Position numbers and translations under genes: made by a program
In this document: one piece after another, positions 1-64,000 of the stretch
How the letters are laid out: each line of letters begins with the position of its first letter
Position numbering within the stretch: position 1 is the first letter of the stretch
Assembly (NCBI GenBank): GCA_965219685.1
Contig: CBDCOH010000002.1
Location: 96,001 to 160,000, forward strand
Origin: Candidatus Spongiisociaceae bacterium
Lineage (GTDB): Bacteria; Actinomycetota; Acidimicrobiia; Spongiisociales; Spongiisociaceae
Direction: 5' to 3'
Length of the DNA stretch: 64,000 bases
Notes under the pieces: generated by a model
Told to the model about the DNA's origin: nothing
Database searches by the model: none
The model's input: the letters and a program-made list of their open reading frames with translations, nothing else

Positions 1-263
1 TGCTCATCCTGGAGTCCTTCCCGCCGCTGGTGTCGGTGGCGATCGAAGGAGACCATCCCACACCCTGCCACGAGACCCTCACGGAGGTCACCGAGGACGG
101 AAGCGACTACACAGTCATGGTCTGGAGCGTGGCCCCGGAGCCCGGCACCGTATGCGCCCAGGTGCTCGAGCCGTTCGAGGAGGTAGTACCGATCGGGAAC
201 GGGTTCGAGCCCGGTGACTACACCGTGACGGTCAACGGGGACACCCATCCGTTCTCCATCTGA
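1..263 (+). CDS. 3' end of a probable secreted protein or lipoprotein (5' truncated by the window edge)
   Basis: Open from the window start (LILESFPP...PTPC...CAQVLEPFEEVVP...YTVTVNG); two Cys, beta-rich. Confidence 0.6.
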   Translation, partial: LILESFPPLVSVAIEGDHPTPCHETLTEVTEDGSDYTVMVWSVAPEPGTVCAQVLEPFEEVVPIGNGFEPGDYTVTVNGDTHPFSI

Positions 264-789
264 TCGCGCTCCGGTACGTCCCGCAAAAGGTCGTTGCGGG
301 CGGACGGCGCCGCACCTGTCTGGTACGCAGCAGCCGGACACCGGCCGACCCAGCGCCCTCCCGCTTGACCGACAAACCGAAATCGAGCAGCTCGTGGGCG
401 TCGCCCGCTGCAGAGTCGCCCACACGTTGAGCCCGGGACCGTATTTCCTGGTACATCCACTCCGGCAGCTCCCGTAACGCCGAGCGGGCGGTTCTACGCC
501 GACCCCGTTCCGACTTGGGGATCTGGTTCACCGACAACCCGTCGTGGCGTGGGTTCTCACACGCCCGGAGAACCCGGTCATCGTCCTCTACCGGCTCGGT
601 AGCGACCACCGTTGTGAACCGTTCCCAACCGTACGGTATCCGCGGGTTCGCTTCGCCTAGCTGGCCGGCCCGGTCGGTTACCTTCAACCCGGGCCAGCGA
701 ACCAACGCCAAATCCCGCCGTCCGTTGTCTTGCCCGACATCAATGTGCAAGACAATCTTGCCGATTCCCGGAATGTGTGTCTCCGCCAC
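232..789 (-). CDS. hypothetical protein, probably a remnant of a larger gene
   Basis: 185-aa ORF, protein-like in its N-terminal two thirds; overlaps the end of the convergent gene. Confidence 0.3.
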   Translation of the reverse strand: MAETHIPGIGKIVLHIDVGQDNGRRDLALVRWPGLKVTDRAGQLGEANPRIPYGWERFTTVVATEPVEDDDRVLRACENPRHDGLSVNQIPKSERGRRRTARSALRELPEWMYQEIRSRAQRVGDSAAGDAHELLDFGLSVKREGAGSAGVRLLRTRQVRRRPPATTFCGTYRSAIRWRTDGCPR

Positions 790-1134
790 GGGCGGCTTCG
801 CAGCTACCAGTACGTAACGGGCCGTCGTTTTCGCCGCTTGTCGCCCTGTTCCTGAAGCAGCTTGTATACGTCGCCGCCCGGACGGATCGTTTCCGACGAC
901 ACGACAGACGCCCGCCCGTCGCCGGAGTCCCCCTCCAACACGGTCCCCAACCGTCCCCTCCTGTCGGGTCCGTCCCGCATCGGCCAGACCCCACGCTCGA
1001 CCGTCCAGCAGGTGGTTACCGTCCGATTCTCAGTCAGCGAGAGGAAGAGACAGATTCCGGTTTCGGAGGAGACAGACCCGCCGGACCCCTACCATTACCC
1101 CTGGTCGGGGGTGGTCGCGAAGACCCCACAACCG

Positions 1135-1195
1135 GCCGACTCCGGAGTTGGCCCCGGTCACGATGTAGATGTTCGCGGTCAGATCCTTGGCACGG
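1135..1195 (-). pseudogene. N-terminal fragment of an SDR oxidoreductase
   Basis: Minus strand reads KDLTANIYIVTGANSGVG (TGxxxGxG Rossmann motif), then similarity is lost. Confidence 0.55.
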
Positions 1196-1456
1196 GTTGC
1201 TCCCTCGAGCGATAGCTCTCGTCGCGGCGTAGGTGGTCCTCCTGCTGTTGGTTCAAGTTCTGTAGCTGGCTTGTCAGCCGGGCACGAGGTCGGGGTTCTC
1301 TGTTGTCAGTGGTCAACGTGGCCGAGCCGGTGGCAGGTCGTGCCGATGCTGTGTGGCAGGAGCGCGGGCCGGCGCCTGTGGAAAGTGCACCCGATCTGCC
1401 TCCGGTGACGATGTCGCTTCAGCCGCTCACGTCGATTTCGCACATCGTTGGGTCGC

Positions 1457-2467
1457 TCAGATGCCGGGGTTGACGCCGGTCATGTCGATCGAGAGGTCCC
1501 ACAGCCGTTTGGCGAGAGCGGGGTCCTTGCTCTTGTCGGTTGAGTCGACCTGTTTGGCCGGCCCCGATGTTTCGCCGAACCGGCTGGGGCCGAAGTACTG
1601 GCCGCCCTCGGCTCCTGGGGCAGTAGCACCGAGCAGGGTTGACCATGCACCGGTCTCGGCCGAATTGGCGACGGGCCGGAGCAGTGGCATCAGCAGGCGC
1701 GCGAGTCGTCCGTAGAAGCCGGTGAGGTAGCGGGGGAGCTCGGTGTCGGCGCCACCGGGATGGACCGCGACGGCGATTGTCGAGGAGCCCTTGGCGCGCA
1801 GTCGACGGTCGAGTTCGTACGTGTGGAGCAGGTTGGCCAGTTTGCTCTGGTAGTAGCGCCGTTGCGGTGAATACGACTGGTCGGCGTCGATGTCGTCGAA
1901 GTGGATCTCGCCTCGGCGGTGCCCGACGCTGGAGACGACAACGATGCGCGAGTCCGGGGTCGCTTCCAGTTTCGGGAGCAACAGTCCGGTCAGGGCGAAG
2001 TGTCCCAGGTGGTTGACGCCGAACTGGGACTCGAACCCGTGCTTGGTGAGTGTCTTGGGGTTCATCATGATGCCGGCGTTGTTGATGAGCACATCGAGTC
2101 TCGGTTCTTGGGCTACTACTTTTGCAGCCCGGCTGACGGCGGCCAGGTCGGCGAGATCCAGGTCGACGGGTACTGTGTCGGCGCTTGGGTGGGCGTCGGC
2201 GATCCGGGCCACGGCATCCTTGCCCCTTGTGGGGTTCCGGCAGCCGAGGAGGACCCGACCCTCCCTTGCCGGCGATGACTTGGCGGCTTCGAAGCCGATG
2301 CCAGTGTTGGCGCCGGTGATGAAGAATGAGGTTGACCCGCTGCCAGTCAACGTTGTGGTCCGGGAGGCAGCGAGCCGACTGTGTAGCGCGGGGTGCGAGT
2401 CCTCCCACGAAGACGACCCGCTCGTGCCAAGGGCCGAGATCGCCGATCGGCTACCTGGTCTCTTCAT
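1457..2467 (-). CDS. SDR family oxidoreductase (retinol dehydrogenase/WWOX-like); start uncertain, local compensating frameshifts
   Basis: TGANTGIG, LINNAG, NHLGHF, YxxSK motifs. The segment SSPAREG reads VIAGKGG in another frame. Confidence 0.85.
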   Translation of the reverse strand: MKRPGSRSAISALGTSGSSSWEDSHPALHSRLAASRTTTLTGSGSTSFFITGANTGIGFEAAKSSPAREGRVLLGCRNPTRGKDAVARIADAHPSADTVPVDLDLADLAAVSRAAKVVAQEPRLDVLINNAGIMMNPKTLTKHGFESQFGVNHLGHFALTGLLLPKLEATPDSRIVVVSSVGHRRGEIHFDDIDADQSYSPQRRYYQSKLANLLHTYELDRRLRAKGSSTIAVAVHPGGADTELPRYLTGFYGRLARLLMPLLRPVANSAETGAWSTLLGATAPGAEGGQYFGPSRFGETSGPAKQVDSTDKSKDPALAKRLWDLSIDMTGVNPGI

Positions 2468-2675
2468 CCGTTTTGTGTGGCCAGCATCTTCCGTTCCCTC
2501 TTGAGCATGGGCCCCGGTGGGGGTTTGCCGTGCTCGCCTCTGTGGCTTCGTCGACGTTTGCGGTTCTCCTCGTATCCAGCGGCACTGTTCGGGTCTTGGT
2601 CTGCTTCGCCGTTCTGCCCTTTCGGGAGCGGGATCGACCCGGTTCTTTGCCTGGGAGGTCTGCGCAGGTGGGGAG

Positions 2676-3530
2676 CTAGCTCATGTCTGCGCCGTTGATG
2701 AATTGTGTGACAGCGGCTACAGCTTCGTTATGTAGGCGTGCCTTTCCCTCGGTGTCGTCGGGATCGGCTTGGAAGTTGGCGTAGAAGCGTGGTCCGTCGC
2801 GGTTCGTATTGTTGAAGCAGCGGCTGAGCAGTCGGAGTGCTTCGATCACCTGCGGTTCTTCCCTGACCGGGCTTGTGGCAGCGACCCGTCCGGCTGTGTG
2901 GGGTCCTCCGTTGGGGTAGTTCATCAGCGTGTAGATGAGGTCGTAGGCGTCTTTTTCATGGTGGCGATCTTGGAACGCGAGCGTCTTGAGCACGACATAG
3001 CTGAGTATCCCGGCGACTCGGAGACGGACTCTTGACAGGCCACCGTCCTCGAGACGTTCCGCCTCGAGTTCGTATTCGGAGTAGTCTCGAGCGACGAGTT
3101 GCGCGCCGATTACGTTGAACGCCCCGAATCCGGAGCCGGTGTCCTGCCGGGTGCGGTGGATCGTCCCGGCCCCGACCTGGTCGGTCTCACACAAGAACTC
3201 CACATATACGGGCGCTCCGTCAACGTTGCGGACCCACCGGTAGCTGGGTTGCGTCAACTCGAATCCTGACCTTCTCAGGTTTGTCCCGAGCTTCATGTAG
3301 GACTCGAAGTCCTCACCAACGGCTAGTTGGACGACGAGATCCACATCGGTCGTACCGACGTGAGGGCTCGCTCCGGGAGGCAGCGAGCCGACTATGTAGC
3401 GGGGGGCGAGTCCCCCCACGAGCACCAACCGCTCCCGCCATGGGCCGATGTTGCCGATCAGGGTTACCAGCGCTCTCTCGCATCGAAATGTGGCCGACTC
3501 GCTGTACTGATCATGGTGGTCCAGTCTCAT
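2676..3530 (-). CDS. nucleotidyltransferase-fold protein, AbiEii-like type IV toxin
   Basis: LVGGLA...HVGTTDVDL (GG + DxD) and K..AFQDRHHEKDAYD; start overlaps the stop of the upstream gene. Confidence 0.75.
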   Translation of the reverse strand: MRLDHHDQYSESATFRCERALVTLIGNIGPWRERLVLVGGLAPRYIVGSLPPGASPHVGTTDVDLVVQLAVGEDFESYMKLGTNLRRSGFELTQPSYRWVRNVDGAPVYVEFLCETDQVGAGTIHRTRQDTGSGFGAFNVIGAQLVARDYSEYELEAERLEDGGLSRVRLRVAGILSYVVLKTLAFQDRHHEKDAYDLIYTLMNYPNGGPHTAGRVAATSPVREEPQVIEALRLLSRCFNNTNRDGPRFYANFQADPDDTEGKARLHNEAVAAVTQFINGADMS

Positions 3531-4615
3531 CAGAACCCGATGACCTCACGACGTAGGTGGTCGCTCTGCTCGCGACCTCGGCGCGGATCGCGCCGCGTGT
3601 CCAAGTAGAGGCGGAACATGTTGACCGTCCAGAGACCTTCTATCTGGGTCCGGAACGCCAGCGGCCCATCGTCACGTTCCTGCAGGAAAACCACGTTCGG
3701 CCCTGAGTCCACCGGTGCCACCCCGAGCCGGGCACATACGACGCTCGGGTCGGCCGTGCTCTCCAGCCAGACATCGGCGACCGCAACGCTCGTAACGAAC
3801 GGAGCCAGCCGCGCCGCGGCGGCAGCGCCGGTGAGGGCGTAATCGACCCCAGCCGCCTCTAGGCCCTCGCACAGGCTTCCGATCAACTGATCGGTCGTCT
3901 GAGCCAGCATGAACACCCGTTGTCGGGTCGGGCGATCGATCTGCTCCTCAACCCAGAGGTCCAACAACGCTGCCGGGTTCGACAACCGGCGGGTCTTGGC
4001 AGGTCCGGCACCATGTACTTCGACGACACCCTCATCCTCAAGGCGTAGCAGCACCCTGTGCACTAGCCCGGCCGACACGGCGCACCGTTGTTTCAGGTCG
4101 CCAACCTGCCAGGACCTATCAACGTCACACAGCATGGCTTGGGCAACAAGACCGGACTTGCCTGACAGGCGCACCGGGACAGCCGCCCGGCGGACCGGCT
4201 TCCTGGAGGCGATCCGCACTAGCAGGCCAGGCAACTCCAACCGAACATTGCCCGACCCGTCGACCAGTCCGACACCGGCTTCTGTCAGGATCTCACGCGC
4301 TCTTGCGGTCGACTCGCCAGCAACCACCACGACCGGCATCGTCCGGCCGCGCGCCTGATGGGCGATCAGGTGAGCCGCGGCGCTGCTAAGCCGTGTCTTG
4401 ACCTCGACCGCGACCGGGACCTCGGTGTCGGCATAACGAACTGTGGCGTCCGTCCGGCAATCCTCTCGTTGGGCTACCGTCACCTCCAGTTCGGGAATCG
4501 ATCGCAATACGCGAATAGCCTCGGCTTCTAATCCCAGACCGTAATTCACTGTAATACGATTATTCATCGCATAGGTGAAACTAGCAGATTCTGTGAATAT
4601 ACCCAACTGTGACAC
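3530..4615 (-). CDS. AbiEi-like antitoxin/transcriptional regulator (AbiEi_2-like)
   Basis: N-terminal VEVK motif, wHTH (VSAGLVHRVLLRLEDEG), LLDLW, YALTGAAAA, LYLDTRRDPRRGREQS. Confidence 0.75.
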   Translation of the reverse strand: MSQLGIFTESASFTYAMNNRITVNYGLGLEAEAIRVLRSIPELEVTVAQREDCRTDATVRYADTEVPVAVEVKTRLSSAAAHLIAHQARGRTMPVVVVAGESTARAREILTEAGVGLVDGSGNVRLELPGLLVRIASRKPVRRAAVPVRLSGKSGLVAQAMLCDVDRSWQVGDLKQRCAVSAGLVHRVLLRLEDEGVVEVHGAGPAKTRRLSNPAALLDLWVEEQIDRPTRQRVFMLAQTTDQLIGSLCEGLEAAGVDYALTGAAAAARLAPFVTSVAVADVWLESTADPSVVCARLGVAPVDSGPNVVFLQERDDGPLAFRTQIEGLWTVNMFRLYLDTRRDPRRGREQSDHLRREVIGF

Positions 4616-4774
4616 GGGACAACGGAGTATTTGGACGAGATATTGCGGCTTTAGGAGTTCCTAGGGGTGTTAGTTGCCCTGGGTGGTGGGGTTGGTGAAG
4701 TCGTGCTTGCCGACCGCCGCCAGAGGTAGCGGACGGATTGACGCAGCTACCCCATACGTCGAGACCGCTGCTTC

Positions 4775-5275
4775 GGTGTCTTCACGTCGCTCGCTGGTTC
4801 ACTGAAGGCTCACCCTGGTACGGCGGGAACGCAACGGCGCCCACCAGACAGCGTCCCCCAATATACGAACCCGAACTGTTCCGAGCCCGGTTCACCCTCC
4901 TGCGGCGGGCGGTCCATCTCAGCGAAGGGCACCAGAAGCCTCTGGATCGGCTGTTCGACGCTCATCCCCGGCTCCGCATTGCTTGGGACGCGCTCCAGGA
5001 GTTCTACCAGATGTACGAGGCCGACGACCTGGAGCAGGCCCAGGCCCTCGGACGGTTCGCCGACCTCTACGCGACAGGCCAGACACGAATACCGAGAAGT
5101 GGTGGACACGATCATCGCGTGGGGGAGAAGAAATCCTGGCCTACCACCGCAGCAGACGAGCAACCAACGGACCCATCGAGGGGATCAGCAATTTGCTCCA
5201 GGTCCTACGCAGAGTCGCTCACGGGTTTACCAACACCGACAACTTCGCAGCCCGAGGAGTTCTCGTAACACTCAT
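4775..5275 (+). pseudogene. ISL3 family transposase, frameshifted C-terminal fragment
   Basis: HVARWFTEG...RATNGPIEGISNLLQVLRRVAHGFTN; similar to 8528-9013 and 11158-11640. Confidence 0.85.
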
Positions 5276-5280
5276 ACTGT

Positions 5281-5408
5281 GAGGGCTCCTCGGTCCGGGG
5301 CGGGTCTGACTCTTCTCGTAACTGGCCTCTGTGCCTTTGTCATGATCTGTCCACCACTTCCCCGGTCCGGGAGTTCCCGGATCGGGGAAGTGGTGGACCC
5401 CCATTAGG
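5281..5408 (-). mobile_element. orphan IS110-type left-end remnant with long hairpin
   Basis: 5387-5408 reverse complement = cctaatgggggtccaccacttc, identical to 34166-34187 at the left junction of the intact IS110; hairpin ~5350-5397. Confidence 0.6.
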
Positions 5409-7744
5409 AGCGTCACCTCGAGGACCACGATCAGTTCCAAGCCGGCCTTACTCGGCGGTTTGCTCGGCGCCTCGTCCAGGATGCCAGGGTGATGTCGATT
5501 CGGGCGGCGTCCCGCCATCACGGGGTGGGATGGCATCGGATCATGCGCCTGGTGAGCGCCCACTCAGAGCAAGTGGCGAAGCGTCGCCGGGCCCGGCCCG
5601 TGCGGGTGTTGTTGGTGGACGAAACGTCGATCCGGCGCCGGCATCGTTATGTGACCGTGGTTGCTTGTGGCGACTCGGGCAAGGTCCTAGCCATGAGCGA
5701 GGATCGCACGAAAGGGTCTTTGAGCAGGTTCTTCCGTGATCAGGGACCGGGCTGGTGCCGGCAGGTGGAGATAGTCGTTTCTGACGGGTCCCGCTTATAT
5801 CAGGCGGCCATCGCCCAGTACTTGCCCGACGCCCGCCACGTCTTGGACGTTTTCATGTTGCGCGGGTGCGCCATGAGGCGCTTTGTTCACGAGTGAGGGT
5901 GCGAGACCCTTGCCGTGGGCTGTCACAGCAGTCCGCTGAAGCTGGGAGCAGTCCAGGTCTTGGGGGTGCAGGACCTTGGGCGGTAAGCAGCTCGGAGGAC
6001 GCCGGGACGGGTCGGCACCGTCAGACGGTCCGGGTCCGGCAAGCAAGACGAGAAGGTGTAACAACAGTAGTGAACCAGTGTCAGAACCTCCTTAAGCGTG
6101 GAACCGGCTCGAATCTGGCGGATGTGGGCCGGGCAGCAGTGCACGTCGTCTACTACTGGCGTGGACGGCGACTCCGTAACCGGCTGCGTGCGCCGGTGGG
6201 GAGGCTTTCCGGGAAGGTCTGTGGCGTACCGGAGAGCGAGGCTGCAGGAGAAAAGCTGGGCGTCTCCCTTGTCGAGCGGAACAAAGTGAACATGGGAACC
6301 GACCCGGGGTTGTCCCTCCCGCTGCGCTGCCAGTGCGGCGGAGGGCAGGTCCACCGCCGACCGATGGCGTCGGGTCGGGACGGAGCCTCCGTAGTAGGTG
6401 CGAGGTCGGGAAAGCCGGCCACACGGGGGAAGGGAGGCAGCGGGTCAGCAGCGGCGGGATTGGAATGCCAGGAGGCCGCCGGTGAATACCGGCGTTCTGT
6501 GGCCGACGTCTGAGGAGGCGTCGGTGCGGGTACTGGAGATCCAAACTAAGCTGCATCGTTGGGCATCTGACGATCCGGGTCGCCGTTTCGGTGATCTTTA
6601 CAACCTGGTGCACGATCCGGCCACTGTCGGGGTGGCGTGGGATCGTGTCCGCAGGAACCGAGGTGCCCGCACCGGTGGAGTGGACGGCCAGACCGCCCGC
6701 TCCATCGAGGCACGACACACCGTGACGGGCTTTTTGGAACAGCTTCGAGCCGATCTCAAGGCCCGAACGTTTCAACCGTTGCCCGTGCGGGAGCGGACCA
6801 TCCCGAAACGGAGCGGCAAGCTACGCCGCCTGGGGATACCGACCGTTCGGGACCGTGTCGTGCAAGCGGCAATGAAGGTGGTGTCAGAACCCTGTCTTTG
6901 GGGCGGACTTCCAGCCGTGTTCGTATGGGTTCCGACCCAACCGCCGGGCACAGGACGCCATCGCCGACATTTCACCACCACTGGTGCACCAGCTCTTATG
7001 AGTGGGTGCTGGAAGCGGACATCAAGGCATGTTCCCGACCAGACGGCGACCACACCGCTCTCATAGAGCGGATTCGGGGTCGGGTCTCGGACAAGAAGGT
7101 CTTGAGCCTGGTTAAGACGTTCCTCAAAGCCGGTATCCTCGGAGAGGACGGCGTTGATCGGGACACCTGGGCGGGAACCACTCAAGGCGGGATACTCTCA
7201 CCGCTGCTCGCCAACATCGCCCTCTCCGTCCTCGATGATCATTTCATCGACGTGTGGGCTGGGTTTGGTAAGAACGCCCAGGCTCGAAGCTATCGACGGT
7301 CCAAGGGTTTCGCCACCTACCGGCTGGTCCGCTACGCGGACCACTTCGTCGTGTTGGTGCTCGGCACCCGTGACGACGCCGAAGAGCGACGGGCGGAGGT
7401 CGCAGCGGTGTTGTCGGAGATCGGGCTGCGTCTGAACGACGACAAGACGAGAGTCGTTCACATCGACGACGGTTTCGACTTCCTTGGGTTCCGTATCAAA
7501 CGGGACCACAAACGAGGAAGCGGGAAGGCCTATATCTATACCTACCCCTCCAAGGAGTCGGTCGCCTCGATCAACAGGAGAAGAAAAGGCCATCGGTCGC
7601 CAGACCACCAGCCAAAGCCCCAAGACACCTACTACGGCAACTCAACCCGGTACTGAGTAGAGGCTGGACCAGCTACTTCCGGCACGGGGTGTCCCCAGAC
7701 CACCCTGCGGATACCTCCGTCACTACACATGGCGGAGAGTCATC

Positions 7745-8222
7745 GGGAAGCTCAACTTTGTCGCACCCAGGGCTTTTGGGCCGGAAGATTGGGGAAGGAA
7801 GGGAGAAGGAATTGTGAGTTTGGATGAGCCGGAGGGCCAGTATCGGGAGCGGGCTACCTTGTTTGAGCACCCGGAGGATGGCCTGTTGTTGAAGGTGGGT
7901 GGCAGGTTGAGGTTGACCCGCTTTGGTGGACACTCAGTCCACGAAAGCGGGTCAACCTCAATCACCACAGAATCTGTCGTCCAACTACAAGGGATCGCTG
8001 CTCGACTAGTCCAAGGGCAAGAGGCCATCCTTGGCAAGCTCTCCGAGCTAGGCGGCGACGTGGCAGCACTCCAACTAGACGCCGCCAAACTCCAAGCCGA
8101 ACTCACCGACCTTCGGGGATGGCTCGAAACTCGCTTCGACGGTGTGGACAAGGCGGTTAACGCCTTCCAGCAGCATCAGCACTAGCCCCTAACCCCCTGG
8201 GTGCGCTAGGTACGTAGCCTCC
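7745..8222. mobile_element. 478-bp non-autonomous element (MITE-like) with 8-bp target duplication
   Basis: gagtcatc at 7737-7744 and 8223-8230; imperfect terminal inverted repeats sharing cgcacccaggg; maturase text WRRVI|TWLRHKH rejoins across it. Confidence 0.8.
7814..8185 (+). CDS. passenger ORF of the MITE; C-terminal coiled-coil hypothetical protein
   Basis: 123 aa, purine-rich RBS (gagaagga), heptad pattern LGKLSELGGDVAALQLDAAKLQAELTDL; fills the element. Confidence 0.55.
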   Translation: MSLDEPEGQYRERATLFEHPEDGLLLKVGGRLRLTRFGGHSVHESGSTSITTESVVQLQGIAARLVQGQEAILGKLSELGGDVAALQLDAAKLQAELTDLRGWLETRFDGVDKAVNAFQQHQH

Positions 8223-9064
8223 GAGTCATCACCTGGCTACGGCACAAACACCCCCGAAGCAACTGGAAACAACTGAATCGCCGATACCTCGACACCGGAT
8301 GGTGGCCATCCGACGGGAACGTGGCGCTGTTCAACCCGGCCGATCGTCAACACACCCGATACCGCTACCACAGAACACGAATCCCCACCCCCTGGACCCA
8401 CCAACCGTCAACACCAACCGACCCGCGGAGAGCCGGATGCGGTGAAAGCCGCGCGTCCGGTTCGGAGGCGCGGACCGGGGAAACCGACCGATAGAAACAT
8501 CGGCACGGCGCCCCGGTCCGACCCTACTGGTTCACCGAAGGCTTGACCCTGGTACGCCGTGAACTGCAACGCCGCCCCCCAGAGCAGCGGCCCCCAACAT
8601 ACGAACCGGACCTGTTCCGAGCCCGGTTCACTCTCCTCCGGCGGGCGGATCATCTCACAGACGGGCATCAGAAGCATCTGGATCGCCTGTTCGAAGCTCA
8701 TCCACGGCTCCGCACCGCTTGGGAAGCGCTCCAGGAGCTCTACCAGCTGTACGAAGCCGACGACCTCGACGGCGCCAACCGGGCCCTCGGACGGTTCGCC
8801 GACCTCTACGCCACAGGCCAGATCCCCGAATACCACGACATCGTGGACACCATCATCGCATGGGGAGAAGAAATCCTCGCCTACCACACCAGTCGACGAG
8901 CAACCAACGGACCCATCGAAGGCATCAACAACCTGCTCCAAGTCCTACGCCGAGTCGCTCACGGCTTCACAAACAGCAACAACTACGCAGCCCGAGGAAT
9001 CCTCGTAACATGACCCCCACACCGACCACCAGAACAGCCCAATCCCACGTTTTCGCGAAGCCTC

Positions 9065-9200
9065 AAGAGGTTGTAGATCACCTGCACGGTGTCCACCAGT
9101 CCCGATTCCAACAGGGCAGCACCGAATCGGGCTCGTGATCGTTGGTGGACACCCCGAAGAAGCGGATCTTGCCCTCCTTCTTTAGCGCCGACACCGCGTA
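9065..9200 (-). pseudogene. aldo/keto reductase fragment cut by the ISL3 end
   Basis: ALKKEGKIRFFGVS...LLESGLVDTVQVIYNLL over two frames. Confidence 0.7.
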
Positions 9201-9662
9201 GAGTACGACGATGGCCGTTCCTGGGAAACATCCGACCGTTTCGACCAGGCGTACAGCATCACCGAAGTCGCCCAACTCGTATGGGACCTATACGACGCGC
9301 TGGAGCAGGTTCCGGGACAAGCCACCGACCAGGAAGCCACAGACACGATATCGGCCTGGATCAGCGCAACAGATTGGAAGACAGGTGTGAACGACTGGGA
9401 CCGGTTGCAGGTAGCCTGGTTCGGTGGTTACGCTCTCTGCGACCAGCACGCTAGCCTGCTCGAAGCATGGTCCGACGCAGACGCGCCACCACTGGACCTC
9501 GGGTAGCACAGGCGTAGACCATCCGAACCTTGGAAGTTAAACAACCAAGTATACTGAGAGCGTTCGGGGAACACAATCTACTATCGTGGCCCTACTTCGA
9601 TTGTTGTGGAACCGGAACTGGACGAACCCGACTACTAGACGGAAAGGCGAAAGGCATTTGCC

Positions 9663-10496
9663 ATGACCCGCCAACTCCGAATCGGACATGCCATCATAAA
9701 GTTGATTTCCCCTCCTGGAACTTTGGACTTCTACGATACACCGACCAAAGCTCTTAGTGCGTCTTGGATACCAGGAACCGACAACCTCTGGTATGGCCGT
9801 CGATGGCGGATCGGTCGCAGAACCGAAATAGATGAGGGGGTATGGGGTGGAAAGGTTGGGTTTACAAAAGAAGATGTGACCGACTATTGGGATTCAAAGA
9901 ATAATGACTTCCAAGATATACCCGTTGAGGTTGGTGCTGCGGTACCTTTTGTGATCGATATCCAACGACAGCTACTAACCTTCCAATACGCCACCAGTCG
10001 CAAAATACCTAGAGACGCAGTTACTGCTCACCTAAACGTGTTGCTCAATAAGGCCAGTGCGCACGTTTGGGAGATAAAGCCCCTCCCTTCCGAGTTAACT
10101 TACGAAGTGTGGAGGAAATCTGTTGATCGAATAACCAGATTCAAAGCCACCCTCAATCGTCCGAACCCCCGTTACCCAGGACCTTACATTAGGCAAGGGA
10201 TCGAAGACCTCGAAGCGGACGTTATGACGATAGAAGTTAAAAGTAAACGAATCAACGAACGGTCAACAATCATGAAAGAATGCACGGATCATCAAAAGGC
10301 CGGGTATGGCAGCACGGAACACACCGGCCCAAACAGAGCAACGGGAAAACCCTCCACCTACAGAAGCAATGCTGGTGATAGAACCGATATGATACAATCT
10401 AACCAAAGCGAAGCTACCTTTGATGAATTACGGGAGGTTCAGAGAGGGATAGAGATCGGAGCAGAGAACACAGATGACGACAAGGAAAAGTTATAG
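9663..10496 (+). CDS. hypothetical soluble protein, possibly DUF4747-like
   Basis: Intact 277-aa ORF in an AT-richer tract; PFVIDIQRQLLTFQ...RITRFKATLNRPNP...AGYG pattern. Confidence 0.7.
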   Translation: MTRQLRIGHAIIKLISPPGTLDFYDTPTKALSASWIPGTDNLWYGRRWRIGRRTEIDEGVWGGKVGFTKEDVTDYWDSKNNDFQDIPVEVGAAVPFVIDIQRQLLTFQYATSRKIPRDAVTAHLNVLLNKASAHVWEIKPLPSELTYEVWRKSVDRITRFKATLNRPNPRYPGPYIRQGIEDLEADVMTIEVKSKRINERSTIMKECTDHQKAGYGSTEHTGPNRATGKPSTYRSNAGDRTDMIQSNQSEATFDELREVQRGIEIGAENTDDDKEKL

Positions 10497-11025
10497 AGAA
10501 ACGCTAGGTAGATTCCTAATAACACTCGATTCATGGGAAACCTACCTAGCAATAGTGGCTGGCCTATTCATAGGGTGTGTCTGGCCACGTCTAAACTTTA
10601 CTCCCGACTCCACCTTCCTACTAGCTATCTTAACCCTGTATTTCGGATTTACTGCGCTGATCGAAGCAACCAAACTATCCGTATTCGATAGACTATACAA
10701 CTCTGAATTGGGTGCGATGATTAGAAAAAACGACCCCAAACAGAAGGATGCCTTGGCTATGTTTTCTGCCGGTAGATACATTGCTGTTCTAGCTGCATTA
10801 TCAAGTATTGTGGCCTACGTAATCGTACACAGTGCTGATGGCTGGAAGCTTTCCGATATCACTAGGATGAGGATCGAATCTTCGGCTGTTGGTATAGCTG
10901 GTGGTCTGGTCGTCTGGATGGTTGGATTTTATCTATCCCTAAAGCGTAGGCAAGACGATTTCATTGAAGATATTTCATACGTTCGCTCGCTGGAAGAACG
11001 CAAGAAACGTGCCGAAGGTGGTTAA
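10474..11025 (+). CDS. four-TM membrane protein
   Basis: 183 aa with four hydrophobic segments; overlaps the upstream gene by 23 nt. Confidence 0.75.
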   Translation: MTTRKSYRETLGRFLITLDSWETYLAIVAGLFIGCVWPRLNFTPDSTFLLAILTLYFGFTALIEATKLSVFDRLYNSELGAMIRKNDPKQKDALAMFSAGRYIAVLAALSSIVAYVIVHSADGWKLSDITRMRIESSAVGIAGGLVVWMVGFYLSLKRRQDDFIEDISYVRSLEERKKRAEGG

Positions 11026-11108
11026 AAGACAGCTCCCCACACCCCGTACATTTCTCGCACCCTTCGTTGCCAATCAATAGATTGTCAAGTCAAACTAGGT
11101 ATATAATT

Positions 11109-12460
11109 GAGGCTTCGTGAAAACGTGGGGTTCCGGGCCTGTTTTCGGTGTGGTGGTTCATGTTACGAGGATTCCTCGGGCTGCGAAGTTGTTGGTGTTG
11201 GTGAATCCGTGAGCGACGCGGCGTAGGACTTGGAGGAGGTTGTTGATGCGTTCGATGGGTCCGTTGGTTGCTCGTCTGCTGTGGTGGTAGGCCAAGATCT
11301 CTTCCCCCCAGGCGATGATCGTGTCCACGACTTCGCTGTATTCGCGGTGTCTGGCCTGTGGCGTAAGGTCGGCGAACCGCCCGACGGCCTGGTTGGCGCC
11401 GTCGAGGTCTTCAGCTTCGTACAGCTGGTAGAGCCCTTGGAGAGCGTCCCAGCCCGTCCGGAGGCGGGGGTGAGCTTCGAACAGGCGATCCAGATGCTTC
11501 TGATGCCCGTCTGTGAGATGATCCGCCCGGCGGAGGAGGGTGAAGCGGGCTCCGATGCAGGTCTGGCTCGAACGTTGGGGCCGCTCGTCGGGAGGGCGGC
11601 GTTGCAGTTCACGGCGTACCATGGTCAAGCCTTCGGTGAACCACCTCGCCACGTGAGAACGGTCGAGGACATGGCGGGCGTCGGGGAGATACTGGGCGAT
11701 GGTCTGGGTGGTATGAGCGTGATCCGTCGGAGACGACGATCTCGACCTGGCGGCACCACCAAGCTCCTTGATCCCTGAAGAACCTGTGTCGGGGACGCTT
11801 TCGTGCGGCCCTCGATCATGGCTAGGACCTTGCCCGTGTCGCCACAGGCCACCACGGTCACATACCTGTGCCGACGCCGGATGGATGTCTCGTCCACCAG
11901 CAGCACCCGGCACGGTCGGGCGCGGCGACGCTTCGCTACCCGAGCTGCCTCGGCATCCACCAGGCCCATGATCCGATGCCATCCCACTCCGTGATGGCGG
12001 GACGCCGCCCGAATCGACATCCGCCGGGCGTCCTGGACCAGGCGGTGGGCCAACCGGCGGGTGAGGCCACCATCGAAGCGGGTGTGGACCTCGAGGTGCC
12101 GCTCCTCGCAGTTCGAACACACAAACCGGTGGCGGCGCCACACCAGGGTGGTACGCCGGCCGCTCACCTCCAAGTCCCGGACCCGCTTCGCTCGCCGGAA
12201 CCGACACCTTGAAACACTTGAACCCCACAATGCGGGCACCGCGACCAGGCCCGGGTCGATTCCACTTCCACCTCTAGGCGGTTGACAGAATCAACCACCA
12301 CTCCCCTCACGCGAACACCCGACAAGTGCAGACGAACCGACATAAGATCAGACATCGAGGCCTCCTGGCATCGGCGATTTGGTACTTCACCGATTCCAGC
12401 GGGGCCTCACCCCCTTTCCAAGGATTTCACCCCCCCCATCCCACGTTTTCGCGCAGGGCC
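11109..12460 (-). mobile_element. full-length ISL3 element, transposase frameshifted
   Basis: Inverted ends sharing gaaaacgtggg; zinc finger CPHCG...CSNC, VDETS, NGPIE in shifting frames 11158-12355; no target duplication seen. Confidence 0.9.
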
Positions 12461-12694
12461 AACTGGTTGTCGAGACTCCCCTGCATCGGTGCCGGAGCGG
12501 CGAGGGGGCCGTCCCGTTGGTGGGTCAGCGTCTTGGAACCACAACATCAGGATTTCTCCGGCGCGTTTGTGGATTCGGTTGGACGCGGCCAGCGCGGGGT
12601 TCCGCTGGACTCTTCGCGTTGGGCAGGTGCGTGACTCTCAAGGGGATGTTCTCGGTAGGACCGACCTAGTGACGTTTCGAGATGTGGGAACGCG

Positions 12695-15600
12695 TCACGC
12701 CGGCACAAGTGGTTTCTTGCGCCCGTAGCGCTCACGGATGAAGGTCTCGACATCGGCGGACGGAACTTCTCGCGTTGAGTTGTTGCGGCGTTGGTAGAGC
12801 GTTTTGGCGCCCTCCTTGTTCTTGACCCAGATGGGCCGGGAACTGACGGGCACGTCGATCCGGCAGACGTCGTGGTTGTTGACTCGGTCGATGCGGATGT
12901 CAAGGCGGTTGGCGCCGGCGTGGCCGAGGCTGTTCTCGAAGAGGGTGTCGAGCCAGTTGACGTAGCCGTCGGCGTTCGGAGGTTTGACTTGGGCGTAGTC
13001 GTCGTCGAGGCCGACCGGTTCGCCACGATCGGTGACGCCGATCAGCAGGGTCCCGCCCCGGTCGTTGAGCAATCCGGCGACTGTCTTGACGACAACCTGT
13101 TCCATCCTCTTGTCCCTGCGCCGCTCCCGCACGTTCCACCGGGCGGTCTGTTTGTACTCGACTGTTCTGGACTCGTCGTCGACAAGGAGTTCTCGGGTGG
13201 GGCAAGCCCAAGTGGCGTTCGCTCCGAAGAGCGTCTCGATGAGTTGGGCGAACAGTTCTGGGTCGGTGCGGACTTGGGCTAGGAGGTCATCGTTGACCTC
13301 CTCAGGAGTGGTCGGCACTGTCGCCACCGCCGTACCCGTGCCGGTGTCATCATCGGGTGTGTCGTAGACGCTTCCGCCATTGTCGAAATAGCTGGCGTAG
13401 ATGTGGTCGAAGATAGCGTCGACCTTTTGGTCGAAGAGTCCGGGGCCGTAGACGTCGGGCAGTTCATCGTCGAGGACGGTGCCGACTGCGACGCGAACCG
13501 CGGAGCGAGTTTGCTGGCGGCGTTTCCAGTCGAGGACGAGTTTCTCCTCGACATGGTCCAACAGCTTCTTCGCAGCGCCCTTGACTTTCTTTGCCTCGGC
13601 CTCGGTCAGCTGCGGCTCCGGCTTGGTGAGCAGGTCGAAGACGGCCAGTTCTGCCTCGGTCGCGTCTTCTCGAACGGCGCGCTGCTCTTCGTTGGTCAAC
13701 TCGTCGTTGATGGCCCTGAGCCTACGGAGGAACTCCTCGAGGTTGTGAGTGCCGGCGTTGTAGTCCTCGATGAGGCGTCGGAACCTCTCGGCCAGGTCCA
13801 TCCGGGTCGGGTTCTTTCGCACCGCCTCAACAAGCCGTTTCTTGATGTTCTTCTCGATGGCCAGCGCGGCTGTTCGCTTGTTGGCGGCGAAGTTCAAGGA
13901 GAGTTGCTCGAAGTCGATCTGGTTGAGATCGATCAACGGATCAGTCCCACCGGTGCTGCGAATGATGTACTCCTTCGCCCCGACCGACCGATCGAGCAGT
14001 TCCGACACCGAGTCCATCACCCCGCTGATGTCGGGCGAATCGGTCGCCGATGCGATCTTCGATGCGATCGAGCGAATTACAGCCACCCGGTGGGTGACCG
14101 CCATCGCCTCAGGATCAGGTAGCAGCGCCTTGAAGGTCTTTCGGACCCTGCGGGCAAGCGACACGTACCGGCGGCGGGTCTGTTCGTCAATCAGTAGCGC
14201 TTCCACGGCGGCCTTCTGCAAGGCGACGAACTCGAACCCCTGCGCTGCCTCCATGTCGTCGAGGTCGATGTCGTTGGCATCGCACAAGTCGGCTACGTCG
14301 CCCAGCGCCGCACTCAACCCTGCGATCAGGTCGTCCTTGGGCCGGATCGGCAGGTCGCGGCCCGACGCGGTGCGGTCAGCACCGTAGATGGCGAGCGCCT
14401 TCTCCAGGTTCCGGAACACACCGACGTAGTCGACGATCAGACCGTTGTCCTTGTCCGGGAACACCCGGTTGGCCCGGGCGATGGTCTGCATCAATGTGTG
14501 GTTCCGCATCGGCTTGTCGAGATACACCGTTGACGTCGACGGGGAGTCGAACCCCGTGAGCCACATCGCACACACGAACACCAACCGGAACGGATCGTCA
14601 GGGTCCTTGAACTTGGAGTTGAGGTCCTCGGTGAGCATCCGCTTGCGATGCTTGGCGATGTCGAGACCGGCAGCGGCCATCTCTGCCACTTCGTTCTGGG
14701 CCTGCGACACCACCACGGCCATGTCGGTGCTGCGCATGAACTCGATAAGGGACTCCAGGTGCGGTCTCTCCATCTCGGGGGTGTTCACCAACCGACTTTC
14801 GAGGTCGGCCAGATAGCGGACCCACTCGGCCTCCACCAGGTCGTACATCCGCACGGCCGTAGCCTTGTCGATGGCCACATACATGGCCTTTCCCCGGAAT
14901 CCCCGATTGACGAAGTGGTGGACCAGATCCTCGGCGATTTCGGCGAGCCGCCGGGGTCGCGTGATCAGCTGGTACTGCTGGGAGAATCGGCGCGCGACTG
15001 CCTTTTCCTGGGCATCGTCCAAAGCGGCCTCTTCGAGCAGGTCTTCGAGTTCCTCGTCGAAGTCTTCGTTGGTGAGCTGCAACTCTGGGATGCGGTTCTC
15101 GTAGTAGAGCGGGACGGTGGCCCCGTCAGCGATGGAGTCCCGGAAGTTGTAGATCGACACGTAGTCGCCGAACACCTGCCGGGTTCTCTCCTCCTCCCCG
15201 GCGATCAGCGGTGTGCCGGTGAAACCCAGAAACGAGGCGTTCGGCAACGAGAGTCGCATGTTGGCGGCCAGCGTGTCGTACTGTGATCGGTGGGCCTCGT
15301 CGGTGACAACCACGATGTCATCCCGTCGGGACAGGACCGGCATCGGTTGGCCCTTCTCGGGTGGGATGAACTTGTGGATCAGCGTGAACACGTACCGGTG
15401 GTCCTGGCCCAGCAACTCCCGTAGGTGGGCTGAACTCTCGGCGTGAACCTGCTGGCCGGTGGTTATCACCCCAGAGTCGACAAATTCCTCGTAGAGCTGC
15501 TCGTCGAGTTCCTTCCGATCGGTCACCAGCACGAACGTCCAATTGCCGGGCTCCTTGCGCAGCACCTTCTGGGTGAACCACAACATCGACAGTGACTTGC

Positions 15601-16507
15601 CCGACCCCTGGGTATGCCAGAACACCCCGAGCCGACCCTCACGCTCCTTCAGTTCCCGCAGAGCCTCAAGCGCATTGTTCACGCCAAGGAACTGGTGGTT
15701 CTTGGCGAGCACCTTCACCAGACCGCCCGGCCGTTCCGTGAAGGCAACGAAGTTCTCGACCAAATCCAGCAGTCGACGCCGCTCGCAGGTGCCGCGCAAG
15801 GCGGTCTCCAGCGACACCACGCCCTGCTCGCCCTCGGAGTTGATCCTCTTCCAATCGGTGAAATGCCCCCATGGAGCGAACGTCGAGCCAACGCGTGTGT
15901 CGGCTCCGTTCGAGAGCAAAACGAACGCGTTGAACCAGAACAGGTGCGGGACGGTGTCGCGGTAGTCGCGGAGGTTGCCCTCGTACGCGTCCCGGACGTT
16001 CTTGTGTGACACTTTCAGTTCGACCAAGACCAGCGGGATGCCGTTGACGAACAACACCACATCGGCCCGCCGCTTGTACATGTCGCCAACGATCCAAAAC
16101 TGCGAAACCGCCAACCAGTCGTTCGCGTCAGCGTTGTTCCAGTCCATGAACCGCACCGTGACCGTCTGGCTCTTGCCGTCAGCTCCGATCGTTTCGATCT
16201 TCGCGCCATCGCGAAGTAGTACATCGACCTCGCGGTTTGCCCGAACCCGGTCCATCGCCGACCGATCCTCGACCAACCGCTCCACCGCCGCATCCAGTGC
16301 CGCCTCAGGACGACCAGGATTCAGAACACGAAGCGACTCTCGGAGCCGGTAAACGAGCACGGGCTCGGACCGTGAGTCGCGACCTAGCGTGCCCAGCGGC
16401 CCGAGGCTCTCCTCGAACCCCAACGCCACTTTCCAACCCAACCGTGACAACAGACGGAGTGCTGGCTGCTCAACCAGTTCGTCCTCGGTCAGACCAACTG
16501 GACTCAC
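12695..16507 (-). CDS. hsdR: type I restriction subunit R with C-terminal Schlafen/AlbA_2 domain
   Basis: ADVVLFVNGIPLVLVELK nuclease, HTQGSGKS Walker A, DEAHRSQY, QTIARANR; last ~165 aa ESRTVEYK...VAGLLNDRGGTLLIGVTD. Confidence 0.95.
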   Translation of the reverse strand: MSPVGLTEDELVEQPALRLLSRLGWKVALGFEESLGPLGTLGRDSRSEPVLVYRLRESLRVLNPGRPEAALDAAVERLVEDRSAMDRVRANREVDVLLRDGAKIETIGADGKSQTVTVRFMDWNNADANDWLAVSQFWIVGDMYKRRADVVLFVNGIPLVLVELKVSHKNVRDAYEGNLRDYRDTVPHLFWFNAFVLLSNGADTRVGSTFAPWGHFTDWKRINSEGEQGVVSLETALRGTCERRRLLDLVENFVAFTERPGGLVKVLAKNHQFLGVNNALEALRELKEREGRLGVFWHTQGSGKSLSMLWFTQKVLRKEPGNWTFVLVTDRKELDEQLYEEFVDSGVITTGQQVHAESSAHLRELLGQDHRYVFTLIHKFIPPEKGQPMPVLSRRDDIVVVTDEAHRSQYDTLAANMRLSLPNASFLGFTGTPLIAGEEERTRQVFGDYVSIYNFRDSIADGATVPLYYENRIPELQLTNEDFDEELEDLLEEAALDDAQEKAVARRFSQQYQLITRPRRLAEIAEDLVHHFVNRGFRGKAMYVAIDKATAVRMYDLVEAEWVRYLADLESRLVNTPEMERPHLESLIEFMRSTDMAVVVSQAQNEVAEMAAAGLDIAKHRKRMLTEDLNSKFKDPDDPFRLVFVCAMWLTGFDSPSTSTVYLDKPMRNHTLMQTIARANRVFPDKDNGLIVDYVGVFRNLEKALAIYGADRTASGRDLPIRPKDDLIAGLSAALGDVADLCDANDIDLDDMEAAQGFEFVALQKAAVEALLIDEQTRRRYVSLARRVRKTFKALLPDPEAMAVTHRVAVIRSIASKIASATDSPDISGVMDSVSELLDRSVGAKEYIIRSTGGTDPLIDLNQIDFEQLSLNFAANKRTAALAIEKNIKKRLVEAVRKNPTRMDLAERFRRLIEDYNAGTHNLEEFLRRLRAINDELTNEEQRAVREDATEAELAVFDLLTKPEPQLTEAEAKKVKGAAKKLLDHVEEKLVLDWKRRQQTRSAVRVAVGTVLDDELPDVYGPGLFDQKVDAIFDHIYASYFDNGGSVYDTPDDDTGTGTAVATVPTTPEEVNDDLLAQVRTDPELFAQLIETLFGANATWACPTRELLVDDESRTVEYKQTARWNVRERRRDKRMEQVVVKTVAGLLNDRGGTLLIGVTDRGEPVGLDDDYAQVKPPNADGYVNWLDTLFENSLGHAGANRLDIRIDRVNNHDVCRIDVPVSSRPIWVKNKEGAKTLYQRRNNSTREVPSADVETFIRERYGRKKPLVPA

Positions 16508-17763
16508 ACCGCCTCCACCACCAGATCTATATCAAGCTCCGATACATCCAACTCCCCCGACACAAGACGAGGCAGCAGGAGGTTCCGCGCACCCCGCAGC
16601 ACCCGATTCTGTGCTGCGAGGGTCTTTCTCAGAGAATCAATTGGCCCCACAATGTCGCTGAATGCCTGTTCAACATCATGGGTGGGGTGGGGAATGCAAT
16701 AGTTCATGAGGACTCCGGTGTTTGCCCTCGGCATCTTTGTCCCGTTGGAGGTTGCGGTTGCAACACCAACGAATTCGTCACTTGACGCAACCGCTAAGGC
16801 TCGACACCGGAAGGATTCCTCTTTGGGTCTAAAGACAATCGTATCCGTCGAAGAACACCCCGAGATAGGTGCATCGACCACCTTATGAAAGTAGGGCCGA
16901 ATTTTGCCGAAGAGAATATCCCCCTCGGAGAAGATCTTTCGTCGACTTCCAACCTGCGAGGCCTCTTCCCACTCATAGAGTGTCGTGGAACGCCTTGGCA
17001 GGTGCTGAAGTCCCACTACCGGTGTTCCTTCGGATATATTGTCCGGAGACACCGTCTGTTTGATCTCCGACACGAGATCTGAGAACTTACCTGCTTTCCA
17101 ACCATCGGGGATCGGGCCAATGTCGGAGTCGATCAACTCGCTATCTTCGTGGCCCGGGAATCGGAGGTGTACGAACCACTCCCTATACAACAACCGAGCC
17201 ATCTCCTCCAGAATCTCGATCCGGCGCCGATTGTTGTCGATCAAGCCGTCGTACATCCCCAGTTCACGTGCCATCCTCCGTTGGTCTTCAAGAGCGGGCA
17301 ATGGGATCTCCACTAGAGACAGTATCTCTTGGTTAAGTGATGCCATCGTCGCTCCGAACGAGCAGTAGTTATGCATCCAGCGTCGATGCCATTCAGTACG
17401 AAGTGTGAACGATACGAACGTTGGATCAATAACGTTCTTATCCAGTCGCAAACGGATACAGTCGGACCCTTGGATCCAGCCTGTTTCTCGTGACGTAATG
17501 AGAGCGTGACGATCTACAGCTCCCTTTCGACCGAAAACTATGTCACCCTCCTGAAGCCGGTGTCGTGCTAGGCGCTCGACATGTTCTGCTGGGAGAAACT
17601 CCAATCCATGAGTCCGGATCTCACCGTAACCAACGTTACGAACGTTGATTACGGGTGTGCCATCATGCGTATACTGATCCGCCGATAGCTGCGTCCCAAA
17701 CGGACCCGTTGTTAGCTCGGCAACCCCTCGGGATTGGAGATCCCCGATCCGAACTGTCTTCAT
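16504..17763 (-). CDS. hsdS: type I R-M specificity subunit
   Basis: Two TRDs joined by IPLPALEDQRR...LLYREWFV...IPDGW; C-terminal RNLLLPRLVSGELDV; lower GC. Confidence 0.95.
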   Translation of the reverse strand: MKTVRIGDLQSRGVAELTTGPFGTQLSADQYTHDGTPVINVRNVGYGEIRTHGLEFLPAEHVERLARHRLQEGDIVFGRKGAVDRHALITSRETGWIQGSDCIRLRLDKNVIDPTFVSFTLRTEWHRRWMHNYCSFGATMASLNQEILSLVEIPLPALEDQRRMARELGMYDGLIDNNRRRIEILEEMARLLYREWFVHLRFPGHEDSELIDSDIGPIPDGWKAGKFSDLVSEIKQTVSPDNISEGTPVVGLQHLPRRSTTLYEWEEASQVGSRRKIFSEGDILFGKIRPYFHKVVDAPISGCSSTDTIVFRPKEESFRCRALAVASSDEFVGVATATSNGTKMPRANTGVLMNYCIPHPTHDVEQAFSDIVGPIDSLRKTLAAQNRVLRGARNLLLPRLVSGELDVSELDIDLVVEAV

Positions 17764-19334
17764 TCGACGGACTGCATCTGGCCCCGGATCCTGTCGGACA
17801 GGAGAGAGGCTTCGTCAGTGAGTTTCGCAAATGTGCCAGCAAGTTGTGTCATCGCTACGACAAATTCGCCATGGTCGACAAGGGACCTGACTACATCTAC
17901 ATATCGGCCTGGATTGAGACTCCATCCCTGCACTTCGAGCTCTTCGATACTTGTGACAGCACACAGGCCAGGCACATCTGTATAAGTGTCGGCGGGAAAT
18001 CTCTTGCTGAGCAACTCCTCACTTCCTGCCTCGAATTCGGGCTTCTCGCCGCGCCACAACCGTACGATGTTGGCGAGGAACTCAATTTGCTGTGGTGTCC
18101 AGTCACGATGGGCTCGGTCGATCTGGTTGTAGATCTCACGAGCGTCGATAAAGAGCACTTGGTCAGCCCGGTCAGTGCGTTTCTTGCCTCGGTCGAGGAA
18201 CCACAGCGTCACGGGCAACGTGACGGTGTAAAACATGTTCGTGGTGGCAGCCAAGATCACATCAACGGTCCGGTCTTCAATGAGCTTACGGCGGATGTGC
18301 AGTTCACTTCCTCTGGCGTCGGATGCCGAGTTCGCCATGACGAATCCGGCACGGCCGCTCTTGTTGAGCGCGGAGTAGAATGTCTGGATCCAGATGTAGT
18401 TGCCGTTGTCAGCCTTCGGCAGTCCGAACGGGAACCGGGAATCGTCCTCGAGCTTGGTCCTATCAATCTTTTTGACATTGAACGGCGGGTTGGCCATGAC
18501 GAAGTCGAACTTGCCGCCTGAATCATGGAGATCCTCGTAGTAGGTGTTGCCTTCTCGAATGTCCCCGCCGAGGCCATGGACGGATAGGTTCATCTTTGCG
18601 AGCCGGACGGTGTCGCCGGTCTTCTCCTGACCGTAGATCGAGAGTTCCTGGCTAGGGTCGTGACGGTGACGTTCGACGAAGTGGGCGGACTGTACGAACA
18701 TCCCGCCCGACCCGCAAGCGGGGTCATAGATCTTTCCGCGGAATGGTTCGAGGATCTCGACAATGAGCCGGACGATCGAAGTCGGTGTGAAGAACTCGCC
18801 GCCCTGCCGACCCTCCGACAGGGCGAACTTGCCGAGGAAATACTCGTAGATCAGCCCGAACCCGTCACCTTCGATCACCTCCGGCAGTCCCCGCAGTAGC
18901 CGCAGGAGTTCTCCGAGGATGTTGTCGGGAACACGGGAGTAGTCCCCTGGCAGAACACCCTTGAGGTCGGGGTTGTGCTTCTCGATGCCGGTCATGGCAC
19001 GGTTGATGGACTTCCCGATGTCGGCGCCCTCGGGAAGGTTGAGGAGCGTCTCGAACCGCGATTCGTCCGGCAGATACAGGGCACCAATGGCCTTGTAGTC
19101 ATCGGGCCCGGTCGGACGCCGATCAGATCCCGGGCCCACTACCTCGTCGGCCTGCGCGAATCGATCGTCGGCGTACCGAAGAAAGATGAGCCCCAACACC
19201 GGCGAGGCATACTCCGATGCCTTCAGCCCCGAGTTGGCTCGTAACTGGTCCGCCGTCTCCCAGAGCGTGCTCTGTAGTTCACCGAGGTCCGTCGCCACCC
19301 CTGCTCTTCCTGTTGCCCCTCCATTGTCTCGCAA
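17760..19334 (-). CDS. hsdM: type I R-M methyltransferase (m6A); GTG at 19298 is an alternative start
   Basis: LWETADQLRANS, GEFFTP, IYDPACGSGGMF, MANPPF. Confidence 0.95.
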   Translation of the reverse strand: MRDNGGATGRAGVATDLGELQSTLWETADQLRANSGLKASEYASPVLGLIFLRYADDRFAQADEVVGPGSDRRPTGPDDYKAIGALYLPDESRFETLLNLPEGADIGKSINRAMTGIEKHNPDLKGVLPGDYSRVPDNILGELLRLLRGLPEVIEGDGFGLIYEYFLGKFALSEGRQGGEFFTPTSIVRLIVEILEPFRGKIYDPACGSGGMFVQSAHFVERHRHDPSQELSIYGQEKTGDTVRLAKMNLSVHGLGGDIREGNTYYEDLHDSGGKFDFVMANPPFNVKKIDRTKLEDDSRFPFGLPKADNGNYIWIQTFYSALNKSGRAGFVMANSASDARGSELHIRRKLIEDRTVDVILAATTNMFYTVTLPVTLWFLDRGKKRTDRADQVLFIDAREIYNQIDRAHRDWTPQQIEFLANIVRLWRGEKPEFEAGSEELLSKRFPADTYTDVPGLCAVTSIEELEVQGWSLNPGRYVDVVRSLVDHGEFVVAMTQLAGTFAKLTDEASLLSDRIRGQMQSVE

Positions 19335-19884
19335 ATGTAGGTGTCGACCAAAGGCGACCGATCCACTTCTTGAACCGGCGGAAGCCGAAGCGGTTGGCTA
19401 TCTCGTTCTGTAGGTTCGTGATCGCCTGCTTACTTGTCTGGCCGGGGCCCCATCCTTTCAGGTTCATCTCTGAGGGTGTAGTGATCGGGGCGTTCTCCCA
19501 TGCCTGGCTGATGTAGGGGCCGACGTCGCGGTTGATGATGGCTCGGGTTGTGGCGTAGGTGTTTGCGAGGTCAGGATGCTCGGTGACGATCCATGCTTGA
19601 TGGTAGGCAAGGCGTTCTTGGAGGTCGTGGCCGCGGTTAGCGAGAGCGGTGAGGGTGGATGGGTTGTTGTCGGCGCGACGGCGGACGCGGTAGGGGAACT
19701 CGGTCCATGCGACGAGGGTTTGGACTGCTTCCGCGTAGCGTTCGCGGCGACGGTTGGTGGCTTCGTTTAGGCGGGCGTAGGCCATGGTTGCAATCGAGCC
19801 GATGATGGCACCGACAGGTGCCGCGAGGATCGCCCATAGCTGGCTGTCGGTTGAAGAAGCTGCGATGGTGGTCACGGTGAACAT
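19279..19884 (-). CDS. single N-terminal TM helical protein; candidate CBASS effector or accessory
   Basis: TM LWAILAAPVGAIIGSIATMAY; start overlaps the E2 stop and the end overlaps the hsdM start. Confidence 0.75.
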   Translation of the reverse strand: MFTVTTIAASSTDSQLWAILAAPVGAIIGSIATMAYARLNEATNRRRERYAEAVQTLVAWTEFPYRVRRRADNNPSTLTALANRGHDLQERLAYHQAWIVTEHPDLANTYATTRAIINRDVGPYISQAWENAPITTPSEMNLKGWGPGQTSKQAITNLQNEIANRFGFRRFKKWIGRLWSTPTFARQWRGNRKSRGGDGPR

Positions 19885-20435
19885 CAGGCTACCCGGAGGC
19901 TAGGGGTTCGGATGGGATGCGGTCGACCGTCGGGCCGGTGCCCGTGGGGGGCGTCCTCGACCGGCCAGGAGCCGTGACGGCGCCAGTATTCTTCACACCA
20001 CAGGTGACGTTGCACTATGCGTAGGTAGGCATCTATCCCGTCGGACCAGTGCCATCGTAGGTAGCCGGGATCTCGAGGGTATTCGACGCACAGTGACCCG
20101 AGGAGTTCCTCCCACGGTATCGGTGTTGACTGTGACCATTCCAGAACTTGCCTGATGGAGAGGCGCGGGTAGCGGTGCAGCCAGGTACGTTCATCGCTCC
20201 TCGCGGGGATAGCGTGTAAGTCGCCGTTGGATCGCACGGCGATACGGACGCGCTCGGCGGGGTAGCCGGGCAGTCCCCGGGGCGGGGGAGGCTCGAACTG
20301 CACGTCGAAGATGGTCAATCGCTTGTTGTGTCTCACGAGTCTGATGTCCATACCGTCGACAACGTCTGACTGGTTGAGCCACCGGATACAGGCTTGAGGG
20401 TTCCTCCGGACGTGGTTCAGCCCGCCTGGTTTCAT
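19884..20435 (-). CDS. prokaryotic E2 (ubiquitin-conjugating-like) protein of short type II CBASS
   Basis: HRYP...GSLCVEYPRDP...W...G and C-terminal WPVEDAPHG; ATGA overlap with the cyclase stop. Confidence 0.7.
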   Translation of the reverse strand: MKPGGLNHVRRNPQACIRWLNQSDVVDGMDIRLVRHNKRLTIFDVQFEPPPPRGLPGYPAERVRIAVRSNGDLHAIPARSDERTWLHRYPRLSIRQVLEWSQSTPIPWEELLGSLCVEYPRDPGYLRWHWSDGIDAYLRIVQRHLWCEEYWRRHGSWPVEDAPHGHRPDGRPHPIRTPSLRVA

Positions 20436-21394
20436 TTTGGTCTCCACGCCCGGGTGGTCGGAGTCCGGCGCGCGGTGGTAGCCACACCGGCGTAGAGACC
20501 TTGGAGGAAGCCCTGCTCGTCAGCCGGCGGACGGGGGAAAGGCTCACCGAATATGTCGGCCCAGATGTGAGCTGCTTCTGTCTCCGCTCCCGACGCCGCG
20601 AGCTGTTGCGCTGTGCTTGCTTGGGTGGCGAGACGCTGCATCCCCGCCCTGGCGGTGGCTCTGTCTGCGGCGGACAGACGATCGGATATCCAGTCCCAGC
20701 CGGTGGGATCGGTGTAACGGCCACCGAGGAGTTCGGCACCCTTCGCCAGCGCTGCCGCAACAGCGTCGGCATGCTCCTGCCGGGATGCAATCGCGTGGTA
20801 TGTGAAAGCCTCGACATGAAGGCCGGGGAGCACATCGGCAAGTTTGGCATGGCCCACGGCCTGTTTGACCATGCGCACCTGACGTACGAACCGGCCGTCA
20901 CATACTTGGTTCCGGGCGGCGATCGTATCGATCAGGATGTAGGTGTTGGACAACTCCCAAGCATCGTCTTCGGTGTCGGCGATGTAGATCCATCCAGAGC
21001 CGTCCTCAGGGTTGAATGCCGGCACGGCGTCGAAAGTAAACCCCTCGGCGGGGAGAGTGATCGCAAGGGCATGCTTCTTCACCTCGAAGCTGGCACCGGG
21101 GAGGTGGGGTGCGAGGGCAGCTTTGATAAGCGACATGGCTCGTCGTGAGCCGCCGGGTTTCTTGAGAGAATCGGTCAGGTCGTCGACCAACTCGACTACC
21201 TTGTCGATGTCTTTGAGTTTGGGACCCAGCATTGTGTGGCGGGCGAAGCTGCCCTGCAGGCGGGTCCGTTTAGCGACCCCGGCCTTGACGAGCAGGTCCC
21301 CGAGGCGATTGTGCGTCTCCTGGGCTCTGAGGCGTTCTGCCGGGTCCAGTTTCAGGTTGTTGTCGAGAGCGTCGAAGCGCTTCTTCAGGTTCAT
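20432..21394 (-). CDS. CD-NTase (cGAS/DncV-like, SMODS) nucleotide cyclase, 320 aa
   Basis: QGSFARHT...KDID...FDAVPA, RQVRMVK, DPTG, WADIFGEPFP; RBS aagga before ATG 21394. Confidence 0.88.
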   Translation of the reverse strand: MNLKKRFDALDNNLKLDPAERLRAQETHNRLGDLLVKAGVAKRTRLQGSFARHTMLGPKLKDIDKVVELVDDLTDSLKKPGGSRRAMSLIKAALAPHLPGASFEVKKHALAITLPAEGFTFDAVPAFNPEDGSGWIYIADTEDDAWELSNTYILIDTIAARNQVCDGRFVRQVRMVKQAVGHAKLADVLPGLHVEAFTYHAIASRQEHADAVAAALAKGAELLGGRYTDPTGWDWISDRLSAADRATARAGMQRLATQASTAQQLAASGAETEAAHIWADIFGEPFPRPPADEQGFLQGLYAGVATTARRTPTTRAWRPK

Positions 21395-21485
21395 CGGCTT
21401 TTCCTTTCGTAGGTCGTGCGGTAGTTGGCGTGATCGGGTAGTCCCTGGGGATCGAGGTGGCTGCCCGTCGAGGGTCTCAACCCCG

Positions 21486-21519
21486 GACGGGACCCGGTGC
21501 ATTCACCGGGACTCCCGTC
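21486..21519 (-). promoter_or_regulatory. GC-rich hairpin between the peptide ORF and the CD-NTase
   Basis: gacggga-cccggtg / catt / caccggg-ac-tcccgtc: 14-bp stem with a 2-nt bulge, no U tract. Confidence 0.55.
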
Positions 21520-21533
21520 GGGATGTCGAGTGG

Positions 21534-21650
21534 TTACCTCTTCTTCTTGGGTGACTTCACCCTCTCGGACACGGTGGTCCGAGGGTGTCGCCTCGCCGTA
21601 GAGCGCTTGACGAAACGGCCTGTAACGGCCGATCGGTGTCGTTTTGCCAT
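21534..21650 (-). CDS. 38-aa highly basic peptide MAKRHRSAVTGRFVKRSTARRHPRTTVSERVKSPKKKR
   Basis: Perfect SD aaggaggtg upstream of ATG 21650; TAA at 21534-21536; below the ORF-track size cutoff. Confidence 0.8.
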   Translation of the reverse strand: MAKRHRSAVTGRFVKRSTARRHPRTTVSERVKSPKKKR

Positions 21651-21959
21651 CTTTCACCTCCTTCCATTTGAGTCAAGGTGCCCCGAGTCCAAGAGCACAC
21701 CGGCTGCTACCTGAGTATCTGGGATGCGCTGGCGGTGTCTCGTGGAGCCTTGAGGCTCGCTCTGTGGATGAGTCGAATGACTCGGCTTTGTCCCAGTGTC
21801 CGAGAATCTGCTAGTGCTTGACAATCCTTCAATCCCCCTAACTACCTCAAGCCTCTGCCTAGTCCCCACCAACATCCGCCGCTCGCTAGAGGCCACGGCA
21901 GCAGGAGCTTGAAGTCTGGAGTCTGATTACTTGAATTATACACGACTACGCCTAGATTC

Positions 21960-23120
21960 GTGTTTCACAGGGCTGGAATCGTTGCACATGTGGCAACGAC
22001 TGAATATGCTCCGATTACCGCCGACCGGGGAGGGGAGGGCACCCGCGTGGGCCAGAGTTCTGACGAACGCCGTGGCGACTTCGCACCACGGCGGCTCCGG
22101 ATGGCGCGCGACTTTGCCGATGTCTCACAGCTAACCCTCAGCCAAGCCGCCGGTCTATCCGTTGCATCGATCAGCCTCTACGAGCAGGGCGGGACAATCC
22201 CCAGCGACAAGACCCTGGCCTTGTTCGCCGACCACCTCGACATCGAGCCCGAATTCTTCTACTCGTCAACCACCAGCGCTGACACGCCAGCCTTCTTCCG
22301 AAGCCTCCGAACCACCAAAGCCGTCGACCGGCGACGCGCCCGACACAAGATCGAAATCGTCTACGAGTTAGTCAGGGCGCTGGAGACCGAAGTCAGGTTC
22401 CCCGACCCCGACGTACCCGAGCATCCCGTAGCCGCAAGCCAGGATCGAGGACCCGAGGAAGCAGCGCGGCGGACTAGGCACTGTTGGAACGTACCCCCAG
22501 GACCAGTCGACAACATGGTCCGATCCGTGGAACGCCACGGTGTCGTAGTCGCACAACCCGAAGAAGAAAACACCCACATCGACGCCTACTCGGTCAAGTT
22601 CCCGGACCGTCCGATCATCGTCATGTCCCTTGCCAAAGGGAAACACGACCGGTGCCGCTTCGATGTCGCCCACGAACTAGGCCACCTTGTAATGCACGAC
22701 CCCACCCAGGCCACAACCCGACCCGTGGAACAACAAGCCCACAAGTTCGCAGCCGAATTCCTAATGCCCGCGCGAGACATCCGACTCGAACTCGAGATGG
22801 CAGATACGCTCGGCGCGCTTCTCCGTCTCAAACAGAAGTGGCGCGTGTCCCTCGCAGCACTCATCCGGCGCCGCTACGACCTCGACATCATCGACAAGAC
22901 CCGTTACACGAAGTACATGAAAGCCATATCGGCAAGGGGGTGGCGCCGCAACGAACCAGTCGACCTCGGCCCACCCGAACAACCCATACTCCTCAGAAAG
23001 GCAATGCAACTAGCAGGCCTCAACGAATACGACCTCTCCCAACGCACTGGGCTTACGATCAGCCTCATACGGAACGTTCTCAACACCAGCATCGATACCA
23101 GACCGCAAGTACATATCTAG
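21960..23120 (+). CDS. XRE HTH - ImmA/IrrE zinc metallopeptidase fusion regulator (start uncertain)
   Basis: RLRMARDF...SQLTLS...SISLYEQG HTH; RFDVAHELGHLVMH, EQQAHKFAAEFLMP. Confidence 0.92.
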   Translation: MFHRAGIVAHVATTEYAPITADRGGEGTRVGQSSDERRGDFAPRRLRMARDFADVSQLTLSQAAGLSVASISLYEQGGTIPSDKTLALFADHLDIEPEFFYSSTTSADTPAFFRSLRTTKAVDRRRARHKIEIVYELVRALETEVRFPDPDVPEHPVAASQDRGPEEAARRTRHCWNVPPGPVDNMVRSVERHGVVVAQPEEENTHIDAYSVKFPDRPIIVMSLAKGKHDRCRFDVAHELGHLVMHDPTQATTRPVEQQAHKFAAEFLMPARDIRLELEMADTLGALLRLKQKWRVSLAALIRRRYDLDIIDKTRYTKYMKAISARGWRRNEPVDLGPPEQPILLRKAMQLAGLNEYDLSQRTGLTISLIRNVLNTSIDTRPQVHI

Positions 23121-23454
23121 CGGCCCCAGGCTGTGCCCATCCACACCGCACGACGACCCCCTCCGAGACTCAAGGTATCATCGCCATGGAAGGTAATCCG
23201 TTCTCTCGATCTCAAATACGCGATCAGCCCTCCATACAGGCTAACCTACATGCCCGAGTTCGATCGTTTTCCGTGAAGAGCCCCCATTCACTCTCAAGAT
23301 GCACTGGGCAAGCCATTACTAGCGATCTTGTTACCAGAGATCGATTGTATCCAGAGGTCATTGGTGAATCGTTCCCTCGTCTAGGGATCCCGTGTGTGGG
23401 GTTAGTCCTCCCAATGACCTACGTCACCTCAGCTCAGACTGAGAAGAAGGGCCC

Positions 23455-24366
23455 CTAAACATCGAACGTGCCCACTGTTAGCCACTCATCACCAGAATCA
23501 TCCACGGAGAGCCCAACAGTCTGAAGCCTGCCTACTATCCGCTTCCTCGCCTGTGGGGAGTCATTCAAATAGACCAAATGGCGACCAGCGATATCCGATA
23601 GGATCTTCGTTCCAGGTGTTGCAACTATAAGAGTCCTGCTGGGAGCAAGTGCCATGGCCATACCAGCCTCATAAATGACGTTTTGTCGTGGCTGTCCGGC
23701 CTCAACCAGTTCAGGGTCTTCAGCATCTTCAGCTAGGGCTGGATCCAGTCTAACGAAATCGTCTGGCGTCGCGAGAACCACGATACCATGCGCCTCCTCA
23801 AGCCCCGCCAAGAGTACATCACCTATATACGGATTAGGTTCACCAGTCAACCTGACAGCCTGTTCCCACTCAATCACCCTTAGGTCAAGAGATCTTAGGA
23901 AACTCTTCATGGCATCTGTTATGGTCCTATTCCTCCCATGTACTAGGAATACTGACCGTCCATCACCGGGGCCAGTCGGAACTGACACACGAGCTACTCC
24001 TACACCCTTCGTACTGGACCGTGTGTCTGAGTCCCAGCCGGGAGGACCTTTAATGTATCTGTCAGTTACGTCGGTTGCCTGACCGACTGCTCTCCACAAG
24101 TATGTAGGACCTCCAAGGCTAAGCACACCAGACGATCGGTCCTTGGCCTTCAGGCCCGGAATATAGTCTCGGGCAGATCTATCGGACGTTGATACCTCGA
24201 TACGCCCAAGTTTGGCAAGCTTGATTGTTCGCCCATTGACTATGATAGGCCTGCCCAGACGGTAGGGCTCCAGAAACTGTTCCTGTAGTTGGTCCAGGCT
24301 CATATCAATCTTGACTTCGCCGTGACGACTGCCAGACACTGAGAGTCTCACATGGTAAAGCTCCAT
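23455..24366 (-). CDS. TIR-domain protein (CAP12/Pycsar-type TIR) with unrecognised N-terminal domain
   Basis: VFLVHGRN, VVLATPDD, PRQNVIYEAG (catalytic Glu), LSDIAG. Confidence 0.85.
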   Translation of the reverse strand: MELYHVRLSVSGSRHGEVKIDMSLDQLQEQFLEPYRLGRPIIVNGRTIKLAKLGRIEVSTSDRSARDYIPGLKAKDRSSGVLSLGGPTYLWRAVGQATDVTDRYIKGPPGWDSDTRSSTKGVGVARVSVPTGPGDGRSVFLVHGRNRTITDAMKSFLRSLDLRVIEWEQAVRLTGEPNPYIGDVLLAGLEEAHGIVVLATPDDFVRLDPALAEDAEDPELVEAGQPRQNVIYEAGMAMALAPSRTLIVATPGTKILSDIAGRHLVYLNDSPQARKRIVGRLQTVGLSVDDSGDEWLTVGTFDV

Positions 24367-24389
24367 CCGCTCTACTCTAGTGTGGATTG

Positions 24390-25667
24390 CCTGAACTGGG
24401 CGGCAACTTCACCGATCGTAGCCCCACCAGATGGTCCTCGGAGCAGACGCCTCCGCTGTGGATCCTGGCACTCGCGATCGGGCAAGGTAGCCTCGCCGAG
24501 GTAGCCAACATGATCCGGGCCGCAGCCGAGAGACTCCGGGCGGCGTGCCGCCGGTACTGGTCGATGTCCACCCAGACGGTGTCGTCGTCGATGGCCCCAA
24601 GGGCTTGTCTGCTGATACGGTCACGGCGCAGTTTCGTGGCCAGTATGTAGTCGAACCCGGCTTCGGCGACCACCGAGACGTTGGCCGCCGGGATCAGACC
24701 CCGGTCGGCGACCACACAGATACGACCAGGCGCGAACCTCGCCGCCAGATCGCCCAACACGGCTGACAGGGTGGTGGCGTCGCTGGTGTTGCCCGAGAAC
24801 ACCCGATGGGCGATCGGGATCCCATCAGAGGTGCATAGGAGGCCGATCACTATCTGGGGCCGTTCAGCACGATGGTCCCGCGAGTGCCCGAACGCCCGCG
24901 ATGGGAAACGTCCAGAGGACCGGGTCGAACCCTCGAAATACGTGGAAGTCAGGTCGTAGCACACCAGCCGCAGGTCCAGGTTCGTCAAGTCGCACAATCG
25001 CGAATACAGATGCGTCTCCGTCTCGTCTTCGACGGCGGCGACCGCGTCCAGGGCCCGGTAGTACTGATCAAGTGACGGAGCCGACCAGCCCTCGGGCATG
25101 ACCACATCCGCCCCGGCCCACTCGGCCAGTTGCCGCTTCGAGCACGGCGCCACCAACCGGTTCGCCACCACTTGCGAACACCGCATCCTCCAGAGCCTTC
25201 GCGCCCCCCGCGGCGCCTACCTGAGCGAACCACTCGCCGAGGACCAGCCGCTGCCACACCGCCCACACCGCGGCTACCGCCCCCAACCGAGGCGCCCCCT
25301 CAGCTTCCAACGACCCGACATCGACCCCGTTCGCGGCGTAGTTGACGCTCCAGGGCGGCGACGATGCGTTCCAGCTGGCCGGACTCGCGCAAAGCGGTTA
25401 CTTCCCCCAGCCGCCAAAAGAGTCCGGTGACCGACCTTCGACCCTTGGCGGAATGACTCCACCAAAGACAAATACTCGTACACCTTGTCGCCCCTGCGAC
25501 GGCGAGTCGTCTTCACGAACACACCCAGAACAATACCACTAACAGCCCACTCCATCAACCATATGTCGCCCCTACAAATCCTCACCCAGAGGATGACCTA
25601 CACCACGAAACCCCAGGTCAGAGAACCGACCACCCCCACCAAACCCCTCCAACCCGCCAAACTCGGG
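24390..25667 (-). mobile_element. IS1634 family element, internally deleted and frameshifted
   Basis: YEYLSLVESFR, YDLTSTYFEG, FGHSRDHR, VVADRG; imperfect inverted ends cctgaactgggcgg / cccgagtttggcgg. Confidence 0.85.
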
Positions 25668-25960
25668 TCTGATGTGTGGTCCCTGATGGAGGAGCCGCCG
25701 CCGTGCTCCGCCCAGCCTCTCGAGGTCGTCTCCATGTCCATCCACCATTCGGGCCACAAGTCGTAGTAGATCAACGTCGCCTGGGTCTCCCAACAGCTCG
25801 CACATGCGCGTAGGATTCCTACGTGGGGGTTGTCCTCCTATCTTGGATATCTCCTGATGAGCTCCGACTATCTAGGACGCTTGTTGTTTTGGGAAGGCGT
25901 CGGCAACGACGTCAGATCCGTATCCTGGTGATGGCAGCGACCTTGTAGCCAAGGCTAAGC

Positions 25961-26845
25961 CTATGGCTGTGTCCTTTGGATCACCTCGCTCACCGGTATG
26001 CCCGAAGCCCGCGCAACGAGTTCAAGAGGTATGCCGACGTTGATAGCATCCATGAGTGCATCATTGAACCCTCGTTCTACAACTTCTGGAAGTTCAAGGA
26101 ATGATCGGTGACCGTCCGCCGCTATTGTTGAACTAGGTAGCCAGTCGTGAGAGAGCGACCATTCTTCGCCGGAAGACCACCAAGCCATCGGTTCTAAGCG
26201 GCTACCGATTACGCTCGTGTGGACTACCCATAGAACGTCGATCTCTGGTGGCAGGCAAGGGGGTGGTGTCTCGGTAGGATCCTGAGCACGCCAGGCCTGT
26301 AAGTCGACTGCCAGATGATGTTCATACCCTTCGGCCCTACCGAGCTTTGCTCTCTTTGCCTCTATCGCTCTCTCAAGCTCACTCGAGAAACCGGGTAATG
26401 GTTGTGGTACAGCTTGAGGATCTGATGACCAAGTACAGATCACCACCTCCGGTTCACCGTTGCCTGCTCGTTCGATACTTACTACACCCGGAGGGGCCCC
26501 TCCATGCCCCTTGATGGCCTCCAAGATAGCCATCTTTATTGGGCGAAGACGGGTACCGGCGACTACCTCCACATACCATCGTCCTAGGTCTTCGTCTATG
26601 GCAATCTGTGAAAGCTCGTCGGCGATAGGATCTGCTATACGCGCTGTCGCAATGAAATGAGGATCGACAATGGAAGTTACTTCAAGAGCAACAGGGGGCT
26701 CTGGATCATCGAATCGAACATCGAACAGGCCTTCCGCTGACCCATCATCATTCAGCACCGGATCACCCAGATGCCTCCTAAGGTGCCGATCCGAGTAACT
26801 CGATATCCAGCGAGCGACTTCCAGCTCCCGCTCTTCATCAGGCAT
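25961..26845 (-). CDS. hypothetical protein with PD-(D/E)xK-like motif
   Basis: Intact 294 aa; DDGS...FDVRF...ALEVT; AIEAKRAKL...DVLWVV. Confidence 0.6.
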   Translation of the reverse strand: MPDEERELEVARWISSYSDRHLRRHLGDPVLNDDGSAEGLFDVRFDDPEPPVALEVTSIVDPHFIATARIADPIADELSQIAIDEDLGRWYVEVVAGTRLRPIKMAILEAIKGHGGAPPGVVSIERAGNGEPEVVICTWSSDPQAVPQPLPGFSSELERAIEAKRAKLGRAEGYEHHLAVDLQAWRAQDPTETPPPCLPPEIDVLWVVHTSVIGSRLEPMAWWSSGEEWSLSHDWLPSSTIAADGHRSFLELPEVVERGFNDALMDAINVGIPLELVARASGIPVSEVIQRTQP

Positions 26846-27044
26846 CTACATCGCTCAACTTCCCACTAGTTAGATACTCCGGCCTTGCAAGGCCGGGTCA
26901 TTACGCTACCAAGAAACCAGAGGCGCGCAGCCTCAACTGTGGGGAGCGGCACTTCGACAACCGCTGCCGGTCGCCCGGAGGTCTCACCCGCCGGCTCGTC
27001 CATCCCGGCCGTGACACTGGTCCCAAACTCCTGGATGAAGTTGA

Positions 27045-27170
27045 TCACGGCGGCGTCGCGTCATCACGGAGTGGGTTGGCAATCGGATTATGGCGGCTGG
27101 TGGTGACGAGGCGGCTCGCGTAGCGAAGCGTAGCGGGGGACAGCCGTGTCGGGTGTTGTTGGTCGTCGGC
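27045..27170 (+). pseudogene. short degenerate ISL3 transposase fragment
   Basis: AASRHHGVGW...RVAKR...PCRVLLV matches the other ISL3 copies. Confidence 0.7.
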
Positions 27171-28048
27171 TGGACGCGGTCGCCCATATGGGAACATAAA
27201 CACCGTCTAGGCGGAGGTGCGAGGTTGCCGATCCAGCCTCGTACGCAGCTGATCCGCTAGCCCACGGCTCGGACGCTTGGGGTCCTAGCCGTTTGGGCGG
27301 TGGAAGGAACCGTCGTTGGTTCGCCTCCAGGTGGTTTGTTCAGCCCTCGGGGGTGGAGACGTCCCCGATCCGAAGATCCGGTTTCCATCGCGTGACCTCA
27401 CCTGGCGCGTGTGCGTGTGAGAGCGGCTTTTGCCGGTCGGTGGCGGGCGGGGAGGGCTTGTACAGTGAACAGGCTCTTGTAGGATGAGCGGCAGTTACGA
27501 AAGTAGCAGCGAGTCGAACGAGCACGGAGAGTGGGAGGTGACATGTTCAACATATATTTTCGACTTGACCGACGGGCCCTCCCTTTCTCGGTCCCGGCCG
27601 AGGTGACGCCCGTCGGTTATAGCCAGTCTTGGTCGCCCAGCGCGAGTCCGCACTCGTCGACCGTTTTCGGCAGTGCGGTGGTGCCGACTCGGAGGTCGTA
27701 GGTAGCTCGGGTACTGGTAGATGTCGGGACGGATGCGCGATTCCGCTTTCCGCGTTGCCGACAGCACGGAGCGACCAGGCCCTCCTGCAGATAGTTCCAA
27801 CTCCATAAGATCAGACGATCCCCAAGGCCTACCCCGGCTGACCACCAGCCCGGTTGTTCCCGCCCGGTGGCGGAGCACGTAGCTGCAAACGATGCTAGCC
27901 CAGGTGGCTGCATGCTCCCGTGTGGCCCTGGTCGTGGCTACAGAGCAGCTCAAGGGTGTCATCCCACCGAGACGGCGCTGTCGAGGCACCCACCAGGAGT
28001 GGGTCCGTCTGTTCAATCGACCTGGCGATCACCAGCTCGTTCACCCGA

Positions 28049-28255
28049 TCAGTCATGCCGTGGGGATAGACCGTCGATCCAGTCGTGGATGTCTCGTTCC
28101 CGCCATCCCACCGCCCGGGTATATTCGCCGCCGAGGCGAATGGATGAAGGAAACGACCCGTCCCGTTCCCGACGCCAAATTGTGGTCCTGCTCAACCCTG
28201 TGATCTCCATGACTTCAGCCATTCTCACCACCCGCTCACTCCCCCGATACCACAT
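28049..28255 (-). CDS. AlpA family phage/satellite regulator
   Basis: VVRMAEVMEITGLSRTTIWRRERDGSFPSSIRLG...AVGWRERDIHDWI. Confidence 0.85.
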   Translation of the reverse strand: MWYRGSERVVRMAEVMEITGLSRTTIWRRERDGSFPSSIRLGGEYTRAVGWRERDIHDWIDGLSPRHD

Positions 28256-29792
28256 CGGGCACCGACGATCGGTACCCGGCCGGTTGTCATGGGTCTGGTT
28301 TCGCATCCGCATCTTCTTCCTCCCGCCTCGTTGCCGGCAGGTGCTGAGTTGGCCTCCGTGTATGGCGTCTCCCATCCGATCGGAGACGATCGGCGATGTA
28401 TTGATATCAACGTACCGAAGGGGTTCCACAACCCGGTCGCGCATCTGCCCGCAGCGGTCGCGGTCAACCGCGAGCGGCCGCGCATCCACCTCCGAGCATT
28501 CGCGATCCTCCTGGATCAGGGCACAAACCCACAGCCGCGGCATCTCCAAGACCAGAGCCTCCTACTAGCCGTTGGTGTCCGCCCGGCCCACGAAAGCGGG
28601 CCTCAACCCTTCGTTACGAAGAGCGGTAATGCTCCCAGGGTGGTGTGGAGTTGCCCCGCTCTTTTGGGCTGATGGTGACTAGCGGAGGGTGTAATAACGG
28701 ACCAGCTATGCGCCAGCGGCGGATAACCCAGTACGACTAATGGGAATTGCCGATGACGGCACCGGGGGGACACGCCCCGAGACGCTACCCGCCGGCGGAC
28801 TCCACCCCTTCCCTGGCTAAGCGCGTGGGCAGATCTTGCTAGCAGAGAACAGCGAGAAGGCAGGCAGTCACCAGTCCCAGAGAGTGAGACCGGGACTACA
28901 ACAGAGGGCCGGGGGCTTCGTCCGGATCCGAGAAGGAGGGGACACATGTCCCGATACTAGGGGGGACATATGTCTCTCAAGCGGTTCCACGGAGGCGCCG
29001 CTCCTGTTCATGGCACGGGCATGTCAGCTCCGAGACAACATCACACCGAATGGCGCCATGTAAGTAGCGCTCGCCGCAGAGGTCGGCTGTTCGGTTCTGA
29101 CGCTTTACGGCTGGTCCACGCGTCCGGCCCGGGGATGTCTGATCCGTGTCCTCTTGAGCTGGCAGTATTCGGGAGGTCATCAGCGGTTTGGGCATCTACC
29201 GATGCCCGCTGTGACGGTGGTGTTGGCTGTATGAGAGGTGCCCGGTCGCGTTTCCACCGTATCGCGGTCGCGTATCCCTCTGACCTGGGCTTTCACGGCC
29301 CTGGCAGATCCGCCTGACGGCTGAGCGAGGGCAAGCCCGGCTGAGCTCCCCATGACCCACCCGCCCTGTCGTTGCTCGGGCTCGGGTGTGACCTTTCGTC
29401 TGACCTTCCCGAACCGGGGGAGGACATGGGGCCCAAGCCCTACCTCTCCATCGCCCTCGGGTCCACGCAGCCTGCCGCGGTTACCGGGTCGTGTTCGCGA
29501 CCGGTATCCACCGTGCTCTCTCAACTGTCCGACGCGAAACACGGGGCTGGTTCACCGACGAGTCAGACGGGCTCGCCGGTTTGCCCTGTCGTCATCGATG
29601 ACGCTTGACGTGCGCAGGCGCTGTTGGATCGTGCGGGTTGAGGGGCCTACCGCCGGTTGTCGCAGCGACCGGTTAAAGCGGAGGGCAGGTAACCCCAGGT
29701 TGGGGGTGAGGTCCGGCGAATGCGGAGCGCCAACCACTCGGGGGCAGACGACGGGCAGTTATGGGCGGAGCCGCTGAGGCGTTGTCACCACC

Positions 29793-31178
29793 TTGGTCGG
29801 ATCGCTAATCTACCGGCGTGTGTTAGGAACTTGGGGTCTACCTTCGTCCGATGACACCTCGGCTGCCGAGGTGTCCGGAGATGTTGTGTTCGACGACACC
29901 GGCTGGAAGCTAACTGTTCACGGTAGCCTTGAGAAACTGCCTGGTCCCTATGATCTACCCCCCAAGCAATCGGCCATTTGGGGAGAAACTGTAGACGGCC
30001 GCCGTGTAAGCCTGTTCGATGGGTATTGCGTTTCTCGTAATCGTTTCTCGATGACGGACAATAGACCTAAGGAAGAGTGGATTGGCTTGCATTATTCAGT
30101 AGGCCGTACCCATGTCACGCTAGACACGTTCGTGAAACGTCTTGAAATCAGGTTCGACGCACTAGGTGAGTGGGGGTGCTGGAGCTCATCGCGTCTCTAT
30201 AACTATGCCGAAGGCACGATTACTATTCCTGACCATACTGCCTATACAGTTCAACACAAAGGGGCGAGAGTGAGCCTCGTGTGTTCGTGGATGGTGACTG
30301 ATTCGATAGACTCCGCCACTGTAACACGAGAAACGTTCCTTACAGTAGAGGACGATATCCAGATCAGAGATCTCCAAGCTAAGTGGGTTTCTCCACTGCA
30401 AGGATTCTTGAGTTTTCTCATACTCGACTATGCTACGATCACAGAGACTACAGTACGGCTATCGGATCCTGACCAGTCACTCACCCTTCACCTTCATACA
30501 CCCAAGCCAATCACTCAGGATACAGGCCCTCAAGAACGTGTCCATATGCTTCTCACTCATGGGCAACTGGTCGCCTCCGGAATGAACCTAGACACAATAC
30601 TCGACAACTGGTTCCAGCTAACAGGTCCACATCGTACCGCGCTCAACCTCATACAGCTTCTATACACCAATCCCACACTTCATCCACCAGCGGCGCTTCT
30701 CATAGCGTTCATGGCGATCGAGGCCTACCACCAGGCAGAGTTCGACGCTTCGGCCTCGCCACAAGCCGAGTATGCAGACAAGATATGTCGTGTCCTTGAA
30801 ACAATCCCCGAAGAGTACCAACAATGGGTGAAGGAACGTTTGCTGTCGGGTAACCGTAAGGGCCAAAAACGGAAGTATCGTGAAGTAAGCGAGATCGCCG
30901 TATCCACCCGCGGAAGTATAGAGTCTTCTTGGCCAACATTCGAGACAACCGTCATAAAACAACGGCAGAAAGCAGCACATCCAGCCGAGACTGACCTGAA
31001 CGATGCGATCAGTTGTCAGGCCGCTCGTGTAGGGCTCTTATGGATACTTCGTCATGTCTATCTAGTTAGAATGGGACTATCTTCGGATGCCGCTGAGAGA
31101 TTAATCATCCAAAACCAGATCTTCCAACAAGATCTTGAACAATTGGCCGAATGGTACAAGCATCTTGATACCAGTTAA
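29793..31178 (+). CDS. ApeA-like HEPN domain protein
   Basis: IWGETVDGRRVSLFD N-terminal domain, AIEAYH, RQKAAH (RxxxxH); lower GC. Confidence 0.75.
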   Translation: MVGSLIYRRVLGTWGLPSSDDTSAAEVSGDVVFDDTGWKLTVHGSLEKLPGPYDLPPKQSAIWGETVDGRRVSLFDGYCVSRNRFSMTDNRPKEEWIGLHYSVGRTHVTLDTFVKRLEIRFDALGEWGCWSSSRLYNYAEGTITIPDHTAYTVQHKGARVSLVCSWMVTDSIDSATVTRETFLTVEDDIQIRDLQAKWVSPLQGFLSFLILDYATITETTVRLSDPDQSLTLHLHTPKPITQDTGPQERVHMLLTHGQLVASGMNLDTILDNWFQLTGPHRTALNLIQLLYTNPTLHPPAALLIAFMAIEAYHQAEFDASASPQAEYADKICRVLETIPEEYQQWVKERLLSGNRKGQKRKYREVSEIAVSTRGSIESSWPTFETTVIKQRQKAAHPAETDLNDAISCQAARVGLLWILRHVYLVRMGLSSDAAERLIIQNQIFQQDLEQLAEWYKHLDTS

Positions 31179-31459
31179 CGAGTCCGCTTTGGGTGGATCG
31201 TTAAGGCGCAGTCCAAACGCTGGGAGGTTCACAACAGACTGTTAAGTTTCGCCAAAACGCTCCAGAGACCCTGCCCCACGTTCCAGCGAGGTGGCCCGAC
31301 CGCTCCTGCCTCTGGGTCCGCTGGCGACGTTACGTTTGCACACTTGCCCCCGCAGGCAGGCATACTTCGTGGCTGTGGCGGCCACTGCTCTGAGGGTCAC
31401 AGCGATTCCGCTTGCATCGTTCAGTTCATAGGGCCCTGCTGCGTGCTAGCTTCGCAGGC

Positions 31460-32422
31460 ATGAGCGACTTGGCGCAGATAGTCGAACGGGTGGCCCGCGA
31501 CACCATCTCTTCAATCTTGGATCCGCTAGGTATCGAGTACATTCACCCCAACGGCGAGTGGCGGATGATGCTGCGAGACGGACGGGTTGCCGATATCGAA
31601 GCGACCGTGCGCACCGATCAGTATGGAAACAGCTTCTGGTCTCAAGTACGTGACAGGCCTGGCCCCGAGTGGCCCGACGATCGCCTCACCCGTAAGTGGA
31701 CTGTGCGTGTCAAGGACCCTGAACCGGAAGCCAACAAGCGGCGACCCGTCCGGCAGCTGGTCGATGCGTTGATACCTGTACTCGCCGACACGGAAGCCAC
31801 TGGTACCACACCCGAACAAATGGTCGACATCGCCAACAGTCGCTTGGTCGACGTGTGGCGAGTTGTCAACGTACAGCGGGATTGGGTTAGGCATTGGGCC
31901 GCGGAGGCCCGGACAGGTATCACCTTCGAGGAGTGGGTGCCTCTTTGGGTGGAACAATCCGGATTCTGGAACCCGAAGCTTCTGATCGACCACTTCCACG
32001 ATCCGTTCACGGCGCGGCGGGTAAGCGTCGTCAAGCCCCCGGAGCCAGCCCCCCATGGCATGGTCTACACACACGGAAGTGTGGACCGCGGTAGCGCTTG
32101 GGGCGATCATGAGGCGCTGCGAACCGCGATTCAAGAGTGCGTCAACTTCAAGGTGGGCAAGGACCAGTTGGCTAACGCGCCCGACCTTAAATGGTTGGCT
32201 GTGGGATTGGACGGAGGGCACTCGGCCTGGCAGTTGAACGAGCACTTCGGTCCCAAGGCCAGCCCACCTTATCCTTTCGAGTCCGTCAACAGCCTTACGT
32301 TGGGTTGCTTCGACGAGGTCTGGGTAATAGGGCCTTGCGGTAAAGAGATGTACACGGTAGTGCGGTTGGATGAGCAGTCTCGCCACATTGTTCGTCTCGC
32401 TTCAGGGGAAACGTCGCCATAG
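31460..32422 (+). CDS. hypothetical protein, possibly restriction-endonuclease-like fold
   Basis: Intact ORF from MSDLAQ; DGRVADIEAT, AIQECVNFK, FDEVWVIG resemble 25961-26845. Confidence 0.5.
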   Translation: MSDLAQIVERVARDTISSILDPLGIEYIHPNGEWRMMLRDGRVADIEATVRTDQYGNSFWSQVRDRPGPEWPDDRLTRKWTVRVKDPEPEANKRRPVRQLVDALIPVLADTEATGTTPEQMVDIANSRLVDVWRVVNVQRDWVRHWAAEARTGITFEEWVPLWVEQSGFWNPKLLIDHFHDPFTARRVSVVKPPEPAPHGMVYTHGSVDRGSAWGDHEALRTAIQECVNFKVGKDQLANAPDLKWLAVGLDGGHSAWQLNEHFGPKASPPYPFESVNSLTLGCFDEVWVIGPCGKEMYTVVRLDEQSRHIVRLASGETSP

Positions 32423-32650
32423 TTCGTTTCGCCAGGCGACGGCTGTAGTGAATAGGCCTCTCTGAGTTGGTGTTGGCTCGTCGAAGCGCAGCCGGAGCAA
32501 GATAGGTTCCTCCATCGGACCAGAGTGAGAAATCATCGTCCTTCTCGAGTATCGAGACCGGCGCCCTGAAGCGGGTGTGGTCGCAAGACGGATCGCATCG
32601 ACAACGTTCGACTTGCCAGAGTTGTTCTCGCCAACCAGCACTGGGGAGTG
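32402..32650 (-). pseudogene. N-terminal fragment of an OLD-family/ABC-type ATPase
   Basis: LVGENNSGKSNVVDAIRL Walker A; truncated. Confidence 0.7.
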
Positions 32651-32851
32651 CTCGCCCCGGCCACGCTCTCACAGGTGGGCTATCTTTGGAACGGCGATGC
32701 ACTCTATGCTGGCGCAGTGTTCTGAGCCAAAGCGATGACGAACCATACCGGACCGGGAGCACTTCCTGGTCCGGGACTCGTGCAACGCTGGGCTACTCGA
32801 ACACTCGGGCCGGGTCGCACACTTGCTGGATGGATCGCTCGTGGTTTGCTC

Positions 32852-33433
32852 CTAGAATAGGTCGGGGTTTCTCTCGTTGACACAGTGGGCAAGCCGGTCG
32901 AAGAAGGCCGCCATGTCGGGCTCGTCCACGATGCGTGGCCCGTTTGCAAAGTCGACTTCCACGACCGCGGACGCCTCCATCATCCCTGCTGCCCACGCAG
33001 GGGCGTCGCGGCCCGAAAGCCGCTCGACCGCAGCCCGGAAGAAGTCCACCCACGACGTTCCATCGCTGCGCATAGTGTCGCCGTTGTTGAACAGCATGAG
33101 GTAGCCGGTCACGATCTCCGGCGATTGAAGCTGAACGTTGGCCATCTCGCCCGTCAGGTCGTCTAGGCGGTTTGGAACCGTCCCTGCAATGTTCTTCAGT
33201 ATTGACTTCAGGCTGATCACCAACCTGATCTTCCCTTCGGCGGGCCACACCACATCCCATTTCTTGGAACGTCCTATACCTGGGACAGAAAGCTCCTTGG
33301 TGGCGCCGTTGATGCCGCGCCGGTCGAGTTGCTCGATGCACATGTCGGCCAGCACCTGCAGCCGCCTCGTCGATGTGGGCGTCTCCCTGGCGATCTCGTA
33401 CAGGCTGGTGACGGCGTCCTAGAGCGAGATCAT
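32852..33433 (-). pseudogene. type II restriction endonuclease (PaeR7I/XhoI-like) with TAG at codon 5
   Basis: atg atc tcg ctc TAG gac...; KKWDVV...ISLKS...NRLDD; directly downstream of the methylase. Confidence 0.7.
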
Positions 33434-34174
33434 GACGACCGGTGAAGGAGCCCCACCGCTTACAGTTCCATGCCGGGATCGACGTTGCGGATGACGGTGG
33501 CAGGGTGGTCGGGCGTGGCTACCTTCAGCCGGTCTTCGGCGAGGTCGAGGTAGGCGGGTTCGATGTCGTACACGACCGAGTCGCGGCCTGCCAGAGCCGC
33601 GGCGACACAAGTGGTGCCTGACCCGCCGAAGGGATCCAGCACCGTGTCGGCCACGAACGAGAACATTCGGACCAGACGGTTTGCTAGCTCGACAGGAAAG
33701 GGGGCCGGGCGGTCCGGTGACGATGTACCCCCGATGTCCGTCCAGAACGCCCGGTACCACGCGTGATAGTCGTCCTTGGGGATGCGGGACAGCCAGCGCT
33801 GCTCCTCGGTGGGCTTGCGGTAGCCGCCGGGCTTCCGTAGGAGAAGGATGTACTCGATCTCGCTCTTGATGATCCCATTCGGTTCGTACGGCTTGCCCAG
33901 GAAGTAGGTAGGGCCCGCCACCTCGGTCGTCATGTTCGTGCGCTTCCACCAGAAGATGGGGGTCAGGACATCGAAACCGGCCTGGCGGGCTTGGGAGAGG
34001 ATGTCAGCGTGCAGGGGTATAACCCGGTGGCGTCCGTGCTTACGGCGGGACAGGGTGACATCACCGACATTGATACACAGCCAGCCTCCAGGGAGAAGCA
34101 CCCGGTAGCACTCGTCCCACACTCGGGTAAGTTCCTTCTGGAACAGCTCGTAGTCATAGAGGTCACCTAATGGG

Positions 34175-34375
34175 GGTCCACCACTTCTGCCGGTGTTTCT
34201 GGGAGGGTGTGGTGGTTGAGCTGGCTGGCCGGTGAGTACTGATGGCACCCGGAACGTTGATTCCTAGAGCTAGAGCGTACCCCGGCCGGTTCGCGAGGGT
34301 GCTTGTAGCGCTCATGGGGTGTCGTGCCGTAGAGCACTGATCCATTAGGTCGCCGCCGGGTGTCCCTCGAAGCTC
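34175..34375 (+). ncRNA. predicted IS110 bridge RNA
   Basis: 5' hairpin; target guides gatggcacc (34241-34249) and agctag (34268-34273); donor guides tggggtgtc (34315-34323) and ccattag (34342-34348); ends approximate. Confidence 0.8.
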
Positions 34376-34415
34376 TCTGACAATGTTTTGGGACTGTTTC
34401 TGAAGGAGGCAGCAG

Positions 34416-35636
34416 ATGATCTTTGTGGGAGATGACTGGGCTGAGGCGCATCACGATGTGTGTCTGATGGACGAGGCGGGAACTCGGTTGGCTGGACGGC
34501 GGCTGCCGGAGGGCCTGGCGGGGGTGGCCCAGTTGCATGAGATGATCGCCGAGCACACATCGGATCCGGCCGAGGTGGTGTTAGGCATCGAGACCGATCG
34601 GGGCCTCTGGGTCGGTGCTCTGGTCGCAGCGGGCTATCAGGTATATGCGATCAACCCCAAGGCGGTGTCCCGTTACCGGGATCGGCACAGCATGGGCGGA
34701 GCGAAATCAGACCGTGGCGATGCCAAGGTGTTAGCCGATCTGGTACGAACCGACCGTCACAACCATCGTCCCGTGGCCGGGGACAGCCCAGAAGCGGACG
34801 GGATCAAGATCATGGCCAGAGCGCATCAGAACCTGAAATGGGCCCGGGTGCGTCACACCAACCAGATGCGCAACGCCCTCCGCGAATACTATCCCGCAGC
34901 GTTGGAAACGTTCGATGACCTGGCCCATCGCGACGCCCTTGCCGTCCTGGGCAAAGCACCCACCCCCACCCTGGGCACCCGCCTGACACTGCCCCAGATC
35001 AGAGCAGCCCTCCAGAAAGCCGGGAGGCGACGCAACCTCGACAAGGTTGCCCGCCGCATCCAGAAAGGCCTCAGAGGTGCCCACCTCACCGCACCGGAGC
35101 CGGTTGAGAACGCACTCGGGACAACAGTTGCATCACTGGTCAACATCATTGTGGAAACCAACCACCAGATCGAACAGCTCGAGCAAACCCTCGAGACCCG
35201 TTTTAGAGAACACCCGGACGCCGTCATCTACCACTCCCAGCCAGGACTCGGTACCGTGCTCGGCGCCCGGGCGCTCGGTGAGTTCGGGGACGACCCCCAA
35301 CGCTACACCAGCGCCAAGTCTCGCAGGAACTACGCCGGCACGTCGCCCATCACCATCGCATCAGGCCGCAAACACGCCGTCACGGCCCGCCACGTCCGCA
35401 ACCGGAGACTCTACGACGCCCTCGACCAATGGGCATTCTGCACCCTAACCCGAAGCCCAGGCGCCCGAGCCTTCTACGACCAACGACGAGCAGCCGACGA
35501 CGAACACCACCAAGCCCTCCGAGCCCTCGCCAACCGACTCGTAGGCATCCTCCACGGCTGCCTCAAACACCGAACCCCCTACAACGAACACACCGCCTGG
35601 GCCCACCGAACCGCCCTCGACCGAGCCGCAGCTTGA
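34416..35636 (+). CDS. IS110 DEDD recombinase, intact 406 aa
   Basis: FVGDDWAEAHHD, GIET, KSDRGDA, YAGTSPITIASG; RBS aaggagg. Confidence 0.95.
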   Translation: MIFVGDDWAEAHHDVCLMDEAGTRLAGRRLPEGLAGVAQLHEMIAEHTSDPAEVVLGIETDRGLWVGALVAAGYQVYAINPKAVSRYRDRHSMGGAKSDRGDAKVLADLVRTDRHNHRPVAGDSPEADGIKIMARAHQNLKWARVRHTNQMRNALREYYPAALETFDDLAHRDALAVLGKAPTPTLGTRLTLPQIRAALQKAGRRRNLDKVARRIQKGLRGAHLTAPEPVENALGTTVASLVNIIVETNHQIEQLEQTLETRFREHPDAVIYHSQPGLGTVLGARALGEFGDDPQRYTSAKSRRNYAGTSPITIASGRKHAVTARHVRNRRLYDALDQWAFCTLTRSPGARAFYDQRRAADDEHHQALRALANRLVGILHGCLKHRTPYNEHTAWAHRTALDRAAA

Positions 35637-36099
35637 CATTTACGCTCCTGGGGTGTCTAGCTGAGCCGGATTGTCCGGGTACTTCTTGAGTGTCCAGTAC
35701 GGCGGTGAAGTGACTACGAGGGCAGATGATTCATCATCGACGTCCAGCATCCGCCGGGCATCGCTGTGGATCAGCCGGTGATGAGTGGGGGAAAGCCCGT
35801 GCCGTTCGCAGCCAGCTGCAGGTTTTCCATTGTCCGCTCCTCAGTTACACGCTTGTAATCTTAGTAAAGCTCGGTCGGGCCCTGCCGGTCGGAACAGGTT
35901 TGCGGACCTGTCTCAGGTCGGGTTACCCACCGCGCACTACGGTGCTTAAAGGTACCGGAGGCATGTGACACACCTTTGAGGCGTCCAAGCTCATCGGCGG
36001 CAAGTGGTAGCTTTCGCTCTGGTCATTACGCAGGCTGGAGGGCGGGCTCATGCCTGACGTAGTCGTGGTTGGTGGTGAAGCAACTAGCCAGGGTGTCCC

Positions 36100-37806
36100 T
36101 CATCCGCGGAGGGTCGCCGTTCTTGCAGTGTCCACGATGAAGGTGGCCGGGTCGACTGACACGCCGTAGTCCTGCTCGGCTGCCTCGACGGATACGAAGC
36201 CGTTGCGGACATCCTTCGCCACCTTTGCGGGATCGCGCTCGAACGGGTTGCCCCAGCCGCCGCCTCCTCCGGTGTTGTTGGCGAGAACCTGTCCGGCTTC
36301 GAGGAAGTTGTAGCTGCTTCCCTTCCGCTCCTCGTTCTCGGTCCCCGGGTCGATCACGATGTGGTTGGGATCGGCTTCCTTGCCGCCGTTGATGCCCCAT
36401 GGAGGGCTCAAGGTCTTGTAGACGATCGAGATGGCCGTGCTGGGGGCGAGGAACCGGTAGACCCTGCTGATGCCCACCCCGCCGCGGTGCTTGCCGGGGC
36501 CTCCGGTGTCGGGTCGGTAGCCGTACTGGTCGATCATTAGGGGACCCTTGATCTCCAGCACCTCCACGGGATTGTTGCGGCAGCCCGGCTCGGACAGATG
36601 CATGATGCCGTCCTCCCCGTCTCCGCCGGCGTGGGCGCCGAACCCGACCGCGTCGTTCATGCCTTCCAGCCACGGACCTCCGGTCCGCGGGTCGACTCCG
36701 AGAGCCATGACGGAGCACACGTCACCTCCCGAACAGGCGGGCACGCGGTCGGGCATCCCCTGTGACAGGGCCTTCAGCATCACCTCGCCGCCCAGCAACC
36801 CGGTCCACAGCGTGAAGGTGGGCATGGGCGGAACGGCGTGCATCACCGATCCTTCCTTGGTGATCACCCGCAACGGGCGGAAGTTGCCGGCCGTCACCGG
36901 CCATTCGGGAGTGGTGAGGCCCTTGAAGATCAGGCAGTTGAACGCCTCGGTCATGCCCCGCGGTAGGTTGATCGGACCGCGAACCCCTTCGTCGCTCCCG
37001 GTCCAGTCGACGATCATCTCGTCGTCGGTGATGGTGATGGTCACGGCCATCTTGATGGGTCTGTCCAGGTCCACCCCGTCGTGGTCCATGTAGTCCTCGG
37101 CGCTCCACGTGCCTTTGGGCATGCGCCGCAGGGCTGCCAGCGCCAGGCGCTCGCCGTGGACGTTGATGGCGTCCATGGCGGCGGTGAGGGTTTCGACCCC
37201 GAACTTCTCGGCGATTTCACGGGTTCGCCTGACCCCGGTCACGACGGCCGACACCTGGGCCTGCAAGTCCCCGATCGTGTGGCTGGGCAGCCGGCTGTTG
37301 AAACGCACGATGTTGAAAATGTCCTCGTTGATCTCCCCTTCCCGGTACAGCTTGACGACGGGGAAGAAGATCCCTTCCTGGTACATGTCGGTGGAGTCGA
37401 GTACGTATCCCGGGTCCTTCTGTTTGAGGTCGAGCACGTGGCACCGGCAGGAAGCAAAGCCGACCAGGCGCCCGTCTATGTGGATAGGGGCGAACACGAG
37501 CGTGTCGAGCGTGTGGGCGGACGACCAGTACGGGTAGTTGTTGATGAACACGTCCCCGGGCTTCATCGCGTCTGTTCCCAGGAACTCGATCGACCGCTTG
37601 ATGCCGTAGTCGTTGCCGCGGGTGAAAACGGCGATGCCCGGAGCGTCGGCGGCGATGTCTCCGTTCACGTCGTGCAGTCCCACCCCGTAGTCGTGGGTTT
37701 CGTAGACGACCGTGTTGTAGGACGTCCGGCAGAGGTTGCGGGCCATCTCCTCGCAGGCCGAGAGGAGCCCGTGACGGATGATCTCGGTGGTGATGGCGTC
37801 AATCAT
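36100..37806 (-). CDS. hydantoinase B/oxoprolinase family protein
   Basis: NYPYWSSAHTLD, HVLD, EGIFFP, NNPVEVLE, GGPGKHRGG, TGGGGGWGNP. Confidence 0.92.
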   Translation of the reverse strand: MIDAITTEIIRHGLLSACEEMARNLCRTSYNTVVYETHDYGVGLHDVNGDIAADAPGIAVFTRGNDYGIKRSIEFLGTDAMKPGDVFINNYPYWSSAHTLDTLVFAPIHIDGRLVGFASCRCHVLDLKQKDPGYVLDSTDMYQEGIFFPVVKLYREGEINEDIFNIVRFNSRLPSHTIGDLQAQVSAVVTGVRRTREIAEKFGVETLTAAMDAINVHGERLALAALRRMPKGTWSAEDYMDHDGVDLDRPIKMAVTITITDDEMIVDWTGSDEGVRGPINLPRGMTEAFNCLIFKGLTTPEWPVTAGNFRPLRVITKEGSVMHAVPPMPTFTLWTGLLGGEVMLKALSQGMPDRVPACSGGDVCSVMALGVDPRTGGPWLEGMNDAVGFGAHAGGDGEDGIMHLSEPGCRNNPVEVLEIKGPLMIDQYGYRPDTGGPGKHRGGVGISRVYRFLAPSTAISIVYKTLSPPWGINGGKEADPNHIVIDPGTENEERKGSSYNFLEAGQVLANNTGGGGGWGNPFERDPAKVAKDVRNGFVSVEAAEQDYGVSVDPATFIVDTARTATLRG

Positions 37807-39838
37807 CGGTAACCCCCAGTGTTATCACGAGTTCGCCATGCTTCCCCACCACCAGATGATCGCCCGGATGGATGACGGTGGTGCCGGTGTGCTCGACTAT
37901 CACCGCCGGTCCGGCGATCTCGTCATCACGGCGGAGGTCCTCCCTCCTGTACACCCCGGCAGGGACGCGGCGGGCGCCTCCGGCGTCGAGAACGGGCCGG
38001 GTGGCGAACGGCTCGGGCAGCCCGGTCGCCCGGCGAGGAAGTGCCGGCAACCTGGGTTGATCGACCGTCCCGGTGGCGCTCAGGCGCAGCGTCGTGACCT
38101 CGACCGGATCGGTCATCGTGTGGCCGTAGTGGCGATGGTGGAGTTCGGCGAACCGCTCTCCCAGATCTGCGATCGGGTTGGCTGTCCCGGCCGGGAGAGG
38201 GATCGACACCGGATGTTGCTGGCCGGTGTACCTGAGATCGATCGACCGCGCCAGCACCTGCCTCTCGGAAGGGAAGCCCTCCGAGCGCAGCACATCTCCT
38301 GCACGGGCCGACATCTCGGCGTAGGAGGCCTCCAGCTGGCCGGCCTCGAGAGACTCCAGCGGCATCACGGCGGTCTGCGCGAAGTCGTGCTGGACGTCCG
38401 CCATCAGCATTCCCAGCGCGGAGAAGGCGCCCTGGCCCGGCGGGATGATGACAGTGCCCATACACAACTCTCGGGCCACGTCGACCGCCACGATCCCACC
38501 GGCGCCGCCGAACGCCAGGAGCGCGAAGTCCTTCGGGTCGCGGCCCAACTCGATGGTGATGGAGCGCACCGCTCCCATCACCTTGACCGCCGAGATCCGT
38601 ACCACGCCGAGGGCGAGTTCCTCCACTGTTATGCCCATGCGCTGGGCAAGCGGTTCCAATGCGCCGCGGGCCAGGTCCTTGTCGAGGGTCAGGGTCCCTC
38701 CCAGTGGGGTCTCTTGGCCGAGATAGCCCACCACGAGGGCGGCGTCGGTGAAGGTGGCTTCGCTTCCACCGGATCCGTACGAGGCGGGCCCGGGATTGGC
38801 GCCGGCGCTGTGCGGCCCGACCTGGAGTCCTCCGGCTTCGTCGGTCCGGGCGATCGAGCCGCCGCCGGCCCCGATCGTGTGGATGTAGAGGGACGTGATG
38901 TTTATGGGCAGGCTCTCGAACTCGGCGCCTTGGTGCATGACGGGTTGCCCTTCGATGATGAGCGAGGCGTCCAGGCTGGTACCCCCCATGTCGACCGTGA
39001 CAAGGTTGGGTTCCCCGATCATCCGGCCGAAACCCGCCGCACCGATGACGCCTCCCGCCGGTCCCGACAGGATCAGGTTCACAGGGCTCTCGCGGGCGGA
39101 GGAGGCGGTCATCGCCCCGCCGCCGGACCGCATCATCAGGAACCGGCCCTCGAAACCTCCCGCCTCCAGTTCTGCGCCCAGGTCGTACAGGTAGGTCCGC
39201 ACGATCGGCTTGATGTATGCGTCGAGGACCGCCGTGCTGGTCCGCTCGTACTCCCGGTACTCGCGGGAGAGATCCGACGAGATCGACACCTCCACGCCGG
39301 GGGCGACCTCTGCCAGAACCGCCCGCATCGACTCCTCGTGTGCGGGGTTGACGTAGGAGTGCAGGAAGGCTACGGCGACCGCCTCGTAGCCGCCGTCGCG
39401 TATCAGCGCAGCGATCCGGCGAGCGTCGGCTTCGTCGAATTCGGTGTGGACGGAGCCGTCGTACATGAGGCGCTCCGTCACATCGAAGGTGTCGCAGCGT
39501 TCCACCAGGCGGGGAGGGGTGCGGTAGAGGATGTCGTAGTTCCCCTCCCGGGAGGTCCGTCCCAGCAGGTAGACGTCCCGAAACCCTTTCGTGGCTACCA
39601 CGGCCGTTCGGGCGCCGGAGCGGGTCAGGAGTGCGTTGAGGGCCAGGGTGGTGCCGTGGGTGAACAGGGATGTGCCGGCCAGGGCTGCGCCGACCCGGGC
39701 GATCGAGTCGACTACACCCAGGGTCGGGTTCTCCGGCGTCGTGGGAACTTTCTCGAACCGGATCTCCCCGCCGTCGTCGAGATGGACCACGTCCGTGAAC
39801 GTTCCCCCCACGTCGACGGCCAATCGGTTGGCTCTCAT
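37799..39838 (-). CDS. hydantoinase A/oxoprolinase family protein (ATP-binding)
   Basis: VDVGGTFTD, HGTT, SGPAGG, DMGGTS, IGAGGGS; overlaps the B subunit gene. Confidence 0.93.
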   Translation of the reverse strand: MRANRLAVDVGGTFTDVVHLDDGGEIRFEKVPTTPENPTLGVVDSIARVGAALAGTSLFTHGTTLALNALLTRSGARTAVVATKGFRDVYLLGRTSREGNYDILYRTPPRLVERCDTFDVTERLMYDGSVHTEFDEADARRIAALIRDGGYEAVAVAFLHSYVNPAHEESMRAVLAEVAPGVEVSISSDLSREYREYERTSTAVLDAYIKPIVRTYLYDLGAELEAGGFEGRFLMMRSGGGAMTASSARESPVNLILSGPAGGVIGAAGFGRMIGEPNLVTVDMGGTSLDASLIIEGQPVMHQGAEFESLPINITSLYIHTIGAGGGSIARTDEAGGLQVGPHSAGANPGPASYGSGGSEATFTDAALVVGYLGQETPLGGTLTLDKDLARGALEPLAQRMGITVEELALGVVRISAVKVMGAVRSITIELGRDPKDFALLAFGGAGGIVAVDVARELCMGTVIIPPGQGAFSALGMLMADVQHDFAQTAVMPLESLEAGQLEASYAEMSARAGDVLRSEGFPSERQVLARSIDLRYTGQQHPVSIPLPAGTANPIADLGERFAELHHRHYGHTMTDPVEVTTLRLSATGTVDQPRLPALPRRATGLPEPFATRPVLDAGGARRVPAGVYRREDLRRDDEIAGPAVIVEHTGTTVIHPGDHLVVGKHGELVITLGVTDD

Positions 39839-39857
39839 CGGCCTTCCTCTCCGCGGA

Positions 39858-41078
39858 TCATGGGTCCACCAACCTTCCTGATCGGATGACCGTACGTTCC
39901 GGTGACCACAACACGTCGGCTCGCTCGAAGGGGTTGCCATTGAGTACCAGGAGATCGGCGGCGGCGCCTTCCCGGATGACTCCCAGGTCCGGTCGTCGCA
40001 GGATGGCTGCGTTGACCGAGGTGGCGGAGCGCAGGACATCGGCCACGGTGTCGACCTCGCAACGGATCCTGAACTCCATCAGCTGTTCGTCTTCCAGGTC
40101 GCCCACCAGGTCGGTTCCCAACCCGATGCGTACTCCCGCCCGGCGGGCGATGTCGATGGATGACAGGCCTGCGTCGAGCACCTCGCGGTTCTTGCGGTCC
40201 GAGACCGCAGGCAACCCGAGGGCGGTGCCCCGCCGTCCCATGGCGTCGTAGGCGATCAGGGTGGGCACCAGGTACGCGCCGTGCTCGGCCATGAGCGCAG
40301 CCGCCTGTTCGGTGATGAGGTTTCCGTGTTCGATGGTCCGCACGCCGTTGGTCACCGAGTGGATGATTGCTTCGGGGGAGTAGGCATGGGCGGCTACGTA
40401 GGAGTCCCGCCGGGACGCCTCGTCGCAGACCGCCCGCACCTCTTGCGCGGAGTACTGCGGACTACGGAGCGGATCCGTGGGAGAGGCCACACCCCCGGAA
40501 GTGAAGATCTTGATGGCGTGGGAACCGGTCCGGAAACGCTCCCGCACCGCCCGTCGCAGATCGTCGACGCCGTCGACGATCTCCCCGGCATGGTGGCCGA
40601 GCACCTCGACGGCCAGATGGCCGGGGCGCGGATCGGCATGTCCTCCGGTCTGGGTGAGACCCGGACCGGTGAAGAGGTAGCGGGGACCGTCGATGAGCCC
40701 CTCGTCGATGGCCATCCGGAGGCCGATGTCGCCGCCCGCGACGTCTCGTACGGTGGTGAACCCGCGGCGTAGGGCGGCTTCCAGGCGCCTGGCGGCCTTG
40801 GCGGCCACGTAGCTCATCGGCAAGGCCTCGTTCTCCGTGAAATCCATGCTCACCAGGTAGGCATGCAAGTGGGCGTCGATCAGGCCGGGTGTCACGACAC
40901 GACCGCGGGCGTCGAGCACCCGCGCCGCCTCCGGGGGCGGACCCTCCAAGCCGACGATCCGCCCACCCTCGGTGTGGATCGGACACTCCACCGGCTCGGG
41001 GCCGACACCGTCGAACACCAGACTGTTAACGATCGACAGCATTTCGGTGGTCAGCTGTGCCTCACTCCCACCGGACAT
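39858..41078 (-). CDS. metal-dependent amidohydrolase (prolidase-like subgroup)
   Basis: PGLIDAHLH, GFTTVRD, AAHAY, IEHG, LGTD. Confidence 0.9.
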   Translation of the reverse strand: MSGGSEAQLTTEMLSIVNSLVFDGVGPEPVECPIHTEGGRIVGLEGPPPEAARVLDARGRVVTPGLIDAHLHAYLVSMDFTENEALPMSYVAAKAARRLEAALRRGFTTVRDVAGGDIGLRMAIDEGLIDGPRYLFTGPGLTQTGGHADPRPGHLAVEVLGHHAGEIVDGVDDLRRAVRERFRTGSHAIKIFTSGGVASPTDPLRSPQYSAQEVRAVCDEASRRDSYVAAHAYSPEAIIHSVTNGVRTIEHGNLITEQAAALMAEHGAYLVPTLIAYDAMGRRGTALGLPAVSDRKNREVLDAGLSSIDIARRAGVRIGLGTDLVGDLEDEQLMEFRIRCEVDTVADVLRSATSVNAAILRRPDLGVIREGAAADLLVLNGNPFERADVLWSPERTVIRSGRLVDP

Positions 41079-41362
41079 CCGATCTGCTCCCCACGAACGG
41101 GGAACCGCGGACATCTCGCCACAATCCCGGATAGAGCCATGGACAGCCCGATACCTTCCTGAGTCGGAGTTTGCATACGGTATCAGTGTGCTGCTGAGAA
41201 TTGGAAAGGCACTCGATCCGCCTCCGGCCCACCTGCCTCCCGCCTCGGCGGACATCGATACGTAGGTCGAGGGCCTGAGCGGAGTTCAAGCGCGGCGGCT
41301 CCGGGTGGGCGTCGCGTGATAGGTTCCGTTCAGGTCGCCACGCAGGGTGGAAGGCGGGTTTC

Positions 41363-42661
41363 ATGCATGACGTAGTCGTTATCGGTGGTGGCATTGCGGG
41401 GTTGACGGCGGCCCGGGACCTGGCGCATCGGGGGTACGGGGTGCTGGTGCTCGAGGCGCGTGACCGGTTGGGTGGGCGGACATGGTGGAAGCGGTTTGCT
41501 GACACCGATCACCGTACCGAGATGGGCGGCACTTGGTTCGACGAGGGTACGCAGCTCAACATCGCCCGGGAGATCCAGCGGTACTCGCTGCCTACTGTCC
41601 TGAGCCCGGCCGGGCAGGCATTCCGGGTGTCGCTGGGCGGTCGTAGCCTGGCCCGTTCCGACCAGCCGGTGCCCCCTGACGTCCGGCCCGATCTGGACAA
41701 GGCCATCGACCACATCGTCGATCAGTCCCGCCGGGTGACGTTCGGGTCCGATCTCGACAGTCCGGATCTCCACGACCTGGACATTCCCTTCTCCGAGCTC
41801 GTCGCGCCCTATAGCGACCAGCAGCTCGTAGACGAGTACCTCTCGATGTGGGCGGCATTCGCGTTCGGCTGCGATCCATCGGAAGTGTCGGCATTGCAGG
41901 TCCTCACCTGGGTGGCCGGCTACGACAACATGACCTGGACGCTCGACGACGCTCCGGCTACGAAGTTCGCCCAGGGGACGGCGAGCCTGGTCGAAGCCCT
42001 GGCCGAGGACGGGGGTTCGGAGATCGAGTTGTCGGCGCCGGTCGCCTCGATCGTTGACGCCGGCGACCATGTCGAGGTGACCACGGCCGGCGGCGATACC
42101 CACCGGGCCCGGTTCGCTCTGCTGGCCACCCCGGTCAACACCTGGGAGGACATCGAGTTGCCGATACCGGCCGGCTCGCCCAAGGCCAGGTTCGCCGCGG
42201 AAGGGTTGGCGGGTCAGGCTGTCAAGCTGCATGCCCTGGTCGACGACGTTCCCGAGTTCCTGATGGCCTCGGGTTGGGGTGGCCCGCTGTGCTGGGTCTC
42301 GGAGCAGGCCAACTTCGACGGTGGACGGCTCCTCGTGGGCATCGGCTCGGATGACTCGGCGATCGACGGGACCGATCCCGCCCAGGTGCAGCAGGCAATC
42401 CGCCAGTTCGCCCCGGAAGCGACCGTCCGGATGTGCGACAGCCACAACTGGTCGACCGACCCGTACGCCAAGGGGACCTGGACCACCTACCGCCCCGGCC
42501 AGCTGTCGCGCTACTACTCAGACTTCTTCGTGCCCCATGGCCGCCTCGACTTCGGTGGATCGGACCTCGCCCGAGGCTGGGCAGGGTTCATGGACGGCGC
42601 CATCGAGAGCGGTGCCGAAACCGCAGCAGCCCTCGACCGGCGGCTAGGCGAGGAAAGCTAG
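41363..42661 (+). CDS. flavin-dependent amine oxidase
   Basis: GGGIAG...[25 protein letters not shown]. Confidence 0.92.
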
Positions 42662-42856
42662 GGCCGGAGCTCCCCGGTTCGCTCAGACCGGACCCAGGGG
42701 CAGGAGGAAGGATCCGCTCGCGACCAGATGTCTCCCGGCGGTGGCCGGGCATCCCTGGCTTCTGGTCGGCCCTGTCGGGAGGAGTCGGGGACCGCATGCC
42801 CACACACGCTCCGAAGACAACTCTCGATAGTATAAGCGATCAGTTATACTAGGACT

Positions 42857-43218
42857 GTGTGGGAGGTCGAGTACACGAACGAGTTCGGCGACTGGTGGAA
42901 CACCTTGACGGTGGATCAACAGGAAGCCCTCGACGACCGGGTCATGCTACTGGCAGACCACGGTCCTGCCCTTAGGCGTCCCTGTGGTGGGAGCCATAAC
43001 GGGGTCCCGTCACAGCAACATGAAGGAACTACGCGCATCAGCCGGGGGCGGCTCGTTGCGGGTGCTGTTCGCGTTCGACCCGCGACGGCAGGTGATCCTC
43101 CTGCTGGGCGGCGACAAGTCTGGCCGGTGGGACAGCTGGTACGAGTGGGGCGATCCCGACCGCCGATCGTCTCTACGACACCTACCTCCAAGAGCTACGC
43201 CATGAAGGACTGATCTAA
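42857..43218 (+). pseudogene. RelE/HigB-like (Gp49-like) toxin with two +1 homopolymer frameshifts
   Basis: MWEVEYTNEF...GPALRRP / GSRHSNMKELR...RVLFAFDPRRQVILLLGGDK / IPTADRLY. Confidence 0.8.
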
Positions 43219-43242
43219 GAAACAGACGAAAGTGAACGGAAC

Positions 43243-43578
43243 ATGGTGAACGCCAAGAACTACAAGCAACTACACGACCGAGTTATCGCACGGCCCGGAG
43301 CAGTAGAACGCCTTGCCGCGCTGCGCCAAGCGACCCTTGCTGAGATCGGTCTCTACGAGATGCGCAGACAACTCGACTGTTCCCAGTCGGAGCTCGCTGC
43401 CGCTCTCGGGATCAGTCAGGCAGCCGTTTCCCAGCTGGAGAACGCGCAGGACCTGACCCTGTCCCGGCTACAGAAGTACCTCGAACCCTTCGGCGCGACG
43501 CTGCGCATCCACGCTGTATTCGACAATGGGGAAGAGGAATACAGCATCCCCATCCGCGTCGGACGGAGGGCGTCCTAG
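43243..43578 (+). CDS. XRE/HigA-like antitoxin
   Basis: LYEMRRQLDCSQSELAAALGISQAAVSQLE. Confidence 0.88.
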   Translation: MVNAKNYKQLHDRVIARPGAVERLAALRQATLAEIGLYEMRRQLDCSQSELAAALGISQAAVSQLENAQDLTLSRLQKYLEPFGATLRIHAVFDNGEEEYSIPIRVGRRAS

Positions 43579-43729
43579 AAACTCGCAGACGGCAGCGGTG
43601 TGACCGGGCCCGCTCGGATCGCGAGGCTGGGCAGGGTTCATGGACGGCGCCATCGAGAGCGGTGCCGAAACCGCAGCAGCCCTCGACCGGCGGCTGAGCG
43701 AGGACGGTTAGGACCGGCTCGGGACCGAT

Positions 43730-43880
43730 CCGTCGTGCTAGGCCTGTCGCCGTAGGCGCAGGCGAGGGCACGGAGCTTCTCCGCCGCGTATCGGTTGGTG
43801 TCGATCAACTCCACGGTCCGAGACCGGACTCCGGCGAAGGCAAGCGTGTTGCGCAGCGGCACCCGTTCTGTCGGCACCAT
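43730..43880 (-). pseudogene. internal fragment of an AbiEii-type toxin
   Basis: LAFAGV...YAAEKLRALACAYGDRPSTT resembles the AEKLHA...RPSTR motif. Confidence 0.5.
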
Positions 43881-44010
43881 CTCTTCGGCTATTGGCTCGG
43901 CCGCCGGCCCATAGTGTCCGGCCAGTGGGGGCGGCGTCCCCTTCTGTAATCCGCCTGCTCGGTCTCTGGAGCGGTCGCCAGGGTGTAGAATCTGATGAGA
44001 CGCCAAAGGA

Positions 44011-45735
44011 GTGACGGGAGTGTTCCTTCCCCGTGTCCGACGATTGGCGGTTCTCGGGGCTCTGGGTGTCACGGTTGTGCTATCCGCTTGCGGGGGCGAT
44101 GGCTCGACCGAGACGACTGTTGCTGGAGGCACCTCTTCTACAGCCGCAGAGGCCGGAACGGCCGCATCCACGACCACGGCCGCGCCGACTACCACCTCCG
44201 CCGCGACGACCGTTGCCGCGGGATCGACGTCTCCTACATCCGAGCCGGCGGGTGCGACTGTCGGCGCCGATATCAGCCTGGATGAGGGCACCCTCTGGGC
44301 CGACGTGTTCAGCATTTTCAGCGTCTCGGAGCAGGCGTGTATCCGCGACGCTGTGGACGAAGAGCTACTGGAGTCGGTGCTGGACCGGCCTGTCCTGGAG
44401 GATTCCGACGCACCCGAGGACTGGGCGGTCTCGATATTCGCCTGCCTCGCTCCCGAGACTGCTCAGGCCTTGTTCCTCTCCTTGATGATGGCCGGGATGG
44501 AGGGCGACGAGGAACTGGACATGGAACTTACCGAGGAAGAGATGTCCTGCCTGCGGGAATGGGTGGCGGGTGTCGATGCGGCCGCCGCGGTTGAAGCGCT
44601 CGCGGACGAGGACCCTGTGGCCGCCGGGGAGCTGACTTCCGGCATGCTTTCCTGCCTCAAGGACCTGTTCCTCTCGGTGATGTTCGAGGAGATGGGTGTG
44701 GCGTTCGGTGAGTTGGCTGAGGAGGAGATGTCCTGCCTGCGCGAGTGGATGGCCGGTATCGACATGGGTCCCATGGTCGAAGCGCTCGCGGTTGATGACC
44801 CCACGGCTCTCGGCGAGTTCATGCAGGAGTTGTTGGGGTGCGTTCCTGACGCGTTCCTCTCGCTGGTGTTCGAGGAAACGGATATGGAGTTCGCTGACTT
44901 GGGCGAGGACGAGGTGTCCTGCTTGCGCGAGTGGGTGGCCGGCGCCGATTTCTTGGGGCTGCTCGCCGGTGACCCCGAGGCCGCCCTGGCCTTCCTTCCG
45001 GGTCTGCTTGAGTGCGTTCCCGACCTGCTGGACGCACCATTCGCCCCGGACCCGGGTACTTTCTTCAACCTGGCTCTCGGGGAGGCCACTGCCGTCGCGA
45101 TCGGTGAGGAGGCGCAGGGCGAACTGGACGAGCCGGGCGAATCCGACTTGTTCGTGTTCGAGGCTGTGGGGGGCGAGGTGTATCAGATAGATGTGGCTCT
45201 GGGGACGCTGGCTGACTCTGTGGTGACTCTGTACGACTCCCGCGAGTGGTTGCTGGCCTACAACGATGACTACGAGGACTCGTCGGCTTCTCGGATTCTG
45301 TGGGAGGCTCCTGGTTCCGGGAGTTACTACATCGAGGTTTCCTCATGGGATGACGGGACCGGTTCTTACACGGTGACCGTTGTTGCTGCCGAGGTCGTGG
45401 ACGATCACGCCGGCGGGGTCGGTGATGCCACGTCGGTGACGGTCGGTGAGGCTGCTGCTGGTGTGGTGGACTACACGGGTGATGTCGACTTGTTCGTGTT
45501 CGAGGCTGTGGGTGGTGAGCTGTATCAGATAGATGTGGCTTTGGGGACGCTGGCTGACTCTATGGTGTCGTTGTACGACTCCGGCGAGTGGGAACTGGCC
45601 TACAACGACGACCACGGGGACTCGACAGCTTCTCGGATTCTGTGGGAGGCTCCTGGTTCCGGGAGTTACTACATCGAGGTTTCCTCTTGGGGTACCGATA
45701 CGGGCTCTTACACGCTGACCATCATCGTTCGATAG
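44011..45735 (+). CDS. acidic lipoprotein with Cys-containing helical repeats and two PPC-like domains
   Basis: Lipobox VLSAC, Thr/Ala linker, SCLREW x3, duplicated DLFVFEAVGGE...LAYNDD...YYIEVSS. Confidence 0.85.
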   Translation: MTGVFLPRVRRLAVLGALGVTVVLSACGGDGSTETTVAGGTSSTAAEAGTAASTTTAAPTTTSAATTVAAGSTSPTSEPAGATVGADISLDEGTLWADVFSIFSVSEQACIRDAVDEELLESVLDRPVLEDSDAPEDWAVSIFACLAPETAQALFLSLMMAGMEGDEELDMELTEEEMSCLREWVAGVDAAAAVEALADEDPVAAGELTSGMLSCLKDLFLSVMFEEMGVAFGELAEEEMSCLREWMAGIDMGPMVEALAVDDPTALGEFMQELLGCVPDAFLSLVFEETDMEFADLGEDEVSCLREWVAGADFLGLLAGDPEAALAFLPGLLECVPDLLDAPFAPDPGTFFNLALGEATAVAIGEEAQGELDEPGESDLFVFEAVGGEVYQIDVALGTLADSVVTLYDSREWLLAYNDDYEDSSASRILWEAPGSGSYYIEVSSWDDGTGSYTVTVVAAEVVDDHAGGVGDATSVTVGEAAAGVVDYTGDVDLFVFEAVGGELYQIDVALGTLADSMVSLYDSGEWELAYNDDHGDSTASRILWEAPGSGSYYIEVSSWGTDTGSYTLTIIVR

Positions 45736-45886
45736 AGCCGTATCGGAGGGTGCCCAACGCAGGTAGATCAGTTCCATGTACTTGCTGCGGCTCTATCGGC
45801 GGCGGCGGTCGTGCCTCATCTACGGCGCGCGCTGAAGGATGCCGAACTCGACCCGGGTCGTGCCGGCCGGACGTGGGGAGGCTTCC

Positions 45887-47527
45887 GTGGCTGAGATAAC
45901 CGTATTCCTGGCTCGAACGGGGCGGACGATGGAACCGTCGCTGCCGGTTGCGGAAGCGGTTGCGGTGCGGGATGGCCGCATCGTCGAGGTGGGGACGCTC
46001 GAGACGTTGCGTCCGTGGCTGGATTCCCGCAGCCACGAGATAGACGACACGTTCAGGGACCACTGCATCATGCCGGGGTTCATCGATCCCCACCTGCATC
46101 CCTCCATGGCCGCCATGCTGCTGCCCATGCAGTTCATGACGGCGACGGGGTGGGAGCTCCCTTGGGAGGACATTCCACCCGTGGGGGACGGGGAGCGGTT
46201 CCTCGCACGCCTGGTCGAGATCGAGGCCGATCTGTCCCCTGGCGAGCCGCTGTTCGCCTTCGGCCACCACCCGATATGGCACGGCAACATCGATCGGCGC
46301 GCCCTCAACGAGATATCGGCTGCCCGCCCCATCGTGGTCTGGCACCGCGGCTACCACTCGCTGGTGGTCAACGACGCCTGCCTGCGGTGGATGGACCTGG
46401 ACGCGGCGTCAGTTAGCGACCATCCACAGATCGATCTGGAGGCGGGCAAGTTCTTCGAAACCGGCCTCGAAGTCGCCTTGCATCACCTCCGCGGCTTCAT
46501 CCTGGAGGTGGACCGGTTCCGCAATGGGCTCGACCGGATGCGGCAGGTCATCCATCACGGCGGCCACACGACCATCGGCGACGCCGCCTTCGGTTTCTAC
46601 GGGTTCGAGGAGGAATGGGCCCACCTCCAGGCCGTGATGGAACAGCCGGACACCCCGTTCCGGATCCAGCTGATGCCGTATGCCATGGGACCGGACGGGG
46701 ATTCGCGAACCGACCGGCAGTTCCTCGAGCGTGTCCTGGAGTATCCGGAGCGGAACACGCATCGGCTGCGGTTCGGCGACCACGTCAAGCTGTTCGCCGA
46801 CGGCGGGTTCTTCGCGGAACTGTTGATGCTCAAGCCCCCCGGACACCTCGACGGACGTCGCGGCGAGTGGATCACACCCCCGGAACGATTCGAGGAGATC
46901 GCCCGGGTGCTGTGGAATGCCGGGCTCAGGATCCACGTGCATTGCAGCGGCGACCTCGGCGTCGAGCTGGCGCTGTCCACCCTCGAGAAGCTCCAGTGGG
47001 AACGGCCCCGCTTCGATCATCGGTTCACGTTCGAGCACTTCGGAATCTCGAGTTCGCAACAGGTCGACCGCATGGCGGCGGTCGGGGGCGTGGTTTCGGC
47101 CAACGCCTACTACGTCTACGAACTCTCCGAAGCGTTCGCCGCCCACACGGTCGGGCACGAGCGGGCGTCCCAGATGTCGAGGCTCGGCTCGCTGGAGCGG
47201 GCAGGAGTCCGGTTCGCCGTCCACTCGGACTTCCCGATGGCCCCGGCGAAGCCTCTCAACAACGCCTGGGTGGCCGCCAACCGGATTGCCGAGTCCGGCG
47301 CCGTGATGGGCCCCACCGAGCGGGCCTCGCTGGACGCCGCCATCAGGGCCATCACCACCAACGCGGCCTACGTCCTCGGCCTCGAAGAAGAGATCGGATC
47401 GCTCCGCTGGGGCAAGCGAGCCGACTTCACCATCCTCGAAGAAGACCCCTACCTGGCCGGCGCCGAGTCCCTCCGCGACATCCCCATCTGGGGGACGGTC
47501 TTCGAGGGCAAGAAGTTCAAGGCCTGA
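45887..47527 (+). CDS. amidohydrolase 3 (YtcJ-like)
   Basis: PGFIDPHLH, KLFADG, HVHCSGD, FEHF, HSDFP, GKRADFTIL. Confidence 0.9.
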   Translation: MAEITVFLARTGRTMEPSLPVAEAVAVRDGRIVEVGTLETLRPWLDSRSHEIDDTFRDHCIMPGFIDPHLHPSMAAMLLPMQFMTATGWELPWEDIPPVGDGERFLARLVEIEADLSPGEPLFAFGHHPIWHGNIDRRALNEISAARPIVVWHRGYHSLVVNDACLRWMDLDAASVSDHPQIDLEAGKFFETGLEVALHHLRGFILEVDRFRNGLDRMRQVIHHGGHTTIGDAAFGFYGFEEEWAHLQAVMEQPDTPFRIQLMPYAMGPDGDSRTDRQFLERVLEYPERNTHRLRFGDHVKLFADGGFFAELLMLKPPGHLDGRRGEWITPPERFEEIARVLWNAGLRIHVHCSGDLGVELALSTLEKLQWERPRFDHRFTFEHFGISSSQQVDRMAAVGGVVSANAYYVYELSEAFAAHTVGHERASQMSRLGSLERAGVRFAVHSDFPMAPAKPLNNAWVAANRIAESGAVMGPTERASLDAAIRAITTNAAYVLGLEEEIGSLRWGKRADFTILEEDPYLAGAESLRDIPIWGTVFEGKKFKA

Positions 47528-47648
47528 CCACTCCAACCGCGGACTCGGAACCGGTCAGAACCGACCTCCACAGGTCACATCAGGCTCGGCGGACAACGAT
47601 TCCCTGTGGCGAGGAGCATGTTTGCCGTTCCCGTGGTGGGCGCCGGGC

Positions 47649-48446
47649 TCATGGTGCAGACCAGGGTTCGGGGAACTCGCTGACCGGGAACACGCTGTTG
47701 ACGATCTGCAACTCCGCGTTCGGGCAGTGGGGGAGCCATATCCGGCGCCACTCGGTTCCCGGGATGATGTGGTAGAGAATCTCGTCGCCGGCCACGATCT
47801 CGGCCTCTAGCTCGTACCTGCTGTGGCGACTGATCTGCACGCCTTCGTGCGGAAGTGCGAACTCGATCGGGAACCTGTCGATGTCGCCCCGGGCTGTCTC
47901 CGTGACCACGAGCCGTGTTTCAGGATCGGTGACGTCGATCAGCCGGACGTGGAGCACGGCCTCGCGGGGTAGGTTCTCCTCAGCCATCTCAACGTAGATC
48001 TGTCCCGGCAGGGGCTCGACGCAGGTGTCAAAGGGGTTGGTCGATACAACCATGACATCGGAATTCGCGGGAGCGCCACGGGTGAGCACCGGGTGGACCG
48101 TGTCGTTGACGTACAACAGGTCATCGCCGTGCCATACATCGGCGCTCAGTGAATACTCGTTGCCACTTACGACCTGGTCGCGGTCGTACTCGATGTGGAA
48201 GCTGACCGGGAGGCGGCTCGCGTTCTCGATCACGTCGAGCCCCAGTTCCACGGAGGGGGCATCGGCCAGCGTGATGTCCAGCAGCCGGACGGAGACGACC
48301 GCGCCCTCCGGCAACTCGACCTCGCGCGCGAAGCGCACCTCGCCGGAGACAGATCCCGCGGACCCTGGTGGCGCGCAGGCGGCGGTTGCCGCAAGAGCCA
48401 CAGCCAGTACCGCCATGGTGAATGGACGCGCCAGACGATGCGTCAT
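47649..48446 (-). CDS. YbaY/YscW-like lipoprotein, two domains
   Basis: Lipobox TAAC; LPEGAVVSVRLLDITLADAPS and LPREAVLHVRLIDVT. Confidence 0.8.
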   Translation of the reverse strand: MTHRLARPFTMAVLAVALAATAACAPPGSAGSVSGEVRFAREVELPEGAVVSVRLLDITLADAPSVELGLDVIENASRLPVSFHIEYDRDQVVSGNEYSLSADVWHGDDLLYVNDTVHPVLTRGAPANSDVMVVSTNPFDTCVEPLPGQIYVEMAEENLPREAVLHVRLIDVTDPETRLVVTETARGDIDRFPIEFALPHEGVQISRHSRYELEAEIVAGDEILYHIIPGTEWRRIWLPHCPNAELQIVNSVFPVSEFPEPWSAP

Positions 48447-48590
48447 TGGATCACTCCTTCCCACTCCACCATCTCGCCCGGGCCATTATCGTGGATGCCC
48501 TGCCTTCAAGCATGATCCGGCATGGCGCCGGTCACGCCCGTCCGTCAGGCCCCCTGCTGATCCGGTGCGGCAAACCTCCGGGTGGGTGGG

Positions 48591-49490
48591 TCAACCGATG
48601 AGGTTCCGGCTCGCTAGCGAGTCGGTTACCACCGCGCCGAAGAGCAGGGCCAGATACAGGATCGAGAACAGGTACAGCGCTCTGGCGCCTTCGGTCCCCT
48701 CATTGCGCGCCAGCCGGATCGCTCGGACGATGAACCCCGCCCCCAACGCGATGGCGCCGACCAGGTAGATCCAACCGACGGCGCCGGTCGCGACGAACGT
48801 CGTGGAGAACACCACCAGCACCACCGCGTAGATCAGGATCTGGCGCTTGGTCGCAGCCAGTGTGGCGACCACCGGCAGCATCGGGATCCCGGCGCGGGCG
48901 TAGTCGTCCTTGATCAGCAATGCCAGAGCCCAGAAGTGCGGGGGCGTCCACAGGAAGATGATGGCAAACAGGTAGACGGCCGGTAGCTCGACCGTCCCGG
49001 TCACCGCCGCCCAACCCACCAGGGGCGGGACTGCGCCGGCGGCGCCGCCGATGACGATGTTCTGGGGTGAGGTCCGCTTGAGGCCCTTGGTGTACACGAA
49101 CAGGTAGATGATGGTCCCGGCTACGGCGAGTAGGCCGCTCAGGACGTTCACGAAAGCAGCCAGGATCATGAAGGCGGCCAGGTTGAGGATGATCCCGAAA
49201 CCGTAGGCATGCCACTTCGAGACCCTCCCGCCGGCTACGGGGCGGGCGCGGGTGCGAACCATCCTCTGGTCTATGTCGCGTTCGGCGCCGTGGTTCAGGG
49301 CATTGGCTCCGCCGGCTGCCAGGTAGCCGGAGACGACGACGAGGGAGATCAGCAGGGGATCCGGCCGGCCCTCGGCGGCCAGGAACATGCTCCCAACCGC
49401 GGTGATCAGCAGAAGGACCGTGATCCGGGGTTTGGTGAGGGCGATGTAGTCGCTCACGACCGTGGATGCGCGAGTGCCTGGAGCCGGCAT
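48591..49490 (-). CDS. ctaB: heme o synthase (protoheme IX farnesyltransferase)
   Basis: YIALTKPRI, DIDQRMVRTRARP, WTPPHFWAL, DDYARAGIPMLP. Confidence 0.95.
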   Translation of the reverse strand: MPAPGTRASTVVSDYIALTKPRITVLLLITAVGSMFLAAEGRPDPLLISLVVVSGYLAAGGANALNHGAERDIDQRMVRTRARPVAGGRVSKWHAYGFGIILNLAAFMILAAFVNVLSGLLAVAGTIIYLFVYTKGLKRTSPQNIVIGGAAGAVPPLVGWAAVTGTVELPAVYLFAIIFLWTPPHFWALALLIKDDYARAGIPMLPVVATLAATKRQILIYAVVLVVFSTTFVATGAVGWIYLVGAIALGAGFIVRAIRLARNEGTEGARALYLFSILYLALLFGAVVTDSLASRNLIG

Positions 49491-50449
49491 CACACGGCGG
49501 ACCGGGGATGCCGGCTCCTCACCCGGAAGGTTCCGGGATCGAACTGCATCGCGATCATCAACACCATCGAGACCCACGACATCGTGGCGAAGACCAGATG
49601 GAGGGATGCTATGAGAGGGGTCGAACCCATCCATGCCGTCAATGCCCCTACGCCGATCTCGATTAGCAGGAACCCCGCTGTGAGCACCACCAGCGAGCGT
49701 AGTTGCCCCCTCGCGGCTCCCTGCCTCCAAGCCACGAAGCAGGTACGCAGCACGAGCACGGCCACGATGGCCACCATGTATCGATGGGCCATGTTGACGA
49801 CGAACGGAGTGCCTCCGGGGAGGTTGTTACCTATGCAGAGCGGCCAACTCGGACAGGCGGCGCCGTAGTTCATCCCCACCATGTAGGAACCGAACAGGAT
49901 GGTCACCAGCAGACCGCTCAGGCCGGCCCACGCCAGCCTTCGATCCTGCGTGGAAACCCTGGGGACGAGGTTCCGTGGACCATCGGACCGATCATCGGGC
50001 GGACCGGCCAGCCAGGCGACGGCGAGGCCGGCCACGGTCAACTCGGCCAGCCCCAGGTGGATCAGCCGCGTCCACCAGGAGAGTTCGCTCAGGACGGTGA
50101 GGCCCCCGAGGATCGCCGCCGCGACCACCAGGACCGTGCTCGCACCCGTGGCGACGATCGCAGGTGTCGACGTCCGCAAGTGTCGCCAAGCCAGCACGAA
50201 CGAGGCCACGACCAGGAATCCGACGGCGGTCGCCGCCAGGCGGTGGGTGAACTCGAGCCAGATGTGGTAGTCGAAGGGTGGGATGATCTGTCCGTGGCAC
50301 AGTGGCCAGTCCGGGCATGCATCGCCGGAACCGGTCACCCGGACGACTCCTCCCAGAGCGACCTGCGCGATCGCCGCCAGCAGGCTCAGCAGCGTCACCG
50401 TCCTGTACCTTGCCTGACCCGATCGGGTACCCGCGGCGACATTTGGCAT
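49490..50449 (-). CDS. ctaA: heme A synthase (COX15/CtaA)
   Basis: GGVVRVTGSGDACPDWPLC, LEFTHR, CPSWPLC, AHR. Confidence 0.92.
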   Translation of the reverse strand: MPNVAAGTRSGQARYRTVTLLSLLAAIAQVALGGVVRVTGSGDACPDWPLCHGQIIPPFDYHIWLEFTHRLAATAVGFLVVASFVLAWRHLRTSTPAIVATGASTVLVVAAAILGGLTVLSELSWWTRLIHLGLAELTVAGLAVAWLAGPPDDRSDGPRNLVPRVSTQDRRLAWAGLSGLLVTILFGSYMVGMNYGAACPSWPLCIGNNLPGGTPFVVNMAHRYMVAIVAVLVLRTCFVAWRQGAARGQLRSLVVLTAGFLLIEIGVGALTAWMGSTPLIASLHLVFATMSWVSMVLMIAMQFDPGTFRVRSRHPRSAV

Positions 50450-50823
50450 GGTTTATCCGCTCCGGACTTCGAACAAGGACCCCTTCGTACGACCCCGAGC
50501 TCGCGGTTTCAGAAGGCTCGCGGAAGCTGTCGGATCGGATCCTCCGCAATTCTAGATGATCAGTTGTCAGGTGTCAGTTGTCAGGTAGTCATCGGTGGTT
50601 GGCGGTGGATCGGGCACGGTTCCGTTCTCGGTAGCGCTGTCCGAGCTTCGTCTCCTGGATCGGTATCCCCGGCTCGCGTCTGCTGAGCCGCGGTCGGTGC
50701 TCTGGCTTGCCACTCAAACCTCTCGTTGCAGGCAGGGTGCCGGGCTGGTCGCCCTCTAACGATATCCGACGTGCTGTTGGCGGATTCATGACGTAGCTTG
50801 TCGGAGGCTTCTAGAGAGGAGGT

Positions 50824-51555
50824 TTGCTGTTGGCATCTACCAGCGATCACACAGGCTTGTACGAAGGGACATCACGGGACCCGGCCGCCCGGCTTGCCGG
50901 ATGGCTGCTGGTCTTGACCGCAGTGGCGACGGCGGTCATGGTGGTCGGCCGGGTCGCCGCCGATGCGGACGAACCGACTCTCATGGGTTCTCTCACGGCG
51001 ATATCGTCCGGCCGGGGCCTGTACACCATGAGCGGTGCGGCCCGCCTCGTTTCCGGGGTCACTTTGCTGGCCGCATCCTGGTACCTGTCGAGGACTTGGA
51101 TCATCAGGAGACGGCTAGGTACGCCGCTGGTTCCTGGCCTCTTCGCGCTCTCGGCTGTGTTCACCGCCGCATCCGGAGCGCTGGCGATCGCCCTGGCGAA
51201 TCTGGCATCCGACGCCGTCCGGCTCGGCGCGCTCTCCCCAACCTTGGCGCAGGCGGAAACCGTCTCGGATCTGCGGTGGTCGACCGGCAAGATCGGGTTC
51301 GCGCTAGCAGGCCTGACGTTGGTTCTGGCGTCACGCTATCAATGGAAGGTGGGCGGAGTTCTCCGGTATGTGTCCCCCGTGTCGGCGGCCTTAGGGATCG
51401 CGATGCAGTTCATCTGGGTCGACTCGGCCACCGTCGCCCACCCGGTCATCGGTACCGCGTTCTTCGTCTGGTTGGTGGGAGTCGGCATGATGCTGCTGAC
51501 CGGTCGCACCGAAAGGCTGTTCACCCGGTTCGTCGACAACCAGGCGACAAGCTGA
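50824..51555 (+). CDS. multi-pass membrane protein (DUF4386-like)
   Basis: About 6 hydrophobic segments; start uncertain. Confidence 0.65.
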   Translation: MLLASTSDHTGLYEGTSRDPAARLAGWLLVLTAVATAVMVVGRVAADADEPTLMGSLTAISSGRGLYTMSGAARLVSGVTLLAASWYLSRTWIIRRRLGTPLVPGLFALSAVFTAASGALAIALANLASDAVRLGALSPTLAQAETVSDLRWSTGKIGFALAGLTLVLASRYQWKVGGVLRYVSPVSAALGIAMQFIWVDSATVAHPVIGTAFFVWLVGVGMMLLTGRTERLFTRFVDNQATS

Positions 51556-51849
51556 CCACCGCCGCCGGCGGGTAGAGCCGGTATGGGGGCCCTTGAAAAG
51601 CTCGCCCGCGTATCCAGAAGCTCTGGCGGTTGCCCCGGTTTACCCATGCCCTGTTAGACAGGCAGTCTATAAGCCTCGAAGGCATGGGACATAGTCGCGA
51701 CTCTGCTGGGCCAAGCCGTCGTTCGAACCGGTGCGGTAGACTCGTGTCGAGCGTGAACACCGACCGTATTCCTTCTTTCGGCAGGGCGGCGCTTCCTGCG
51801 CTGATCCGTACGAACTCGGGTTGCCGGAACGCGGACAAAGTGGCGCTGT

Positions 51850-54348
51850 ATGAAACGTCGGAGACACGAGGCGAAGGACGGGTGTGAGTTCATGGTGAAA
51901 GACAGGGGCGGTGACGTGGCTCACGGCGGAGCTTCAAGCGGAATGGAGAGAGGCCCGCAAGTCTCGGTAAACGAGGACGGTGGTTCGGGCGAGGGCGACC
52001 TGCTCCGGGCCGAGAACGAGACTCTCCGCGCCCGCCTTTCCAGGTTGACCGAGGCGATCCTGCGGATCAGCGAAGACCTCGATCTGGACACGGTCCTACA
52101 AGAAGTCGCGGACGGTGCCCGGTTGCTGACCGGCGCCCGTTACACCGCACTCACGACCCATAACGAGTTGGGCCAGCCACAGGACGTGCTGATCTCCGGT
52201 CTGACCGACGAGGAGAACGCGCGGATGCTTGGCTACCGGTTCGGGCCGGCTCTTTTCACACACCTGAGCGCGCTGCGGGAACCGCTGAGAGAGCGGGACT
52301 TTGTAACCTACACCGAGGTGGCCGGTTTTCCCGACTTCCCCGTCGGGATCGGGAGGTTCCTGAGTACCCAGATCCGGATCCGGGACCGCCACGTGGGAAA
52401 CATCTACATCGGTGACGAGGAGACCGGCGGGGAGTTCACCCTTGAGGATGAGCAGACCCTGAAGATGTTCGCCACGCAGGCTGCGCTGGCCATCACCAAC
52501 GCGCGTCGTTATGGCGAGGAGCAGCGGACAAAGGCGGATCTCGAAGCCCTTCTCAACACGTCTCCTGTGGGCGTCTTGGTCTTTGATGCGCTCACCCGGA
52601 AGGTCCTCAAGACCAATCACGAGGCGTGCCGCATCATCGGGTCCCGGTCGGTGGAGGAGGAGCATGTCGCGCGAGCCTTCGAGGCGGTCGAGTTCCGGCG
52701 CTTGGACGGAACGTCGGTACAGCCCGACGAGGTCCCCTTCGAACGGGCCGCACGGTCCGGCGAGACGGTGCGCGCCGAGGAGTTGGTAATCGGTGTTCCC
52801 TCCGGCGATCAGACAACCGTCCTTGTCAACACCACACCGATCCGTTCCGAAGATGGCCGACTCGTCTCCGTTGTGGCCACGATCCAGGACATCACCCCTC
52901 TTGAGGAGCTGGAGCGGCTTCGCGCCGGTTTCTTGGGGATGGTCAGCCACGAGTTGAGAACGCCTCTGACGTCGATAAAGGGATCTGCCGCCACCGTGCT
53001 CGGTTCGTCGTCTCCGCTCGACCCGGCCGAGACACGGCAGTTCTTCCGCATCATCGAGGAACAGGCCGACCAGATGCGGGACTTGATCAATAACCTGCTG
53101 GACCTGACCAGGATCGAGGCGGGGACCCTCTCGGTTGTTGCCGAACCGGCCGACGTCACGGCTGTCATCGACCAGGCCAGGAACCAGTTCCTGAGCGGCG
53201 GCTACCGCAACAGCATTGAGGTCGACCTGGCGCCGAACCTGCCGCAGGTTGTGGCGGATACCCAGCGGATCGTCCAAGTCCTTCACAACTTGTTCTCCAA
53301 CGCGTCGAAGTACTCGCGAGAGTGGTCTCGCATCCGGGTGAGCGCCAGTCTTGAGGACGGCCACGTTGCGATCTCGGTAGCTGACGAGGGCAAGGGCATA
53401 GCAGGCGAGCACCTACCCCACCTGTTCACCAAGTTCTCCCGGATCGACGCCGGCGGGGACCACCGGCTTGGTGGCCACGGGCTCGGTCTGGCGATCTGCC
53501 GGGGAATTGTGGAAGCCCACGGCGGCCGTATCCGGGCGGAGAGCGAGGGAGACGGACGCGGGACACGGTTCATCTTCACCATCCCCGCTGTCGACGAAAC
53601 CGCCAACCGTCTGTCACCTGGCCTCGCCAACGGATCCACTGGTCCGGGGCAAACACCCCGGGCTAGCGGTCGAATACTGGCGATCGACGACGATCCCCAG
53701 ATACTTCGCTATGTCCGCAACACCCTCGCAGAGGCGGGATACAGGCCGGTGGTCACCAGTGACGTGGACGAGGTCGGCAACCTGCTCGAGGCGGAGAGGC
53801 CGCAGCTCGTTCTGGTGAATCTGGTCCTTCCCGGAATCGACGGTTTCGACCTCCTGGAACATATCCGTACCGACTTCCGCACCCCGGTCATCATCCTGTC
53901 CGGACGGGGACGAGGCCAGGACATCGCCAGAGCATTCGAGCTCGGAGCCGCGGACTACGTGGTCAAACCGTTCTCGCCCGCCGAGTTGGTAGCCAGGATC
54001 GGAGCCGCGCTACGCCAACACGCGGCGCAACCGCATGGCGGGTTCGAGCCGTACGAGTGCGGCGATCTGGTCATCAACCACTTGGAACGAGTTGTGACCG
54101 TGGCGGGCGAGCAGGCGCGCCTCACGCCGACCGAGTACAAGCTCCTGTTCGAACTCTCCCGGTATCCCGGACGGGTGTTGACCCACGATCAGTTGCTGGG
54201 GAGCGTGTGGGGCGAAGACCACCCGGCAGATCAGCGTCTGCTGCGCTCGTTCGTCAAGAACCTACGCCAGAAGCTCGGAGACGACGCCAGGAACCCCTCC
54301 TACATCTTCACCCAGTCCGGCGTCGGATACCGTCTCGCCAAACCCTGA
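51850..54348 (+). CDS. soluble hybrid sensor: GAF-PAS-HisKA-HATPase-REC-OmpR-type wHTH
   Basis: SHELRTPL, NASKY, DEGKG, GLGL, AIDDD, KPFS, LTPTEYKLL...GVGYR. Confidence 0.92.
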   Translation: MKRRRHEAKDGCEFMVKDRGGDVAHGGASSGMERGPQVSVNEDGGSGEGDLLRAENETLRARLSRLTEAILRISEDLDLDTVLQEVADGARLLTGARYTALTTHNELGQPQDVLISGLTDEENARMLGYRFGPALFTHLSALREPLRERDFVTYTEVAGFPDFPVGIGRFLSTQIRIRDRHVGNIYIGDEETGGEFTLEDEQTLKMFATQAALAITNARRYGEEQRTKADLEALLNTSPVGVLVFDALTRKVLKTNHEACRIIGSRSVEEEHVARAFEAVEFRRLDGTSVQPDEVPFERAARSGETVRAEELVIGVPSGDQTTVLVNTTPIRSEDGRLVSVVATIQDITPLEELERLRAGFLGMVSHELRTPLTSIKGSAATVLGSSSPLDPAETRQFFRIIEEQADQMRDLINNLLDLTRIEAGTLSVVAEPADVTAVIDQARNQFLSGGYRNSIEVDLAPNLPQVVADTQRIVQVLHNLFSNASKYSREWSRIRVSASLEDGHVAISVADEGKGIAGEHLPHLFTKFSRIDAGGDHRLGGHGLGLAICRGIVEAHGGRIRAESEGDGRGTRFIFTIPAVDETANRLSPGLANGSTGPGQTPRASGRILAIDDDPQILRYVRNTLAEAGYRPVVTSDVDEVGNLLEAERPQLVLVNLVLPGIDGFDLLEHIRTDFRTPVIILSGRGRGQDIARAFELGAADYVVKPFSPAELVARIGAALRQHAAQPHGGFEPYECGDLVINHLERVVTVAGEQARLTPTEYKLLFELSRYPGRVLTHDQLLGSVWGEDHPADQRLLRSFVKNLRQKLGDDARNPSYIFTQSGVGYRLAKP

Positions 54349-54621
54349 GCCCGGTCCCGCCCGCGGCGGTTTCCGGGGTTGGGGTGTCCAGCAAGCGAGA
54401 GGCGACGAAGGTACCTCTTCCCTCGTGAGGGATCGGTGAATTCCGGGTCGTTGCCTTGACGGAGATCGATGAACATAATATGTAGCGATCGCAGGTGGCG
54501 GTGAGGGCACTTCCAAATAGCCCGGCGGGTCGAAGACAGTACCTGTTCGGGGGCCCCGCCTTCGCCGGGCCGCAGATCTAAAAGCGATTCTCAACGACGT
54601 TGCCGAGGGAGGGCGTACCCG

Positions 54622-55104
54622 ATGACAGACCAGTCAACACTTGAACGCAGGACGCCGACCGCCGACGACCTTGGGAAGTGTGTCGCCGGTCTGGTCAACG
54701 CGGTAGCGCGCGGGACGGAAGAACAGATCGAGCCCTGGGGGTTCTCGGCACTCGAGTTCTCCGTCCTCGGAGTGTGCCGTAGCGCTGGGTCTACCACCGT
54801 CACCGGACTCGCCGAAGTCATACCCATCGATAGCGGGCGTATCAGTCGCATAGTCAACAAGCTCTACAACAGGGGTCTCATCAGCAGGCGGCGCTTGGCT
54901 TCCGACCGTCGAGTCGTCAAGCTGCAACTCAGCGAAGACGGCCTCGACCTCGTACCCCGCCTGGTACAACTCGTGGAGGACTACAACAAGATGCTGCTGG
55001 CGGGTATCTCAGTCGAAGACCAGGCCAGGTTCGTCGCAGTCTGTCACAAGATCATCGAGAACCACACCCGCCACCAAGCCGAGCGAGCCGCACAAGCTCC
55101 GTAG
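54622..55104 (+). CDS. MarR family regulator
   Basis: ISRIVNKLYNRGLISRRRLASDRRVVKLQLSEDG. Confidence 0.92.
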   Translation: MTDQSTLERRTPTADDLGKCVAGLVNAVARGTEEQIEPWGFSALEFSVLGVCRSAGSTTVTGLAEVIPIDSGRISRIVNKLYNRGLISRRRLASDRRVVKLQLSEDGLDLVPRLVQLVEDYNKMLLAGISVEDQARFVAVCHKIIENHTRHQAERAAQAP

Positions 55105-55704
55105 CTCGTCGAAGCCACAGACGGAGTGAGGCCTTACTCAGCTCGCTCGATGCACCGCCGGTCTCGCGATGCAGCGGCCGATCACTGACCACTGACCATA
55201 ACCGGCACGGGCTACTGTCCATCATTAACTGATCAGTATCGACAGTGACTTACCACGCTGTAATCAAATGTTGCGCCGGACTATCACCGACCGTTGCACG
55301 ATCTGTGACGTTCATCCATCAGTTCAAGCACCTACGTGACACAGCACCCAGTGATATGTACAATAGATGAATAGACAACTTCTGTTCGTGCTCATATTAT
55401 GAAACAATCTGCGCTACGCCGAGCCGCGCTCGTCGCACGGTTCCGTGTGCAGACGACGCCGCGTGATGACGAGCTCCGGTCTTCACCCCTGGAAGCAGGA
55501 AGCACGCCGCGGCGGGTGGTCCGAAAGGAGGGGAGCCATCCAGGAGCAGACGCCCGAAGGCGTCCTAGGTGTGGTTGCGGGAACAGACCGGACGGTCAGC
55601 ACCGTCTTGGGATCGAACTGGCTGGTCATTGGCGCAATCCCCGTTGACAGCTGTTTGCGGTCCGACCGCGGGCCGACCTTCCCTCCGGAGCCAACGGAGC
55701 ACTA

Positions 55705-58700
55705 GTGGCTGTCTCGGTGGCTGGTCGGTGGCTGGTGTGGGTGCTGGCGATGGTTCTGTGGGTCTCGTCGACCGTTCCGGCGGCCGGGGATACCTCCACG
55801 TCGGAGGATTCCGTTCCCGAGGCGGCTAACGATCCGGCCCTCCCCCCGGAATCAGATTCCGCGCCGGATTCCGACGCGACGCCGGAACAGCCGGTACCCG
55901 AACCCGAGAAGCCCAGCGGGTTGAGGGTCACCACGGAAGCCGGCTCGCTGGACGTGGGGGTTGACTGGGATGACGTGGACGGCGCGACGCTCTACCTGGT
56001 GCGGTGGCGGTCGGTGGACGCCGGCGACAAGCTGAACGAGGGGGTGGAGGTCCAACTGTCGGCTACGACCATCACCCTGGCGAATTTCGGCGAGTGGGTG
56101 GTGCGGGTGCAAGCCTGCAATGACGCCGGCTGTGGGAAGCCCCTCGCCCACAAATTCAAGATTGAACCAATACTTGAACCTGAACCCACACCGGAGCCTG
56201 ATCCCGAGCCGGAGCCGGAGCCTGATCCCGAGCCGGAGCCTGATCCCGAGCCGGAGTCGGATCCTGATCCCGAGCCGGAGTCGGATCCTGATCCCGAGCC
56301 GGAGCCTGATCCCGAGCCGAGGTCGGATCCCGAGCCGAGGTCGGATCCCGAGCCGGAGTCGGATCCTGAGGTGCCGGTAAGCGTGCCGGGGAAGCCAAGC
56401 GGATTGAGAGTCGCCACGGAGACAGGCTCGCTGGACGTGGGGGTGGACTGGGGAGACGTGGACGGCGCGAGGCGTTATCTGGTGCGGTGGCGGTCGGTGG
56501 ACGCCGGCGACAAGCTGAACGCGGGCGTGGACGTGCGGTCATCCGGTACGACCATCACCGTGGCGGGCTTCGGCGAATGGGTGGTGCGGGTAGAGGCGTG
56601 TAATGACGCCGGCTGCGGGGAAGCCCGGTCACGGAAATTCGAGGTTGAGCCGGTCCCGGAACACGAACCCGAGCCGGCCTCTTTTCTGCCGGGTTTGATT
56701 CTGACCGTTGCCCCTGACCGACTGGTGGAGGACGGGGGGAAGGCCTCGATAGTCGTGACAGCCGCCTGGGTGGGCTCCGTCACCCTTTCGGAGGACACCA
56801 CGGTTGCGTTGAGCCTGTCGGGTACCGCAGAGGACCCGGCGGACTACACCGCCGAGGTCGCCGACCTGGTCATCGCGGCAGGGGCTGCCAGCGGGACCAC
56901 CAACCTCTCTGTCACCCCCGTGGACGATGGGTTGGCGGAGGGTGACGAGACCATCGTGGTAACTGGGGCGGTGGACGGTCTCACATTGTTCACGCCGATC
57001 ATCCTCGCCGATCCGCTCCTGACCAGTGTCGCGAGCGAAGGCACCAACTCGGCGCCTTCGTTCCCCGGCGCCGACCCTGTCTTCCGGTCGGTTCCCGAGA
57101 ACAGTCCGGCGGGCACCGCGGTGGGCGACCCGGTAACCGCGACCGACGCCGACAGCGGGGACACTCTCGTCTACAGCCTGACCGACACCGACGCCGCCAG
57201 CTTCACCGTCGACAGCAGCGGACAGATCAAAGTAGCCGAAGGCACGACGCTGGACTACGAGCAGGACGCCGCCTACACGGTGGACGTGAACGTCAGCGAC
57301 GGCAAGGATGCGGACGGCAACGCCGACACAGCCATCGACGACTCGGTGGGTGTGGTCATCTATGTGACTGACATCAAGCCGCCGCATGCGCCGCTGCTGA
57401 CCGTAACGCCGTCGGCCGACGGAGAGGGAATGCGCGTCGACTGGACCCAGCAGGAGGAGGTTGGCAGGGCGCCCGTGACCGAGTACGACATGCGATTCCG
57501 CGAGTTGGGGACCTTTGCCTGTGACGACACCCAGCGGTTCGCGAGTCAGCTGTCCTTCGCCTCCACGATCCGCACCGCGACCATCCCACCCGAGGGCACC
57601 GATGCCCTCAAGCCGGGGGTGGTCTACTGCGTGAAAGTGCAGGCGCGCAGCGTGGAGGGCGACAGCCTTGGTGTCTCCGAACCCCGGATGAACACATTGC
57701 CCGCCTCAGCAGACTTCGCCGTATCGGCCTCGCCCGCCAGCGCCCTTCTGCTGAGCGCCGACCACTTCCCCTACACCGATCCCCACGACACGCTCGGGAG
57801 GGTCAAGATCCTGTCCCTTCCCGATCCCGCCCAGGGCCGGCTGAGACTCGAGGCCGCAAACGTGGCGATCAACCAGTTCATAGAGGCCGACTCTCTCAAC
57901 CTGTTCTCGTTCGAGCCGGCTTCGACGTTCAGCGGCGGCGCCGCGTTCCGCTTCCAGCTCGAGGACTCCCACGGTGCTCTGACCACGGCCCATACCGCCA
58001 CGATCGACCTGGCGGTCCCCGCCATAACCGAAGTGGACATAACCTCCAGCCCGGCCCTGAACAACACGTACGTCACCGGAGAGACGGCCCAGGTAACCGT
58101 CACCTGGGATCAGCAGGTCAGTTGGGACATCACCGCCACCGGCGCCGCCATCTCCCTCGACCTCGAAGTGGGGAACGCCACGCGGACCGCAGCTCTGGTA
58201 ACCGGCGGAGACACCACCGGGAGCGCCACCGCCCTCACCTTTCAGTACCCCATCCAGTCCACCGATGCAGACACCGACGGAATCAGCGCCGTCGCCGACA
58301 GCGGCGGCAACCTCGTGCAACTATCCGGCGGGGCCAGCCTCACCGACGCGTCCGACCGCGCAGCAGGTCGTACCTATGACTCCTTACCCGAGGATGACAG
58401 CCTCCACAAGGTGGACGGCACCAAGGTGTTCAACCATGCACCCGCTTTTCCGGCGGACGACACGCCGCCCCTGGCCCGCACCGTGGACGAGAACAGTCCG
58501 GCCGGGACGACGGTGGGCGCCCCTGTTGTGGCCACCGACCCCGACACCGGCGACATCCTCACCTACACGCTGAGCGGTGTCGACGCATCAGCCTTCACGA
58601 TCGACGCCGCCGGGCAGATCAAGGTGGGCCAGGACGCGGCCCTTGACTACGAGACAAAGGCCACTCTCTCGCTCACCGTGAACGTTCGTGACAGCGAGGA

Positions 58701-61700
58701 CACCGCCGGTGGCCCCGACACCGTCACGGATGCATCGGTCGAGGTAACCATCACGGTGACCGACCAACCGGAGGCACCCAGGCCGGTAACCGGGCTGACG
58801 GCCACAGCGGTGTCCGGCTACAGCGCCCGGCTGGACTGGACGGCGTCGGACACTGCCGGGCTGCCGCCCATCGATCGTGTGATCATCGACCCGTATCACC
58901 TTGTTCAGGAGCGTCGCCAGTACCTCTCCCAGGTAGTACTCGAAGAAGAACGGGCAGCCGAGGTCACGTACACAGTCACCGGGCTGGTCCCCGAAACCAC
59001 CTACTACTTCGACGTGCGGGTGAGGAACACCGATGGCCTTCAATCCACCATAGAAGCGGCACAGACCACCACCATCGCCAATACCGCGCCCGCCTCGGTG
59101 GATTTCACCAAGAACACCCATACCGACACCGACCTGTCCTTTCTCCCATCTGACTTTCCGTTCGTCGACGGGGACGCCGGCGACAGCCTGGCGGCGGTCC
59201 GGATAGTCACGCTGCCCGACGCTGCACACGGCGCCCTGAAGTGGACCGAGTCCGGCGCCTCCCAGGCCTCCGTGACGACCAACCAGCTGATCACCGCCAC
59301 CGACCTGGACACGCTGACATTCATCCCGGCGACCTCCTACACCGGCGCCGCGACCTTCACCTTCAAGGTGGTGGACGGGGCAGGCGCCGAGTCGACGGCG
59401 GCCCGAACGGCCACCGTCAATGTCCAGGACGATGCGCCGAAGTTCACCGGGACCCTTCCGCTAACCCGCTCCGTCCCGGAGAACAGCGCCGCGGGAACCC
59501 GCGTCGGCGCCCCCCTCACCGCCTCCGACCCGGACGGCGACACGATCACCTACTCCCTCTCGGGCGCGGACGCGGCCGGCTTCGACATAGACGCCACGAG
59601 CGGTCAGGTGACGGTGGGGAAGGGTGCGGCGCTCGATTACGAGACGAAGAACACTCACGAGGTTACGGTCAACATCCACGACGGGAAGGGTCCCGACGGC
59701 GGGGCCAGCACCGTGACCGACGCCTCCGCGACACTCACCATCACGGTGACCGACCAGATCGAGCGGCCCAATCCTCCAACCGGGTTCAACGCCACAGTTC
59801 TGTCTCCCTCCAGCATCCGGCTGGACTGGGAAGCATCGGACACCACCGGGCTGCCGCCCATCAACCACTACTTGATAAGGTATGGAGTAGCGAGCGGATC
59901 CGCTCGCGCCACGGCGTTTCCGGACCCACCGACCGCGGTCACCCACACCGTCACCGGGTTGACGCCCGCCACCACCTACCACTTCGAGGTGCGGCTGTCC
60001 AACACTGATGGCAAGAGCAGTCCCATACGCCCGTCCGTCACGGCCACCACGTCCCCCAACCTTGCTCCGACATCGGCGGACTTCAGGGCATACCTCCCAG
60101 CCGGGGGCCGTGACCTGTCGTTCTCCGCAGCCGACTTCCAGTTCGCCGACGCCGACTCCGCCGACAGTCTCAAACAGGTGAGGATCGTCTCGTTACCGAA
60201 GTCATCGGACGGAGTGCTCAAGTGGACACCGTCGGGCGGCGCCGAGACCAGCGTGACCACCAGCAGGCCGATAGACGTCCGCGCTCTCGGGACCCTGGTC
60301 TTCGATCTCGCCGACCGGTTCTCCGGTCCTACCGACAGCCGGTTCGGCCCGGCGTCGTTCACGTTCAAGGTGGTGGACCAGCATGGCGCCGAGTCCTCGG
60401 ATTCCTACACAGCCACCATCTGGAACCGGGCCGCCTCCCGGGTCGTCTCCATGAAGATCACCTCGACGCCGGCGGTGGGCGACACCTACACGCTGGGCGA
60501 GACCGTCCAGGTGACCGTGGGGTTCGACAAGTACGTGGTCTGGGATGTGTCGGCCGCGGACGCCGATGTCAGGATCCAGTTCGAGGAAGGATCACAGGAC
60601 ACCCTGCCCGCGGCCTCCCTCGTTACCGGCGGACGGACCACCTCCGCCGCGCGCGAAATGGTGTTCGAATTCACTGTGGCCGCTACCCACAGCAGCCCCG
60701 GCGGCCTCCGCATCCATCCCAACAGTGGACTGCCCGTACAGAAGCTCAACGGCGCCACGATCCTATCCGAGCACGGAGGTGCCGCCGAGCTCGCCTACAG
60801 CGCGTCCCGGATCCCGGCCCGGGACACGAACCATAAGGTAGGAGGATCCCTCCTCCCCAACGCGGCGCCGGCTTTCGGCAAGAGCGGCCCACTGTCGTTC
60901 TCGGTGTCCGAGGACGCGGCCGCCGGGACAAAGATCGGCGACCCGGTGAGCGCCATCGATCCCGACGCGGGCGACGCCCTCACCTACTCGCTGTCGGGGA
61001 CCAACGCCGCCTTCTTCGACATGGACAGCGCCACCGGCCAGATCTCGGTAGGCAGCAACGCGATCCTGGACTTCGAAGCAGCCGCGAACAGCTACAACCT
61101 GGTGGTGAAGGTTCGGGACGGGAAGGACCGCTACAGCCGCGTCGACACGTCCGACGACGACTCCATCGGTGTGACCATCTCCCTCACCGACGCCACGGAG
61201 CCGTCCCTCCCACCCGCAGGAATGTCGGCGACCGTGCTCTCCTCCACCAGTATCGAAGTGGAATGGGACGCGCCGGACAATCGGGGGCGCACCCCGGCCT
61301 CCGGCTACGAACTGTTTTACAGGGCCGGTGGTGATACCAACGGGACCACGGTCAGCTTCGACGGCGACACCTTCACAGCCACTCTGGCCGGGCTGACCCC
61401 GGGCGTGTCGTACCACGTGGCAATGAGGGCTGAGAACGCAGACGGATTCGGGCCATGGTCAGCCATCGAACCCTCACCCACCACCACCGCCAACGCCGGA
61501 CCCACTTCGTCCGACTTCACCAAGAACATCGCGCCAGGCATCGATCTGGGCTTCTCCGCGACGGACTTCGAGTTCAACGACGTGGACACCGGTGACATCC
61601 TGAAAGCGGTCACGATCGTCACCCTGCCCCAAGCGGCTCATGGCGTGCTGAAGTGGAAGGACCTGGGCGTCACGCTGAAAACGGTGCCGGCGAACCAGCT

Positions 61701-64000
61701 CATCTATGACTTCGAGTTGGACACGCTGACATTCACGCCGGGTTCTTCCTTCGTAGGCGCCGCCACGTTCACCTTCACGGTGCACGACCAGCGCTTCGCC
61801 CCCTCGACGACCCACACGGCGACGATCAACGTCCAGGAAGACGGCGCCCGGTTTGCCGAAACGGTCCCGATCACCCGGACCATTGCGGAGAACAGCCCCG
61901 CCGGAACCGCGGTAGGTGTTGCCATCTCCGCCTCGGACCCGGATGACGACACCATCGCCTACTCGCTGACGGGCGAGGACGCGGCCGGTTTCACTATCGA
62001 CGCCGACGGCCGGATCAAGGTAGGGCAGGGGACGACGCTGGACCACGAGAGCGACAAGACCACCTACAACATGACGGTTGAGATCCACGACGGAAAGGGC
62101 CCCAGAGGCATCGGCGCCAGCACGCTGACGGACGCCTACGCCCCTCTGAAGATAACGGTAACGGATGAGAGCGAGCCTCCGCCGGCGCCCGGCGGGCTGA
62201 TCGTGATCAGCGACTCGCCGGGCACGCTCACCGCGACCTGGACCGCGCCCGACACGGGCGGGCGCCCAGCGGTGACCGGCTACGGCGTGGAGCACCGGAA
62301 GTCGGGCGAAACAGGCTGGACGTCTCGCTTGGATCCCTCAGCCGGGACCACTGATACCTCGATAACCATCGCGAACCTCACGCAGGATGCCGACTACCAC
62401 GTGCGGGTGTGGGCCGTCAACGACGAGGGCGCCGGAGGCTACGTCACCGCATCCCAGAACGTCTCCCCCACGCCGCGTTTGCTCAGCATGGCGGTCGTCT
62501 CCGATCCGGGCGACGACGGCTTCTACGGTCTCGATGAGGAGGTACGGATCCGTGCCACCTTCAACGTCAACGTCGCGGTCACGGGGCGGGACGCCGCCCA
62601 AGGACAGGCGGCCGCTTGGCCCACACTGGAGGTCGACCTCGTCAACAGCTCGTCCTCGGTCGTGATCCGAACCGCCGAACTGGACCAAGAGTCCGCCAAC
62701 GGTGACACCACGCTCGACTTCACGTTCACGCCCGTCACGGGTGACGATGGGCTGAAGGGCGTCCGTTTCCCCAGGAACGCGATATCCGTGCCGGAAGGCT
62801 CGACCATCACCGCGCTCGGCCAGAACGTGAACGTGGCCAACTTCCGGACCGCGGTGGACACCTCTCACAAAGTCGACGGCGTAGGTCCCATCGTGGCGGG
62901 GACCCCTGCGTTCTCCTCGACCCCCATCGACAGGAAGAACTACCAGTTAGGGGAGGTCGTGTCCCTGGATGTGACCTTCTCGGAAAAGGTGGAAGTCACC
63001 GGGAAGCCGTACTACCGGCTGCGGATTTCCACGGGCGGCACCCGGCAGTTCCACTACGACTCGGGTTCCGGGACCGCGACGCTGCGCTTCAGCTACACCG
63101 TGGCGGCCAGTGACCGGGGGCACTTCTCCGTCGGCTACCTACAATCGCTCTCCTCCGACGCCGAGAACCTGGTCAAGGATCTGCGCGGAAACGCGTTCGA
63201 CACCGGCATCCTGGTTGCCGTCAAAGACAGCCACCCGGCCGACGGGTCGCGGATCATCAACAGAACCCCGTCTCTGACCCTGTCCGGCCCGCTCGTCTTC
63301 ACCATTGCCGAGGGCGCCGCGCCCGGCACGGCCTTCGGCGCGGCTATCACCGCATCCGACCCGGACGGTGGCGACACCATCACCTACACACTGTCCGGCG
63401 ACGGGGCATCGTACTTCGCGGTGGACTCCGCCGGACAGTTGAGCGTAGCCGCCGGCACACTCTTGGACTTCGAAACGCTCGCCAACAACGCCGTGACCTT
63501 CAAGGTGATGATCAGCGACGGCAAGAACGTCGTGGGCAAGGCGGATGCCAGCGCCGACGACGCCTTGGATGTCACGGTGGTGGTCAGGGACCTGACCGAG
63601 GCGCCGCTGGCGCCCACCGTCCTCGCCGCCGCGCTGTCCTCCATATCCGTCCAGGTGGGGTGGACCGCGCCGGACAACACGGGCCGCCCCCCGATAACCG
63701 AGTACCAACTCAAGTACAACGCGGGTTATCCAAGGGACAAGGTTGTGGTCTTCACCGACCCCGCGACCCGGACCACCACCCTCTCCGCCTTGGCACCCGG
63801 CGAAGACGTGTCGATATCTATGAGGGCGGTGAACCGGGACGGTGACGGCGCGTGGTCTAAGCCGGTGGTGGTGAAGACGCTGGCCAACCGACCACCCACC
63901 TCCCGGAACATCAACAAGGAGGTAGTCGCCGGTGGCACCGTGGAGTTCTCGGAAGGAGATTTCCACTTCGAGGATCCCGATACCGCCCATGATCCCAGAG
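55705..64000 (+). CDS. giant secreted adhesin (FN3, Calx-beta-like, cadherin and Ig-like modules), 3' truncated, >2,760 aa
   Basis: Frame stays open to the window edge in all spot checks, and the lack of a stop explains its absence from the ORF track; GTG after ggag; signal peptide; ENSPAGT/LDYE cadherin and FN3 motifs recur. Confidence 0.9.
56176..56370 (+). repeat. tandem coding repeat (PEPDPE linker)
   Basis: Recurrent 18-24 nt units cctgatcccgagccggag(tcggat). Confidence 0.9.

Follow-up and report, generated by a model that had tools for sequence, protein, structure and literature searches.

An E2-only CBASS cassette sits directly on the start of a type I restriction-modification (R-M) operon in the stretch of an Acidimicrobiia genome analyzed here (64,000 nucleotides, hereafter called the window). 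The most probable reading of this arrangement, with a probability of about 0.78, is that two autonomous defence systems of known kinds were welded into one chain of genes by a local rearrangement. A local join is preferred to a new system because CBASS and the R-M genes each occur elsewhere without the other. The features of the locus are as follows.

12695–16507, minus strand: HsdR, 1270 aa, AlbA_2/Schlafen domain at the C-terminus (Pfam and PADLOC)
12764–13174, minus strand: AlbA_2/Schlafen-like domain of HsdR, residues 1112–1248 (Pfam, E = 1.6e-13)
16504–17763, minus strand: HsdS, specificity subunit (Pfam Methylase_S; PADLOC Specificity_I, E = 2.8e-76)
17760–19298 (GTG) or 19334 (TTG), minus strand: HsdM, type I methyltransferase (Pfam and PADLOC)
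19279–19298, minus strand: apparent recombination joint, with the 1TM stop codon TGA (19279–19281) over the hsdM start GTG 19298 (blastn, bridging contigs)
19279–19884, minus strand: CBASS 1TM effector (201 aa), its last codons inside hsdM (PADLOC PDLC00666)
19884–20435 (ATG) or 20447 (GTG), minus strand: E2-only Cap2-like protein (183 aa from ATG 20435; PADLOC, fold match)
20432–21394, minus strand: CD-NTase (CBASS cyclase), likely start ATG 21394, longest ORF to 21502 (Pfam SMODS, PADLOC)
21534–21650, minus strand: basic ORF of 38 aa located between the cyclase and regulator genes, with GGAGG as its ribosome-binding site (ORF reading)
21960–23120, plus strand: divergent HTH_3 and Peptidase_M78 fusion, probable repressor/protease (Pfam, PADLOC)

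Organization of the gene chain

The six minus-strand genes are intact, and the ORF coordinates and junction sequences confirm that they abut or overlap at the positions given by a first-pass annotation of this DNA. The cyclase and E2 genes share the sequence ATGA (20432–20435), the E2 and 1TM genes TGATG (19882–19886), hsdM and hsdS ATGA (17760–17763), and hsdS and hsdR GTGA (16504–16507). At the border between the two modules, the 1TM ORF extends 20 nt past the hsdM start, which comparison with a same-genus locus places at GTG 19298. The longest hsdM ORF, beginning at TTG 19334, would give an overlap of 56 nt and was rejected on the same comparison. Overlaps of 1–4 nt between co-directional genes are a common operon trait and are statistically unremarkable.

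Pfam and PADLOC agree with the domain calls made in the first pass, namely an SMODS cyclase, an E2 protein, a single-TM protein, HsdM, HsdS and HsdR, the AlbA_2 domain, and the combination of HTH_3 with Peptidase_M78. They also bear out the absence of E1 and JAB, as no such domain was found in the eight locus proteins scanned. An ORF of 80 aa at 21654–21896 has no family match in Pfam or PADLOC. The setting is an IS-rich defence island, with a group II intron and an ORF for an ISL3 transposase close to the locus.

The CBASS module and its effector

The cyclase matches the Pfam SMODS family from residue 37 (E = 2.2e-10), the PADLOC Cyclase model (E = 2.9e-29), and solved CD-NTases by sequence (6p8u_A, E = 1.6e-10). 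The nucleotidyltransferase site, GS...DxD...D, is intact, with G84-S85, D98, D100 and D158 (ORF numbering) invariant across 20 relatives. The protein is about 320 aa long, and at its C-terminus it has a conserved TRAW(R/A)P motif in place of a terminal Gly. By sequence, the PDB entries that match it best are 6p8u/6p82 and cAAG synthases, none of which is named CdnG. In these respects the cyclase deviates from the majority pattern in E2-CBASS, which according to PMC12948482 is a long clade-G cyclase with an E2-binding motif at the C-terminus and a Gly site for linkage; this deviation speaks against the assignment. Since clade G accounts for 73.65% of the E2-CBASS cyclases in that source, a long clade-G cyclase is not a strict requirement of E2-CBASS.

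The E2 protein matches the PADLOC E2 model (E = 1.5e-11), and its AlphaFold model has a pLDDT of 86.9. Among PDB structures, the model is closest in fold to 8yjy_B, the E2 subunit in the CdnG-E2 complex from Serratia (probability 1.00), although the match is modest (E = 2.4e-3, TM 0.52/0.60), and the next matches are Cap2 (7to3_A) and UBE2W. Residues H87 and L115-C116 are invariant across 23 sequences, and C116 is the putative catalytic cysteine.

The first-pass annotation had seen no canonical CBASS effector, which was wrong. The TM protein matches the PADLOC CBASS model “Effector 1TM” (PDLC00666, E = 1.4e-23), and the CBASS therefore has an effector. 1TM is a named class of CBASS effectors in the literature. 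The protein contains one hydrophobic segment (residues 15–37) and belongs to a family with 148 database hits and conserved motifs. The cyclase, E2 and 1TM genes are present in the same order in 26 of 32 related loci of other species, where the 32 loci come from a two-pattern scan with one genome per species that may miss divergent relatives.

Judged by their sequences, the three genes are a complete E2-only (type II short) CBASS and a self-contained module. E2-CBASS is a described class, found in 616 genomes according to the Introduction of PMC12948482. The CD-NTase would produce a cyclic-nucleotide signal upon infection, while the E2-only, Cap2-like protein would control the cyclase via its C-terminus, in the manner published for the SmCdnG-SmE2 pair. 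The signal would then turn on the single-pass membrane effector, with cell death or arrest as the outcome (abortive infection).

The type I R-M module and the HsdR-Schlafen fusion

HsdM, HsdS and HsdR are encoded in one operon with full type I domain sets in Pfam and PADLOC. HsdM contains the Pfam domains N6_Mtase (E = 6.9e-82) and HsdM_N and matches the PADLOC model MTase_I (E = 1.9e-200). HsdR contains the domains HSDR_N, SWI2_SNF2, T1R_D3-like, T1RH-like_C and SLFN_AlbA_2 and matches REase_I (E = 1.5e-168). The gene order hsdM-hsdS-hsdR is repeated in five other species, and the fusion of T1RH-like_C with AlbA_2 is present in each of the 120 protein clusters listed. The three-gene module, with an AlbA_2/Schlafen domain at the C-terminus of HsdR, is widespread in Acidimicrobiia and related Actinomycetota. 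The R-M system would act as a first-line barrier, and its Schlafen/AlbA_2 domain was probably inherited within the HsdR lineage, independently of CBASS. In public databases, the fusion proteins are named plain HsdR.

The structural model of the AlbA_2 domain (pLDDT 84.2) matches 24 PDB entries in fold at E ≤ 0.001, among them 3lmm, the SAMD9 tRNase domain (9o0d), and SLFN11/13/14/12/5. The Schlafen nuclease motif is defined as E(x)4(D/E)xK in the literature, and the corresponding residues, E1112-x4-E1117-x-K1119, are invariant across 12 sequences. With its E(x)4ExK motif intact, the domain is predicted to have nuclease activity. In animals, domains of the Schlafen and SAMD9 types act against viruses by cutting tRNA, and according to a 2026 preprint they do so in bacteria as well. 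No description of an HsdR-Schlafen fusion was found in full-text literature searches. The uncharacterised fusion is the most interesting piece of the locus, and because such domains cut tRNA in antiviral roles, it provides a testable lead on restriction and abortive infection in one protein.

The joint between the two modules

Homology to the same-genus locus L051 in blastn covers positions 12669–17243 and 17897–19298 of the window and ends at the GTG codon of hsdM. Identity to the same-genus genome G006 begins at GTG 19298, with none upstream of this codon, and a contig of run X5 diverges from the window at 19298. The CBASS/R-M border thus looks like a recombination joint in these comparisons. 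The joint is spanned in X6 record 21 and in X5 record 12. A contig of 10,672 nt from another study spans positions 18364–21401 gap-free at about 90.6% identity, and a contig of 568 nt spans 19197–19764, likewise across the joint; these two bridging contigs rule out that the fused form is an assembly artefact.

The fused form has lasted through nucleotide divergence of about 10% in another sample, which could reflect selection for keeping the modules linked as well as mere accident. The locus offers a clean natural case of defence-island building, in which a CBASS cassette appears to have been inserted precisely at the start codon of a type I R-M operon. The insertion would have displaced the upstream sequence seen in the same-genus relative, and the arrangement was kept in a related strain.

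Probable transcription across the joint

[quoted passage not shown] Transcription of hsdM from the CBASS side is plausible because the gene has lost the upstream sequence that is kept in the same-genus relative, and co-transcription of all the CBASS and R-M genes is plausible as well. The alternative is that the modules are adjacent but independently transcribed, with hsdMSR read mainly from a promoter that would lie inside the 1TM gene, in its 3' part, and the overlap having no regulatory meaning. This would agree with the autonomy of the R-M module elsewhere and with the Shine-Dalgarno-like GGAAGAG that hsdM keeps before GTG 19298. We also infer that the steady need of an R-M system for its methylase fits badly with a repressed CBASS promoter. 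However, the stretch that precedes hsdM in G006 is missing here, and a sigma-70 scan of positions 12300–23600, which is unsuited to and uninformative for this GC-rich organism, returned no promoter-like site. Independent transcription is considered possible but rather unlikely, and reading from the CBASS side remains the preferred explanation.

The divergent HTH-peptidase gene

The divergent HTH-Zn-peptidase gene that the first pass had placed upstream of the CBASS on the opposite strand is present, and CapH/CapP provide a published precedent, fusions included. As described in the preprint by Lau et al. (10.1101/2022.04.27.489752), capH and capP encode an HTH protein and a PF06114 Zn-metallopeptidase and are located upstream of the CBASS core on the opposite strand, with 15 cases in which the two are fused. 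Among PADLOC models, the protein in the window matches RmrA best, over nearly the full length of the model (E = 2.4e-78), and capP (E = 3.1e-16) and capH (E = 8.2e-4) far less strongly. Its translation contains a HELGH motif, and it matches the NCBIfam spr1629 repressor/antitoxin family with a score below the family cut-off. One related locus, L014, has a 37% identical HTH-M78 homolog at the same position, and Peptidase_M78 was found in only 3 of the 44 upstream ORFs scanned among the related loci. The gene, which resembles a CapH-CapP fusion and belongs to the RmrA family, faces the CBASS promoter region, and its product probably represses the cassette until this repressor is cleaved.

A possible but rather unlikely alternative is that the HTH-M78 gene does not regulate the CBASS, and is instead a RosmerTA-like antitoxin or, together with a divergent phage-type gene, the 38-aa ORF, what is left of an immunity switch from a prophage or ICE. 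RmrA is the Zn-peptidase antitoxin of RosmerTA, and the nearly end-to-end RmrA match and the spr1629 match both speak for such a role. The 38-aa ORF has no Pfam or NCBIfam name, and its family is common on viral contigs, with 220 library relatives at E ≤ 0.001 and a relative encoded in 90 viral-contig stretches. The match of the contig from the other study ends at 21401, before the HTH-M78 gene, which also favours this alternative. However, PADLOC returned no match to RmrT or to a toxin among the 18 window proteins scanned, and no co-directional gene adjoins the HTH-M78 gene, so that the RosmerTA pairing of RmrA with an adjacent RmrT toxin is not found here. Furthermore, only 4 of 80 viral loci with the 38-aa gene contain a match to the HTH-M78 protein, and this to the HTH part only, while its position and strand agree with the capH/capP pattern. 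Control of the CBASS promoter region remains the preferred role.

A more far-reaching proposal joins both modules under the shared switch. In it, the HsdR-Schlafen fusion would contain a second line of defence of its own: if, for instance, an anti-restriction protein stopped the type I complex from translocating or cleaving, the C-terminal SLFN/SAMD9-like nuclease would cleave tRNA or another RNA and so end the infection abortively, as if PrrC were fused into HsdR. The HTH-peptidase switch, responsive to damage or infection, would be shared with the E2-CBASS, giving a co-regulated three-layer operon selected through about 10% divergence. We consider this combination improbable.

Separability of the two modules

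The first-pass annotation had proposed an undescribed layered system. This was not borne out, as both modules are of known kinds and occur apart, and the CBASS has an effector of its own. A linkage check set in advance went against the proposal: a homolog of HsdM, HsdS or HsdR (E ≤ 1e-5) was found in none of the 32 triplet-family loci, of which 26 have a downstream flank of at least 2.6 kb. Downstream of the related triplets, no Pfam family was present in more than 3 of 114 ORFs. Matches to the cyclase, E2, 1TM or RmrA were also absent upstream of the HsdR-AlbA_2 R-M genes in the five informative loci of other species. Two same-genus genomes, G001 and G006, carry the HsdR-AlbA_2 R-M genes at 82–89% identity, and no 1TM match was found anywhere in either genome.

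An integrated system, with mutually dependent restriction and CBASS and with the TM protein and/or the HsdR Schlafen domain triggered by cyclase signalling or E2 conjugation, is very improbable, since the tight chain without an intergenic gap at the border, the recurrence of the fused form at about 90% identity and the intact nuclease motif stand against the separate occurrence of the modules in all three comparisons, the effector that the triplet has for itself, the resemblance of the border to a recombination joint, and an HsdR in which Pfam and the PDB fold matches revealed no cyclic-nucleotide sensor domain.

Comparison with known systems

The CBASS module resembles the E2-CBASS of Serratia marcescens (SmCdnG-SmE2): in both, the genes for an E2-only protein and an effector come after that for a CD-NTase, and E1 and JAB are absent. 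The E2 protein is similar to SmE2 in fold, and it shares the invariant cysteine after an HxY/N-P motif. The cyclase differs from SmCdnG, which has a Gly terminus, in its shorter length and its TRAW(R/A)P end, and the effector in the window is a 1TM protein.

The HTH-M78 protein is similar to RosmerTA in its nearly end-to-end match to the RmrA models but differs in that no RmrT-like toxin was found beside its gene. As in CapH/CapP, of which fused forms are reported, an HTH and a Zn-peptidase are encoded upstream of a CBASS on the opposite strand. However, the RmrA score is far higher than the capP and capH scores, and the putatively controlled operon includes hsdMSR.

Different defences in one locus under one regulator are also known from DarTG2 inside a type I R-M system under RptR and from the CBASS-CRISPR island of Myxococcus xanthus, but the partner systems and the regulators differ here. 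None of the composite defence operons compared has a CBASS joined directly onto hsdM.

PrrC in the type IC system EcoprrI is likewise an RNA-nuclease-type module tied to type I R-M and a possible model for the role of the HsdR Schlafen domain. Unlike PrrC, which is a separate gene with another fold, the Schlafen domain is part of HsdR itself, at its C-terminus. The domain shares its fold and the E(x)4(D/E)xK motif with the Schlafen/SAMD9 nucleases (SLFN-pAgo, SLFN11/13/14 and the SAMD9 tRNase domain), but it differs from them in that it has no GHKL ATPase or Argonaute partner and is fused to a type I restriction subunit.

Gene organization of the locus

The first-pass annotation described six consecutive, overlapping genes on the minus strand, and this arrangement was confirmed from the ORF table and the junction sequences. 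Its domain calls were likewise upheld by the searches against Pfam and PADLOC. The chain consists of a CBASS triplet (cyclase, E2 and 1TM genes), followed by the hsdM, hsdS and hsdR genes of a type I restriction-modification (R-M) system.

Genes of the chain. Coordinates are from the ORF table, and the start of hsdM is from the same-genus alignment.
12695-16507, minus strand, HsdR
16504-17763, minus strand, HsdS
17760-19298, minus strand, HsdM
19279-19884, minus strand, TM protein (1TM)
19884-20435, minus strand, E2
20432-21394, minus strand, cyclase

The junction sequences contain the overlaps ATGA between the cyclase and E2 genes (20432-20435), TGATG between the E2 and 1TM genes (19882-19886), ATGA between hsdM and hsdS (17760-17763), and GTGA between hsdS and hsdR (16504-16507). 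The start of hsdM was placed at the GTG at 19298, because the identity to the same-genus sequence is perfect from there and none is seen upstream. With this start, the 1TM gene overlaps hsdM by 20 nt, or by 56 nt if the longest hsdM ORF is taken. Short overlaps of such size are ordinary within operons and unremarkable on their own.

The CBASS half

The cyclase matches SMODS in Pfam and the oligonucleotide-cyclase models in PADLOC (E = 2.9e-29), and it matches solved CD-NTases at the sequence level. The residues G84-S85, D98-x-D100 and D158 (ORF numbering) are invariant in 20 relatives. With a length of about 320 amino acids, the protein is short compared with the published norm for E2-CBASS. 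The cyclases of this E2-CBASS family (compared loci L002-L031; 20432-20480 in the window) share a conserved C-terminal motif, T-R-A-W-(R/A)-P, in which R316 and W318 are invariant in the alignment. The family differs in this respect from the CdnG protein of the Serratia marcescens E2-CBASS, for which a glycine terminus has been described, and the TRAW(R/A)P terminus may be a different handle for E2.

The E2 gene is recognized by the PADLOC E2 models (E = 1.5e-11), with a match confined to the C-terminal 55 residues, and H87 and L115-C116 are invariant in an alignment of 23 relatives. A search of the E2 profile against solved structures by sequence gave nothing meaningful, and the structural match came from a fold search. 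The top PDB match of the AlphaFold model (pLDDT 86.9) was 8yjy_B, the E2 subunit in the CdnG-E2 complex of Serratia marcescens (E = 2.4e-3, probability 1.00, TM-scores 0.52/0.60), followed by Cap2 and eukaryotic E2 enzymes.

The TM protein contains one hydrophobic segment at residues 15-37. It had been annotated as part of a module with no canonical CBASS effector, which was wrong: the protein matches the PADLOC CBASS "Effector 1TM" models (E = 1.4e-23), and 1TM is a named class of CBASS effectors. A cyclase and an effector together with E2 only, lacking E1 and JAB, correspond to the "type II short" or E2-CBASS class, which has been described from 616 genomes (PMC12948482). A blastn search of the triplet against a plasmid collection returned only a 106-nt match of 74% identity in two Rhodococcus plasmids.

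The R-M half and the HsdR-Schlafen fusion

The assignments of HsdM, HsdS and HsdR by Pfam and PADLOC are unambiguous. Residues 1112-1248 of HsdR match the Pfam domain SLFN_AlbA_2. The C-terminus gave no match to solved structures by sequence, and a fold search was required. The model of the C-terminal 186 residues (pLDDT 84.2) had 24 fold matches in the PDB at E<=0.001, including the AlbA_2 protein 3lmm, the DNA-binding and tRNase domain of SAMD9 (7ksp, 9o0d), and SLFN11, SLFN13, SLFN14, SLFN12 and SLFN5. The residues E1112-x4-E1117-x-K1119 are invariant in 12 sequences, and this pattern fits the Schlafen nuclease motif E(x)4(D/E)xK reported in a preprint (10.64898/2026.05.29.728809).

The HsdR-Schlafen fusion is not confined to the window locus. 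A search with HsdR residues 1040-1270 as the query returned 131 proteins, and all 120 matches listed of these 131 contain T1RH-like_C together with AlbA_2, most of them with the full HsdR domain set. Where named, these relatives are called plain "HsdR" and are from Acidimicrobiales, Actinomycetota or Candidatus Poriferisodalis. The fusion was also present in 6 of 300 further genomes sampled from the class.

A decayed hsdR-AlbA_2 relative was observed at locus L058 (G068:C24, 949-2302), where an internal deletion joins residues 1-220 to residues 1032-1261, approximately, and the reading frame contains one in-frame TGA.

Occurrence of the two halves in other genomes

The triplet and the R-M genes had been proposed to form a single layered system, but their linkage was not seen in any of the other loci compared, whichever half was used as the starting point. 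The proposal had itself named rare adjacency of the triplet to type I R-M as evidence against it, and this is what the comparison shows. Scanning one genome per species yielded 32 related loci with a relative of the 1TM protein. The cyclase, E2 and 1TM genes occur in the same order in 26 of these, a few of which are visibly degraded, while three loci contain E2 and 1TM only and another three 1TM only. Searches extending up to 10 kb to each side gave no match to HsdM, HsdS or HsdR (E<=1e-5) in any of the 32 loci; the downstream flank is at least 2.6 kb long in 26 of them. The downstream neighbours are heterogeneous, with no Pfam family in more than three of the 114 ORFs within 4 kb, and include occasional other restriction enzymes (Type ISP in one ORF, DUF3427/ResIII in two).

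From the R-M side, the same-genus genomes G001 and G006 encode orthologous HsdR-AlbA_2 proteins that are 82-89% identical, and a 1TM match is absent across both whole genomes. Five HsdR-AlbA_2 loci have complete hsdM-hsdS-hsdR genes and 1.7-10.7 kb of upstream sequence, and none of the five has a cyclase, E2, 1TM or RmrA match upstream. The other three HsdR-AlbA_2 loci are truncated at a contig end or have a deleted hsdR.

The joint between the 1TM gene and hsdM

In a blastn comparison, the window matches the R-M locus in G006 at 12669-17243 and 17897-19298. The match ends exactly at the GTG start codon of hsdM, and the sequences upstream are unrelated. The 1TM ORF has no stop codon of its own before hsdM and extends 20 nt into this gene. 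The resulting C-terminal tail is missing in most relatives and is shared with a metagenomic protein of 92% identity. Two further metagenomic relatives of the 1TM protein are 79% and 78% identical.

Public contigs bridge this joint. Over 18364-21401, a 10,672-nt contig from a separate study aligns to the window gap-free with an identity of about 90.6%, and its sequence becomes unlike the window immediately upstream of the start of the cyclase gene. A 568-nt contig covers 19197-19764. In another public contig the match ends at 19298 and the sequence beyond differs, and this contig thus represents an R-M-only form. The fusion of CBASS and R-M is therefore real and present in at least two related lineages, and the fused form coexists in nature with unfused R-M.

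The probable regulator and the intergenic region

The gene at 21960-23120 (plus strand) encodes a fusion of HTH_3 and Peptidase_M78 with a HELGH motif. Its best PADLOC label is RmrA (E = 2.4e-78), as compared to 3.1e-16 for capP. In RosmerTA, RmrA acts as the Zn-peptidase antitoxin, and no toxin match was obtained among the 18 window proteins scanned against PADLOC. The capH/capP genes are reported to lie on the strand opposite to the CBASS core genes and upstream of them, with 15 fused cases (Lau et al., preprint 10.1101/2022.04.27.489752), and the gene in the window resembles this pattern in both position and strand. A homologue of 37% identity is found in the same position at the related locus L014, and Peptidase_M78 was identified in three of the 44 upstream ORFs scanned (one to three of the closest at each locus, from a total of 79). 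With moderate confidence, we interpret the product of the HTH-M78 gene as a repressor/protease that probably acts on the divergent promoter region.

Only short, imperfect inverted repeats were found within 21380-22060, and no operator was called. The scans for sigma-70-like promoters (0 sites, where shuffled sequences predict 2.7) and for terminators (13 terminator-like sites against 8.5 +/- 3.1 expected) are uninformative for an actinobacterium of 60% G+C. An 80-aa ORF at 21654-21896 has no match in Pfam or PADLOC.

The interval between the regulator and the cyclase contains a very basic ORF of 38 amino acids (21534-21650, minus strand), for which a strong GGAGG ribosome-binding site is present. 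Its family is a real one, although it has no name in either Pfam or NCBIfam, and carries the motif RSAxTGRFV...HPxTTV. At E<=0.001, the library contains 220 relatives of the ORF, many of them carrying the motif twice. Members are frequent on viral contigs, and 90 of 124 candidate stretches encode a relative. There is no credible match in 31 related CBASS loci or two R-M loci, where the matches are arginine-rich noise.

The surrounding island

Other features in the window.
about 1019-1129, repeated element of about 110 nt
about 4780-5270, repeated element of about 0.5 kb
5466-5561, plus strand, tRNA-Arg(TCG) called by ARAGORN, 96 nt and unusually long
6637-7656, plus strand, reverse-transcriptase ORF
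8428-8527, plus strand, group II intron match in Rfam, 47.8 bits (gathering score 40)
11158-12228, minus strand, ISL3-family transposase ORF, 356 aa, about 470 nt past the stop codon of hsdR
23455-24366, minus strand, TIR-domain protein (Pfam CAP12/Pycsar effector TIR, E = 3.6e-23; PADLOC candidate PDC-S35)
24377-25186, minus strand, 269-aa ORF, 10 nt upstream of the TIR gene
29793-31178, plus strand, ApeA-like protein combining an ApeA domain at the N-terminus with a HEPN domain (PADLOC PDC-S58, E = 1.2e-24)
about 34165-35660, repeated element containing a 406-aa ORF, about 1.5 kb
55705-63999, plus strand, ORF of at least 2765 aa, continuing beyond the window end

The TIR protein was rejected as an additional CBASS effector: its gene is separated from the triplet by the regulator gene, which has the opposite orientation, and tblastn found no match to this gene or to its upstream neighbour in any of the 32 related loci. 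The TIR gene and the 269-aa ORF may instead be a separate defence gene pair, and the ApeA-like protein adds another defence candidate to this island. The reverse-transcriptase ORF and the Rfam match probably belong to a group II intron. The tRNA-Arg call is doubtful because Rfam reports no tRNA at its gathering threshold. The ISL3 transposase ORF possibly marks the border of the R-M module. All three repeated elements are found many times over in G002, G005 and G006, same-genus genomes with a very high content of IS elements and repeats. Comparison of the flanks, which are full of multi-copy repeats, with four same-genus genomes gave no simple synteny from which to place the island borders.

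Proposed function and comparison with known systems

Beyond the gene identities, folds and motifs and the modularity of the two halves, which are observed, a mechanism can be proposed from the protein families. The type I complex would methylate self DNA and restrict unmodified DNA, while the CD-NTase would signal infection, tuned by E2 via its C-terminus, and the 1TM protein would execute abortive infection. The HTH-peptidase probably gates the CBASS promoter region. Read-through from this region into the R-M genes is probable, because the upstream sequence present in the relative is gone. The Schlafen domain may give HsdR a second, RNA-targeting function.

The locus had been put forward as a candidate for an undescribed system, which does not hold, since both the CBASS subtype and the R-M type were already known. 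What is new is local: the join exactly at the start codon, and the HsdR-Schlafen fusion, of which a full-text literature search found no description. The CBASS of M. abscessus (PMC12359967) is a patatin/E1-E2 system and differs from the family studied here. Control of a composite defence locus by a single regulator has precedents in DarTG2 inside type I R-M and in a CBASS-CRISPR island.

Follow-up and report, generated by a model that had tools for sequence, protein, structure and literature searches.

The window, the 64,000-nucleotide stretch of DNA analysed here, contains a DNA methyltransferase gene split in two by a mobile element, and the locus raises the question of whether that element carries its own guide to the sites it enters. 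Positions 34169-35658 (all features lie on the + strand unless stated otherwise) very probably hold an insertion sequence of the IS110 group that is intact and belongs to the bridge-recombinase type, judging by comparison with related sequences. The kind of system was already described in 2024: for IS621 of Escherichia coli, the portions of the reports drawn on here describe a bridge recombinase and its bridge RNA (Durrant et al. 2024, PMC11208160; Hiraizumi et al. 2024, PMC11208158; PDB 8wt6). The element is a well-formed example of it and not a new element type.

The insertion sequence measures 1,490 bp including the right copy of its CT core (35657-35658), with boundaries given by an identical copy elsewhere in the genome, by a contig lacking the insertion and by ends, AATGGG... 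and ...GTCT, that are kept in relatives. Terminal inverted repeats are absent, the ends reading AATGGGGG... and ...GGGGTGTCT; the non-coding left end is 247 nt long (34169-34415), and the right end extends 22 nt past the stop codon (35637-35658). The flanks, read directly, are the left half of the target, GAGGTCAC, with the left core copy at 34167-34168 (together 34159-34168), and the right half, AGCTG (35659-35663). The interrupted gene is on the - strand, with its C-terminal part at 33460-34166 (PF01555 N6_N4_Mtase, 3e-30, profile positions 24-220 of 221) and its N-terminal part, recognised by translation and including the SPPY motif, at 35661-35801; the two halves are in frame with each other once the element is removed. 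An uninterrupted site occurs in a 2,093-nt contig of run X7, from another metagenome, where the N-terminal part is intact and the left target half is contiguous with 35659 onward: the contig joins 34166 to 35657, skipping exactly 1,490 nt, with 3 ambiguous bases. The target that the original prediction had reconstructed, GAGGTCAC-CT-AGCTG, is therefore a real sequence, but the CTA core assigned to it is one base too long. CT stands at both junctions in all five copies of the genome and in relatives, and once at the empty site; since any of the four bases can follow GTCT in relatives, the core that both share is only CT, and the A that comes next here is a base which the target and the start of the element happen to have in common. 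A second copy (L002), 100% identical over 1,499 nt, is found at G000:C2:2495985-2497483, inserted at ACCACAC-CT-AGCTA.

The recombinase gene (34416-35636) encodes 406 aa and is preceded by a Shine-Dalgarno-like AGGAGG (34404-34409), read directly, 6 nt upstream of the ATG. The open reading frame is intact, as originally predicted: Pfam places a RuvC-like DEDD domain (PF01548, 9.9e-37) at residues 4-160 and a Tnp domain (PF02371, 6.5e-10) at residues 274-354, and the protein clears the 140-bit cut-off of the NCBIfam model NF033542, 'IS110 family RNA-guided transposase', with 187.2 bits. The catalytic residues D7, E59, D99, D102 and S316-G317 are all present, their roles taken from the available portion of the IS621 structural work (PMC11208158). 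D7, D99/D102 and S316-G317 align to catalytic residues of the IS621 transposase (8wt6), the sole relative with a solved structure (phmmer E 1.7e-5), and E59, part of a GIETD motif, sits two columns off in this low-confidence alignment. The nearest cultured relatives of the protein, at about 68-72% identity, come from Mycobacterium, Mycolicibacterium and Rhodococcus.

Upstream of the gene, sequence comparison points to a structured left end of roughly 190 nt with two internal loops, the predicted bridge RNA. The fold of the single sequence 34170-34415 is not more stable than that of shuffles (z -0.67) and is uninformative, and comparative folding was therefore used, on 63 distinct left ends; 12 of 85 loci, with no recognisable AATGG left end in range, were excluded from the alignment. 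RNAalifold returns a target and a donor stem-loop with an internal loop in each. The consensus that also includes the 5' stem is paired in 96.5% of 2,665 cells (29-47% in slid-partner controls), with compensatory changes on both sides in 22 of its 43 pairs, and none of 500 shuffles reaches any of these measures. Relatives thus preserve the predicted RNA fold through compensatory changes, and the window copy keeps 40 of the 43 consensus pairs. The predicted 5' stem-loop (34179-34214) is formed by CACCAC and GTGGTG (helix 1, A1 columns 14-20 with 60-66; 95.6% paired, 4 of 7 pairs changed on both sides). The putative target-binding stem-loop (34215-34294; helices 2-4, 88-99% paired, 13 pairs changed on both sides) and donor-binding stem-loop (34295-34367; helix 5, 93.8% paired, 5 of 8 pairs changed on both sides) share one design, in which an internal loop separates an outer stem from an inner hairpin: GGAA-CGTTGA-TTCC at 34251-34264 in the former and GTGC-CGTAGA-GCAC at 34324-34337, invariant among relatives, in the latter. 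RNAalifold also proposes that the two donor guides pair with each other (GGAT/ATCC); as this would close off the donor loop, the pairing was omitted from the structure under test. An Rfam 15 scan (E up to 10) gives 3 matches in 33500-36500, none of them in the left end 34169-34415.

Four candidate guides occupy the two loops, and the strings named in the original prediction are at their places, each pair flanking its small inner hairpin. The left target guide, GATGGCAC-CC (34241-34250; A1 columns 93-105), has the sense of the target top strand left of and into the core. Its first nine letters, gatggcacc (34241-34249), agree with the target left, gaggtcacc, at seven of nine; six of the eight non-core positions match, leaving two left-arm mismatches, and the final C of the guide disagrees with the T of the core. 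The right target guide, GAGCT-AG (34267-34273; A1 columns 133-139), is the complement of CT-AGCTC and contains agctag (34268-34273), the reverse complement of ctagct. It predicts AGCTC where AGCTG is present, a single distal mismatch that gives the right arm 4/5. The donor guides, both read directly, fit the joined ends at 9/9 and 7/7: the left one, TGGGGTGTC (tggggtgtc, 34315-34323), matches the right end of the element, and the right one, CCATTAG (34342-34348), nearly invariant in the 63 relatives, is the reverse complement of CT-AATGG (ctaatgg) at the left end. Directly 3' of the right guides lie the candidate handshake dinucleotides, AG with an invariant A in the target loop (34274-34275; column 140) and GT in the donor loop (34349-34350; column 225), the latter complementing target positions 7 and 6 (C, A); their role is assigned by likeness to IS621, on the available portion of PMC11208158. 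When the left end is shuffled 20,000 times with its dinucleotides preserved, chance produces a target-type pair (7/9 or better plus an exact 6-mer 8-40 nt downstream) 68 times and a donor-type pair (9/9 plus an exact 7-mer) not once.

Insertions of related elements were expected to follow their own guides, and they do. The alignment provides 57 distinct events from 73 rows, 16 rows having been dropped for incomplete flanks or as duplicate events; guides and flanks agree at 518 positions, against a maximum of 312 in 10,000 permutations. The left arm matches at 4.96 of 7 positions on average and the right arm at 4.12 of 5 (2.27 and 2.06 for mismatched guide-target pairs). Left-arm agreement falls from 55/57 beside the core to 30/57 at -9, and over the five positions past the core the right arm matches in 56, 53, 52, 42 and 32 of the 57 events. 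The second core base is mismatched by the left target guide in 16/57 events, and the last base of the left donor guide is G in all relatives, where the core has T. Handshake column 225 and target position 7 make a Watson-Crick pair in 61/62 events (G:C 45, C:G 13, T:A 3), an agreement reached by 0/10,000 permutations, while column 140 is A facing a T at donor position 7 in 59/61 elements. By these alignments, relatives change the predicted target loop in step with their insertion sites. The same is seen within one genome, where sibling copies carry different guides that fit their own targets, one of them perfectly. The window copy and its sibling L003 are identical at 8/17 target-guide columns and at 141/159 positions in the rest of the RNA; the L003 guides fit their own target at 10/11 and 7/9, and the exact L003 target has three further, unoccupied occurrences. 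Such natural variation supports the earlier description of the system as reprogrammable.

How strictly the guides of the window copy are obeyed is another matter. The earlier statement that two target mismatches were tolerated is right for the window copy, and the identical L002 tolerates more, its left arm matching at only 4/8 non-core positions. No site in the genome lies within 1 mismatch of the ideal 15-mer; ten lie within 2 mismatches, and neither occupied site of this guide type is among them. Near-ideal sites are thus unoccupied and the left guide is poor on its own targets, and therefore base pairing alone does not explain site choice. Specificity in this lineage seems to reside mostly in the right arm, the core and the three left bases nearest the core.

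These observations lend some plausibility, short of an even chance, to the reading that the system is the same but that both insertions of this guide type are off-target 'half-match' events, driven by the right arm and core, with a left guide handed down from an ancestor whose targets were (GGCACCT)n-like repeats. The right arm matches at 4/5 in both copies of the genome and at 5/5 in three copies from the same genus whose left guide is identical or nearly so, inserted at ctgaCAC-CT-AGCAC and ctgGCAC-CT-GGCAC, whereas the left arm reaches only 4-6/8, with position 4 mismatched in 4/5 copies. The sister copies L123 and L114, whose left guide is GGTGGCAC, sit in GGCACCT-type repeats, and the lack of any genome site within 1 mismatch of the ideal 15-mer points the same way. 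Insertion of this sort is reported for IS621 in the available part of bioRxiv 10.64898/2026.08.31.748434, a study that, in that part, could not separate right-arm-only events. The reading draws on five events only, and distal left-arm mismatches are frequent in natural relatives, so that the mismatches seen here may be normal tolerance.

Two further features of the genome deserve mention. Three short scars (L009, C2:638887 and window 5340-5410) all break at left-end nt 18-20, and in the sibling lineage L004/L005 and L085 the right donor guide fits its own donor at 4/7. At C2:638887, the same-genus orthologue has a different stretch of equal length and no empty orthologue was found that would make the scar a clean 20-bp insertion. 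It is conceivable, if rather doubtful, that the genome keeps a natural record of bridge recombinase side reactions in three parts taken jointly. Half-match targeting would then occur in nature, relying on three proximal bases of the left arm besides the core and the right arm; the scars would stem from a second cut or exchange that the recombinase made at an internal CT; and the persistence of L004/L005 and L085 would mean that right-donor pairing is dispensable in nature.

A genuine IS110 element may also be a fossil, immobile and with guide matches that merely record a past insertion, but this is improbable here. Decayed relatives (L006 and L007) do occur in the 3.08-3.15 Mb region of the genome, and a joint between right and left end is absent from the contigs of runs X1, X5, X6 and X7, although contigs cannot show absence. 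Four loose-end sequences of run X1 were not found in the assembled genome and are taken to come from other strains or organisms of the sample. Against a fossil stand the intact open reading frame with all its catalytic residues, the 40 retained RNA pairs, the related population without the insertion and the two copies that are 100% identical at unrelated sites. The second identical copy shows what is probably recent movement of the element and, with the empty site in the related population, supports the original description of it as probably active.

That the protein or a short fixed C-CT-A motif mainly selects the site, with guides that are chance or hitch-hiking similarity, is barely credible: all five genome copies are inserted at C-CT-A, the left arm of L002 is weak and the target-type pair alone can arise in shuffles, but the base after the core varies among relatives, no permutation reaches the guide-flank total over 57 varied events, and three pair types carry the covariation between the handshake base and target position 7.

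The preferred reading, an RNA-guided and probably active insertion sequence, also accommodates the predicted circle promoter, whose motif is present. The right end (35633-35658) carries a putative promoter half, read directly: a -35 TTGACA (35633-35638), a 17-nt spacer and TCT, which on joining to AAT (34169-34171) gives the candidate -10 TCTAAT. In the integrated locus, 0 promoter-like sites are found. The motifs are conserved across 71 related elements: TTGACA stands at the -35 in 52 and TTGACG in 15, 69 have TCTAAT as the -10, and spacers of 17 nt and 18 nt occur in 25 and 45 of them. The TTGACA overlaps the TGA stop codon of the recombinase, and part of its conservation could therefore be coding; TCTAAT, too, is bound to be conserved in any case, given the core and the donor sequence. 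The second position of the -10 in sigma-70-type promoters is almost always A, and TCTAAT has C there.

Domains, end layout, RNA covariation and guide and handshake covariation together support the IS110 bridge-recombination architecture originally proposed, and the conserved junction -35 and -10 are consistent with it. By analogy with IS621, the element would be excised as a circle, or copied out as one. Joining of the right and left ends would place TTGACA 17 nt upstream of TCTAAT and drive transcription of bridge RNA and recombinase. The RNA would be held by a recombinase tetramer, its donor loop pairing with the circle junction TGGGGTGT-CT-AATGG and its target loop with a GATGGCAC-CT-AGCTC-type site in the chromosome. 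Ser316 would then cut the strands after the CT core, and the handshake bases (A 34274; GU 34349-34350) would stabilise the exchanged strands.

The element leaves the known mechanism unchanged. It adds a fully readable Actinomycetota orthologue to the family used for programmable DNA insertion: four candidate guides, the core, both handshake dinucleotides and the putative promoter motifs at the junction can all be placed with single-base precision. The 57 independent insertions, together with the differing guides of siblings in one genome, form a ready data set for the targeting rules of the clade, which so far comprise a 7-nt right guide, a left-arm stringency that decays and a second core base left unpaired on the left guides.

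Among known systems, IS621 offers the closest comparison. The two share a RuvC-like DEDD domain, a Tnp domain with a catalytic Ser-Gly and a CT core. As IS621 is described in the available portions of its two papers, the likeness extends to a long left end that carries the RNA, folded into a 5' stem-loop and two further stem-loops that have internal loops; to a left guide in the sense of the top strand and a right guide complementary to that strand; to handshake bases 3' of the right guides; and, here as candidate motifs, to a -35 within the right end and a -10 across the junction. The left-end RNA layout is that of the IS110 group as defined in the corresponding part of PMC11208160. In contrast, the protein here is distant (phmmer E 1.7e-5) and longer (406 aa vs 326 aa), the hosts are Actinomycetota, and the orthologue is known from sequence alone. 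The right target guide covers the core plus 5 nt, where a right guide of 4 bases is given for IS621 in the same portions of its papers. The left guides leave the second core base unmatched (16/57 on the target side; G in all relatives on the donor side), whereas IS621 is reported, in the part of PMC11208160 at hand, to prefer pairing at both core bases.

Other members of the family can be placed around it. The IS1111 group has its guide RNA (seekRNA or bridge RNA) in the right end, which is long, and its elements carry long sub-terminal inverted repeats. A DEDD/Ser recombinase and RNA-guided site choice are common to that group and the window element, but membership is ruled out by the 22-nt right end and by the structured RNA in the 247-nt left end. 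The Mycobacterium element IS900 prefers a ribosome-binding site next to a start codon, and the L003 target, read on the opposite strand, resembles just such a site. IS900-type elements belong to the same family, are of similar size and have actinobacterial hosts, a likeness by description and not by sequence: the available part of PMC8141618 gives IS900 1,451 bp, no terminal inverted repeats and no target duplication. No paper combining 'bridge RNA' and 'IS900' was found in the literature searched. CazIS110-1 of Caloranaerobacter azorensis and ISPpu10 of Pseudomonas putida, compared here by description from the available portions of bioRxiv 10.1101/2025.10.25.684509 and 10.64898/2026.03.19.712850, are likewise bridge-RNA-guided IS110 elements, from other phyla, and copy-out models would fit the retained identical copies seen here.

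The left end of the insertion sequence holds the four short strings read as guides in the original prediction, and these lie exactly in the four loop strands of the predicted bridge RNA: the left and right target guides at 34241-34250 and 34267-34273, and the left and right donor guides at 34315-34323 and 34342-34348. The donor pair matches at 9/9 and 7/7 positions, a result that never recurs in 20,000 shuffles; a target pair turns up in 68 of 20,000, and so would by itself be no more than suggestive. The decisive evidence for the predicted guides is the comparison of sequences across relatives. Relatives were collected with the protein (594 stretches matched, 140 confirmed, the best 80 kept), identical alignment columns were read in each, and these were compared with the flanks of that same relative. 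Once truncated flanks and duplicates of one event are dropped, 73 rows give 57 distinct insertion events. None of the conclusions depends on G039, an unpublished genome. On average, 4.96 of seven non-core positions match on the left and 4.12 of five on the right, against 2.27 and 2.06 for the flanks of other elements; the total of 518 matches exceeds the maximum of 312 in 10,000 permutations. Matching falls on the left from 55/57 beside the core to 30/57 nine bases out, and on the right from 56/57 to 32/57 over five bases, with background beyond. Judged from this, the clade reads, with stringency declining along the guides, roughly the core plus five bases on the right and the core plus seven or so on the left.

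Folded as a single sequence, the left end does no better than shuffles (z -0.67), and a comparative alignment of left ends was therefore used. This alignment (A1) contains 63 distinct left ends, 12 of 85 loci having been omitted for want of a recognisable left end in range and identical sequences merged. RNAalifold returns two stem-loops that both combine a large internal loop with a small inner hairpin, and the structure tested consists of these plus an evident 5' stem. Standard pairs occupy 96.5% of 2,665 cells, compared with 29-47% after shifting the 3' partners by 1-3 columns, and 22 of the 43 pairs have changes on both sides; none of 500 shuffles equals any of five fold measures, and the window copy keeps 40/43 consensus pairs.

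The limits of the element can be read to a single base from its copies and from an empty site. A search of its own genome (4.42 Mb, 2 contigs) finds nine matches: a second copy, L002, 100% identical over 1,499 nt (contig C2:2495985-2497483), three full-length copies at 82-83% identity (L003, L004 and L005), and fragments. The sequence shared by the two 100% copies begins at cac-CTA and stops at CTA-gct. A 2,093-nt contig from a marine metagenome of a different study (run X7) joins 34166 directly to 35657, omitting 1,490 nt with three bases assignable to either side; the target GAGGTCAC-CTA-GCTG therefore occurs in nature without an insert, and the inserted DNA measures 1,490 bp. Among the best 80 of 140 confirmed relatives, the right end is conserved through GTCT and followed by A, C, G or T, and the left end after CT is always AATGG. 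The A of CTA is thus simply common to the target and the first base of the element, and the core first proposed, CTA, is one base too long: CT stands. For IS621, a system of E. coli, PMC11208158 places the top-strand cut after CT, and counted as for IS621 the element is 34169-35658. The original observation holds, and with this one-base correction, the interpretation as IS110 bridge recombination is supported.

The window copy matches its own site at 6/8 non-core positions of the left arm (mismatches at positions 4 and 2) and 4/5 of the right. Its left target guide ends in C where the core has T; the column of this last base is mismatched in 16/57 events family-wide. L002 matches at 4/8 on the left and 4/5 on the right, and lies within a repeat family of at least 15 copies, at least two of which hold the identical site unoccupied. 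The repeat occupied by L002 (C2:2495838-2497629 with L002 included) is ∼150 bp long, with some 15 paralogous sites (e.g. C2:886684-886839, 3613420-3613574 and 1842071-1842226) and variable tandem heptamers on either side of a conserved core, GTGAACGGCTACCACAC-CT-AGCTAGCTCATCGTGGTCGG. The ideal 15-mer has no site within one mismatch in the genome, and ten within two. Of 30 same-genus loci, 19 left ends could be parsed: a relative with the identical left guide and right guide AGCAC sits at ctgaCAC-CT-AGCAC, two with left guide GGTGGCAC sit in GGCACCT-type repeats, and all three of these close relatives match at 5/5 on the right and 5-6/8 on the left. The window copy is within this range; L002 falls outside and resembles the half-match insertions that bioRxiv 10.64898/2026.08.31.748434 reports in IS621.

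The five full copies in the genome have three guide types. Between the window copy and L003, identity is 8/17 in target-guide columns, 22/23 in donor-guide columns and 141/159 in the rest of the RNA. L003 guides fit their own flanks at 10/11 and 7/9, and its 15-mer target has three further unoccupied occurrences in the genome, within a repeat. L004 (C2:3088160-3089652) and L005 (C2:3082041-3083514) share an identical stretch of 1,477 nt and lie in inverted orientation, 4,646 bp from each other, and in each one flank fits the guides and the other does not. The flanks of L085, a single element in another genome, are homologous to the left of L005 and the right of L004, so the two copies have swapped flanks, most simply by inversion between them. 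L085, an orthologous single insertion, shows their original target. L103, in a further genome (G001), has an L003-type target on its left flank and an L004-type target on its right, and is another flank exchange between copies. The right donor guide of L004, L005 and L085 (A1 columns 218-224) is CTGCTAG, in place of CCATTAG in all other relatives listed; as their left end is still AATGGGGG, they match their own donor at only 4/7. The right end of L005 has a 26-nt tandem duplication repeating the -35 and stop-codon region.

The first 18-20 nt of the left end (AATGGGGGTCCACCACTT, then CT) recur in three short scars, all breaking at nt 18-20. One (C2:3481221-3481245) shows as a clean insertion of 20 bp when set against identical copies of its repeat that are unoccupied. 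Another, at window 5340-5410 (minus strand), is continuous with a perfect palindromic hairpin; to its left, 8/11 flank positions agree with the L003-type guide. The third, at C2:638887, is not a clean insertion, since another stretch of the same length fills the orthologous site within the genus.

The gene broken by the element encodes, on the minus strand, a beta-class N6/N4 DNA methyltransferase; gene and element together span 33460-35801. The C-terminal part (33460-34161) matches PF01555 (N6_N4_Mtase, 3e-30, profile positions 24-220 of 221), the N-terminal part has an SPPY motif, and the two share a reading frame when the element is taken out. Just downstream, a 167-aa ORF (32852-33355, minus strand) has no match in Pfam or NCBIfam and could be a candidate partner restriction enzyme, in which case the lost methylase would call for an explanation.

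The joined ends read TTGACA, 17 nt, TCTAAT, the circle-promoter motifs originally noted, and these are conserved. In the 71 relatives with both ends found, the -35 is TTGACA in 52 and TTGACG in 15, the -10 is TCTAAT in 69, and spacers measure 17 nt in 25 and 18 nt in 45. The search rule applied finds no promoter-like site in the integrated locus. The predicted -10 carries C at position 2, a place almost always taken by A, and both hexamers are constrained by further roles as stop codon, core and donor sequence. We infer the putative promoter function from IS621, whose joined ends drive a 177-nt RNA according to PMC11208160.

The recombinase is intact, as predicted (34416-35636, 406 aa), and matches PF01548 (9.9e-37) and PF02371 (6.5e-10). 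An actinobacterial sRNA model, Rfam RF02464 (Ms_AS-4), scores 79.8 bits at 35237-35318 on the minus strand; it lies antisense within the recombinase gene, and the Rfam family therefore seems to represent part of the antisense strand of the transposase gene in this IS family. The protein reaches 187 bits against NCBIfam NF033542 ('IS110 family RNA-guided transposase'; cut-off 140), and NCBI's own model would already call it so. A literature search of main article texts found none naming 'bridge RNA' together with 'IS900', and this actinobacterial clade may have had no specific treatment so far. By sequence, the IS621 transposase (8wt6, E 1.7e-5) is the single relative with a solved structure, and D7, D99, D102 and S316-G317 align with its catalytic residues; E59, in a GIETD motif, falls two columns off the glutamate of IS621, where confidence in the alignment is low. 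The likeness extends to the RNA. Directly 3' of the right donor guide, the column of 34349 is Watson-Crick to target position 7 in 61/62 events (G:C 45, C:G 13, T:A 3), reached by none of 10,000 permutations, and 34274, the base that directly follows the right target guide on its 3' side, is an invariant A opposite donor position 7, which is T in 59/61. At the targets of the window copy and L002, the partners of these bases are C7 and A6. The two columns correspond to the handshake positions that PMC11208158 and PMC13626964 report in IS621. The element is a well-preserved member of an already known kind of system.
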